A DNA stretch of 63,818 nt, counting the filler, from Reclinomonas americana ATCC 50394 (Eukaryota): the NCBI GenBank assembly GCA_048213135.1. It is 13 parts of 13 records of this genome, joined end to end, with 100 filler letters (N's around TTAATTAATTAA, not from the genome) between each part and the next. Parts side by side here need not be neighbours in the genome. Positions count along the whole stretch, not along the records: positions 37,346 to 52,911 come from AFZH01020313.1; 12 more parts are not named here. One strand, given 5' to 3'. This document shows positions 1 to 63,818 of this stretch, piece by piece. The translations under genes and the position numbers were made by a program. Numbering within the stretch: position 1 is the first letter of the stretch; each line of letters starts with the position of its first letter. The notes under the pieces are model-generated. The model was not told the DNA's origin, searched no databases, and saw only the letters and a list, made by a program, of their open reading frames with translations.

Positions 1-189
1 ACAACACACACACACTTACTCTCTCACACTCTCTCACACTTACTCTCTCACACACTCTCTCTCACACACATACACTCACTCACTCACTCACTCACACAGA
101 GAGAAACTGTCGGAAAAACTTCACACTTTCTCTCTCTCCTCACTCTCTCTTCCTCTCTCTCTCTCTCTGCATGTGTGCATATGTGTGTG

Positions 190-221
<32 letters not shown>

Positions 222-280
222 TCACACTCCCTCTCTCTCTCTCTTCTCTTTTCCTCTTTCTCTCTCTCTCCTCTCCCTCT
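1..280. repeat. (CA)n/(CT)n microsatellite tract, probably intronic
   Basis: Directly visible dinucleotide runs, following a GTGAG donor on the minus strand at 283. Confidence 0.9.
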
Positions 281-283
281 CAC

Positions 284-401
284 CAGTGAGGTACACTTGC
301 TGAGTGGCACCCATTGCGCGTTGCACAATACCCATCGACGCCCATGAGGAAAGGCAAAAGAGGAGAAGAAGAGCGGCGATGAGCGCGCGAAAACGCTGCA
401 T
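284..401 (-). CDS. First exon of a predicted secreted protein (rest outside window)
   Basis: ATG at 401 gives MQRFRALIAALLLLFCLSSWASMG..., which looks like a signal peptide; the exon ends at a G|gtgag donor. Confidence 0.55.
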
Positions 402-475
402 GATTGATTGTTTGTTCGGGTTTCTGATTGGTCCTGTGGAAGTTGAGAGATGCTCGTGTTGATAAGGCAACAACA

Positions 476-1600
476 AATTCATTCACCAACAAACAAGCAA
501 CAGCTGTCTTGATGACCTTGGTAGAGAGAAGGAGCTGTGCTGGCAATGGGAAAACACGGGATTCGAACAGTGTCGGATATCGATATCGATCGCGAGGTCT
601 GTTTGCTTTTGCAACAACAAGAACAACAACAACTTTATTAACCCAAACAGCAACACACCTGCATGATGATCACCATCTTGAGTAAGCACCGGAAACTCAG
701 ACATCACGAAAAATAAGCGAGAAAAAGTCGAGATGGCTAATGCTGGCGTTTCTGCAAGAGAAACCGCGGCTCGTGACAAGCATGGATTTGACGCCGAATT
801 CCACAAAGGAAACGAGAAAGATAGCAAGTTGATTGGGTTAGTGGTGTAGAGAAGGAGCTGTGCTGGCAATGGGAAAACACGGGATTCGAACAGTTATCGA
901 TATCGATGTCGATGAGCTCGCAGCGAGGAGGAGGAACGGTGATCTGCTTCAGGCGAGCACGCCACCGCAAGTGTGCACAGTCCACTGTTCGACCTTGCTC
1001 CTGTCGACTTGTCAGCGCGCTCATTACAGACAACTTGTCACTTGCGATGAGAGGTCTTCGCATCCAAACACTATGAGAAGGAGAATGATCTGCTCCAGGC
1101 GATCACGCCATCGCAAGCGTGTCTATCCACTGTTTAACTTCGTTCCTTTCAACTTATCAGAGAAAGAACTTGCTACCAGGACCTAATGGCGAGAGGGAGA
1201 AAGGGTGATCTGCGTCAGACGTACACCATCGCAAGCGTCTCCAAACTACTGTCTTAAATCGCTCCTACCGACTTTTCGGCGCTGTGACAACAAACTCTTC
1301 TGACAACTTCTTACTTGCGATGACAGCCACCATTAGAAGAGAAAGATCTGCGTCAGGGTGCTCGAGCTCACTATCTGAGAACGAACTTCTCCCTCACGTT
1401 CTAGTCCACACAAAGACACGGGGCTGGAGAAAGAGTATGCGCCACACCTCCGCAAGTGCGTCTGATCCACTGCTCAACCTCGAGGTCGCTGTTTCCCACC
1501 TGTCTGCTGCTGTCAACTTCTCACTCGCGCCGAGAAGAACACATAGAAGCAGCGCACTCCACCGCGAGCGTGTCCAATCCATCGCTGAGAACGACCTTGT
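476..1600. repeat. Composite repeat region: dispersed 42-nt element, 47-nt direct repeat, degenerate ~120-145-nt tandem units
   Basis: 476-517 is the exact reverse complement of 62794-62835; 525-571 equals 848-894; GATCTGC...CGCAAG...ACTGT units recur near 940, 1087 and 1207, with more degenerate ones near 1345-1560. Confidence 0.75.
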
Positions 1601-1700
1601 TCCAACTGTCACGAACCGCGAGTTAATTATCCAAGCAACTGCTGCTGATACACGAGCCAAGCGGGATTCCGTGACAAAATGCCATCCTTCAATGACTGTG

Positions 1701-3968
1701 TCATGACTCCCGCATGGCCGACGCGCCCTGCGCCTCCGCACGTTGCCGCAGCGACTGAATGAACGTGTACAGGAAGCGTGCGAGTCCGTCGAGTCCGTTC
1801 TGCCGCAGGTGCTCGGCCAGCGCGGTGCGTGAGTCGCGGCGGTCCTGCGCATCAACACAATCAGTTGTTGAAGGGAGATAGGCACAAGAGCACATGGAAT
1901 AGCTGCTGCTTTCACAGACACAACAAATGTGTCTCACACGATCATCGAACACAGCATTATCTATCAGTTCGACACTGCCTCCCCGCGCATGTGCAGTCAA
2001 CAACAAATAAGAGAGAGACAACAAACACGCTCTCCCTCCACCGCTCTGGCGCGCACCTAATAGCAAACTCGCGAACGGTTACACACCCAACCAAAGATAC
2101 TTACAGTACGGCACTATACCAAGAGGAGCAGAATTCTGACGACACAGACACAAACACAAACATTGTCGTCTACACAAAGTAGTGCACACACCCAACCCTG
2201 GAAACCAAAAACTCGACAGTCTTTCCACGTAAGCAGAGTAACTCAACTAGAAGCAGATAACACTGACACGCTCGCACCCCTTGCCCTCCGGCGCACCCAA
2301 ATACGTATCCGCGAAACAAACACACACACACACGCACCAGCTCAAAAACAGACAGCTTGACACTTCCTTCCCATGCAAGCATAGTCACGAACAAAAAGAA
2401 ATACTCTGGCCTACTCTTTCCCCTCGCCCCAGACACGAAGCTTTGGCATCGCCGTTCACAAGCACTTAGAGACACACCAACTCAGCCCCAGATACAAACA
2501 GTTAGACACTGCCTTCCTTAAACCCCGGCAAGCTCACCCTCCCTCACCTTCGCGCACCAAACACAGATAAACAGCAAATACCTACAGTACATGGCGTTTC
2601 TCCACCTCTCCACCCCTTTTCCCCCTTCCTCCCCCTTCCCCCCTCCCTCCTTCCCCTTCCCCCCTCTCCCCCTCCCACACACTCACCAACAACTGCGTCG
2701 CCGGCACACCACACCTCTCGCTCAGTTCGCGCACCAGACCCGCGAGTGCCGGCGCCATCGCGGCACTGAACAGCGCATCTGCCGGTGCAGCGTCTGGCGG
2801 CAGCGTAACCTCCTGTGCACTCACGCAAAGCACATTGAGTCCCCTTACCCACCACCCTCATCGAAATCATCCGCTCTCACCTCGCCCACTCTGCCCGCCA
2901 CCTCGGCAAACATCGACGGATGGCCGGTGGCGGCCACCGACGACGCCTCGCGGAACGGTCGAGTGCGCCACAGCGCGTTGGAAAAGTCGAGAATGACACT
3001 GTTGAGCACGCTCATCAAGTCGGTGCCGCGATCGGCGGCACTGTGCAGCACGGGTGCGGCGCCGCTGTTCACCGACTCGAACTCGTTCTTTAGGCTGTGC
3101 ACGCGCGCATGAGAAGATCGATAAACGGAAGAAGGTTGAACAGGCAGTGCAACTTGGCCACGATGCCACCCATGCGAGAGAGACCCGCGGCGGTGGGTGA
3201 CAGCAGGCAGCGGTGCATCAGCGCCACAGGTGGGATGCGCATCATGGGCAGGTGATGCTGTTGTGACATCATGCTCACCTGCAGAGAGAGAAGCATGACG
3301 GACGGGCTCGCAACTTCTCCTTTCCCACACCAAGACTTACCATCTCATGATGATGCAACAGCGCATCCTCCAACACGAGTGCATCCTGATGCGCCTCCAT
3401 GCCCACCATCGCCACACGGTCGATCCACGCCACCATCTCGGAAATCACCATGCCGTAGTCCACGGCCACAGAAATGCCGGCGAAACGGTACGGCCCGTTC
3501 CACACAATCTTTTCGGCGTTGCTGACCTTGCCTGCGTCGCGAAGCAAAGTGAGTCGTCACACGAGACGTCAAGGGAAAGGAGGAGACGAACGCACCAGAA
3601 GCAGCGAGGGCCTCGACAAACTCTTGGAAATCGCTCCAGTCAATGTGCAACCAGCGGCGAACCAACGAGCGCAGCGTGTGCAACACGGCGGCCTGTGCCA
3701 TATACAAGTGAGACAAAGGGAGACAAGTGGTCCCGCACCCGTCCAAGCCCGCACCTTCTTCTCCGCCGACAGCATGAAAAACACGGACCGCAGCGGGTCG
3801 AGAACCTTGGCGTGCACATCCTCAAACGCCGCCGGTCGGAGCATCGAAACCAGGGCGAGTATGGCGGAGAAATGCGAGTGGCCGCTCCACGATTGCGAGA
3901 GGAAGCGGAAGAGGAAGCGTTCGACGCTGGGGAGGAGCTCCTGTGAACCGGGAGGTGAGAAGGAGAGA

Positions 3969-4021
<53 letters not shown>

Positions 4022-6044
4022 CGTAAGAAACGAGAACGAAACGCGCGTACGGTCGTCGTCGTACGACGACGTAGGTACGGAACGGCCCGTCCGTCCGCCG
4101 TCGTCGTCCTTACCNNNNNNNNNNNNNNNNNNNNNNNNNNNNNNNNNNNNNNNNNNNNTTAATTAATTAANNNNNNNNNNNNNNNNNNNNNNNNNNNNNN
4201 NNNNNNNNNNNNNNGAAGAGAGGGGAAGGTGAAGGGGAGGTGAAAGGGGAACTGCTGTACCGTACATCCGCCTTGGCCGTACAGCAGGAGAGAGAGAGAA
4301 TGAAAGACCTGGAAAAACTGGCAAAAGCGCACGGTGCTGTCGAGCAGTGAAGCCGCCTCGCGCTGCTCCATTCGTCCTTCGGTAAGTTGCTCCAGCAGGC
4401 CGCCCAGGGTGTCGTCCAGTCGGATAGCAAAGGTCTCTGATGCAGGGGCGCGGAGTGAGCAAATAGGGAGAGGAGAAGGGAGAAGGAGGAAGGAGAAGGG
4501 GGAAGGAAAGGGGGAAGGAAAGGGGGAAGGAAAGGGGGAAGGAAGGGGGGAAGGAACAGAAGGAAGAGAAGGGGGAAAGAACAGGGGCAAGGAACGGGGG
4601 GAGGAAACAGGGGGATTGAATAGGGGGAAGGAACAGGGGAAGTAACAGGGGAAGTAACAGGGGGGAAGAGAAAGGGGAGAGGAAGGAGGAAGATGAAGGG
4701 GGAGAGGAAAAGGGAAGTGAAGGGGAGAGAGAAGCGGCCGAGGAAAAAAGGGAAAGGGAAAGGGGGGAAGGAAAAGGGGGGAAAGGGAGGTGAAGGGGGA
4801 GGGAAGGGAAGGAGGAAAGGCAGAAGGAGGTGAAGAAAATGAGGGAGGAGAAGGGGGAAGGAACAGGGGACAGGGGAGTCGTTTCTCGTTCCCCAACTCT
4901 CTCCTCTCTCTTCTCCCTCTTCCCTGACCTGGACTCGTCAGCGACAGCAAGTGCATCTGCATCCGGTTGCTCAGGTGCTCCGCCATGCTGTTTGGTACCT
5001 CGGTGTGCGCCAGGTTCTCGACCAGGGCGCGCACATCGGAGACCTCCAGAATCGAGGTGTAGTGCGAGGCTTGCCCCTGTGCGCCACACAGATGAGTTCC
5101 ATACGAAAGAGGAACATCTGTGCCTCTCGAAGTGGACGCACTCGGCTCGACTGAAACTGCACTTGCGGGAGGAGTGCGGCTGGGGACGGCGCAAGCACAC
5201 GTCGTCGCTTGTTCGGCGAGGCGCCGGGCACCGCCGCGGATGGAGTGGACGTCGTCGTAGTGGTAACCGCCGTGCTGGGTGGTTGTGGTCTGTTGACACG
5301 GAGGGCAAGTCGGCGTGACCAGGCGGCGTCAAAGTTCTGGTGCCGAGAAGTGAGTAAAGTAGAGGAAAGCACAGGAAGAGGGAGTGTGACAGAGGAGCGA
5401 AACTGCCAGCTGCGCGTCGGTCGCCGGCTTGGTGAGGGGCATGGTCACCGAGGGATCAAAAGTGCGGAATGTGGCCAGCAGTCGGGCAGCCACGGCGTCA
5501 CGGGTGCTGCAGCAAATGTCTTGCCTGAGGGGTGGATGTGAGGGGCGAGAAAAAGAAGGATTATGCAGCGCGAAGCACACACACGCAACAAGTGTTGCAC
5601 GCGCTGTCGCGTGACCGACGCACGTGTGGTGATGGGCAGCAGCACGCGGCACACAAACGGACTGCGCGTCTGCGTGTGAGACATCAACCGGGCAAGCTCA
5701 ACAACAATAGAGTTGCTCACCGCAGCGCCTCCGCATCCACCAGTTGGAACAGGAGGCCGTACATGCCGCGCAGTGCCGCGCGCGTCTCCTCCGACATGAC
5801 GGGGGATACGGCACACAGCCATTTGAGGGCGATTACTTGTGCACGGTGGCCCTTGCCGCGGGAAGCGTGGCTGGGGGAGATATGAGGGAAGGAGAGGGGG
5901 AGGGAGGGAGGGAGAAGGGCGACGCAACGCCAGCGATGAAAGGCGACCGGCCACCAGCAGCACGGATTCACGTTGTACGGCATCGGCGGGCACCGTGGCG
6001 CGCAGAATGTCTTCGAATTTGGTGAGCAGGTCTTTTTGTTGGTG
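1701..6044 (-). CDS. CENPI: Centromere protein I (CENP-I/Mis6), multi-exon, 5' end lost in gap
   Basis: Exon peptides match CENP-I blocks in order: LKWLCAV...MYGLLFQLVDAEALR-SPFVCRVLLPITTR..VQHLL; LVENLAHTEVPNSMAEHLSN; QELLPSVERFLFRFLSQSWSG...VLDPLRSVFF...VLHTLRSLVRRWL; C-terminal HLRQNGLDGLARFL. Confidence 0.8.
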
Positions 6045-6609
6045 CTGCGGCGAAGGGGGAGGGAAGGGGGAAGGGAATGGGGGAGGGGATGGGGTGAAGA
6101 GAAGGGGGATGAGAAGGGGTAGGAGAAGGGGAAGGAGAAGGAGGAAGACCGAAGGGGGAAGAGAAGGGGGAGAGAAGATGAGGGAGAGTATGAGGGAGAG
6201 TATGGAGGAAGAGTTAGGGGGAAGAGAAGGGGGAAGAGAAGGGGGAAGAGATGGGGAAGAGAAGGGGGAAGGTGAAGGGGNNNNNNNNNNNNNNNNNNNN
6301 NNNNNNNNNNNNNNNNNNNNNNNNTTAATTAATTAANNNNNNNNNNNNNNNNNNNNNNNNNNNNNNNNNNNNNNNNNNNNTCTCTCTCTCACTCGTTGTC
6401 ACCACCTCGACAACAACCCAATCAGCGTTTTTTCCTTTCTCTCTTTCCTCACCGTGTAGTTCCTCTCTCTCATGTGCGCGCGTCTCTCTCCATGTGTGTG
6501 TTCCTCTCTTCGATTCGGTCAAAATGTGTGTGATGCCATGAGAAGAAAAAGAAAAAAAGAACAAAAAAGACAAACGCGTTTTGTTTTTTTCAATGCCCGC
6601 TCTCTTCCC

Positions 6610-8498
6610 ACCCGAGGTAGATAGCCTCCTTGACAGCAATGTGCGCAATCGGCCGGTACAGCTGGCGATGTAGTTGCATGGTGTACTGCGACACGAGACG
6701 AGTGAGTTTCACCCAAGGCAAACGGCGATACAAACAAGGGGTTTACCTCGGGAATGGCGGGAGCATCACGCAATGCGGGAACGACCTTGTTGCGCAGGTA
6801 GGCAAAGGCCTGCAGTGGGCGACGCCGACTCCTCTGCTTATCGTCGTCACCGTCGGTGTCGCTGTCAAGTCGCACGGCCACTGCCTGGCGCGTGTAGTGG
6901 CCCTTGAATATGCCTTCGTATTCGTCGAGACCGGCCAGGGTCTCGTCGCTGACACGCCACACCTCGCCGCGCACGGGGTGGCAGGCGCTGCCGTCGCCGG
7001 CACCGTGGTCGCCCGGACGCAGGAGGTACGGCACGCCCGAGTCGCCAACGACCAGTGGCATGGGCACGAGTGTGGTGGCCGGACCGAGTCGGCGTGCGCC
7101 GCGGCTGAGGAATTTGGCGTTCCAGTGGAAGCCGCTCTTCAGTGTGCCGTACACGAACAGCAGGTGCGGATGCTCCGCGTCGTCTTCAACAACAGCGGCG
7201 GCTGCAGGTGCTGTTCTCGGCGGAGCGCACCACTGCCGCTTGCACCACCAGCCGACGCAGGCAATGGCGGCCAGTGTGCTGAGAAAATTGAGGGCCATCG
7301 AGAGCGGCCACTCCTTGAGGTAGAACACCACGACGACGTCGACGACAAAGAGCAGCACCGCGGCCGTCAGTGCCACAGTGACGCGACTCAGGGACGACCA
7401 CCAGCGGAGAGCGGCTTCGCCGAGGGGCACGGGTGGTGGGGGTGGTGGTCGCACGGCGGCCGGGTACCACTGCGCGTAGTGCGGCACGTCACCCTGCCAG
7501 CGCATCTCCCAGTTGACCTCCACCAGGTCGCCGAGGTGCGGGTGAAGCTTGTCGTTGAGGCGGAACTCGAACGGACCTGCGACGGCACAAGCAGGCCAAG
7601 CGTGAGTGGGTGATGGAGAAGGGTGGCATGACTACAGGGAGGCGCACCATTTTCCAGCTGTTTCCGGTCGTGCTCCCACCGGAAGAGCGCCGTGCCGGTG
7701 CAGGTGAGGAACGGACTGATCTCAATCAGCCGCGCCTTGCCACTGCGCGATGCGGGTGAGGAGATTGAGAGTCGTCCGCGCTGTGCTACTGCAAAAAAAA
7801 AACATACCTCGCTGGCAAGTAGGCAAAGTCGACAATGTAGGAGTCGACGCCCACGTGCGGGTGCACCAGACGCCACTCCTCCATGATGCACTCCTGTATC
7901 CGCTCCTTTAGTGGCACCAGGTGCGGGTACACGGCGTAGTGGTCGTACTGCAGAGAGAGCGAGTGGGAGTCGATCAGCCGCAAAGACAGGGCATGAGACA
8001 CACGTTGCTCATACCCACCTGCGACATGGCGGTGACCTGCCCTCGCGACACAAACACGCGGAACTCGTAATCCAGCGTCATGTCCTCCTCCCAACACCGA
8101 AACACCAGCTGCTCCGGCTCGCCATACTCTAGCCAGTCGCGCAAATCCGTAAACACTCGCTCGCTGGTCAACAGCAACGCCATGGCCGCGGCACCGGAGC
8201 TCACTCGCAAGTAGCGCACTTGCGACACGGCCTGCAGCTTGACATTGGCCGGCAATGCCCTGTACTCTGCCCTGTCCATGTCACAGCTGTCGTCGTCACC
8301 TCCCTCGACCACTTCCGGCAGCGACAGCCCTTGCGCGGCGCACACTTGTCGCAGAGCGCGCACGTACTGCCGTCGCACATCATCGCGATCCAGCGGATCC
8401 GCGTCCTTCGGCGATCGCCCGCACAGTCGCATGAATGCTCCACTGGCCAGCCGCTCATCGCCTCGCAGCAGCACGTCGATCGTTGACTCCAAGTTCTG
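6610..8498 (-). CDS. CDC123-like (R2K) ATP-grasp domain + two TM helices + gamma-glutamylcyclotransferase (GGACT/AIG2-like) domain; multi-exon, 5' end in gap, 3' end approximate
   Basis: ATP-grasp motifs FMRLCGRSPKD, LLLTSERV, EFRVFV..GQVTAMSQY, SYIVDF, LIEISPF..TGTALFRW; GGCT motifs LFVYGTLK, VRGEVWRV, LDEYEG; the halves join in frame via a phase-1 GT-AG intron at 7577-7647. Confidence 0.8.
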
Positions 8499-8639
8499 CA
8501 ACGCGACAAGGTCATTTGACGTGACTTGACTGATTCAAANNNNNNNNNNNNNNNNNNNNNNNNNNNNNNNNNNNNNNNNNNNNTTAATTAATTAANNNNN
8601 NNNNNNNNNNNNNNNNNNNNNNNNNNNNNNNNNNNNNNN

Positions 8640-12025
<3,386 letters not shown>

Positions 12026-12119
12026 TCTTCTTCTCTCTGCTTCACGCCTGTCAATGCAATCGATGTCGACTACGCGATTTGTCCTGCAAGGGCACGATCG
12101 ATCGACTTCGCCTTTGTTT

Positions 12120-15100
12120 TTACTCTGTTGAGTCGTCGTCGTCGGTGAATGCATGTGTCGCGGCGGCGCGCTGGAGGATGCGATCGCGCAGTGTGTCGCG
12201 CAGGCTTCGCTGTGGTGGCTGTTGTTGTTGTTGTGGCGACGCGGGCGATCGTTGCGGTGGAGGCACTCGGCGGCCCCAGCCTTGTGGCGACGTCGGTGGC
12301 ATGGTGCGCATGGCGATGGGATCGCCGCTGCTGCCGGCGGCGGCGGTGAGCGTCGTGGCGTTGCGAGCGAGAGGCAGCTCGCTAGGTAGTTGCACCGGTG
12401 GGAGCGGCAGTGCGGCGGCGGCGGCGGCGGCATTCACGGCGTTGGGGTGTGTGCCGCGGTTGCGTTCCTGTTGCAGGCGAGCGTGTTGGAGGCGCTGTCG
12501 GAAGTTCAGCAACACCTGCTCGCGGCGCTCCGGCGACAGCTGGCTCACTGTGGGCGATGCGGTCGATGGTCGCACAGGCGAGGGACTGGCAGAGATTGGA
12601 GAAAAGGCGCTGGAGGGGCGGAGAGAGAATTGTGGCGGCTGCGGTGGCTCGGGTCTCTGCAGTCGCGGTTGCCGCAGTCCGGGCGGTTGCAGATCGGCGA
12701 GTGGTGCGGGTGGCTGCAGAGGAGCAAACGGCGACGCGTGTGCCAGCAACGAGGCACCCGACGACGAAGACGACGAAGTCGGTGGTGTGCCACGCGCCGC
12801 CGCCGCCGACTGTCGGAGCAGCTGCGCAGCGTCGCCGGTGCTTGGCGGTCGATACACAAAGGCCAGTGTTTTGGCCTGCGAAGAGATGCACAAGGTCAGT
12901 CGAGATGGTCATTCACATACACATTCCACACTGTCGTGAACAGCATCACCTCCAGCGGCAGTCGTGGTGAGAGACGGCCGAATCGACCGGCGGGAAGCGG
13001 TGGTACCACAGGCGACTCGGGGAGCGACGGAAGCACTCGCAAGTGGTACGGCAACTCCGCAGCTGATGACAGCGGAGGAGTCGTCGCGCGGCTGCTCCGC
13101 CCGCTGCCGCCAGTGCTCTGGTCCGCCGGCAAGCGCATAATGTTGACTGTCGTAGGCACGAGCGCGTGAGTGAGACGACCACACAAAGTAACAAAAGAAA
13201 GACAACACACGCAACGAGTCTCCTCCAGTCCAGGGCGTGGCTCTGTGGCCGCGACTTGTCGTAACGACTGCGACGCACGCAGAAGTGGCTCTGCCGTCGA
13301 ATTCTGCGAATGCATTTGAGTATTCACAGCGGGCGACGTAATAACCACCACACACAACGCACTTGGTGCACACTCCGGTAGCGTCGCAACTCGGGCTGCA
13401 GCGTGGGTTGCGCCGAAGAGTCGGCACCAAACTTCACCGCCGACATGGTCGATGGCAGGTACAAGGCGCTCGACGAGGCCAACTCTGCGCGCGCCGAAGT
13501 GAGGGAATGAAGTGAAGAGCCGCAATACGAAACTTTCACAGGCGAATGCACAAACCGACACCGCGAATCTGGTTGCGCAGACGATCGAGGCACCAGAAGA
13601 GCGAATTGAGGCGAGTGATGGTGCCCTCGAACAGGTCGCGCTCGTCGTCACTGCACGAGCACACATCAGTCAGCAAGCAACGAATACCGCCGCTTCCTCG
13701 CCGAGGGCCGACGCAACAACATGTGGCGATGCAGGATGCCCTGGATGGTGGAGAAGAGAACAGTCGAGTACGAGAACACCACCGGCACGTGTTTGCTGTC
13801 GAGTGTGGGTCTCTCGTCTTCCTCGATGCGCATGTACTCGAGCACTGGAATCTGTCCGTGCAAGACGCGGCGGAAGGCAACCGTGGGCGGCAGGGTGCGA
13901 CCCTCCGCCACCACGATCTTGCCGTTGAGCTGGAAATCCTGCACCGGATCAAGCGGGTCCTGCAGTTGCACGCCAAATGTGAGCGACACACAACAATGTC
14001 ACACAGCCAGCCACACTTGGGACTCACCGGCGGTGGTTCTGGAACCGAGGTGTGATGTCCTTCGATGAGAATGTTGCCACGAATGTAGTAACGCGCGGCG
14101 GTCAGTACGGGCACATCGACTGCGTTGGGCACTGTCCGCTTGAGGAACTCATTCGTGTCGCGCAACAACGGGTCGATGGACGACGCCATGATGAAACCGC
14201 AGCCAGAGGGATCGTACTTGCGCCACAGCAGCTTGAAACTGAAGCGCGGTGAGTAGTGGAAGGGATGCGCACATCTACAAGCATCGCCAACTCAACTCCT
14301 CAAACATGAGTTTCGCGAGTACGTTGCACGTTCGTGAACTCAGCCACTGGAATTGCTCCAGGAGGGCGCCGACAAACAGGGCAATGACTAGCGAGGCGGC
14401 AAAGACGCGGAATGTGACAAAGTACAAGCTGGCAAACAGCGATCCGCAGTCGTTGGTGCCGTCGGGGTAGTAGGTGCACGCCGGAGCATGGATGGCGCAG
14501 TCTGCGTGGCGGGCGGTGTGAGTAACAGTTAGCCAAACAGAAGAAGGGGGCACGGGGTGGCGTACCTGACATGAGGTTCTCCCAGTCTTCGCCCGTCGAC
14601 ACGCGAATCAGCAGCAGCACAGCGTTGGTGAATGTCTGGAAGTTGACTTGCCGCATCACGTGCGTGCCGTAGCGCGTCGAGCCGCACATCTCCATCCCCA
14701 TCACAGCGTACAAGAAGAAGACAACAACGAGAAGCATGAGCACTTCGCCGATCGAGGCCAGACTGGCCCTGTGTTCAAACAAAAACACAACGGGTATTTG
14801 AGTTGACTTTGTCAGCAACGACACAGTCTCCACATTCACATTAACACCAACCAGGTGGCCTTCAGCAGAATCTTGAGCCACTGGAAGCGCTCAAGGAGGC
14901 GGAGCAGGCGAAGGAAGTTTGTGACGCGATACAGTTGCAACCCTGCATCAAAGAGTGTCACCAACAATGTATGCAGAGAAAGCAGCGTTGGAAAAACAAG
15001 TCATGAGTTACCTGCCAGGGCAGTGCCGACCCACTCGAAATGCGCCCACTGCATTCCGAGTGCCACCCAACTCGTGACCAGGACGACAAAGGCGAAAAGG

Positions 15101-18100
15101 TTCCAGCGAATGCTCAGATACACACGCAGACCGAGTCCAAACGACAGCACCAGCATCTCCATCGTGTACACCGCCAGGAAAAACGTGATCAGGGATTCTG
15201 TGCACAAAGGCACGGTGAACACCTCGGCACTGAGCGCCGAACACTAGAAGAAGGTGTAGCAAAAAACGCAACGACGAGTGGTTGTCCAGTAGCCCGGCTC
15301 CTGCCAAAACTGGGAGGCGCAGATGCACACGTCCACAATCAAGGTGATGGTGATGCACCGATAGAACCTGGCGTAGGCACGACTGCCGGTGACGGAGAAT
15401 GCACCGAATTGGTGATGCAGCCACTTGCCTAGGGCCGTGGGCGGCGGTGCACGGAAGGTGCCGAGGCTGACCAAGTTGAAGAGCGTACGCAGATTCAACC
15501 ACAACTTGCGTTCGCGGGTCATGCCGAGGTTGGCGGTGCGAACATCGTTCATGGCGTCAATCACCACACCAAAGATCTGAGTGCCCCGATCGTGTGAGCA
15601 CAACGACATTCTCGCGCACTGTGACATTCACCGCCCGGGCGACGCAACGATGCGGAAAAAGTAGTAGCTGCTGAGGAAGACGTAGGCGAGGGCGTACGCC
15701 GAGTTGACCATGGAGTAGTCCTGCTGCGGCTGCTTTCCGGGCCCCACAATATCCATCGTGGAGAACATGATTGGCGTCCATCCTTCCAGGTTGGCGATGA
15801 TGAAGAGGGAACTGGCGGCCTGGTACACATTATCGAAATTGTTGTCTGCATTGCTCCACACGCGCGGCGCAATCACGCCCAGATCATTGGCGTAGACACC
15901 GCTGCACGAATCCTCTCCGTCGACGTCTGTACACGCACACACACGCAAATCAAGGAGATGGTCAGCACCCGGCGGTCCAGGGCAGCACATACAACCACGC
16001 GTGAACACGCAACTGCCGTCGTTGCACGAATACAGGCGGCCAGCAAAGAGCACGACTCCGAGCACAGAGAAGAACAGGTGGATGACACCGAGGCCGAGTG
16101 CCAGCTGCAATCACACCTTCAAGGTCAATGCCACGACAATGCTGCATGTCAGAGGAGCAGCAATACACACGCACCGGCAGCAACTTCTTCATCGTCTTGA
16201 AGAAACTCCGAATGATAAACTTGAACGATTCGAAGCGCGAAAAGAGCAAAAAGATGCGCAGGAACCGAGCCGCTCGCAGCATGCGCCCGATTTGTGAGGC
16301 TTGTCCGGCGCTTGTAAGCGTCACCAGAATGCTGAGGTAGGCCAGTACGAGGATGAAAAACTCGAGGAAGTTCCAGCTGTTGTTGAAGTAGCCGTTCGGA
16401 CGAGGTGCGTTCTTGAGTGGCTTCTGATAGAATCCGTACGCCATAATCTTGAGGAGAAATTCGACGCTGAAGAAAATGACAAACAGGTACTCGCTCAAGC
16501 TGCGCGCGCGCGTGTGTGTGTGTGAGCGAGATGCCGACGCCCATCTCATGAAAAAGAGACTCGTGCAGACCTCAGACTCTTGACTTTGCCGGCGGCCTGA
16601 ATGCGCGGATCGTTGCCAGCCAACAGAACACAGTTGGCGATAATGAGCCCCGCCATGAACACCGGATACACGGCCAACGAGAAGCCATACTCGAAATCAG
16701 CCGTGATTGCCAGACGCCGCATTCGGAACCTCTCCACCTCCTCACCGACGGCGTCAAACGATGTGCCGGGTCGGAGCCAACTCGGCGATTGCGCCACTGC
16801 ACGCGAAAAGATGAAGACGGTGAGGCGTCGACGTGGAGAACGCCGTGATTCATGGCGCAAGCACTACAAACCTCTCACACGAGAACCGAGAGGAATGAGC
16901 CGTTTCGTGTCGTCCACCGCGGCACCATGGAACTTGTACGTCTTGCCTCGCTGCAAACCGTCGACGCGGAATCGCACCATGCGGTTCCGTGGATGCAACA
17001 CGAAGCGCTTCATCAGCACGCCGTCGTGCAACACTCGTAGAATAATCTCCTCCGGCTGCGGCACATCCACGTGCGAGGCAAAATGCACTTCCACCGCCGT
17101 GTCACTCAGCTCCACGACTTGCATTCGATAGAGCCGCGACGACACAGCAGTGCTGCTTTCGTGAGCGTTTGCCGGACTACCGCCATCTGTTTGTGAGGAG
17201 CGAATCAGTTAGCCAACGCCCCAGCAGCAAGCGAGCGACCACCAGCAATGTACCATCGCGGGCGGCATTTTGCAAGAGCGCCTCGTTTGTCAAATCTCCC
17301 AGCTCGAGTCCTGCAAAGAGCACCAGCACACTCTCAGACAACCACTCTTACGCTGCCCACCACCTCATGTCATCACCACAGCGCACCTTTGTGGCGACGA
17401 CGCAGTCCAAGACGGAAGAGCAGCGCCAGTCGGCACCACAGACTGATGCGATTGCGATCAAAGCACCTGCGAGGTGAGAAAGAGATGTCAGCAACTCAAG
17501 TGCATGACCACGTGCATCAAGAGCACGGACTGCTCACTCACGTCTCGCGATTGTGTGCAACCACAATGTCTTTGATACTTGTGACCGTGTCAGCGTCGGG
17601 CCCCTGGACGGCAGTTGAGGTACCAAGGTTGAAACCACGCTGCGCGAGGCTCCCAAGCGCAGTGGAGGCGGTGGTGGGCGAGAGACGAATCGACAGCCGG
17701 CTGCAGAGGCACACTGGTAAGACAAAACAACACAAGTGCCTCACAGAGTTAGTTGTTCACATGAACGAACCGCATTGTTTGCCGGCGGGTCATGCTGCCG
17801 TCGTGCAGCTGCGCTTGGAACGCACGTCGACTCTGCTCTTCGCGACGAGCGCGCGAATCACTGGTGGTCGTTTGCTTTTGAATGATCTGCACGAAGTGTA
17901 AAGACGGGTGGGCACCAGAAGCAACGGCAAGCATTCGGCAGACATGACACGCGGCGTACCCGTTTGAAGAACGAGGCCTGCGACAAGTCGTCGTCCAACT
18001 CCTTGTTCTCGAATTCGTTCTCGTCGCCGAATGACTCGACAATCACGGCAATGACCAGCGACAGGATAATGTCTGCAAATGAGTGAGTCAGACAGAGTCG

Positions 18101-21100
18101 CGCATGTCACCAGTGAAAGTGGCCATCAACTCACACGAGGAGAAAACCACGAAGGTGAAGAAGAACACAATGGCGCCCCAGCGACTCTCGGTGAGCATCG
18201 TGGTCTGCCAAGTGGCAGCCCAGTTCTCTCCCGACAGCATGATCATCATGGTGATGAGCGACTGACTGAATCCGTCAAAGTTGTTCCGCATGGTGTCGTA
18301 CGGCAGGTTGATGGTGGCACTGTCGTCTCCGCCGTCGTCTCGTAGCCTCACTCGTCTTGCACTCCATTTGGAGAGTTGCTCCGAACCTGCCCATACCGAG
18401 ACAGTCAGCGATCAAAGCACGCCAAGTCATGTGCGCGCCATCTCTCCGCACCTGGAAGAGTCACCGAGTACTGATTTTGAATCGAGTCCTCCGCTGACAC
18501 ACTGGGGTCCACAATGGGCAGCAGTAGCTGGTTTTGGAATAATGACATGCCCATGATGGCCCAGCAGATCAAAAAGTAGAACAGCACAATGACACTGCGA
18601 TTTTGCCACGCCGGTGAGCGACAAGTATAGGGGAGAAAATGCGCTGAAATTCAGTGTGAACGCAACACGTTGAACACGTCCTTGCGGTTGCCGAATGCAC
18701 GCGACAGTACACGTCGCATAAAGCCAATGTATAGAGGCAAGAAGAGAATGCGGCAAGCGCGAATGGTGCCGGTGTATCGGCTGTAAAACGTGAACGGGTT
18801 GACGAGGCCGCCCACAGCCACAATGACGCGCAGATCGTTCACTGTCCGGTGCATGAGTGAGCAGAAGCCAAGCAAGACGCAGTGCACAGACGCGAACGCC
18901 GCCATGCTCACCGAGGCTGCAGTACGAAAATCCGTCAATGTAAAATCCAACAACGACGTCCGTGAAAAAGAACGCCGCAATGACACCGTCAGGGTACCGC
19001 AGCGCATTGACTTGATCGGCACTCAGCCCTGCAGGCAGCAGTGAGCGACCAACATGAGACAAGCACAAGTGACACACACACACACACACACACGAACATG
19101 TCAGAGTGTAGCAGCATTGCAGCGCAGTGTCGGTGATGAGCAAGAAGCACATGACAGCGTTCCACTTGTCGCGCCCGGTCCACTTGCCCGGCGTGGCGCC
19201 GCCAGTTGTGCGACGACTCATGTCTTCGCTGTGCGCCGCAATCACACCGCCCTTTCCTCTGCTCGAACCAAATCGGCAAAACACAGGGCATAATCTCTGT
19301 ATCGGCAGGCGTTGAGTCAAGTACACAATCGAGAAAGGTCGCCCGCAGGTCGATTCGCAACGAGAAAGATTGGTGCGAATAGTAGCCGAAGGAAAGAGAA
19401 CTCGGGCTGATCAGACGACTTGTTGGCTGTTGGATAACCATCGCACGTGCGCACACAAGGAAGTGAGAAGGGTGCACTGCACCGCAAGTGAGTCCATCAA
19501 GAGTGTCGTACCGATACCCTCCTCGGTCCGCCGCCGCTGCTGCAGACGGTACTCCTCGTCGAAAAAGATTGTACTCACACTGCGCACAGGAAGCGGCGTT
19601 AGGCATCATCACCCATCCGCATATGCAAGACGACACGCACAACATACCACGCCAAAAACAGATTCAACACAAAATACGCCGCAATGACCACCAGCAGCAC
19701 AAAATACAAGGCACTGCGCGGCAGGCGAAGCATGTCAGGCGACAGATGACAGAAGGGGTCGGGTGATTGGACAACGCACGTGAGCGGCGACTCGGCATCC
19801 ATCAAGCTGAACATGTAGGCGCTCCAACCGTCGAGACTCATGCACTGGAAGACCAGCAAGAAGGCCTGGAAAAAGTTGTCAAAGTTGGCCCAGCCGTTAT
19901 TCGGATTGCCAATGTTCTGCGCGCCACGCCAGTCACTCAGCAACTACTCGCATGTGTGCACGCGTACACCGACAACCACCACTGCGCCTCACCTTGCACA
20001 CCATGTCGCCCGGGCACTGGAAACCCTTTGNNNNNNNNNNNNNNNNNNNNNNNNNNNNNNNNNNNNNNNNNNNNTTAATTAATTAANNNNNNNNNNNNNN
20101 NNNNNNNNNNNNNNNNNNNNNNNNNNNNNNTGGCGCCGCCGGGTGGCTTGCACCACGTTTGCGGTATGGAGACTAAGTAGCCTGGATTGTAAAAGCGCGT
20201 ACTTATCCCACTGCCGTCGCCCCCTCCACCGTCACCACCCCCACTGTCAGTCCCGGGAGCCACAACTGCATCGCCAACGACGACATGAGCACGTCAGCAA
20301 CTCACATGCAAGATGGAAGACCATCAACATGCGCAACTTCCTGGAATGTCGCTCGGTGGTGGATCTTGCAGCGAGACGCCAGGGAGCACGCATCTTCTTT
20401 GCAGAGAGCCCATGAAGGGCGGAATGCCAAAGAGGATAAAGGCAAAAGTCACAAACAGCGTCATGGCCGCGATGGCGAGAAGCTGCGAGCGCGCCTGCCG
20501 GAAGCTGACAAACAGCAGGCGCAGCGCATTGAAGTAGCGGGCCAAGCGGAAGGGTCGGAAGCCGAGCGTCAGCACTAATATGTACGGATCGGTGTTCCAC
20601 GTTCCCGGAAAGTGAATGAGCCACGACAGCAACACGATCAACATGTCGGCCACTTGCAAACTGCTGGTGAAGAACTCGCGCAGACCGAAGCCGTAGATGC
20701 GCAGCAGAATTTCGAAACTGTGTGCGGAACAGACGATGGCGAGAACGCGTCAGCGCATGTGTGCGTGCGTGCACAGACCGCGAAGACAGCACACTGACCT
20801 GCACAAGCCGTTCAGTACGAGATCCAAGATCATAACATTGTGGTCGAGTTGCGATGGATCCAACCACGCGGCGACACCCACACTCAGCGCTTGTATCACC
20901 GCAATAAACCAATAGAACCACCTGCAGGTGAATTGGAGTTGCGTGAGTGCGCGGCAAACTTGCCCATCTGCAAATTAGCCGACGACGCAACCAGATTCCA
21001 GTCTCCGACTCAGGAGCCACCAAGTCAAGTACAAATCGCCGCTTGAACCAGGAATTGTCGGCATTGGCTGGTCTGTACGGCGGCGCGAACACGTTTCCAA

Positions 21101-21915
21101 TCTTCTCCTCGCCTGCATTGCACACGTGTGTGAGCCAACTCGACAACCGGACACGAAACACGCCAGCAGCGTCTCTCATCACCGTTGGCACGCAAGCCGA
21201 GCGACAGCGGTTCGCGTTGCAACCAATCGGCATCCAGCAGTGGCGACGAGGTACCAAAGCCAGCCGAACCCGTGCCATTGGACGCCTCATCGGCGTCCTT
21301 CTTGGACGACGGGTACTTGGTGGGCGACATGATACGCGATCGCCGCATCGGCCTCTGCTCCATCTGCTGCCTGCGCATAAAGTCGGCACGCTCCGTGGGC
21401 GGCACCAGCAGCGCATTCGGTTGCCGCCGGAAACGCGGCGATCCAGGTCGCACCGGCGACAGGGCACCCGATTGCGATCCGGTCTCCAGCGCCGTGCGGA
21501 AGGCCAAACCCGGTCGTGTCGGCCGCACCTCATTCGATCGCGGCGACAACACACTGACACGCCGTCGTTTGCGCGCAGCTGCCGCCGCCGCATCATCCAC
21601 ACCATCAGGTGAGTTGCTGATCGAGTCCGGTGTCGACGAGCGCAACGACGAGCGCGATCCACTGCGTTTGAGCGGCGACGGAGGCCGATGCACTCCGCTG
21701 CCACTATCCTCCTGCTCCTCCTCCTCGTCCACAGAGACGCCAGAGTCGACGCTCTCCAGATCCTCCAGAGAAATGCTCTCCAGTGCGACCGGCGCCGAAC
21801 GCGCGACAGCAGGCAAACGCGGTGGGGCGCGCAGAGATGGGTGGAGGACAGGCGGTGCAAAGGAAGGCGCGCGAAGCAGCGCCAGCCCTCGAAGGTGTGC
21901 TCCACCTTGCGCCAT
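12120..21915 (-). CDS. Four-domain voltage-gated-type cation channel alpha subunit, NALCN/Cch1/Cav-like; multi-exon, 5' end possibly further upstream
   Basis: Four pore loops: FQCMSLDGWS, MLSGENWA, IANLEGWT, RVSTGEDWE. S4-like Arg stretches. PRVWSN..NFDNV and the D-IV 'CT...DCG' turret resemble NALCN/Cch1. EF-hand-like LWRKYDPSGCGFI in the C-tail. Confidence 0.9.
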
Positions 21916-22060
21916 CTAGAGAGGGAAAAGAGAGGGAGAAGAGGCAGAGAGAGAGAGAGAGAGATTGAGAATCACAACCACACACACACTCTCTCTCGTA
22001 CACAATCACACACACACTCGTACACACACTCTCTCGTACACATACACACACACACACACA

Positions 22061-22097
<37 letters not shown>

Positions 22098-22199
22098 CTN
22101 NNNNNNNNNNNNNNNNNNNNNNNNNNNNNNNNNNNNNNNNNNNTTAATTAATTAANNNNNNNNNNNNNNNNNNNNNNNNNNNNNNNNNNNNNNNNNNNN

Positions 22200-25100
22200 A
22201 CGCTTCGGATTGACATCGTAGTGACCAGGTCCGGGTCTGTCATCCTCCGGCTCAGGCAACCGCTGTCCCATGGAGAACTTGGGTCCGTCGGGCTTGGTGA
22301 TCGGGCTGTAATCGCCAGGACCGGCGGTCGTCTCCACATGATCCTCTGTGGTAGCCGAAGACAGCAGGTGAGCGCAATGATTTCACGAGACACAGCAAGA
22401 CGCAAACAAACCTGGTCGGCCATACAGCGAGAACGCTGGTCCCTCACGCTTCTGATTGACATCGTAGTGGCCAGGTCCAGGTCTGTCATCCTCCTGCTCG
22501 GGCAGGCGCTGTCCCATGGAGAACTTGGGTCCGTCGGGCTTGGTGATTGGGCTGTAGTCGCCAGGGCCGACGTCAATCCTGTCGACAGCTGTTGCATTTT
22601 CACACAACGACTTGTCAGCAAACAAATTTCAACACAGATCTCGCACCACGACACAAGACGCAACGATCCACAACACGACCACTCAGACTGTACCGAGGGC
22701 CCGCAGGCTTCGTAAAGTCAACCTTGGGGCTGTACGCAGTTGCACTCGGACCGGTCGGCGACGTTTCCTCCAGGCGACGTCCCAGGCTGAATGCTGGACC
22801 AGCGCCAGCTGACGGAATGTCGTCTACACGTAGTTCACAAGTGAGTAGCGTGAAACTCACACAGTCTTATGTCGATGCAGCCAAAGATCTGCTGGACGCA
22901 ACAATAGCCCGGCGTCTCGTCGGCGTACTGCGGGAGGCGACCCAACAGCGAATACTGTGGTGGTGCAGGCTTCGTGAGATCGACCTTGGGAGAGTATGCT
23001 GTGGCGCCTGGTCCATCGGAAACGTCGTCGCGATCAATGCGTGCACCAAGCGAGAAGGCAGGTCCATCTCGTGGCAACTTGGGATCATCTGCAAGCCAGC
23101 GAATGAGACCACGTCATGAATGAGGAGATGCGACAAACACAACGACGCACATGATCCAGGGCCAATCTCAACATCCGGACGCGCTGTGCACAGACAACAA
23201 CCTCGAGGTGAGCTACAGTGCGTCCACGGCGACGGCAACGATGGGAAACAGGCTGCACACGCAACGTTCGGGCAGTCGACCATGAAGCGCCACCTTTGCC
23301 GAGGACGGTCTAGTCAAATCATGCTTCGGCGAGTATGCCGTCACAGGCGGCACCTCCGGTGACTAATTTCGTACATGGGTATGAGATATGCCATCACACG
23401 CAAACACATACAGACGGATGAACATGATACGCACCCGCTCACGCTCCGGCCGGGCACCCAGAGAAAAGGCTGGTGCTGCGCGACGCACAGGTGACGAGTT
23501 CGGGTTGTATGCCGTCGGTGCCGGAGTGGTCACGTCCGGCTCCTGCTCGATGCGACGGCCAAGTGAGAACTTGGGAGCGCTGCCGATGGTGCTCTTGACG
23601 GCATCTATAAAAGGCATAACGTTCAAGATAAATGAGGAACAAACTTCGGATAAGGATTGCACACAGGGGACTCCACGCAACAGGAACCGGGGCCAGGGGC
23701 AGGCGAAGAAGCTGGACACACATACACACACGCACACAAGCGACGACCCAGTCAGACCAACACAGTACAAGACGCAGAACAAAACGGCGTCGACGACATG
23801 ACGCACGATCCATCATTGGACGACCAACGCAGTGGCACGGATTGTGACGACGAAGTGGGCTCGGGCTGCTGGTGTTTCGTCCACCGACAAACTCGCGGCG
23901 AGCAAACATGGGGCCGGAGAGGTCAATTCCCCGAGAACGCGCGCTGGGCGACGCGGAAGACCGATTCGCCGACGGCGAGCGCGCTGCCGACTTGGGCCGA
24001 CCAGCCTCGGGCGAAGTCACACCACCATTGGCGGCTGCGGATGGCGGGCGAGGCGCAGGCGAGCGTGCAGACGAACGCGAAGCAGACGGCGGTCGATTCA
24101 CAGTTGGCGAAGCGCGACGCATTGGCGACGCAGGAGATCCCTTGCTGCTGCTGTTGGGAGCGCGTGGCACCCGCGCAGGCATTCCTGGCGGCGATCGCAC
24201 GTCCGACGGGGGAAGCGGCGGATACACAACTGTCGACGGCTGACTTGCATTCTGCGACCGCGACGATGTGTCGTTGGTCGCCGAGGAGCCACTGGCCATG
24301 GACGCTGTTCGCTGCTTGGTGCTGGGCGAAGCAGCGCGACCGGCCGACATGGATCGCGCGTGCGGTGACTGCGGAGTGCGCCGAACGGGCTCCACTGGCT
24401 GCACCGGGGCAGGCGGCGTGGCAGTCGTCAGCGGACGCGGCTTGTTCACAATGGTGCCTGCAGTAATAGGTGACCGGGATGCCGGTGGAGAAGTACGTCG
24501 TGGCTGCGTCGGGGCCGGCATCGGCGACACCGTCTTCGCAGACTGCAATGACAAAGTCAGCGGTGGCCACAGCGTGGCAACAACCAAATAGGGAAGCGAG
24601 AGAACACACACCGGGGGCGAGGAAGCGGAGGCGACCTTGGCCGGTGTGAAGCGGAAAGTTGCCGTTGTGCCGGTCTTCGGAGGCGACGACTTGGGCGGCG
24701 ATGACTTGGGCGGCGTCTGCTGCGAAGACGGTTCCTGCGTGAACCAACGCACCCCGTCAGTCGCGACATCATCGATTGTTCTTCTCCGTGACACATACAC
24801 ACACACTCACCGGCGAGCCATAAGACTTGTTTCGCAGTTCCTCAATGCGTGAGCGCACCGACGCAGAAATTGGTCCACCAGAAGAACGGCGCTGTAATGG
24901 ATGAACACAACAGTGAGACTCACACAGACCGACTTGCGGCGATCGACAGTGAGAACAACACACCGAGACGGACGTCTGCGAGGGAGGGGAGCGTTGTGGT
25001 GGCGACCCCGCCTGCGGGACTGGAGCGCGCACCGCAGGCTCCACAGTCACTGGGGCGACAGGTGCAACAGGTGCTGCCGGAGCAACAGGCGTGGGCTGCG

Positions 25101-28100
25101 CGACCACTGCTGGTGGGCTCGGCTGCTCCCGCACAGGCGACACGGTACCAGAAAGCGGCGACTGCACCAGACTCTGACGTGAGAATGTAAACAGAGGTGA
25201 CATTACGCGGACACTTCTAAGGACGCACTGCTGTCGCGGATCGCGCTCCCGACACGGTTTTCCAGCCCAGCCGATTATCCGGCTGCGCAGCCACATCAAT
25301 TAGACAACAGAGCATTCAAATCTCACCCATCGATCATAGACGCACCGACGTGCTCCGGTCACGCTCCGGTTGCCGAGGTGACACTGTCCTCCATTCACCC
25401 TGTTCGCTTGTTTTTTAGCACACGCCAACAACATTCTACTTTTCAGACATGGAGTAAGACGCAACATCCGCCCTGGGAGAGTTGCTGCGGCGTGGCGATG
25501 CTTCGTTTGGCGACAACAGCGACGGCGGAGAGGCGAGAAGGTGAGGCGGGGACGCTGCAGACGACACTGCAGGTGGTGAAGACCGAGTCGACGTCTCAGA
25601 GGACTGAGTCTGCAGGTCAAAACGATACGCGTGAGAGCTTGCATCTCCGCAAACACATCAGCCACTCGGGTCTACGCACAAAAATGAGAGTGGTCCGCAC
25701 AGTCTCCTTGGACGTGAAGCGAGTCGTGGTTGTCATGTTGACCACTGTCGAGACTGAAGAGCCTGTCGTTTCCTTTGGCGGAGACGCAGCAGCGCCCGGC
25801 GTGGCCTCGACAGCGGTCTCGGTAAGCGTGGGCAGCGGCTCGGCCACTTGACGCTTCACAGGCGTGATCGAATCGCGCGGGCTTCGCTCCGCAGGCGCCA
25901 ACTGTGGCAACCGACCCGGCAACGGAGCACTCTCCTTGACAACAGGCTGCGACTTCTCCTCCATCACCACAACCTCCGGCGTCTGTGACCGCCAAACAAG
26001 CAGGGATGATGAGCGAGGAAACATGGTGAAAAAAAGAAGCATCTGACTGACAGTACGGATGAACCTGAGGCATGGCTCGCGGCGGTGGTCGGTTGACGTA
26101 CGTCTCGCCCGCGACAGGAGTCCGAATCTCTCGCTCCTCCGTCATGGTGATAACGGTGACAAGGACTTCTCGCATGTGCGGTCTGCAGGTGAAGACGGCG
26201 CGTCTATTTAGCTGATAGACTCCAGAACAACAGCAAAGCACCAAATGAGGCTGCGCACTTCATCTCCTGAATCGACACTGCACCAACACCTTGCACGTCA
26301 AGCTCCTCAAACTCTGCGCGCACACGCACACACAACCATCAGCATTCAGCGACGCGAGTGACGTGCGCAATGCACTCTCGTGGGACGATGACAAGTGCAC
26401 TCAACGAATCTCCAACTCGTCATCAGCAGGCATGCGCTCGGCCGGTACTTGCAAGTTCGAGTAGTACTCACGCATGGTCTGGCCGAGACGGATGTCGGTC
26501 GGTGAGCAACGAATGACGAGGAGCACTCCATGTGAGCAGAGAGCACGTCAAAACCTTCTTGAATTCGGGTCGACCCAACGGCACCGAGGGTTGTGTGGCC
26601 GCGGCGCGGTACGTGCGTTGCACGAGACGGTCAAAGCGAGCCTCGTCTTCCAGCATACTGCGTAGAATGGTCGACGGTCGAGGCAGGCTGCTTTCCTCGC
26701 CAGTGGCGATGGCCGATGGCGGTGAGCGAGCATGCGGTGGCGACGGCTGCCATGCGTGAGCAAACAAACACTTGTGTGAGACGCGCGCGGCGCTAAAACA
26801 CATCAAAACAGCAACGGTCGAGTACCTGTGTCTGCTGTGCTTGCGGCGGAGAGCCGTACGTCTGCGACAGCGAGCGCACCTTCTCCGAACCAGGCGACGC
26901 ACCAGATGCACCAGCAGTCGTGTCGCTACCCGTGCTCCCAGAGCGGAACTGGCGAGCAGCATCCTCCACCACCTCGTGCGGAATCACAGGTGGCGCGGTG
27001 GGAACCGCAGCATGTGATCCCTCGACTGCGCCCTGCTCAAAGGCCTTGGCCAACTCGGACACACGACGACCGGGAGACACCATCTCCACTGAGCCCTCGG
27101 TGGAGCGCGCAGAGAGCGGCAGCGACGGCGAATTGCGCGACTCGAAGCTTTGCGCCAACTGCGGCACTCGGCTACCCGACGGCGGCGACGTCTTGGTGTC
27201 GGCACCCGCCTGTGTGCTGGGTGGCACTGGAGACGCCGACGATTGGAACGAGTGAGCGAGTTGTGAGACACGCGAGCCACCGGCTGCGTGATGCTCCACC
27301 ACCGTCATGTGGGACACATTCAGCGTGTCGGTGGATGTCACTGACGAGAAGGACGTCTCGGCCTGTGCGCGCAACGTGAGGAGGGGTAGGCAGGCAGGTA
27401 GGCAGGCAGGGAGGTGAGACGACAAGACTGACCGTGTCCACGTTCGACTGCTGGAACAGGGCTCGCTTCTCGTTGAACGAGAGGTACTGCGGCGACAGCG
27501 GGGTATCTGCGGCAGCGCCCTTGCCGTCCTGCGGTGCCTCGGCTTCCACCGAGATTGGCGCGGGTGCCTCCACCACCGCCACTTCTTCTTCTACCTCTTC
27601 TTCCTCCTCCTCGCCTTCGCCCTCCTCCTCGTCGCCCGCATCGCCTTGCGGTTCCACACCGTCGCGGCTGTACGAGCGATCGGTCTGGTACCACTCCGCA
27701 ATCTGTTCCATCTGCTCCTCTATGCTCTCCAGATCACGCGTGGCCTGCTCCAACACCTCTCGCATGTGCGGTCTGAACTCCTCGACCGTGAGGCGTCCGT
27801 GATTGTGCACGTCAAGGTGACGGAATTCTGCTCGCAATGACGTGTGTGTGAGAAGGGAAGGGAGACGAGGGAGGAACGCACAGAGAATGACGCAACTCTC
27901 CTCCAGTGCTTCTTCTGTCGGAAACTGTGATCGCGGAAGATGCAGATGCGCACAAAAGCCGTGCATCATCTGACAATACACCACATCGTGTCAGCGCGCA
28001 CAACAGATCACGCAAATCGACACACGAAGACGAAACTTCGGCAAACTCGGAGAGCGACACGGAACCCGACGCATCGACATCGACGGCGCGGAAGTGTCGC

Positions 28101-28943
28101 TGCACCACCTCATCGAATCGCTCATCGTCCTCCAGCACCCCACGCAGCATCACCGACAGCCGCGGAGTCGTAAACGGAGCATCCTCCTCCACATCTCCCG
28201 CTGCGGCCGTCGTGGGAACGTCTACAACAGGCGGCAACGCAGCAGGTGCCTGCGCGGAGCAACCAACAACAAAAACAAACCAAACTGACATTCAATTTCA
28301 CAAACAAGGGCATGACATGCACTCAGCGACTCTCTCGCTCTCTTCTTCTCCCCAACTCTCGTTGTTGTTCCGAACATGAACACACAGAGACACGCAGATG
28401 TGCGTGGCACACAAAGAGAGAGAGAGAGTGCGCGCGCAACGAAAAAAGTGTGCCATGGCGCGAAAAACACAAACTAACCACACACACACACGCGCACTCA
28501 CACACAAAGCGAATCTGGCAAATCGCATGCATGCAACCCAATGTGCACACGAGTGAAAGACGACAGCAGTGCGTGTGTGTGCGTGTGTGTGCAAGAGAGA
28601 GAGTGTGAGAGTGAGAGAGAGTGAACAGCAACTCCCTCTGCGAAATGGATATCGATCATGACAGCCTAGCCGCCACCGCTGCTGCTCACTCTCACGCACA
28701 CACACGCACAGACCAAGGCACATGGACACACACACGCAGAGAGACACAGACAGAGAGAGAAAGAAAGCGAAGTGACATTGCGCCATGAAAACACACACAC
28801 ACACACACTTGCAAACGCGCACTCACCGAGGCAGAGCCACTTGCATCTCCATCAGAAGCCGAGCCAGCCGCAGCCGCAGTCGACTTTTGCTGCGACTGCT
28901 TGTTCTTCTTCTTGGCACTTCCACTCTTCTTCTTCTTGCCCAT
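22200..28943 (-). CDS. Large protein with two EF-hand-pair-like modules, Pro/Ser-rich linker and C-terminal SHIPPO (PGP, ODF3-like) repeats; 3' end in gap
   Basis: Repeats PGPGHYD/GPGDYSP...GPKFSMG/GPAFSLG at 22.2-23.6 kb; FRAVDVDASGSVSLSEF and FRHLDVHNHGRLTVEEF loops; first exon MGKKKKSG...|gtgag. That all parts form one gene is inferred from strand and exon continuity. Confidence 0.7.
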
Positions 28944-29099
28944 GACTCAAGCTACAACGACACACTAACAAACACACACGCACACACACAAGAGAGTGAC
29001 GAAGTCGCCCTTCTCTCCTCTGTGCGCGAGATGAAAGTCAGTGTTTGCTGCTTGGGACACAAAATTTCCGAGTCACTTTTGCTTTGCTTGCTTTTCTTC

Positions 29100-29488
29100 A
29101 TGGGCGATTGCATTCGGTGTTTTGTGAGGTTTGCCATGTGTTTTCATCGTGGTTTACTCCTGCTGCTTTGCTCAGGGAATGCAACAACAGGTGTCGGCCT
29201 CCGAATGCCAATGAGGCCTCTGTTGCGTGACTCTCTCTCTTTGTCGCGTTTGTGTCTCTGACTCTCTCTTTGTGTGTGTTTAGGATGTCAACTTTAAGCC
29301 TTCTGTGCGCCTTGAGCCGGAGGTCGGTCGCATCTGGGTGAAGAAGGACTTTGAGGAGCAAAAGTATGATTTCACGGGAGTGTTTCCGCCCGAGATCACA
29401 CAGGAGGCCGTCTTCAATCAGGTTTGGTGCTCTCACACGCGACTGGGGGCGACTGTGTAGTCAGTCACACCCTTCTTACTCATTCTCT

Positions 29489-29523
<35 letters not shown>

Positions 29524-32500
29524 ACGTCTACTTCTTGTGGTCATGCAATCTGCTCTTGTTTGACAATCTCCTTCCGAGTACTCTGCTGCGTTACTTCCTC
29601 TCAAGCACTCTCTTTCTCTCAATCACTCTTCTCCTCGAGCCCTGTTGCCCTGCAGCATTCTTCTCGTGGTTGACAAGACTCACTTATGCATCACACCGTC
29701 CTCAATCAAACCGTCCTCAGTCACTCTCTCCACTCCAGCACTCTCTCCTCCTCGAGCCCTGTTGCCATGCTCCAGTCTGCTCTTGACGGGCAAGACTCAC
29801 TCTTTCCGAGCACTCTCGCCACTTCCTTGTAGCCCTCCTTGCTGCACTCCTGCTCTCGCCTCCTCGAGCGCTCTGCATCACACCGTCCTCTCACTGCACG
29901 CATTCACAAACTCTCGCTGATTGAGCCATTCCTTTCCCTTGTCCTCCTTGCCTTCACTCACTCACCCTCCCCGACGTGCAGGTGGCCGCCCACGTCATTG
30001 ACGACGTGTTCCGCGGCTTCAACGGCACGATTTTCGCGTACGGCCAGACGGGCACGGGCAAGACGTACACGTTGTCGCAAGTGGCGCCACCGGGTCGACC
30101 CGAACTGCGTGGTATCATCCCGCGCACGGTGGAGTCTATTTTCCAGCGCATCTCGCAGGATGTCGACCACGAGTACACAGTCACCATGCAATTCATTCAG
30201 ATTTACATGGAGAAGGTGCGTGTGTGCATGTTTTTTGTTGTGCTCCACCCCTCCCTCGCCGTCACATCGTGGGCGTCGCAGCTGCAAGACTTGCTGAACC
30301 CGGAAGAGGAGGAGAGCCAGAACATGCAGATTCGTGAGGACCCCGTGGAGGGTGTGTTTGTCAGCGGAGTTCGCACCATTCGCATCAACTCGCCCGACGA
30401 GTGCATTCAGAACTACGAGTTTGGCAATACCAATCGCACCGTGGCGCTGACGAAAATGGTTGGTGATGTCCATCCAAGCGTGCATCCTCCATCGCTCACT
30501 CACTCACCATTGTCGTCCACCCCGCAGAACGCCGAGTCCAGTCGCAGTCACTCGTGTCTCATTCTGATGATTGAGCGGCGGCAGCGCATCACACGCGCCG
30601 ACCTCGATTCAGCCGAGTTCTCAGCCGATGGCTCGGTGGAGCCGTCGCGCAGGTTACGTCTTTTCCCTGCCGTAGATCACCTATTCCCCCACGACTCTCA
30701 TTTTTTTGCGGCGCTTGAAACAGTGTGCTGACCGGCAAACTGACGCTGGTGGATCTGGCCGGCTCGGAGCGCATCAAGAAGACGGGCGCCACTGGCGTGC
30801 GTGTCGCCGAAGCCAAGACGATCAATCTGTCGCTAATGGCACTCGGCAACGTCGTCAACGCCCTCACCGATCCCAAATCCAAGCACGTTCCCTTCCGTGA
30901 CTCGAAACTCACGCGCTTGCTGCAAGACTCGCTGGGCGGTGCGGTGCAGGAGAGGGTGAAAGAGAGGGGCCCAGTTGGTGTTGTGTGGCACTCATTCTGC
31001 ATGTGACAGGCAACGGCAAGACCTCGATCGTAGTCACTGTCGGCCCCGACCCCACCAACGTACACGAGACGTACAGCAGCGTGCTCTTTGGTCAGCGCGC
31101 CATGCGAGTGGAGAACAAGGCTCGCGTCAACGAGACGATCGACTACCGCGCTCTCTCCATCAAGCTGCAGGTGCGTGTGACCGAACAATGGAGAAAGAAG
31201 AGTGGGGAATCTGATCGGCAGCGGCGATGCATTCTCCTTGCATCGCGAACTCAATTTCGTCTTCGCAGGCCGAGGTGGATTCCTTGACGGACCGCAACCG
31301 CGAGCTGGAGATGCAGGTGGCGCAGCTCACCGAAGAAGTACAACTGCTCAGATTGCAGGCTTCGGAGGGCACGTCGACCAAGGCGGAGGAGGTGTGGTTG
31401 ATCCTTCACTGCAATCTTCTCGCTGCCCACATCGTACTCAATTTTTCATGGCGCTGGCAGATCATGGCCAGCATGAAGCGTGACCACGAAATGGAACTCG
31501 AACGTATCAAGGGCATGCTGCAGGGTGACCAAGAAGAGGTCTATTCTTTGAGCCAAATGCTTGGCTGCTTGCGTGTGTGTGTATTTACGCTTCCCGGATA
31601 TGCCACAGAGCATGTTGATGTACGAGACGGAACTGGATGAGCTGGAGAAGCAAATCGAGGCGCTGCAAGTGAAGTTGAAGCAGCAGGAGCGTGACATGCA
31701 AACAGCGCATGAGGAGGTGCGATTTGTGTGCGTTATTGTGATGCATTCGGCACCTGCTCATTCAGTGTTAACTGCACAGGAGATGGAGGTCCTCATTGCG
31801 GAACTCGCCGATCGCAAGAATGAGTATGAGCAGGAGATTTTGGAGCTGCGAGCACAGCTAGAGGTGCGTCATCTGCTTGCTTATCTGCTTCGTTCAAACT
31901 CTGTCTGACTTCTGCGGCGTGCGCAGGAACTGCACATTGAACGCGAGAGACGACGAGGCGAGATCGACCGCCTCGTGCGCCAGGCTGAGCAAGACGAACA
32001 AGAACACCTCACACGCATGCAAGAGCTGATGGACGAGCACGCCGAGTTGCAGGAGAAGTATGACGAAGTGCGAGCGGCGACCTCATCCACGGTGTCACAG
32101 GTGCGAGGGTGTTGTTGATGTCGTGCTGTGTTCTGCGAGCTCACGGTTTTGTGGCATTCAGTTGCGCGGTGGTGCGAGCGGCAGCAAGTCGGTGAGTTTT
32201 CTTCACGCAAACTGTGCATTATTGCTATTTTCTCTCTGCTCACTTGCGCATTCTTGTAACATGGTAGAGACGGAAGGTTTGCCGCAGATTGTGCACCAGC
32301 TGTCTTGGTCGAGATTTTTACACTCTTTTGTTCTGCAGCGTGGAAACAGCGTCCGAGCGCCAGCTTCGGGTCAGGCCTCGGCGGCCAATGTTGCGTTTCT
32401 TGTATTGTGCGAATCACGTGTATTACAAACGTGCTCAACGGTTTGTTTTTGTCGATGCAGTCGTCGGACGATGATGTGCGTTCTCGGCTTTGCACGTGAC

Positions 32501-34983
32501 TTACTTGTGCACGACGGCATCTCACCTCTTGAACAATCTGCAGTCCACCGACAGCGACGACGACGACGACGACGACGACGATGAAGAGGGCGGTGCTGGG
32601 GGCGGCGGCAACATTCATGGTTTGCTTGGATGCCACACGCATTGTTTTGCCGTCCATCTGCTGACTTGATCCTGCGTGCCGCAGATGTGTTATCCGAATA
32701 CGCCGACCGCATCGCAGCATCCCTGAGTGGAAGTGTTGCGGCTGTGTCTGTGTCAAGTATAAGCGGTAGCGATGCTGCAGCGCACTCGGCAGCAGCCGGT
32801 TCCGGAAGTCAAACGGCGGCGGGGGCGGCGGGAAGCGGCGCAGCACCGCAGTTGCGCGAGATGCTGCAAGGGCTGCTGACGGACGCGAAGAAGGTTTGTG
32901 TTTCTGCGCCACCTCTGCGACCGGCAGTGGATTGACGGTCTGATGTGCAGACTGCGTGGGACGAAGTAGCGCCGACGTTGAGCGATGTGCTGCTCGGCTC
33001 GGCGACCACTGTTGGACGGACGCCGTCGTCGTCGTCTTCTGATTCTCCTGTTGCGTCGTCTTTGGTTCCTGGTTCCATCTCCTTCCCCAATCCACTCACT
33101 TGTGCGCACTGCAGGCTCCGAGTCCGGCGTTGAATGATGTGGCGGAGGCGCTGGAGCGCATTTTTGACAAGCTCGGTGTGGTACGCCCGCACAAGGTGTG
33201 GGAGGAGGTCAGTCGCGCTCGAGAACGCTCTCGCCAGGTCATGCTCGGCGAGAAGAAGGAACAGGATGAGGACGAAGATGATGCAGACGATGATGATGGC
33301 GAAAAGAAGGCGGATGAGAGGAAGTCGCCGTCCCCTGCCGCGATTCCGTCGCCCAGTCAGATGCGCATGTCCAGGCCGCCCATATCACCGTCGTCGGCGG
33401 CTGGCGGGCAACCGGCGTCGCCATCGGCGCACTCACCGATTCCGCCCTCACCCGCGCTGGTGCGGCGCAACAGTTTCTCGCGGGCGAATCCGTTCCTTGT
33501 GGTCACCGATGTTGGCGCCGCGGTGGCACTCGAGGTTAGTTCTATTGGCTTTTTTTACCTCGCGAGGAGTCTGCTGACACCACGCACAATGTTGAGCAGG
33601 CGCAAAAGGACTCGAGCGCGGAGAGCGTCATCACCGATGTGCGACACACGCGCATCCGCACGCTGGCCGACGATGCCGCCGACTCGTGCAAGGCCACTGT
33701 GGCCATGGAGGCCACGGATCGCCGACTCGGCGCCGAGGTGATGGATGATTTGCGGGCCATTTGGGAACGAGCACACGGTGGCGTGCCGGAGGCGACACCT
33801 GCCGAAGAATCTGCTGAAGGCGAAGGCGAGCATCAGCATCATCATCATCATCACCACCACCACCACCACCCCCATCACAATGTTGACGATGCCGATGGTT
33901 TGTAGTTGGTGAAAGATTTGCGTTTCTTACAAAGTGCTCACTCGCCTCCGAACTTTAGAGATGCCTCTTGGTGCGCTCTTGGAGCGAGTGCAACATGCGG
34001 AGCCGGAGGTGCGCTGGAAGTGGCTGTCGCCGCTGATTGCACAGCTGTGTCGCGCTCTGCATGCGGCCAACATCACGAGTGACACGCTGGCACGAGCGCT
34101 GCTCGCGGTGCGGACGCAGCGGTGAGCAGGCGGCCGAAGATCATAGCGTCGGTGCTCCATCTGTCGTCTCACTTTGTCGTTCGTCCCAGGGATCTGCGGT
34201 CCAACATGCTGCACGCGTTTAGCACATACGTGATCGATGCAAGCGACTGCCTCGATCGCTTGTCATTCGAGTACGTGGATGCACAAGAAAAGCTCGTGAC
34301 GGCTGTCTCTGGTGCGACATTCCTTCCTCCTCCTCGGCCAAAAGCGCGAACCATTGCCTGAATCGTGATCTTTGCTCGTACAGACATGAAGGACTTCAAG
34401 GCGCGCTACGAAGGCGTCAAGCGCGAGATGCAAGAGTCGCAAGTCACTCTCGAGAGGGCGAGTTGTTCTTCACACGATGCGTTTGTTGTGCGATCCTCAT
34501 GTAGCGTGTGCAGGAACGTGCCGACTACACAGTGCGTGATGCTGCCGCTCGCAAGATCCAGCGTGTCTTCCATCGCGTCAAGGCACACCGCAAGGTCCGC
34601 CGCCAGCGCCTCGACTTGAAGGCGAGTCATGCTTGTTTTTTGTGCACCACCCCTGTGTTTGTGTTGCTGAAGCATCACGGGGGGATTNNNNNNNNNNNNN
34701 NNNNNNNNNNNNNNNNNNNNNNNNNNNNNNNTTAATTAATTAANNNNNNNNNNNNNNNNNNNNNNNNNNNNNNNNNNNNNNNNNNNNCGGCGGTGGCAGC
34801 AGCGGCTCAGCAGCCGCACCAGCCGCACCGCCAGCGGGCGACATTGAGTTTGACGACGACGACTTCACCTCCAATCCCATCATGCTCGAGCTGCGTCGCT
34901 CCGCACACCGCGCGCCACCGACCGCCCACACCACCGGCACACCACCAACGGATTCCGCGCTCTCACCACAGCCACCCAAATAG
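29100..34983 (+). CDS. N-terminal motor kinesin (ARK/kinesin-1-like motor) with coiled coil, poly-His tract and IQ-like motif; multi-exon
   Basis: [13 protein letters not shown] (P-loop), NAESSRSH (switch I), LVDLAGSER (switch II), [19 protein letters not shown]; neck [10 protein letters not shown]...DYRAL recalls ARK kinesins. Confidence 0.9.
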
Positions 34984-35137
34984 AAGCTCTCTTCTCTCTC
35001 TCTCGATCCCCCTACGGTGCTTTGCCGTTATGTAATACAATCACACACCACCGCCCTCCTTTGTGCCACTTGTAAACACGTGTCGTGTTTGCTTGTCCCG
35101 TCACGACAACTCGCCGGGTCGAGAGAGAGAGGGCACC

Positions 35138-36748
35138 ATGTCGATCGCCTCACTGCTTCTCTCACTGTCTCTGCTCACTGTGCTCACTCTTCTCCTCCTG
35201 TGGGCCTCTCTGTGGCTCGTGCTGCGCCTGTCACGGCCTGCTGCACACACAGGTCGTCACGTTGCATTCTTCCATCCGTACTGGTGAAAGCGATCTCTCT
35301 CTTCGCGTGTAAGAGAGTGTGTGCTCATTCCTTGCGTGCACAGTGACGCGGGAGGAGGAGGCGAGCGAGTGCTGTGGATCATCATTGCCTCGCTGTGTCG
35401 CCTGGAGCCGTCTCTCAATCTTCACGTGTACACGGTCAGCGCACGATCGCATGCCGACATTCTGCAGCGCGTGGAGGTGAGAGAGAGAGGAGGCAAGGAG
35501 GAATGCATCACTCTCTCACACCTCTCTTGTCTTCGCCCCACAGACCTCGTTTGGCATTCGATTGCCGCCCGACGCGCATCTCTCGTTCATTCGCATCGGC
35601 AGCGATCGCCTCCTGCAGGCGTCGACCTATCCGCGCCTGACTCTAATCGGTCAGAGTCTCGGCTCTGTGGTGGTCGCCTTCCGAGCACTGCGCCTGCTCA
35701 ATCCGCACGTGTTTATCGACACCACCGGCTTTGCGTTTGCCTATCCGCTGGCGGCACTGGTCGCCTGCTGTGAGCGGGTCGCCTGCTACGTGCACTACCC
35801 GACCATCAGCACCGATATGATTGGCCTGGTGCGCGATCGCACCGTCACCTACAACAACCGTGCCGAGGTGGCGCGCAGCTGGTGGCGATCGGCGGCCAAG
35901 CTCGGGTACTATCGGGCGTTTGCATGGCTCTACGGCACGTGCGGTCGCTTTGCGCATCTGGTCATGGCCAACTCGTCGTGGACGGCGCGGCATCTGGAGG
36001 CGCTCTGGTCGCACTCGACCGTGCACTTGGTGTTCCCGCCGTGCAATGTGCACGTGGCGAGCGAGGAGGAGGTCGGGAGGCCGCGGCGACCGGTGATCCT
36101 GTCGGTGGGTCAGTTCCGGCCGGAGAAGAACCACGAGTTGCAGCTGCGTGCGTTTGCCCTGCTGCGCAGGGAGGCGAAGATGGCGGGAGTCACGCTGCAT
36201 TTGTTGGGCGGCTGCCGTCACGCCGAGGACCAGGAGCGAGTCGACCGACTGCGGCAGGTGGCCGTCGAGGAACTCGGGTTGCGCGAGGGCGTCGATTTCC
36301 AGTTCCTGCTCAACGCGCCCAACGTGCAGCTGGAGGAGGAGCTGCGCACGGCGACGGTCGGCTTGCACTGCATGTGGAACGAGCACTTTGGCATTTGTGT
36401 GGTCGAGTACATGGCCGCCGGCTGCCTGACCGTGGCGCATCGCAGCGGTGGACCGCTGTTGGACATTGTGGTGCCGGCGTCGGGCGAGGGAGCTGTGGGT
36501 GCGTTCTTTGTGTGTAGAAGGGGAGAGAGGGTGCGAGAGAGAAGAAGAGACTCACGTGACGTGCAGGATTCCTGGCCGAGACCGTGGAGGAGTACGCCGA
36601 GGCCATGCGGCAGGCGCTGACCATGAAGCCTGCGGATGCCGCCGCAATGCGCCTCCGCGCACGTGCGCAGGCCAAGCGCTTTGAGGATGCGGAGTTTGAG
36701 CGCGTATTCATGGAGCAAACACGGCAAGCGCGTCTGTGGGCCACATGA
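35138..36748 (+). CDS. ALG11: GDP-Man:Man3GlcNAc2-PP-Dol alpha-1,2-mannosyltransferase ALG11
   Basis: N-terminal TM, VAFFHPYC-DAGGGGERVLW, TLIGQSLGS, YVHYPTISTDM, SVGQFRPEKNH, MWNEHFGICVVEYMAAG, HRSGGPLLDIV. Confidence 0.95.
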
Positions 36749-36808
36749 GTTATTTTCTAAAAACAGTAGAATTGTAATTGCTTCTTTTCCTTCTTTTGTT
36801 GTTTGCGA

Positions 36809-37106
36809 TCATGTTGAGGCCGAGGCGCCAGTGGCGACGGCCTTCCATGGCACACCGAGGGTGGCGGCCAGCTGCTGGGCCACGGATTCGGCGCGCGTCA
36901 AGCACGTGCGCAGAACTTGTGGCGGCACCAGGGAGGAGGAGTTGAGGGTGCGCGGGAGGGCGGCGGTGCTGTCGGCGGTGGTGGGGTCGGTGGCCGACGG
37001 GCATTCGTGGAAGACGCCGCACGCGCGGCCGGAGGACGAGGAGTAGACCACGGTGCAGCGCCATGTGCAGACCTCTTCTTCCTCGGCGGTGGGGTCCACC
37101 AGGATG
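36809..37106 (-). CDS. Terminal exon of an RNase PH-type exosome subunit (Rrp43/EXOSC8-like); upstream exons in gap
   Basis: ILVDPTAEEEEV..CTVV...CGVFH...LRTCLTRA resembles the RNase PH C-terminal domain of Rrp43/Rrp42/Rrp45; a polypyrimidine acceptor precedes it. Confidence 0.6.
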
Positions 37107-37542
37107 CTAGAGAGGAAAGGGGGATTAGAGGGGAAAGGGGGAAGAAAAAGTGGGAAGGGATGAGGGGAAAAGGGAGGGGGAGGAAGGGGGACGGGGGAGG
37201 AAGGGGGACGGGGGAAGAGTGAGAAAGAAAAGGGGAGGGGGGAAGNNNNNNNNNNNNNNNNNNNNNNNNNNNNNNNNNNNNNNNNNNNNTTAATTAATTA
37301 ANNNNNNNNNNNNNNNNNNNNNNNNNNNNNNNNNNNNNNNNNNNNTGAGTGAATGAGTGAGTGAATGAGTGAGTGTGTGAGTGAGTGAGTGAGTGAGTGA
37401 GTGAGTGAGTGAGTGAGTGAGTGAGTGAGTGAGTGAGTGAGTGAGTGAGTGAGTGAGTGAGTGAGTGAGTGAGTGAGTGAGTGATTGTGATTGTGTTTTG
37501 TCCTTCTTCTCTTTGTTTTTTGTTTTTGTTTTGTTTTTTGTG

Positions 37543-39305
37543 ATGAAGGCGACTGGTCGTCCGCGTACTATTACACGACGCAAGTCGCTTGGTGGCGGTG
37601 GTGTGCTCAACTTTAGTGAGGATTCACGACGGTGTGTGTTGCATTCGGTCAATGCATTCACACACACACGCACACACGCACACACGCTGCACTTCCTGTC
37701 TCTCTCTCTCTCACACACACGCACTCTCATTGCATTCACTCACTGCATTCGCTGCATTCACTGCATTCACTCAATCACTGCATTCACTCAATCACTGCAT
37801 TCACTGCATTCTCTCACCACATTCACTCACTGTGCTGCATTCACTCTCTCACTCTCGCACTCTCTCTGCATTCACTCAGCATTCGCTCACTCGTTGCGTT
37901 CGTTCATTCACTGACTCCTCTGCATTCATTCTTCACTGACTGCTTTCACTCACTGCATTCACTGCATTCTCCTTTTGCTCTCTTCTTCTCACGCTCATAA
38001 TGCCGCTTATTTGCTCATTCTTTCACTGTCTCACTCACTGCATTCGCTGCACATCCTCACAGCATTCACTCACTGTGCTGCATTCACTCTGCGTTCACTC
38101 GTTCACTCATTCACTGCACACGTTCGCTGCATTCACTGACTCCGCTGCATTCATTCTTCACTGACTGCACTTCCTCTCTCTCACACTCTCTTTATCTCGC
38201 ACTCACTGCATTCGCTCTTTCACTCACTGCATTCACTGCATTCTCCTTTTGCTCTCTTCTTCTCACTCATTCTGCTGCTTACTTGCTCGTTCTTTCTCTC
38301 TCACTCACTGCATTCGTTGCACGCTCTCACTGCAATCTCTCGCTGCACTCTCTCTCATTCACTCACTTGTCGCATTCTGGATTCACTGCATTCACTCGCT
38401 CACTCTTGTTCTCACCTGCTCACTTTTCCACTCTCATTCTCACGCTGTCGCGCCGTTCTTACTCTTTTTCACTCTTACATTCACAAGCTCACTCCATCAC
38501 TCTCTTGCTCACTCTATCACTCTTTTCTCTCCCCCTTCTCTCCCTCCTTCCCTCCCTCTCTCTCATCCCCCTCCTCTCTCACTCGCTCAGCGACTACCTC
38601 CTCGGCTTCCGCAAGCGCAAGAGCGAGCGACGCAAGGTGGCACACGAAAAAGTGGCAAAGAAGGAGCGCGCGGCACGCACGCAAGTGCGACGCGACCGCA
38701 AGAAGGCGTTGCGAGAGTTGGGTGAGGGCGTTCTCGACAAGCACGCCATGGCGTTGAAGTGTTGCGTACAAGAGTCCTCTTGTTCTTGTTGGTGTTGCTG
38801 ACTTGTGTGCACCGCAGCGGCCACGTCCATGTATGCGCGCAAGTCGAATCGCTTGGATGACGACAGTGATGAGTCGAACGGCGGCAGCGACGATGATGAT
38901 GATGATGACGACGATGAGGCAAAGGCCATGGAGTTTGCCGATGAGCAGGCGGTGACGAGTGTGTTTGTGCAGCCACTGGAGACGGGCCCCGTGAGACCTT
39001 CTCGACTGGAGAAGAGAGTGGAGGTGGAGGCGGCGCCGCAACAGCAGCATCAGCAGCAGCAACAGCGGAAACCACATGAGATTGGTTTGTTGGTGGATGA
39101 TGACGACAAGAAACGGAGCAAGGCCGGCAAGGGCGGCGCGGTGGTGAAGGCTGAGATGGAGGAGGAGAAGGCGGAGGAGGAAGACGAGGAGGAGCACTCG
39201 GCGGGTGAGAAGGAGAAGATTACGCAACAGCAACGTCGAGTGCATGCTGTTGCTGCGCGGTTCCGCTTGCCAAGATGGGTGGTACGCGACATTGGTGATG
39301 CGTAG
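37543..39305 (+). CDS. NOL12: Nucleolar protein 12 / Rrp17 (Nop25 family); 3' end uncertain, may extend to ~39623
   Basis: Splicing out 37632-38590 gives VLNFSEDSRR-DYLLGFRKRKSERRK, matching the family motif F-x5-R-x-YL-x-GF-x-KRK. Confidence 0.75.
37632..38590. repeat. 959-nt intron filled with CACTGCATT-type minisatellite
   Basis: Many degenerate CACTGCATT(CACT) units between GT (37632) and AG (38590). Confidence 0.85.
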
Positions 39306-39715
39306 AGGTTTGGTTGTTGTTTTTGAAGGCCCCCCCGCTGTTGGTGAGTGGGTTCAAGTACACTGCTTCGTTTAGAGATTCGTGCGAGAGAGATTTCTTC
39401 ATTGGGATGACGGGGCGAGGACAAAGTACAAGAAGCGGAAGTGTGTGTGTGTGGTGTCCTTTGTCTTGGAGACAGCCTGTCGGGACAGTGCAGTCATCGC
39501 CGCCACTCACAATGTGCTGACCGTCTGGAGAAACGGCTACAGGTCAAACCATCCAGCAGGGGAAAGAAGGGTAGCCAGCGGAGGTCATGGCACGTGGAGT
39601 TCATCTTGGGGACAGGCACTTGAAGTTCCCTGCGCCCCTCCAGATCCCCCTATGGTACACAACGTCTTTATTCCAGTACACCCTTTCCCCCAAAAAAACA
39701 AAGGCCACAAGTTGA

Positions 39716-40813
39716 TCACAGACACAGGCTACCATCCACACTGCACCGATGCACCACGACCTCGGCCTCCTCGACCAGGAAGCAGCGCATCACAATCTCC
39801 ACCAAGCAGCGCGGATCCTCTTCCGCCACCTCCACCACCTCCTCCTCCTCCTGCATCGCCTGCACAGCGCGCAAAGCCGCTCGCGCACAGTCGAGTTCCT
39901 GCCAAGCGAGACCATGCGTTGTGCTCCAGACTCGAACGGTGCGGTCCTGGCTCCCGCTCACCACGCGCCTCCTGTCGGGCGACACAGCAACCGACCGCAC
40001 CCAGCTCGCGTGCCCCTCGAAGTGACCCACCTCCTCGCCACTCGCCAGTGACCACACACGCACCATCTCGTCCCCACTTCCACTCACGACAAGCTGACCA
40101 TCGAGAGTGACAGTCACGGACCACACCCTCGCCGTGTGCCCCTCCAGTCGCCTCATTTCCTCTCCACTCGCCAACGACCACACCCGCACTGTGCAGTCAG
40201 CACCGCCACTTACAATGTGCTGACTGTCGGGAGAGACGCCAACTGAGAGCACCGCCTCTGTGTGTCCCTCCAGGCGCCGCACCTCCTTGCCACTCGCCAG
40301 CGACCACACTCGCACGGTGCCGTCAGTGCTCCCACTCACTATGTGCTGCCCGTCGGGAGTGACGGCGACAGACGACACCGTAGCAGCGTGCCCTTCCAAC
40401 CGGTGCACTTGTTCTCCGCTCGTCACAGACCACATTCTCACCGTGGTGTCTCCACCCGCACTCACAACGTGCTCACTGTCGGGAGTGAAGGCGACAGACC
40501 ACACGTATGCAGTGTGTCCCTCGAGAAGGCGCAACTCTTCGCCAGTCGCCACCGAGAACACACGCACTTTCCTGTCGGAGCTGCCGGTAGCAATGTGCTG
40601 ACAGTCGGGCGAGAAAGCAACTGAGAGCACTGCGCCAGAGTGCACGAACAGCCGCTGCTCTTCACACGACGCCAGCGACCACACGCGGGCAATCTTATCA
40701 AGGCCGCCGCTCACAAACTGCTGCCCGTCACGAGCGATGGCGACAGACCACACAGGGCTGCTGTGTGCACGCAGGCATGTGCTCAAGGAGGGAATGGTGG
40801 TCGTGGAGGTCAT
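39716..40813 (-). CDS. Intronless 7-repeat WD40 protein with conserved C-terminal tail, array copy 1 (most divergent)
   Basis: Seven (G)H...V.SVA..PD..H.VSG..D..VRVWS repeats plus tail GLAWQELDCARAAL...RCLVEIVMRCFLVEEAEV. Confidence 0.92.
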   Translation of the reverse strand: MTSTTTIPSLSTCLRAHSSPVWSVAIARDGQQFVSGGLDKIARVWSLASCEEQRLFVHSGAVLSVAFSPDCQHIATGSSDRKVRVFSVATGEELRLLEGHTAYVWSVAFTPDSEHVVSAGGDTTVRMWSVTSGEQVHRLEGHAATVSSVAVTPDGQHIVSGSTDGTVRVWSLASGKEVRRLEGHTEAVLSVGVSPDSQHIVSGGADCTVRVWSLASGEEMRRLEGHTARVWSVTVTLDGQLVVSGSGDEMVRVWSLASGEEVGHFEGHASWVRSVAVSPDRRRVVSGSQDRTVRVWSTTHGLAWQELDCARAALRAVQAMQEEEEVVEVAEEDPRCLVEIVMRCFLVEEAEVVVHRCSVDGSLCL

Positions 40814-40957
40814 GGTGTGTGCGTGGGCGGGAGAGTGGACGGTGTGCGTGAGTCCTTCTCTGACGAGGACATTCAATTGTCATTGCGAAGGTCACCAGGC
40901 CGGCACAACTACTTCACTTCAAAGAGAACAACGCACAACGCGAACAAAGAACGGAAG

Positions 40958-42040
40958 TCAGATCCTGTCTGCTGAACACCGATAAACAACGACCTCGGCC
41001 TCCTCGACCACGAAGCAGCGCAAGACGATCTCTACCAGGCAGTGTGGATTGGGTTCCTCCTCCTCCTCTTCCTGCATCTCCTGCACTACACGCATCGCTG
41101 CTCGTGCGACGTCGAGTTCCTGGCGGGAGAGGCCAAGTGGTGTGCTCCACACCCGCACCGTCATGTCCCCACTCCCAGTGATAATGTGGTGACCATGGGG
41201 AGTGACGACGATAGACCGCACCTCAGCGGTGTGTCCCTCCAGCCGACGCACTACTTCGCCAGTCGCCAGTGACCACACTCGCATTGCGCAGTCATCACTG
41301 CCACTTAACACGTGCAGTCCGTCCGGAGAGACGGCAACAGACCACACTTGACCAGTGTGCCCCTCCAACCGCCGCACCTCTTCCCCACTCGACAGCGAAC
41401 ATACTATCAATGAGCCGTCTCGCCCTCCACTGACAATGTGCTGGCCATCGGGCGTGACGGCAACGCATCGCACCGCATCGGTGTGTCCCTCCAACCGACG
41501 CACCTCCTCCCCACTCGCCAGCGCCCACACTCGCACCCTCGTGTCCCAACAGCCACTTACTACATGCTTACCATCGAGAGTGACCACAACTGAGGTCACC
41601 GCTAGATTGTGTCCGTCGAACCGTCGCACCACTTCTCCGCCCGCCAGCAGCGACCACACACAAACTGATTTGTCCGCACTCCCGCTCACGATGTAGCGGC
41701 CATCGGGAGTGATGACGATAGACTTCACTGCATGAGCGTGTCCCTCCAGCCGTCGCACTTCCTCGCCAGTCGCCAACGACCACACTCGCACAGCGCAGTC
41801 ACCACCGCCACTCACAATGTATTCGCCATTGGGAGTGACGGCGACTGTATACACCTGACCACGGTGCGCCTCCAACCGTCGCACCTCTTCGCCAGTCGCC
41901 AGCGACCAAACTCGCACCGTCTTGTCACTGCTGCCACTCACAATGTACTCACCATTGGGAGTGACGGCCACAGACAACACCCACGCTGTGTGGCCATGCA
42001 GGCACTTGCAGGGGAGAGACGAGGGAGATGCGGAGGTCAT
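40958..42040 (-). CDS. Intronless 7-repeat WD40 protein, array copy 2
   Basis: Uninterrupted ORF from MTSASPSSLPCKC; seven WD40 repeats; same tail ending YRCSADRI. Confidence 0.92.
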   Translation of the reverse strand: MTSASPSSLPCKCLHGHTAWVLSVAVTPNGEYIVSGSSDKTVRVWSLATGEEVRRLEAHRGQVYTVAVTPNGEYIVSGGGDCAVRVWSLATGEEVRRLEGHAHAVKSIVITPDGRYIVSGSADKSVCVWSLLAGGEVVRRFDGHNLAVTSVVVTLDGKHVVSGCWDTRVRVWALASGEEVRRLEGHTDAVRCVAVTPDGQHIVSGGRDGSLIVCSLSSGEEVRRLEGHTGQVWSVAVSPDGLHVLSGSDDCAMRVWSLATGEVVRRLEGHTAEVRSIVVTPHGHHIITGSGDMTVRVWSTPLGLSRQELDVARAAMRVVQEMQEEEEEEPNPHCLVEIVLRCFVVEEAEVVVYRCSADRI

Positions 42041-42271
42041 GGCTTGATGGGAGAAGAGAGAGAGAGAGAGAGAGAAGGTGTGTGTGGCCACGCGTGTGTG
42101 TTTAGTGCGTTTTTGTGGATCTTCTTGTTCGTGAGTTGTCCTTTGCCATGAGGACATCGAGCTCTATCGACAGGTCGACCCGCAAGACTTCACGACGACT
42201 TCACTTCAGCAGTATACATGCAAGCACTGGCGGTCGCAGAGAAGCAAGCCACAGAAGCAAAGCAGTCGAGT

Positions 42272-43366
42272 TCAAGTCAAAGCCGGTCTGCTGAACATCG
42301 ATACAATTGCAAAAATGACCTCGGCATCCTCGACCACGAAGCATCGCAGCACGATCTCCACCAAGCAGCGTCTCTCCTCCTCCTCCGCGTCTTCTTCATC
42401 TCGCATCTCCTGCACAGTGCACATGGCCGCTCGCGCACCATCGAGTTCCTGTTGAGCGAGGCCGTAAGGTGTGCTCCACACCCGCACCGTCATGTCCCAG
42501 CTGCCACTGACAATGTGCTGGCCGTCTGAAGAGACAGCGACGGAGAGCACCCTGCCAGTGTGCCCGCCCAACCGTTGCATTTCAACTCCACTCGCCAGTG
42601 ACCACAAGCACACTGTGTCATCATCCCCCCCGCCCACGATAAACCGCCCATCGGGAGTGATGGCAACAGACCACAACGCACATGCATGGTTGTCCAATCG
42701 CCGTACTCTTTCCCCACTTGCCAGTGACCACACGCGAACTGTGTTGTCGGCGCTCCCACTGACGATATGCTGACCATCGTGCGTGACGACGACGCATCGC
42801 ACTGCGCCAGTGTGTCCCTGCAACTGTCGTACCTCCTCTCCACTCGCCAGCGACCACACTCGCACTGTTCTGTCAACACTCCCACTTACAATGAGCTGAC
42901 TGTTGGGAGTGACAGCGACGGAGTTCACATGCCCAGCGTGCCCCTCCAATCGTTGCACCTCAGTGCCACTCGCCAGCGACCACACTCGAATCGTTCTGTC
43001 TACACTACCGCTCACGATGTGCTGACCATCGCGACTGACGGCGACAGAGCGCACCCAGTGAGTGTGTCCCTCCATCCGTCGCACTTCCTGTCCACTCGCC
43101 AGTGACCACACTCTCACAGTTGCGTCCTCGCTCCCGCTCACAACGTGCCGGACATCAGGAGTGACGGCGACACAATGCACCCATCCAGTGTGTCCCTCTA
43201 ACCGTCGTACCTCCTTCCCACTCGACAGCGACCACACACACACAGTCTCATCCGAGCTGCCACTCACGACAGATTGCCCATCGGGAGTGACAGCGACAGC
43301 CCACACACGGATGCTGTGTCCTTGCAGGCACTTGCATGGTACACATGGGGGACATGCGGAGGTCAT
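42272..43366 (-). CDS. Intronless 7-repeat WD40 protein, array copy 3 (frameshifted extreme C-terminus)
   Basis: Seven WD40 repeats; a 7-nt insertion near 42305 changes the last residues to AIVSMFSRPALT. Confidence 0.9.
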   Translation of the reverse strand: MTSACPPCVPCKCLQGHSIRVWAVAVTPDGQSVVSGSSDETVCVWSLSSGKEVRRLEGHTGWVHCVAVTPDVRHVVSGSEDATVRVWSLASGQEVRRMEGHTHWVRSVAVSRDGQHIVSGSVDRTIRVWSLASGTEVQRLEGHAGHVNSVAVTPNSQLIVSGSVDRTVRVWSLASGEEVRQLQGHTGAVRCVVVTHDGQHIVSGSADNTVRVWSLASGERVRRLDNHACALWSVAITPDGRFIVGGGDDDTVCLWSLASGVEMQRLGGHTGRVLSVAVSSDGQHIVSGSWDMTVRVWSTPYGLAQQELDGARAAMCTVQEMRDEEDAEEEERRCLVEIVLRCFVVEDAEVIFAIVSMFSRPALT

Positions 43367-43561
43367 GGCTGCAGGAAGAGAAGAGAGAGAGAACGCGTGC
43401 AGAGTGAGTTGTCCTTTGCCATGAGGACATGGAATACACCGACGGCACCGACAGGTCGACCCGCAAGACTTCACGACGACTTCACTTCAGCAGTATACAT
43501 GCAAGCACTGGCGGTCGCAGTTAAGCAAGCCACAGCAAGAAAAGGAAAGGATGACAGCAAG

Positions 43562-44641
43562 TCAAAGCCGGTCTGCTGAACATCGATACAAAATGACCTC
43601 GGCCTCCTCGACCACGAAGCATCGCAGCACGATCTCCACCAAGCAGCGTCTCTCCTCCTCCTCCGCATCTTCTTCATCTCGCATTTCCTGCGCCGCACGC
43701 ATCGCCCCTCGCGCACAATCGAGTTCCTGCCGAGCAAGGCCGTATGGCGTGCTCCACACCCGCACCGTCATGTCATCGCTGCCACTCACAATGTACTGGC
43801 CATCGGGAGAGACGACGATAGACTGCACCTCAGCGGCGTGTCCCTCCAACCGTCGCACCTTCTCGCCACTCGCCAGTGACCACACTCGCACTTTGCCGTC
43901 GCCACTGCCACTCAACACATATTGACCATCTGCAGTGACGGCAACAGATAACACCTCATCTTCGTGTCCCTCCAACCGCCGCACTTCTTCCCCACTCGCC
44001 AGTGACCATACTCGCACGGTGCGGTCGCCACCACTCACGATGTGCTGACCGTCGGGAGTGACAGCGACAGAGTGCACGAAGCCAACGTGTCCCTCCAGCC
44101 GTCTCAATTCCTCTCCACTCGCCATGGACCACACTCGAATAGTCTTGTCCAAGCCGCCACTCACGATGCGCTGGTCATCGGGAGTGACGGCAACACACCA
44201 CACCAACCACGTGTGTCCCTCGAGTCGATGCACTTGTTCGCCACTCGCCAGGGACCACACTCGCACCGTCCTGTCCGTGCTCCCACTCACCACGTACTGG
44301 CCATCGCGACTGACGGCGACAGAGCGCACCCAGTCAGTGTGGCCCTCCAATCGCCGCACCTCCTCTCCGCTCGACAGTGACCACACACGAATCGACTTGT
44401 CGTAACTCCCACTCACAACATGCTGACCATCGGGGGTGACAACGACAGTAAGCACCTGGGAAGTGTGTCCTTTCAAGTGTCGCACTTCTTCGCCACTCGC
44501 CAGTGACCACACTCGCACGGTCAAATCAGAGCTGCCACTCACGACGTGTTGACCATCGGGAGTGACAGCGACGGCCGACACCCACGAAGTGTGGCCGCGC
44601 AGGCACTTGCAGGGGAGAGAAGAGGGAGACGCGGAGGTCAT
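43562..44641 (-). CDS. Intronless 7-repeat WD40 protein, array copy 4
   Basis: Seven WD40 repeats; tail ending YRCSADRL. Confidence 0.92.
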   Translation of the reverse strand: MTSASPSSLPCKCLRGHTSWVSAVAVTPDGQHVVSGSSDLTVRVWSLASGEEVRHLKGHTSQVLTVVVTPDGQHVVSGSYDKSIRVWSLSSGEEVRRLEGHTDWVRSVAVSRDGQYVVSGSTDRTVRVWSLASGEQVHRLEGHTWLVWCVAVTPDDQRIVSGGLDKTIRVWSMASGEELRRLEGHVGFVHSVAVTPDGQHIVSGGDRTVRVWSLASGEEVRRLEGHEDEVLSVAVTADGQYVLSGSGDGKVRVWSLASGEKVRRLEGHAAEVQSIVVSPDGQYIVSGSDDMTVRVWSTPYGLARQELDCARGAMRAAQEMRDEEDAEEEERRCLVEIVLRCFVVEEAEVILYRCSADRL

Positions 44642-44883
44642 GGCTTGATGGGAGAAGAGAGAGAGAGAGAGAGAGTGAGGGTGTGTGTGGCCACGCGCGC
44701 GTGTGTGTGTGTGTTTTGTGCGTTTTTGTGGATGTGTAAGTTGTCCTTTGTCATGAGGACATCGAGCTCGATCGAATACACCGACGGCACCGACCCTCAA
44801 GACTTCACGACGACTTCATTACAGCAGTACACACACAAACTGTTGCAGTTGCAAAGAAGCAAAGCAATCAAGACGAGCGCAAG

Positions 44884-45975
44884 TCAAAGCCGGTCTGCTG
44901 AACACCGATAGCAAACGACCTCGGCCTCCTCGACCACGAAGCATCGCAGCACGATCTCCACCAGGCAGCGTCTCTCCTCCTCCTCCTCCTCCTCCTCCCC
45001 CTCTTCCTGCAACATCTCCTGCACAGTGCACATGGCCGCTCGAGCACATTCGAGTTCCTGCCGAGCGAGGCCGTACGGCGTGCTCCACACCCGCACCGTC
45101 TTGTCCACTCCCGTACAAATAATGTGCTGACAGTCGGCGGAGACGGCGATCGCACACCTCACCGCATCAGTGCGCCCCTCCAGCCGTCGCACCTCTTTGC
45201 CACTCGCCAGCGACCATACTCGCACGGTCTTGTCCACAGCACCGCTGACAATGTGCAGACCATCTGCAGTGACGGCGACAGATAACACCTCATCTTCGTG
45301 CGCCTCCAACCGATGCTCTTGTTCTCCACTCGCCAGTGACCAAACTCTTACCGTCTTGTCGCCGCCGCCACTCACGACGTGCTGACCGTCGGGAGTGATG
45401 GCAACAGACTGCACCATCTTTGTGTGCCCCTTCAGTTGACGCTCTTCCCGACCAATCGCCAGTGACCATATGCGCACGGTGTCGTCAGCTCCGCCGCTAA
45501 CAATATGCTCGCCATCGGGAGTGACGGCGACAGAGTTCACCGGGCCTTCGTGTCCCTCGAGCTTCCGCACTTCCTCTCCACTCGCCAGCGACCACACTCG
45601 AACAGTCTTGTCCAAACTCCCACTCACCACGTGCCGGACATCGCGAGTGACGACGACAGAGCGCACCCAGTCAGTGTGTCCCTCCAATCGCCGCACCTCT
45701 TCTCCACTCGCCAAGGACCACACTCTCACCGACTTGTCATGACTCCCGCTCACAACATGCTGACCATCGGGAGTAACCGCGACTGAGGTCACCCATTTAG
45801 TGTGACCTTCCATCCGTCGCACTTCTTCTCCACTCGCCATCGACCAAACTCTCACCGTCCTGTCACCGCCACTCACAACGTGTTGACCATCGGCAGTGAC
45901 AGCCACAGACAGCACCCACGAACTGTGGCCACCCACGCACTTGCAGGGGAGAGAAGAGGGAGATGCAGAGGTCAT
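44884..45975 (-). CDS. Intronless 7-repeat WD40 protein, array copy 5
   Basis: Seven WD40 repeats (last one degenerate: GRTDAVRCAIAVSAD); tail ending YRCSADRL. Confidence 0.92.
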   Translation of the reverse strand: MTSASPSSLPCKCVGGHSSWVLSVAVTADGQHVVSGGDRTVRVWSMASGEEVRRMEGHTKWVTSVAVTPDGQHVVSGSHDKSVRVWSLASGEEVRRLEGHTDWVRSVVVTRDVRHVVSGSLDKTVRVWSLASGEEVRKLEGHEGPVNSVAVTPDGEHIVSGGADDTVRIWSLAIGREERQLKGHTKMVQSVAITPDGQHVVSGGGDKTVRVWSLASGEQEHRLEAHEDEVLSVAVTADGLHIVSGAVDKTVRVWSLASGKEVRRLEGRTDAVRCAIAVSADCQHIICTGVDKTVRVWSTPYGLARQELECARAAMCTVQEMLQEEGEEEEEEEERRCLVEIVLRCFVVEEAEVVCYRCSADRL

Positions 45976-46160
45976 GGCTTGATAGGAGAAGAGAGAATGT
46001 GTGTGTTTGTGTCCTTCGCAATGATATATGAGGACATCAATTGTGCACAACGTAACGTGACGGTGGCACCCTCAAAACGACTACACGACGGTTTACTTCA
46101 GCAGTATACATGCAAGCACTGGTAGCTGCAGAGAGGCAAAGCAATCAAGACGAGCGCAAG

Positions 46161-47231
46161 TCAAAGCCGGTCTGCTGCACACCGACAGCAAACGACTTCG
46201 GCCTCCTCGACCATGAAGCATCGCAGCACGATCTCCACCAGGCATCGTCTCTCCTCCTCGTCGTCTTCTTCATCTCGCATCTCCTGCACCACACGCATCG
46301 CCGCTCGCGCACCATCGAGTTCCTGCCGAGCAAGGCCGTATGGCGTGCTCCACACCCGCACCGTCTTGTCCTCACCGCAACTGACAATGTGCTGACCGTC
46401 TGGAGAGACGGCGACAAAGAGCACCCTGCCAGTGTGCCCGCCCAGCCGTTGCATTTCAACTCCATTTGCCAGCGACCACAAGCACACTTTGTCGTCATCC
46501 CCCACGCCCAGGATAAACTGCCCATTGGGAGTGACGGCGACAGACCACAACGCACGTGTATGGTTGTCCAATCGCCGTACGCTTTCCCCACTTGCCAGTG
46601 ACCACACGCGTGCTGTGCTGTCGGCGCTCCCACTGACGATATGCTGGCCATCGGGAGTGACAGCGACAGTGTGCACGACGCCAGTGTGTCCGTCCAGCCG
46701 TCTCAATTCCTCTCCACTCGCCAGCGACCACACTCGCACTGTCCAGTCCACACTCCCACTCACAATAAGTTGACTGTCGGGAGTGACGGCGACAGAGTGC
46801 ACATACGCAGCGTGCCCCTCCAATCGTCGCACCTCAGTGCCACTCGCCAGCGACCACACTCGAATCGTTCTGTCCGTGCTCCCACTCACCACGTACTGGC
46901 CGTCGGGGGTGACGGCGACAGAGCGCACCCAGTCAGTGTGTGCCTCCAATCGTCGCACTTCCTGTCCACTCGCCAGTGACCACACTCTCACAGTTGCATC
47001 CTCGCTCCCACTCACAACGTGCCGGACATCGGGAGTGACGGCGACAGAGCGCACCCATCCAGTGTGTCCCTCCAACCGTTGCACTTCTTCTCCACTCGCC
47101 ATCGACCAAACTCTCACCGTCCTGTCACCGCCACTCACTATGTATTGACCATCGGCAGTGACAGCCACAGACAGCACCCACAACGTGTGGCCGCGCAGGC
47201 ACTTGCAGGAGAGAGAAGGGGGTGCGGTCAT
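46161..47231 (-). CDS. Intronless 7-repeat WD40 protein, array copy 6
   Basis: Seven WD40 repeats; tail ending CRCAADRL. Confidence 0.92.
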   Translation of the reverse strand: MTAPPSLSCKCLRGHTLWVLSVAVTADGQYIVSGGDRTVRVWSMASGEEVQRLEGHTGWVRSVAVTPDVRHVVSGSEDATVRVWSLASGQEVRRLEAHTDWVRSVAVTPDGQYVVSGSTDRTIRVWSLASGTEVRRLEGHAAYVHSVAVTPDSQLIVSGSVDWTVRVWSLASGEELRRLDGHTGVVHTVAVTPDGQHIVSGSADSTARVWSLASGESVRRLDNHTRALWSVAVTPNGQFILGVGDDDKVCLWSLANGVEMQRLGGHTGRVLFVAVSPDGQHIVSCGEDKTVRVWSTPYGLARQELDGARAAMRVVQEMRDEEDDEEERRCLVEIVLRCFMVEEAEVVCCRCAADRL

Positions 47232-47293
47232 GGCGCGATGAAAAGACAGGAATTTTTGCTCTCTCAACTCCGATCATCTCTGCCACGTGCACC

Positions 47294-48277
47294 ATGCAGC
47301 GCCCACCAGCCGTCCAACGCGACACCGACGCCAGCGGAGACGACCGCACACCACGTGGTGCGACAACTTCTTCCTCCTCCCGCCTTCGCCTGATTCTCCG
47401 CAACGTGCTACTTGCCGGCCCCGCGCTGCTCTACCTCCTCTTCTACCGCCTCCCGCGTTTTGTGTTCACCCGAGTGCTCCCGCGCGCATGGGAGTGGCTG
47501 TCGTCGCGAGTGGCATGGGTGATTGAGCGTGTGATCATGCGTCCACTGGCGCGCGTGCTGCAGTTCATTGCGCGTCCGCTCCTGCACCTCGTCGAGTACG
47601 TGGGCTACCTGTGTGGCCGCCTCATGTTGGCGATTCAATGGGTGGTGGAGCGTGTGGAGTCGGTGGGCGAGTGGATCATGCGCGTGGTGGTGCGACCGCT
47701 CATTACTCCGATTGTGTACGCGGTGCGGAGGGTGGTGCGAGAGGCACTGTTGCGGCTGATGCAGGGTGTGGTGTGGATGGTGGAGGAGGTAGTGGTGCCG
47801 TTTGTGCGGCTTGTGCAGAGTGCGGCGCAGTGGGTGGTTAATCGTGCGGTGTCACCACTGGTGGAACTCGTGAAAAAGGTCGCGACGTGGTTGGTGGAGA
47901 GCGTGCTGTTGCCACTGGTGCGGCTCGTTTTGCGCGGTGTGCAGTGGCTGGCGTCGCAGGTTGTCGTTCCACTGCTGCAGCTCGTGCGCAGCACCGCCTC
48001 GTGGCTGCTGGAGAAGCTGTTTTTGCCGTTGCTGCGACTGGTGTTGAATGGAGGGCGGTGGCTGTGGAGCACCATTGTGCGGCCGCTGTGGTCGCAAGTG
48101 ACGGTGGTGGCGGCGTGGATGTGGACGAATGTCGTGGCCCCGGCGGGCGAGTTTGCCAACAACTATGTGGTGCGACCGGCGGGCGCTGTGGCCGGTGAAA
48201 TCGTGCGGCGGTCGGGCGAGCTGGTGCAGCAAGTGGGTGGCCTGGTCGACGCTGTCATTCGCCGGTTGCCGTTTTGA
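47294..48277 (+). CDS. Intronless hydrophobic protein with 19-aa Pro/Trp amphipathic helical repeats, function unknown
   Basis: ORF of 327 aa from ATG 47294; six consecutive P-x10-W-x7 units (PFVRLVQSAAQWVVNRAVS, PLVELVKKVATWLVESVLL, ...). Confidence 0.8.
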   Translation: MQRPPAVQRDTDASGDDRTPRGATTSSSSRLRLILRNVLLAGPALLYLLFYRLPRFVFTRVLPRAWEWLSSRVAWVIERVIMRPLARVLQFIARPLLHLVEYVGYLCGRLMLAIQWVVERVESVGEWIMRVVVRPLITPIVYAVRRVVREALLRLMQGVVWMVEEVVVPFVRLVQSAAQWVVNRAVSPLVELVKKVATWLVESVLLPLVRLVLRGVQWLASQVVVPLLQLVRSTASWLLEKLFLPLLRLVLNGGRWLWSTIVRPLWSQVTVVAAWMWTNVVAPAGEFANNYVVRPAGAVAGEIVRRSGELVQQVGGLVDAVIRRLPF

Positions 48278-48340
48278 GCAAGCGTGAATGAATAAGAGTT
48301 TTGTGTTAACATGTTGGTGTTCTCTTGTGGCGTTTGTTTT

Positions 48341-49865
48341 TCACAGTTTCGCACGCATCAGCATTGCCTGGATGCGCGGGTCACCGTTGGCCTCGCCCAG
48401 CCTCGGTCCCGGCTCGGCGCAAAACACGTGCTGGCCGTCGCAGCGGAACGCTGTCGGTGCCACGCGCAGCAACTGCTCTGCAGCAGCAGCACCGCCACCA
48501 CTGGCACGCTTGGGCGGAATGCGGATGGTGTTGAAGGGGACGGGGTGGGCGGCGGCGGCGTCGTGTGACGAGCGGCAGTCGACCTTGCTGAACTGCTGCA
48601 CCTTGGTCACCGGCAGGTGCGCCCTGTACAACATGTCGACCCACACGTCGGTGGGGCGCCTGGCGAGCGCCTTTTCCACTTCCTTGCTGCACCGCACGAG
48701 TCACAATCACCATCAACGTGCACGCGCTCTCCCTCCGTTCCTCCACTCACCGCACGTCCTCCAGTCGCTCCCCGCGCGCAAACGCATCGCCCGCCAAATG
48801 ATCGAGCCCCAGCAGACCCACAAACGTCTCCCAGAACTTGACCTCGAGGCACCCGCAGGCGAGGTAGCCGTCGCGCGTCGCATACGTGTTGTAGCAGGCC
48901 ACGCCACCGGCCAGCATCTCCTGCCCATTCTCAATCATCTCCACCGACGCCTGCTCACCAATGGCCGCCGACACTGGCGTGATCAGCGCCCCGAACGCCA
49001 GTGCGCAGTCCATCATCGACACATCGATGACTGTGCCGAGACCGGAGGCATCGCGTCGCCGCAGCGCAGCCGCCACCAGCAACGCCGCCGTGTACCCCGA
49101 GGCGTAGTCGGCAATCGGCACCGGCAGCGGCCGAATCGAGGGCATCAGCGACAACAGACCGGCGGCCGCCACCGCATTCATATCGTGCAGTGGCTGCGTG
49201 CGCAGCGGGCTGTGCTGACCGGCCGACGACACGTGCACGACAATCAAGCGCGGCAATCGCTTCCGCAACTCCTCCACCGCGCACCCCAACATCTCCTGCA
49301 GCACGCCCGGTCGGAAGCTCTCCACCAGCACATCCACATGCGACAGCAGCGACCACAACGCCGCCCGGCCCTCCTCCGCACGCATGTCCAACGCCACCGA
49401 TCGCTTCCCGCGATTCAGTGCATGCAGGGCGATCGATTGCCCGTCAGCGGCGCGCAGTGGGAACGAGCGGCCGAGGTCGCCGACGCCCGCCTGTTCCACC
49501 TTGATGACCTCGGCGCCGAGATCCCGAAGCAACTGCAATGAAGGGGAAGGAGGAGGATGAGGAAGAGGAGGAGAAAGGAGAGAGGGAGGGTGGGGGAGGT
49601 AAAGGGAGAGGGAGGAGGAGGAGGAAGAGGAGGAGGAGGAGGAGGAGGAGGAGGAGGAGAAGAAGAAGAAGAAGAAGGAGAAGAGGAAGCGGAACAACAA
49701 CAGACACAAGAAGAGGAGGAGGAGGAAGAAGGAGATTGAAGAAAGAGTCAATCACTACGAATGCAGACATCGTTCGATGAAAGAAGCACTCACCTGCGTG
49801 GCAAAGGGTCCCGGGAGGTATCGCGACAAGTCGGCGACTATAACACCCTCCAAGCTGCGCTCCAT
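48341..49865 (-). CDS. CoA-transferase family III (CaiB/BaiF; alpha-methylacyl-CoA racemase-like), PTS1 -AKL
   Basis: Exon 1 MERSLEGVIVADLSRYLPGPFATQ; LLRDLGAEVIKVE, LNRGKRSVALD, DVLVESFRPGV, HDMN, PIADYASG; ends MRAKL*. Confidence 0.9.
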
Positions 49866-50736
49866 TCTCTCACACAGTCCTCAGTTTGATTGATTGTGTA
49901 TGAAGCACTTGGTTGTCCTCCTTCAAGCTCGGCGGCCGTCTCAGCAACACCCTTTTGTTCTTTGTGAGTGCAAAAGGCCTTGTGTTTGCATACTTTTTAC
50001 TGCGCTCTGGAGTGAATGCTGCGTTAGCAAAACAGTGCGACTCGACGTCGACGTCGATCATATGATCATGAGTTACTTTGTCGGCTCACTGCTTCCTCCT
50101 CGGAGCGTGGTTCGTATCTGTACACAGAGGAGTCGCTGTTCCATCTAGTCGGAGGGTTGGCTTTGCCCGGAGATGCAGAATAAAGGGTCAAACATGTTGA
50201 CACTGTGGCCGATCGCGAAGTTGTACAGATTGATCGTGATGGATCGCTCTCAACCCACCATTGAATGCATGCAGAGGGCGGAAACGTACCCTTCGCGCAA
50301 CTACCTGCGCCTTCACCTTGCTTGTTCATTTCTGCGTGTCGTCAGCACGAGAGGCGATCATCATCACACCATCCACGATGACCCTTGGATACTTGGCCAA
50401 CAGCCGTTCGGGGGCTCTGGCCCACGAGGGGGTGCAGCCATTCGGCCACTCTCCAGGAATGGCTGAAGAACACATCAGCTCGTCGCCAGCGCGATGTGTA
50501 TGTGAGACGATCGCGACGAACCATCTTTGCAGTCAACTTGAAGAACGTACACGCCTGGTCTCCCTGGTAAGGGCACATAGCGTCGCTCAAGTACAGCGAC
50601 GAACTCTGTACATTCGCACTCCTGCTTTTCGGCTTCTGGCAACAACGGCATGGACGTGAAAAAAACGCAGAATGTGGGCGGGCTCACTCACCAAAATGCG
50701 GAAATTCCTCCTCCCTCACTCTCTCTGCTTTCAATC

Positions 50737-51833
50737 ATGGACGTGGACGACGACGAAGGCGCCTCTGCTTCTTCTTCTTCGCCTTCTGTGGCGTCTGTGC
50801 CGCAACTTGGCACGCCGCCTGCCGTGCGGTTGGCGGCGATTGAGGCGGCCACTGCGCGTGTGCGCGAAATGGCGGTGGAGGATATGCAGCAGGTTAGGGA
50901 GAGAGGGAGAGGGAGGGCGGGGAGGGAGGGAGGGAGGGAGGGAGAGGAAGAGAGGCGCACACTCACTTCTCACTCTTCAACTCATCTGCCTCTCCACTCT
51001 TTCACTCACTCCTTTCTGCTCCACTCACTGCCCGCCTTCCCACACACACACACACACTCTCTCTCTCTCCCTCCCTCTTACATGCCTTACTCATTCGCTC
51101 ACTCTCCTCTCTTTCACTCTCTTCATCACTCTCCTGCTCTGTTACTCACTCTTTCTCACTTGCTCACTCATTGACTCACTTCCTCACTCCTTCACTCACT
51201 CTTCCACTCTTCCACTCGCTTCCTCACACTTCCACTCTGTTGCACACTCTTCCACTCACTTGCTAACTGACTCACTTCCTCACTCTTCCACTCTCCACTC
51301 TCACTCTTCCACTCACTTTCTCACTTACTTTCTCACTCTTCTCCACCCACCCTTCCGCTCACTCCTCCCCTCCCCTTCCCCTTTCGAAGGCCATGCACGA
51401 GCTCGACCACTCTCGCGAGGCCTTCGAGACCTTTGTCATGCAAGCCGAGGGCTCGGTCACCGGTCGCATTTACCTGGACGTGCTCTTCATGGTCATTGCC
51501 GATGGCCACAAGTGGGAGGTCCGCCTGCCTTCCTTCTCTCTCCTCCGCTGTCTCCTCATTCATTCCTTCTTATAGAGTGCCCGCATGTCGATTGATCGCT
51601 CTGCATCGCTGGCCGAGGCGGTGCTGGCCGCCATGAGCTCGTGGGATCCTGTGGCCTCGTTCACCGACCCTGCAGGCACCTTTGAGGCACTCTATCCGTA
51701 CTACTCGAAGAACTTCTATCCCGAGTTCTCGCCCGAGGCCGCGGCGCGACTCGGCGGTGTGTCGCTCATGCTGTTCAATTGGCTCGACGGCGCGTACACG
51801 CTCATGTCGCTGGCACGCGATGCTGGGTCATGA
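50737..51833 (+). CDS. Small three-exon protein resembling the dynein stalk microtubule-binding domain
   Basis: Spliced peptide ...MHEL...VLFMVIADGHKWE-SARM...LAAMSSWD...FYPEFSPEAAARLGGVSLMLFNWLDGAY has the W...FD...F.PE.....L..W..Y pattern of the dynein MTBD. Gene structure is well supported; the homology is tentative. Confidence 0.5.
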
Positions 51834-51912
51834 TGATGAGGAGGAGGAGGAGGAAAGGGAATGGGGCGGCGTAGCGATAATAGTGAAATCTTCTGTTGTT
51901 GTTCTTGTTGTT

Positions 51913-63818: not shown

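What the first reader, a model, noticed from the sequence alone, without database searches (positions are those of the whole stretch)
6610..8498. ATP-grasp ligase fused through a TM hairpin to a gamma-glutamylcyclotransferase: possible writer/eraser in one chain
Seen: a CDC123-like domain is spliced in frame (AAT G|gt...ag|GT CCG, intron 7577-7647) to an exon encoding two hydrophobic helices and a GGACT-like domain with VYGTLK and the LDEYE Glu motif. Known: CDC123/R2K proteins are ATP-grasp enzymes with a predicted peptide-ligation role; GGACT cleaves gamma-glutamyl-amine bonds, releasing 5-oxoproline. Inference: a membrane-anchored bifunctional enzyme with both domains on the same side, adding and removing a gamma-glutamyl modification. 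I do not recall this architecture being described.
Basis: partly seen in the sequence, partly recalled or inferred. Interest (0 to 1): 0.7.

Follow-up and report, generated by a model that had tools for sequence, protein, structure and literature searches.

The report
CDC123-like ligase fused to gamma-glutamyl cyclotransferase
A protist gene joins a CDC123-type ATP-using domain to an enzyme domain that cuts gamma-glutamyl-amine bonds, through a membrane-like hairpin; the same build occurs in many other protists but no paper describing it was found, and it hints at what chemistry CDC123-type enzymes perform.

Summary
On the minus strand of a 2,159-base contig (window 6381-8539) lies a five-exon gene, cut at its 5' end by the contig end. 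It encodes a 558-residue partial protein. The order is a D123/CDC123-like ATP-grasp half, a 113-residue linker with two hydrophobic helices, a GGACT-type cyclotransferase domain and a conserved C-terminal tail.

Exon D alone carries the end of the D123 half, the hairpin and the GGACT domain in one open frame, so the fusion does not rest on splicing.

The build is not unique. 105 of 120 listed database relatives carry both Pfam domains. Some are transcript-derived, and they come from amoebozoans, a malawimonad, a heterolobosean, stramenopiles and a choanoflagellate. Sources name them only 'gamma-glutamylcyclotransferase' or 'hypothetical'. Four full-text searches and the founding R2K paper gave no description of the architecture.

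The GGACT catalytic Glu and the YGTL motif are kept. The ATP-grasp residues are invariant within the family but shifted: probably Lys to Arg, and DxN to ExS. The hairpin is present in 19 of 50 relatives tested.

A ligate-then-cyclise function is inferred, not shown. No RNA data were available. This scan had not noted the family before.

The parts
6381..8539 (.). The short contig that holds the whole finding. It is bounded by N runs and TTAATTAATTAA linkers.
   Evidence: N runs at 6337-6380 and 8540-8583. There are 12 such linkers in the window.
8019..8534 (-). Exon A (5' end cut by the contig end). It encodes the N part of the D123-like ATP-grasp half, with FMRLCGRSPKD (8403-8435) and YEFRVFV (8049-8069).
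   Evidence: Translation. tblastn to P0004 residues 63-217. Pfam D123 18.3 bits, below the cut-off. Motif coordinates.
7948..8018 (-). Intron 1, 71 nt, GTGGGT...CAG.
   Evidence: The SQ|YDHY junction matches the family motif SQYDHY.
7808..7947 (-). Exon B. It encodes the D123-like core with YIVDFAY (7819-7839), whose Asp aligns with human CDC123 D233.
   Evidence: The profile alignment to 8phd is; residue numbering is from PMC4431377.
7743..7807 (-). Intron 2, 65 nt, GTATGT...CAG.
   Evidence: Relatives read straight through the junction.
7648..7742 (-). Exon C. It carries LIEISPF (7709-7729), an E-x-S in the place of CDC123's D246-x-N248, and CTGTALFRW.
7577..7647 (-).
   Evidence: The LENG|PFEFRL junction matches P0004 and others.
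7497..7576 (-). Start of exon D. It encodes the tail of the D123-like half (PFEFRLN...NWEMRW).
   Evidence: W22 and W26 of exon D are invariant in 39 sequences.
7164..7496 (-). Variable linker within exon D. It has a Pro run and two hydrophobic helices (7317-7382 and 7245-7304) separated by KEWP, with basic flanks.
   Evidence: Kyte-Doolittle peaks 2.76 and 1.64. AlphaFold2 helices 51-85 and 91-116, pLDDT 74-87. GC3 is 0.75, like the coding flanks.
6747..7163 (-). GGACT-type gamma-glutamylamine cyclotransferase domain, at the end of exon D. It has LLFVYGTLK (7137-7163), GVPYLL (7020-7037) and LDEYEG (6912-6929, catalytic Glu).
   Evidence: Pfam PF06094 at 4e-15. Foldseek to 1vkb/3juc at E 2e-9, TM 0.72-0.75. 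The Glu aligns with E82.
6686..6746 (-). Intron 4, 61 nt, GTAAAC...CAG.
   Evidence: Only the spliced reading gives the family's C-terminal tail.
6590..6685 (-). Exon E. It encodes the conserved C-terminal tail YTMQLHRQLYRPIAHIAVKEAIYLG; the stop TGA is at 6592-6590.
   Evidence: The tail motif EYTxxxHxxxYxxIxHIxVKQxxY is nearly invariant in relatives. Coordinates.

Best explanation
What it is (odds about 0.93): a real, 5'-truncated gene for a member of a conserved, unstudied protist family of two-domain proteins. The N-terminal half is a CDC123/D123-type (R2K.1) ATP-grasp module. The C-terminal half is a GGACT-type gamma-glutamylamine cyclotransferase with a family-specific helical tail. The linker between them is variable, and in this organism it is a two-helix hydrophobic hairpin. 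That hairpin would tether both domains to the cytosolic face of a membrane.

How it most likely works (inferred, odds about 0.4): the ATP-grasp half uses ATP to activate the gamma-carboxyl of glutamate and joins it to an amine, either a protein lysine or a small amine such as a polyamine. The GGACT half later removes that gamma-glutamyl group by cyclising it to 5-oxoproline and freeing the amine. The gamma-glutamyl group would then act as a transient mark or a protecting group. The two halves would be regulated reciprocally, as in other enzymes that carry opposing activities in one chain.

Shown: the gene structure, the domain identities, the conservation of the fusion and the retention of key residues. 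Inferred: the ligase activity, the substrate, the coupling of the two halves and membrane insertion. The confidence given (0.45) is for identity and mechanism taken together.
For: Gene model:
- Four GT-AG introns of 61-71 nt and an open 558-codon reading frame.
- Exon D (P0001) holds the D123 tail, the linker and the GGACT domain in one frame.

Conserved fusion:
- 23 of 23 longer relatives carry PF07065 and PF06094.
- 34 of 43 long 50%-identity representatives carry both.
- 105 of 120 listed relatives carry both, which found 150 hits in all.
- Several relatives are transcript ORFs: Trinity, MMETSP and Physarum.

Fold and profile matches:
- The AlphaFold2 model of P0004 has pLDDT 80 and pTM 0.75. 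It matches Cdc123 (8phd, 4zgp; E about 2e-9, TM 0.58-0.68) and GGACT (3jud, TM 0.79).
- The window's own exon D model has pLDDT 83. It matches GGACT 1vkb/3juc at E 2e-9, TM 0.72-0.75.
- The family profile hits the PDB at 1vkb 1e-17, 8phd 2.5e-16 and 4zgn 1.4e-9.

Residues:
- YGTL and the Glu aligned to GGACT E82 are invariant in 23 and in 39 sequences.
- The ExR motif, the Asp equivalent to D233 and the acidic residue equivalent to D246 are invariant (with numbering).

Context from the literature:
- R2K enzymes nest among amide-forming ATP-grasp ligases (PMC4431377, sections 5-7).
- An ATP-grasp gene sits next to an AIG2/GGCT gene in LUZ24-like phages (PMC3890496, table).

Hairpin:
-, with basic flanks read from the sequence.
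Against: - No activity of any kind has been measured for this family.
- Canonical CDC123 is so far an ATPase and eIF2 assembly chaperone, with no ligase product known.
- The lysine that PMC4431377 calls absolutely conserved in strand 2 appears to be Arg in all 23 aligned relatives. This rests on motif spacing only.
- The Mg-binding Asn of DxN is Ser.
- Opposing activities in one chain would burn ATP unless they are regulated.
- On the window's exon A alone, Pfam D123 is below its cut-off, and phmmer against the PDB found nothing.
- The hairpin is absent from 31 of 50 relatives, so membrane tethering is not needed for the chemistry.
- No dedicated transmembrane predictor was run.
- The N-terminus of the gene is missing.
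Confidence: 0.45

Rival explanations
1. The D123-like half is not a ligase. Like canonical CDC123, it would be an ATP-driven binding or assembly module (ATPase). The GGACT half would be an ordinary catabolic gamma-glutamylamine cyclotransferase that the fusion merely recruits or localises, here to a membrane.
For: - CDC123 is documented as an ATP-binding/ATPase chaperone for eIF2 assembly, with no ligation product (PMC12860950, passages).
- The ATP-grasp residues are shifted away from the canonical set, to Arg for Lys and ExS for DxN.
- Stand-alone GGACT enzymes work without a partner (PDB 3juc with 5-oxoproline, title).
Against: - The fusion is kept across very distant lineages, which argues for a functional link between the halves.
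- All putative catalytic positions of the ATP-grasp half are invariant.
- R2K enzymes nest among amide ligases.
Confidence: 0.25
2. The two halves act in sequence on one metabolite and do not oppose each other. One version is net ATP-driven conversion of glutamate to 5-oxoproline through a gamma-glutamyl intermediate. Another is that the cyclotransferase-fold domain processes a different labile intermediate, as the same fold does at the C-terminus of allophanate hydrolase.
For: - The GGACT-fold models also hit the allophanate hydrolase and urea amidolyase C-domains (4iss, 5i8i).
- Pfam AH_C gives weak hits (E 1e-5 on P0017, below its cut-off).
- Urea amidolyase already combines an ATP-grasp carboxylase and this fold in one chain. 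Its domain composition is recalled; only the structure title was seen.
Against: - The best sequence and fold matches are to true GGACT (about 30% identity, TM 0.72-0.79), not to the hydrolase C-domains (TM 0.06-0.16 normalised on the target).
- The GGACT catalytic Glu and YGTL are invariant.
Confidence: 0.2
3. Artefact: two neighbouring genes were merged, or the assembly is chimeric, or the hydrophobic linker is an in-frame retained intron.
For: - The contig is only 2.2 kb and no RNA data are available.
- 30 in-frame GT..AG pairs of 45-120 nt exist inside the linker.
Against: - One uninterrupted exon spans the D123 tail, the linker and the GGACT domain.
- Transcript-derived relatives have the same order, and some have similar hydrophobic linkers (P0004, P0017).
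- The linker GC3 of 0.75 equals that of the coding flanks, whereas the introns have GC 0.52-0.63.
- The linker helices are modelled with pLDDT 74-87.
Confidence: 0.03

Closest known systems
Canonical CDC123 / D123 (R2K.1 ATP-grasp; PDB 8phd, 4zgn-4zgq)
   Same: - Same fold: Foldseek E about 2e-9, TM 0.58-0.68 on the target.
- Profile match at 2.5e-16.
- The ExR motif, the Asp equivalent to D233 and the acidic residue equivalent to D246 are present.
- A weakly similar N-terminal 'WYP...PL' region is present.
   Different: - It is fused to a GGACT domain.
- Pfam D123 matches only profile positions of about 100-280.
- Arg sits where the strand-2 Lys is expected, and Ser replaces the Asn of DxN.
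- There is no evidence of eIF2-gamma binding.
- It is absent from the usual model organisms.
GGACT / A2LD1, gamma-glutamylamine cyclotransferase (PDB 3jub, 3juc, 3jud, 1vkb)
   Same: - Pfam PF06094 is above its cut-off.
- About 30% identity, TM 0.72-0.75, rmsd 3.4-3.6 A over about 144 columns.
- YGTL and the Glu aligned with E82 are present.
   Different: - Here it is a C-terminal domain of a roughly 600-residue protein.
- It carries an extra conserved tail (EYTxxxHxxxYxxIxHIxVKQxxY).
- Its substrate is unknown.
Unnamed D123-GGACT proteins in databases, e.g. PROFUN_07061 of Planoprotostelium fungivorum (P0003) and the Gefionella okellyi transcript (P0004). Others come from Acrasis kona, Seminavis robusta, Balamuthia mandrillaris, Heterosigma akashiwo and Physarum.
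   Same: - Same domain order and same motifs.
- 38-58% identity to exon D.
- Colinear with the exons.
   Different: - The window's protein is no closer than about 46% identity to any of them over the long alignments.
- The linker differs in length and hydrophobicity.
Butirosin BtrJ (ATP-grasp) and BtrG (gamma-glutamyl cyclotransferase) protect-and-deprotect pair. The mechanism is recalled; only a review passage listing the genes was seen (PMC13707489).
   Same: An ATP-grasp ligase adds a gamma-glutamyl group to an amine, and a cyclotransferase-fold enzyme later removes it as 5-oxoproline. This is the logic proposed here.
   Different: - It is bacterial, with separate proteins and a non-R2K ATP-grasp, and it acts on a carrier-bound small molecule.
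- Homology to BtrJ or BtrG was not tested here.
Urea amidolyase / allophanate hydrolase (PDB 5i8i, 4iss)
   Same: The cyclotransferase-like fold is found at the allophanate hydrolase C-terminus (hits). In urea amidolyase it shares a chain with an ATP-grasp carboxylase (recalled).
   Different: - It has a biotin-carboxylase type ATP-grasp and different chemistry.
- Similarity is weak, and Pfam AH_C is below its cut-off.
LUZ24-like phage gene pair: an ATP-grasp enzyme next to an AIG2/GGCT-like protein (PMC3890496, table rows)
   Same: An ATP-grasp gene sits directly beside a PF06094 gene.
   Different: - They are separate genes in a phage operon that also has amidoligase and amidotransferase genes.
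- The relationship of that ATP-grasp to the R2K clade was not tested.

Membership tests
CDC123 / D123 (R2K.1 ATP-grasp, Pfam PF07065) | Pfam D123 score above the gathering cut-off (24 bits) | tested here: inconclusive
   The window's exon A alone scores 18.3 bits (E 0.0014), below the cut-off, and exons B and C give no hit on their own. The spliced protein could not be scanned. Colinear relatives at 40-46% identity score 40-90 bits.
CDC123 / D123 (R2K.1 ATP-grasp, Pfam PF07065) | Cdc123 fold (RAGNYA plus kinase-like ATP-grasp module) | tested here: met
   Tested on relative P0004, not on the window's own N half. Foldseek to 8phd_C gave 1.7e-9 and to 4zgp_A 2.6e-9, TM 0.58-0.68.
CDC123 / D123 (R2K.1 ATP-grasp, Pfam PF07065) | Absolutely conserved Lys at the end of RAGNYA strand 2 (human K104), plus a second Lys/Arg in the following loop | tested here: inconclusive
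   The family motif R-L-C-G-R-S-P-K-D is invariant in 23 relatives and present in the window (8403-8435). The Arg ends a modelled strand (E91-94) and a Lys follows 7 residues later. This is the same spacing as K104 to R111 named. No residue-level alignment to CDC123 was obtained. If the mapping is right, the first Lys is Arg.
CDC123 / D123 (R2K.1 ATP-grasp, Pfam PF07065) | [quoted passage not shown] | tested here: met
   E-F-R is invariant and aligned to the E-F-R of 8phd. In the window it is YEFRVFV at 8049-8069.
CDC123 / D123 (R2K.1 ATP-grasp, Pfam PF07065) | Catalytic Asp (human D233) | tested here: met
   The profile alignment to 8phd (chain numbering offset 20) puts the family's invariant Asp (P0004 D247) on D233. 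In the window it is YIVDFAY.
CDC123 / D123 (R2K.1 ATP-grasp, Pfam PF07065) | DxN/ExN metal-binding motif (human D246-x-N248) | tested here: not met
   The aligned positions read E-x-S and are invariant in 23 relatives. In the window this is LIEISPF. The acidic residue is kept and the Asn is replaced by Ser. PMC4431377 notes that polar replacements of the Asn occur.
CDC123 / D123 (R2K.1 ATP-grasp, Pfam PF07065) | Binds eIF2-gamma domain III and promotes eIF2 assembly | not testable with these tools
   Not addressed.
GGACT (gamma-glutamylamine cyclotransferase, Pfam PF06094) | Pfam GGACT above the gathering cut-off (22.8 bits) | tested here: met
   56.8 bits, E 4.1e-15, over residues 139-263 of exon D.
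GGACT (gamma-glutamylamine cyclotransferase, Pfam PF06094) | Gamma-glutamyl cyclotransferase fold | tested here: met
   The window's own exon D model has domain pLDDT 87-97. Against 1vkb, 3juc and 3jud it gave E 1.7-2.8e-9, TM 0.72-0.75.
GGACT (gamma-glutamylamine cyclotransferase, Pfam PF06094) | N-terminal YGTL(K) substrate-pocket motif | tested here: met
   Y142, G143, T144 and L145 of exon D are invariant in 39 sequences and aligned to the same motif of 1vkb/2kl2. That the motif forms the substrate pocket is recalled, not seen in any call.
GGACT (gamma-glutamylamine cyclotransferase, Pfam PF06094) | Catalytic Glu (human E82) | tested here: met
   E220 of exon D (in LDEYEG) is invariant in 39 sequences. 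In the alignment it falls on residue 82 of 2kl2, counted from the printed alignment. E82 is the residue mutated in 3jud (title).
GGACT (gamma-glutamylamine cyclotransferase, Pfam PF06094) | Releases 5-oxoproline from gamma-glutamyl-epsilon-lysine or other gamma-glutamylamines | not testable with these tools
   Needs an enzyme assay.
Unnamed D123-GGACT fusion family of protists | D123-like half, then linker, then GGACT half, then the tail EYTxxxHxxxYxxIxHIxVKQxxY, all in one chain | tested here: met
   Spliced model aligned with 23 relatives. The tail is encoded by exon E.
Unnamed D123-GGACT fusion family of protists | Conserved N-terminal SEHRLRSENLxFDIDVWYP region | not testable with these tools
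   The contig ends before it. No other piece of the window encodes it (tblastn), and no genome is held.
Membrane helical hairpin (two-span anchor) | Two hydrophobic helices of about 20 residues, a short loop and basic cytosolic flanks | tested here: inconclusive
   Kyte-Doolittle peaks of 2.76 and 1.64, the second only just above the 1.6 convention. Helices 51-85 and 91-116 in the model. Flanks ...LRWWSSLSR and KRQWCAPPR, loop KEWP. No dedicated transmembrane predictor was available.

The most novel reading that the evidence does not exclude
The fusion may be a Rosetta-stone clue to the chemistry of the whole CDC123/R2K.1 branch. On this reading these ATP-grasp enzymes are gamma-glutamyl-amine ligases. 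Many protists would then run an ATP-dependent gamma-glutamylation cycle on protein lysines or on polyamines, written by the D123-like half and erased as 5-oxoproline by the GGACT half of the same chain. In this organism the cycle would take place on the cytosolic face of a membrane.
Probability: 0.2. Interest if true: 0.85.

Novelty: new variant of a known kind. Interest (0 to 1): 0.58.

Why it matters
- The biochemical activity of CDC123-type ATP-grasp proteins is unsettled. They were predicted to be peptide-like ligases, but they are so far documented only as ATPases and assembly chaperones.
- This family is a conserved paralogue welded to an enzyme whose one known job is to break gamma-glutamyl-amine bonds. 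That gives a concrete, testable guess at the bond the ATP-grasp half makes.
- It also suggests a trapping experiment: an eraser-dead Glu-to-Gln mutant could be used to find the substrate.
- The family spans several eukaryotic supergroups yet is missing from standard model organisms. That probably explains why it is annotated only as 'gamma-glutamylcyclotransferase' or 'hypothetical'.

Tried and rejected
- RNA evidence: the look-up of sequencing runs listed no run for the contig ('none was listed'), so splicing could not be checked with reads and read laying was not used.
- Own genome: none is held, so the missing 5' exon, any paralogues and a canonical CDC123 in the same organism could not be sought.
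- Complex prediction on the two halves of P0004 gave 'no answer'. It is not used as evidence either way.
- phmmer of exon A against PDB sequences found 0 hits at E up to 10, so no residue-level alignment of the first basic motif to CDC123 was obtained.
- The search for related loci with the family profile found no confirmed relative in prokaryote genome contigs (43 pattern matches, 0 confirmed) or in viral contigs (33 matches, 0 confirmed). Only two D123-half motifs were scanned each time, so this is weak evidence of absence.
- The 'shorter' protein search returned 91 hits of 30-277 residues, mostly on contigs of 1-3 kb. I read them as fragments, not as split genes.
- Neither nor brought up canonical CDC123 proteins, so no joint tree with CDC123 was built.
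- Tree of 58 sequences: only the quick tree finished. The two-hairpin label needs 9 changes on it, and well-supported branches force at least 5. The hairpin is therefore scattered, and I drew no conclusion on gain versus loss.
- The antisense ORF 6621-7613 (+, 330 aa) has no Pfam match. I take it as a by-product of G+C-rich coding sequence.
- ESM Atlas: one cluster at score 0.91 (D123 on 99% of members, GGACT on 13%, eukaryotes). It was used as a lead only.
- Earlier scan notes: searches by sequence and by words found nothing on this family.
- Literature: 'CDC123 + gamma-glutamylcyclotransferase' (4 papers), 'D123 + GGACT' (18 papers) and 'AIG2 + CDC123' (0 papers) gave nothing relevant. PMC4431377 has no occurrence of AIG2, cyclotransferase or GGCT in its text or in the one supplementary file held as text (20,031 characters). 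Subscription journals are not covered.
Full report
**Setting.** The window is not one continuous stretch. It holds 12 TTAATTAATTAA linkers flanked by N runs, so it is a chain of short contigs. The finding lies wholly on one contig, window 6381-8539 (N runs at 6337-6380 and 8540-8583). Neighbouring genes therefore say nothing about synteny. No whole genome is held for the window. Earlier notes of this scan describe the genome as an unidentified intron-dense protist.

**Gene model.** The gene is on the minus strand. I read five exons:
- Exon A: 8534-8019
- Exon B: 7947-7808
- Exon C: 7742-7648
- Exon D: 7576-6747
- Exon E: 6685-6590, with the stop TGA at 6592-6590

They are separated by four GT-AG introns of 71, 65, 71 and 61 nt. 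Joined in a script, they give an open frame of 558 codons. tblastn of the closest relative P0004 runs colinearly through exons A-D (its residues 63-524), and no other piece of the window matches.

The junction reads LENG|PFEFRLNDKLHP, against LLENGPFEFRLNHKLHP in P0004.

The last intron is supported differently. Only the spliced reading yields the tail YTMQLHRQLYRPIAHIAVKEAIYLG, which matches the family's nearly invariant EYTxxxHxxxYxxIxHIxVKQxxY.

The 5' end is cut by the contig end. About 62 residues are missing, including the family's SEHRLRSENLxFDIDVWYP region. All four exons end in G before the donor, in line with the donor habits that earlier notes report for this genome.

**The fusion is real.** Exon D alone (P0001, 276 residues) carries three things in one frame: the end of the D123-like half (PFEFRL...NWEMRW), the linker, and the GGACT domain. 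The fusion therefore does not depend on any splice prediction.
- The linker has GC3 of 0.75, like the flanking coding parts (0.76-0.96). The introns have G+C of 0.52-0.63.
- The antisense ORF 6621-7613 has no Pfam match.

**Domain identities.**
- On the window's own pieces, GGACT (PF06094) scores 56.8 bits against a cut-off of 22.8. D123 (PF07065) on exon A scores only 18.3 bits against 24.
- Phmmer of exon A against PDB sequences found nothing.
- Full-length relatives pass both models: D123 40-90 bits and GGACT 33-82 bits.
- A profile of 23 relatives hits GGACT structures (1vkb 1e-17, 3jub 8e-15) and Cdc123 structures (8phd 2.5e-16, 4zgn 1.4e-9).
- An AlphaFold2 model of P0004 (pLDDT 80, pTM 0.75) matches Cdc123 with its N half (8phd, 4zgp; TM 0.58-0.68) and GGACT with its C half (3jud, TM 0.79).
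- The window's own exon D folds with pLDDT 83. Its domain matches mouse and human GGACT at E about 2e-9, TM 0.72-0.75 and 30% identity.

**Residues of the GGACT half.** YGTL and the Glu of LDEYEG are invariant in 23 and in 39 sequences. Counting along the printed alignment to 2kl2, that Glu is residue 82. E82 is the residue mutated in PDB entry 3jud (title).

**Residues of the ATP-grasp half.** PMC4431377 (sections 5-7 read) lists the expected residues in human CDC123: K104, an ExR motif, D233 and D246-x-N248.
- The 8phd chain is offset by 20 from native numbering. With that offset, the alignment puts the family's invariant E-F-R on ExR and the Asp of Y-x-x-D-F on D233.
- It puts E-x-S (LIEISPF in the window) on D246-x-N248. 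The acidic residue is kept and the Asn is Ser.
- The first basic motif could not be aligned by any tool. By position, the invariant R-L-C-G-R-S-P-K-D has its Arg at the end of a modelled strand and a Lys 7 residues later.
- That is the same spacing as K104 to R111, which PMC12860950 places at the ATP site (passages). If the mapping holds, the 'absolutely conserved' Lys is Arg here. I mark this as inference.

**A whole family.** The same build is common among protists.
- The 'longer' search gave 23 proteins, all 23 with both Pfam domains.
- The exhaustive search of 50%-identity representatives with exon D gave 827 hits at E up to 0.001 and 143 at up to 1e-10.
- Of its 150 listed hits I scanned 43: those of 417 residues or more that were not already. 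34 had both domains, 8 had GGACT only and 1 had D123 only.
- The 'near' profile search gave 150 hits, of which 120 were listed. 105 had both domains, 13 had D123 only (several are short or partial) and 2 had GGACT only.
- Named sources include Planoprotostelium, Protostelium, Physarum, Pelomyxa and Balamuthia (Amoebozoa), Gefionella (a malawimonad), Acrasis (Heterolobosea), Heterosigma and Seminavis (stramenopiles), an acanthoecid choanoflagellate and a partial rotifer entry.
- Several are transcript-derived ORFs, which shows that the two halves are expressed as one message in relatives.
- No relative was confirmed in prokaryote or viral contigs, but that scan used only two motifs per collection.

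**The linker.** In the window it is 113 residues long. It has a Pro run and two hydrophobic stretches (Kyte-Doolittle peaks 2.76 and 1.64) separated by KEWP. Its flanks are basic: LRWWSSLSR before and KRQWCAPPR after. The stretches are modelled as two long helices, 51-85 and 91-116.

That pattern fits a hairpin with both ends, and therefore both enzyme domains, on the cytosolic side.

Across 58 sequences the linker could be delimited in 50. Of these, 19 have at least one such segment, 12 have two or more, and 31 have none. On a quick tree the trait is scattered: 9 changes are needed, and well-supported branches force at least 5. Tethering is thus a lineage option and not part of the core mechanism.

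**Mechanism.** What is shown is a conserved fusion of an R2K.1 ATP-grasp module with a GGACT-type domain, each with invariant putative catalytic residues.
- R2K enzymes nest among amide-forming ATP-grasp ligases.
- GGACT-type enzymes release 5-oxoproline from gamma-glutamyl-amines (the 3juc complex, title; the enzymology itself is recalled).
- The simplest link is that the N half makes a gamma-glutamyl-amine bond with ATP and the C half resolves it.
- The same logic is known from the butirosin pair BtrJ/BtrG (recalled; only a gene list was seen). It is echoed by an ATP-grasp gene next to an AIG2 gene in LUZ24-like phages.
- I give this reading about 0.4.

The rivals are three. The N half may be an ATPase/chaperone like CDC123, at 0.25. 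The two halves may act in sequence without opposing each other, possibly with other chemistry by the cyclotransferase fold as in allophanate hydrolase (weak hits), at 0.2. The finding may be an artefact, at 0.03.

**Novelty.**
- It does not hold for databases, where the proteins are labelled from the GGACT half only.
- Relative to characterised systems I rate it a new variant of a known kind.

Noticed in passing
window 4159-62688 (12 sites, e.g. 6325-6336 and 8584-8595): The window is a chain of short contigs joined by N runs around TTAATTAATTAA, a linker with stops in all frames. Gene neighbourhood across these joints is therefore not evidence of linkage.
   Followed up: partly
window 8889-10353, minus strand (next contig): An intron-split MCM helicase gene. 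Two ORF pieces match the MCM P-loop domain (E 9e-50 and 6e-47) and the AAA-lid domain.
   Followed up: partly
window 6040-6280: A G+A-rich low-complexity run (GAAGGGGGA-like units) at the end of the preceding contig, next to the N linker.
   Followed up: no
P0330 (364 aa) and P0311 (500 aa): Transcript ORFs flagged 'complete' that match the family's D123-like half strongly but have no GGACT domain on record. They may be stand-alone or differently fused forms.
   Followed up: no
P0302 (Didymodactylos carnosus, partial); ESM Atlas cluster: The D123-like half also appears in bdelloid rotifer records, and an Atlas cluster of 216 members lists Rotifera as its commonest phylum. This could be animal retention or gene transfer.
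   Followed up: no
window 6611-6685 (exon E); P0004 residues about 579-601: A family-specific C-terminal tail (EYTxxxHxxxYxxIxHIxVKQxxY) with nearly invariant His, Tyr, Lys and Gln is modelled as two helices. Its role is unknown.
   Followed up: no
window introns 8018-7948, 7807-7743, 7647-7577, 6746-6686: All four introns are 61-71 nt, follow an exon-final G and end in CAG. One starts GTGCGC, the donor type that earlier notes call usual for this genome.
   Followed up: partly

What the first reader, a model, noticed from the sequence alone, without database searches (positions are those of the whole stretch)
39716..47231. Tandem array of six intronless, surface-variable WD40 propeller genes: candidate diversifying receptor system
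Seen: six head-to-tail genes of ~360 aa, each with seven WD40 repeats and no introns, among intron-dense neighbours. The scaffold is near-invariant (EGH...V.SVAVTPDGQHIVSG..D.TVRVWSLASGEEVRRL). Variation concentrates just after GH and around the SG-x-x-D-x turn (copy 2: TAWVLS, RGQVYT, AHAVKS, NLAVTS, TDAVRC, TGQVWS, TAEVRS; SSDK, GGDC, SADK, CWDT, GRDG, SDDC, SGDM). Known: these positions form the top ligand-binding face and are the hypervariable sites of the high-internal-conservation WD40s of fungal HNWD non-self receptors (HET-E/HET-D). Inference: this may be a NACHT-less, stand-alone variable recognition repertoire (immunity or substrate capture) in a protist.
Basis: partly seen in the sequence, partly recalled or inferred. 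Interest (0 to 1): 0.85.

Follow-up and report, generated by a model that had tools for sequence, protein, structure and literature searches.

The report
Tandem family of surface-variable WD40 propellers
Six neighbouring intronless genes in an unplaced protist encode near-identical seven-bladed WD40 scaffolds that differ mainly on their ligand-binding face and share a tail seen nowhere else, which suggests a family of adaptors with different targets; an immune role remains only a possibility.

Summary
Six intact head-to-tail minus-strand ORFs (356-365 aa) each carry seven WD40 blades and a roughly 60-aa orphan C-terminal tail. I also found a truncated seventh copy and homologous spacers.

Variation among the 42 blades peaks at unit positions 6, 7, 9, 25 and 27 (D-A loop and B-C turn). 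These include the four codons reported as positively selected in Podospora HNWD receptors. With those four codons as an a priori partition, omega is 1.87 against 0.26 elsewhere (LRT 19.2; 0 of 76 null simulations reach it). One paralogue is a blade-level mosaic of two others.

The HET-E analogy fails on its defining features:
- Blade identity is 52-63%, not 85% or more.
- Blade-to-blade dS is about 0.9-1.2.
- Blades group by position across genes, not by gene.
- Blade number is fixed at seven.
- There is no NOD or effector domain.

In 25 database WD40 proteins (about 44-93% internal blade identity) the same five positions are the most variable, so the pattern is typical of the class.

Best reading: a lineage-specific birth-and-death family of moderately repetitive propeller adaptors with diversified top faces and a shared tail. 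An immune or non-self role is possible but unsupported. Expression, alleles and further genomic copies could not be tested.

The parts
39427..39588 (-). Truncated, decayed seventh copy (N-terminus plus part of blade 1, with an in-frame stop) at the distal end of the array
   Evidence: tblastn of gene 4 against the window gives E 3e-6 to 3e-8 and 42% identity over query residues 1-68. The translation shows a stop codon and a deletion.
39716..40813 (-). Gene 1: 365-aa seven-blade WD40 protein with C-terminal tail; the most divergent copy
   Evidence: Intact ORF. Seven WD40 stretches. 56-63% protein identity to the other copies.
40958..42040 (-). Gene 2: 361 aa counted from the conserved start codon
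   Evidence: The in-frame upstream ATG at 42157 lies in spacer DNA homologous to the other spacers.
42272..43366 (-). Gene 3: 364 aa. A 7-nt insertion at about 42305-42311 shifts the frame of the last codons, so the conserved C-terminal motif is lost
   Evidence: Comparison of the 3' ends. The tail match by tblastn stops at 42311.
43562..44641 (-). Gene 4: 359 aa; used as the query and for the structure model
   Evidence: AlphaFold2 gives a seven-blade propeller with block pLDDT of 87-98 (mostly 95 or more) over residues 11-300; the tail is below 57.
44884..45975 (-). Gene 5: 363 aa
46161..47231 (-). Gene 6: 356 aa; a mosaic whose N-terminus and blade 1 resemble gene 5 and whose blades 2-7 resemble gene 3
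   Evidence: Sites shared only with gene 5 versus only with gene 3: 37 vs 5 in the N-terminus plus blade 1, and 43 vs 162 in blades 2-7 (Fisher p = 1.7e-16). Sliding-window identities agree.
40814..46160 (-). Five homologous spacers (40814-40957, 42041-42271, 43367-43561, 44642-44883, 45976-46160). The duplicated unit is gene plus spacer, 1.23-1.33 kb
   Evidence: The spacer alignment shows shared blocks, one of about 57 nt identical between two spacers, and a pyrimidine-rich tract just before each ATG.

Best explanation
This is a lineage-specific, tandemly duplicated family of stand-alone cytosolic adaptor proteins. Each protein is a very regular seven-blade WD40 propeller followed by a conserved, acidic, Cys-containing tail of about 60 aa that has no detectable relatives.

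**Shown**
- The scaffold and the tail are under purifying selection.
- The residues of the D-A loops and B-C turns, which form the top face, differ between blades and between paralogues. They evolve at or above the synonymous rate and are enriched in Trp, Lys and Arg.
- The family grows and decays by unequal crossing-over of a 1.23-1.33 kb gene-plus-spacer unit. It includes a truncated relic and one copy with a frameshifted end.
- Whole blades are exchanged between paralogues.

**Inferred**
- Each paralogue presents a different ligand-binding surface.
- The shared tail couples all of them to one common partner, assembly or location.
For: **Architecture**
- Six intact ORFs with seven WD40 blades each.
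- The AlphaFold2 model is a closed seven-blade propeller, with block pLDDT 87-98 over residues 11-300.
- The DHSW tetrad is complete in 37 of 42 blades.

**Where the proteins differ**
- Entropy is 2.86-3.42 bits at positions 6, 7, 9, 25 and 27, and 1.97 bits or less elsewhere.
- Pairwise identity between paralogues is 0.08-0.34 at top-face positions and 0.61-0.78 for the scaffold, in all 7 blades.

**Selection**
- Scaffold dN/dS is 0.15-0.33 and tail dN/dS is 0.17-0.55.
- With the a priori codons 7, 9, 25 and 27 (28 codons), omega is 1.87 against 0.26 for the rest; the LRT against omega = 1 is 19.2.
- The estimate is 1.84-1.99 under other codon-frequency models.
- Omega exceeds 1 in 15 of 15 tree-free pairwise fits, with LRT above 3.84 in 8 of 15.
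- 0 of 76 null simulations reach the observed values.
- Trp is 6.9-fold over expectation at the variable sites.

**Family dynamics**
- Mosaic gene 6, the relic copy, the frameshifted end of gene 3 and homologous spacers.
Against: - No ligand, partner, expression or localisation data exist.
- The same five positions are the most variable in 25 database WD40 proteins, so surface variability is expected for any consensus-like WD40.
- The youngest pair, genes 3 and 6, gives omega 1.33, which is not significant.
- NG86 ratios at six top-face sites are 0.46-1.31.
- The site model M2a adds only 3.7% of sites with omega 3.9 (2dlnL 9.37), and only 2 sites have posterior above 0.8.
- Exchange between paralogues violates the single-tree model.
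- Constraint on synonymous sites would inflate omega.
- The tail has no confident structure: pLDDT is below 57 in the full-length model, and the five tail-only models range from 46 to 80.
Confidence: 0.5

Rival explanations
1. One reading: the array is a NOD-less non-self or immune recognition repertoire. The variable top faces bind foreign or allelic ligands and the shared tail acts as the signalling output, as in the fungal HNWD (HET-E/D/R) receptors.
For: - The most variable positions include the HNWD codons 7, 9, 25 and 27.
- Omega exceeds 1 at those codons.
- The genes sit in a tandem cluster with birth-and-death turnover and blade exchange between paralogues.
- The tail is specific to this lineage.
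Against: - There is no NACHT/NB-ARC or death/effector domain (only 13 residues precede blade 1).
- Internal identity is 52-63%, not 85% or more.
- Blades cluster by position across genes: the nearest blade is the same blade in another gene for 31 of 42, and lies in the same gene for 1 of 42. HNWD repeats cluster by gene (PMC2873952, passages read).
- Blade number is seven in 6 of 6 genes.
- dS of 0.33-1.3 between copies shows slow, old divergence.
- The variability pattern is typical of the class.
Confidence: 0.12
2. The top face is simply unconstrained. The proteins act through the tail or another surface, or are only weakly functional. The surface loops drift, and the omega > 1 signal is an artefact of gene conversion, constrained synonymous sites and saturation.
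For: - NG86 ratios at top-face sites scatter around 1 (0.46-1.31).
- The least saturated pair is not significant (omega 1.33).
- The same positions vary in other consensus-like WD40s.
- The tree is long, about 7 neutral substitutions per codon.
- Recombination is demonstrated.
Against: - The a priori partition test rejects omega = 1 (LRT 19.2).
- 0 of 76 simulations with omega = 1 give an estimate above 1.47.
- Residue make-up at the variable sites is far from codon-frequency expectation: Trp 6.9-fold and Lys 2.9-fold over; Val, Ile, Phe and Pro 0.1-0.2-fold.
- Six copies keep intact ORFs, with scaffold omega of about 0.2.
Confidence: 0.2
3. Hypothesis on origin, compatible with any of the functions above: the founder gene was a bacterial-type repetitive WD40 gene acquired by horizontal transfer. 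It was then given the tail and amplified in tandem, which would explain the absence of introns.
For: - The genes are intronless while neighbours are split by introns.
- The nearest solved structures are a designer propeller, the Thermomonospora PkwA WD40 domain (5yzv, 41% identity) and a Nostoc 'highly repetitive propeller' (2ymu, 40%), ahead of eukaryotic WDR5 and RACK1 at about 30%.
- Named database hits are mostly cyanobacterial, planctomycete and actinobacterial.
- Hu 2017 (PMC5587647, passages read) finds internal identity above 0.4 in about 20% of prokaryotic WD40s but only about 2% of protist and fungal ones.
Against: - Similarity between consensus-like repeats does not show ancestry, and no phylogeny was attempted.
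- GC (0.59-0.63) and GC3 (0.62-0.72) lie within the range of neighbouring genes (GC3 0.58-0.83).
- The N-terminus, tail and spacers have no bacterial counterpart.
- Fungal hits also occur.
Confidence: 0.25

Closest known systems
WD40 domains of the Podospora anserina HNWD/NWD NOD-like receptors (HET-E, HET-D, HET-R)
   Same: - The repeat unit is 42 aa.
- The most variable sites flank the conserved residues 8 and 26, in the D-A loop and B-C turn.
- Omega exceeds 1 at codons 7, 9, 25 and 27.
- Repeat-level exchange occurs between family members.
   Different: - No HET or NACHT domains.
- Blade identity is 52-63%, against about 85% or more.
- Blades cluster by position, not by gene.
- Blade number is fixed at seven.
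- Synonymous divergence is large.
- There is a C-terminal orphan tail.
- The genes are adjacent in one array.
Moderately or highly repetitive WD40 proteins (Hu et al. 2017), such as the Thermomonospora curvata PkwA WD40 domain (PDB 5yzv) and the Nostoc propeller 2ymu
   Same: - Blades are close to the consensus, with near-complete DHSW tetrads.
- Internal identity of 0.40-0.59 falls in the 'moderately repetitive' band.
- These are the best structural matches: TM 0.95-0.98 normalised to the target, about 41% identity.
- The same positions are most variable.
   Different: - Those proteins are mostly prokaryotic and multi-domain (kinase, STAND or several propellers).
- Here there is a single propeller plus an orphan tail, in six tandem paralogues of a eukaryote.
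Stand-alone seven-blade scaffold propellers (WDR5, RACK1/Asc1)
   Same: Single seven-blade propeller of about 300 aa that binds partners through its faces; structural matches with TM 0.86-0.92 normalised to the target.
   Different: - Those are single-copy and conserved one-to-one across eukaryotes, with about 30% identity to these genes and dissimilar blades.
- Here the family is lineage-specific and its top faces have diverged.

Membership tests
WD40 beta-propeller (Pfam PF00400) | Seven tandem WD40 repeats that fold into a closed propeller | tested here: met
   Seven matched stretches in 6 of 6 proteins. The AlphaFold2 model has 28 strands in seven blades with an N-terminal closing strand, block pLDDT 87-98 over residues 11-300. 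Foldseek probability is 1.00 to WD40 propellers.
Moderately repetitive WD40 (Hu et al. 2017) | [quoted passage not shown] | tested here: met
   X is 0.40, 0.52, 0.52, 0.57, 0.59 and 0.48 for genes 1-6. The definition was read.
High-internal-conservation repeats of fungal NLRs (HNWD type) | Internal repeat identity above 85% over at least 100 aa | tested here: not met
   Mean identity within a gene is 52-63%, and the highest for any blade pair within a gene is 79%. The criterion was read.
High-internal-conservation repeats of fungal NLRs (HNWD type) | Concerted evolution: repeats cluster by gene of origin | tested here: not met
   The nearest blade by nucleotide identity is the same blade in another gene for 31 of 42 blades, lies in the same gene for 1 of 42, and is another blade of another gene for 10 of 42. 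Median blade-to-blade dS is 0.90-1.24. The HNWD behaviour was read.
High-internal-conservation repeats of fungal NLRs (HNWD type) | Variable repeat number between family members and alleles | tested here: not met
   Seven blades in 6 of 6 paralogues. Allelic variation cannot be tested because no other isolate is available.
High-internal-conservation repeats of fungal NLRs (HNWD type) | Positive selection at codons 7, 9, 25 and 27 of the repeat | tested here: met
   Omega is 1.87 against 0.26, LRT 19.2. The result is robust to the codon-frequency model, and 0 of 76 null simulations reach it. Caveats: the comparison is between paralogues, not alleles; recombination occurs; the register was matched from the paper's text, not its figure.
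NOD-like receptor / STAND | A central NACHT or NB-ARC NTPase domain and an N-terminal effector domain | tested here: not met
   Every Pfam family shown for the six proteins (the best 25 of 44-59 per protein) is a beta-propeller family. Only 13 residues precede blade 1 and spacers are 242 bp or less. The tail has no Pfam or NCBIfam match.
DCAF / DWD-box substrate receptors | A WDxR motif at the end of a blade (motif recalled from memory, not from a call) | tested here: not met
   The residue after the blade Trp (position 33) is Ser in 41 of 42 blades, not Asp or Glu.

The most novel reading that the evidence does not exclude
The array is a new receptor architecture for non-self or pathogen recognition in a deep-branching protist. 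It would consist of stand-alone WD40 sensors without a NOD module, whose top faces diversify by tandem duplication, blade exchange and positive selection. The orphan helical, acidic, Cys-containing tail would be a previously unseen output or assembly module shared by all sensors.
Probability: 0.12. Interest if true: 0.8.

Novelty: new variant of a known kind. Interest (0 to 1): 0.42.

Why it matters
Repeat-based recognition surfaces that diversify at the same few codons are known in fungal NOD-like receptors, and the same positions vary in bacterial repetitive WD40 proteins.

This array shows the same site-specific diversification in a stand-alone propeller family of a eukaryote that has no close sequenced relatives. 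It arises here by gene duplication and blade exchange between paralogues, not by intragenic concerted evolution.

If the paralogues bind different ligands through the top face and share one output through the tail, the locus would be a compact natural example of specificity swapping on a fixed scaffold. It would also offer a route to the function of an orphan tail.

If not, it is an ordinary lineage-specific expansion of a very common fold.

Tried and rejected
**Searches of the genome and of sequencing data**
- The window's own genome is not held, so further copies elsewhere in the genome could not be sought.
- Sequencing runs: none was listed and no RNA holder was listed. Reads were therefore never laid on the locus.
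- Earlier findings of this scan: nothing by place or by sequence.

**Relatives of the tail: none found**
- The 5.8-billion-protein collection, lengths 197-629 aa only; the 'longer' and 'shorter' ranges were not searched.
- Metagenome, viral and prokaryotic genome contigs.
- Pfam at E up to 10, NCBIfam and PDB sequences.
- ESM Atlas features.
- The 270 fetched WD40 hits: 0 by phmmer at E up to 10, and best BLASTP E of 0.37.

**Whole-protein searches**
These returned only generic WD40 proteins. One search gave 4845 hits. One search gave 490,762 proteins at E of 0.001 or less, and its top 150 are long proteins (972-3631 aa) with several matched stretches. A single-propeller relative carrying the tail would not rank among the top 150.

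**Identity of the organism**
The ALG11 neighbour was used as a taxonomic marker. Its best hits are only 39-54% identical and are spread over stramenopiles, rhizarians, haptophytes, euglenozoans, animals and plants. The lineage is unplaced.

**Structure and binding of the tail**
There is no verdict.
- The tail-only AlphaFold2 run gave one long helix in the best model, but the five models disagree (mean pLDDT 46-80).
- No heptad register or strong amphipathic signal supports a coiled coil.

**Other**
- Rfam: no match in the window.
- The Atlas search for the divergent neighbour ORF at 47294-48277 gave only weak leads without a family.
- Literature searches and passages from two genome papers turned up no description of stand-alone WD40 tandem arrays in protists. 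Supplementary files were not consulted.
- One search was an empty script.

**Considered and rejected**
- Pseudogene array: rejected because all six ORFs are intact and scaffold omega is about 0.2.
- Assembly artefact: rejected because the copies differ by 14-30% at the DNA level and lie in a gap-free stretch.
Full report
**1. What is there**

The window carries six uninterrupted minus-strand ORFs between 39716 and 47231. They encode proteins of 356-365 aa. The second ORF starts at the conserved ATG at 42040; a further in-frame ATG at 42157 lies in spacer DNA.

Pfam finds seven WD40 stretches in 6 of 6 proteins, with E from 2e-85 to 2e-74. Tandem Repeats Finder finds a 126-nt period inside each gene at 67-78% matches.

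The six proteins align end to end. Protein identity is 56-79% and DNA identity 70-86%. Genes 3 and 6 are the closest pair and gene 1 is the outlier (tree).

Each protein has three parts:
- 13 N-terminal residues that supply the closing strand of the propeller;
- seven 42-residue blades;
- a C-terminal tail of about 60 residues.

The spacers (144-242 bp) are homologous to each other. They share blocks, one of about 57 nt identical between two spacers, and a pyrimidine-rich tract just before each ATG. The duplicated unit is therefore gene plus spacer, 1.23-1.33 kb.

A decayed fragment of a seventh copy lies just beyond gene 1, at 39427-39588. It holds the start and part of blade 1, with a stop codon and a deletion. 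Gene 3 carries a 7-nt insertion near its 3' end that shifts the frame of its last codons.

The runs of N in the window are assembly-gap linkers: 44 N, a 12-nt stop-in-all-frames linker, then 44 N. None lies between 37346 and 52911, so the array sits in continuous sequence.

**2. Surroundings and organism**

Neighbouring ORFs carry eukaryotic domains: MCM, a voltage-gated channel, kinesin, ALG11, Nop25, CoA-transferase III and muskelin/kelch. In five of these genes (MCM, the channel, ALG11, muskelin/kelch and an AAA-ATPase-like gene) one Pfam domain is split over ORFs in different frames, which implies introns. The WD40 genes have none.

GC and GC3 of the array (0.59-0.63 and 0.62-0.72) lie within the range of the neighbours.

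The ALG11 fragment finds nothing closer than 54% identity, with named hits scattered over many eukaryotic groups. The six WD40 proteins themselves do not appear in the protein collection. The organism is a eukaryote without close sequenced relatives in these databases, and its own genome is not held.

**3. Where the variation lies**

I stacked the 42 blades, with the unit starting at L-x-G-H.

- Entropy is 2.86-3.42 bits at positions 6, 7, 9, 25 and 27. It is 1.97 bits or less at the other 37 positions.
- V8 is nearly invariant and D26 is invariant.
- In the AlphaFold2 model the block pLDDT is 87-98 over residues 11-300. Positions 5-7 fall in the D-A loop, position 9 at the start of strand A, and positions 25 and 27 in the B-C turn. 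This is the face that Paoletti et al. 2007 call the interaction platform (PMC1805685, passages read).
- That paper names codons 7, 9, 25 and 27, flanking the conserved 8 and 26, as the positively selected sites of the HNWD repeats. The register matches mine by the spacing of the conserved residues and by the loops named in the text. I could not see the figure.
- Between paralogues, identity at six top-face positions is 0.08-0.34, against 0.61-0.78 for the rest of the blade, in every one of the seven blades.

'Near-invariant scaffold' overstates it, because blades within a gene are 52-63% identical.

**4. Selection**

*Counting method (Nei-Gojobori).*
- Scaffold: dN/dS 0.15-0.33.
- Tail: dN/dS 0.17-0.55.
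- Six top-face positions: dN/dS 0.46-1.31.
- dS between genes: 0.33-1.3.

*My own maximum-likelihood codon models on the six-gene tree.*
- Overall omega is 0.32.
- M2a improves on M1a by 2dlnL = 9.37, adding 3.7% of sites with omega 3.9. Only 2 sites have posterior above 0.8.

*A priori partition.* I took the four HNWD codons as a partition chosen before looking at these data (28 codons).
- Omega is 1.87 against 0.26 for the rest. The LRT against omega = 1 is 19.2.
- Other codon-frequency models give 1.84 and 1.99.
- Tree-free pairwise fits with a separate divergence for each blade give omega above 1 in 15 of 15 pairs, with LRT above 3.84 in 8 of 15. The youngest and least saturated pair, genes 3 and 6, gives 1.33 and is not significant.
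- In 76 simulations with omega = 1 at these codons and heterogeneous constraint elsewhere, the largest estimate was 1.47 and the largest LRT was 7.55.

*Residue make-up.* Residues at the variable sites are far from codon-frequency expectation: Trp is 6.9-fold over, Lys 2.9-fold over, and Val, Ile, Phe and Pro are depleted.

I conclude that the top face evolves at least as fast as synonymous sites, and probably faster. The caveats are:
- these are old paralogues, not alleles;
- recombination occurs between them;
- any constraint on synonymous sites would raise omega.

**5. How the family evolves**

- The nearest relative of a blade by nucleotide identity is the same blade in another gene for 31 of 42 blades. 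It is a blade of the same gene for 1 of 42, and another blade of another gene for 10 of 42.
- Median dS between blades of one gene is 0.90-1.24.
- The blades are therefore old and are kept alike by purifying selection. The array arose by whole-gene duplication, not by ongoing homogenisation within genes.
- Exchange between genes does occur. Gene 6 shares 37 sites only with gene 5, against 5 only with gene 3, in the N-terminus and blade 1. In blades 2-7 the counts are 43 against 162 (Fisher p = 1.7e-16). The breakpoint lies at a blade boundary.
- With the relic copy and the frameshifted end of gene 3, this is birth-and-death evolution with occasional blade-level conversion.

**6. Comparison with what is known**

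*HNWD / high-internal-conservation family.* These repeats are defined by about 85% or more internal identity, concerted evolution, variable repeat number and attachment to NACHT and effector domains (PMC4986451; PMC2873952).
- Four of these features were tested and not met.
- Only the site-specific selection feature is met.

*Scheme of Hu et al. 2017 (PMC5587647).* The six proteins are 'moderately repetitive', with X of 0.40-0.59. That paper finds this class in about 20% of prokaryotic WD40s but only about 2% of protist and fungal ones.

*Solved structures.* The closest are a designer symmetric propeller (7big), the Thermomonospora PkwA WD40 domain (5yzv) and a Nostoc repetitive propeller (2ymu), at 40-41% identity. 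WDR5 and RACK1 follow at about 30%.

*Control.* Of the 120 database hits listed, 25 gave six or more cleanly extracted blades. Their mean internal blade identity ranges from 0.44 to 0.93. In those 25 the five positions of highest within-protein entropy are again 25, 7, 9, 6 and 27. The variability pattern is a property of consensus-like WD40 proteins in general and does not by itself point to immunity.

**7. The tail**

The tail is conserved, with dN/dS of 0.17-0.55. It is acidic, with net charge -7 in gene 4, and two Cys residues are invariant across the six copies.

It has no relative in any resource I could search.

Its structure is not predicted with confidence. In the full-length model the block pLDDT is below 57. 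A tail-only run gives one long helix in the best model, but the five models disagree. The homodimer test could not be run because the queue was full.

**8. Verdict**

The most likely reading (0.5) is a lineage-specific family of stand-alone propeller adaptors, with diversified top faces and a shared orphan tail.

It rests only on a site pattern that is typical of the class, while the features that define the HET-E analogy are absent.

A neutral-drift reading (0.2) is disfavoured by the partition test and by residue composition, but is not excluded. A bacterial origin of the founder gene (0.25) is compatible with any of these readings and was not tested by phylogeny.

Expression, allelic diversity and the existence of further copies in the genome remain open.

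Noticed in passing
window 4115-4214, 6281-6380, 8540-8639, 11169-11268, 20031-20130, 22100-22199, 34688-34787, 37246-37345, 52912-53011, 57209-57308, 59190-59289, 62633-62732: Twelve 100-nt assembly gaps, each written as 44 N, a 12-nt linker with stops in all frames, and 44 N. Many are flanked by CT, GT or other simple repeats. The window is a scaffold of 13 contigs, so order and orientation beyond each gap rest on scaffolding.
   Followed up: partly
window 47294-48277 (+): A 327-aa ORF starts 62 bp from the start codon of gene 6 and runs in the opposite direction. It is hydrophobic and repetitive, with recurring V/L-rich segments punctuated by Pro. It has no Pfam match and only weak Atlas leads without a family. 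It may share a bidirectional promoter with gene 6.
   Followed up: partly
window 42305-42311 (-): A 7-nt insertion in gene 3 shifts the frame of its last codons. The downstream nucleotides still match the conserved C-terminal motif of the other copies, so the change is recent or a sequencing error.
   Followed up: partly
window 40814-46160, spacers (-): Spacer blocks are better conserved than synonymous sites of the flanking genes; about 57 nt are identical between the spacers after genes 3 and 4. Each start codon is preceded by a CT-rich tract. These could be shared regulatory or RNA-processing signals, or recent conversion tracts.
   Followed up: no
window 8892-10769 (-), 14303-20749 (-), 23366-23812 (-), 29925-30728 (+), 35288-36617 (+), 54732-55993 (-): The neighbours are ordinary eukaryotic genes: MCM, a multi-domain voltage-gated cation channel, a SHIPPO-repeat protein, kinesin, ALG11 and muskelin. 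Their domains are split by short introns. The SHIPPO repeat hints at a flagellated organism.
   Followed up: no
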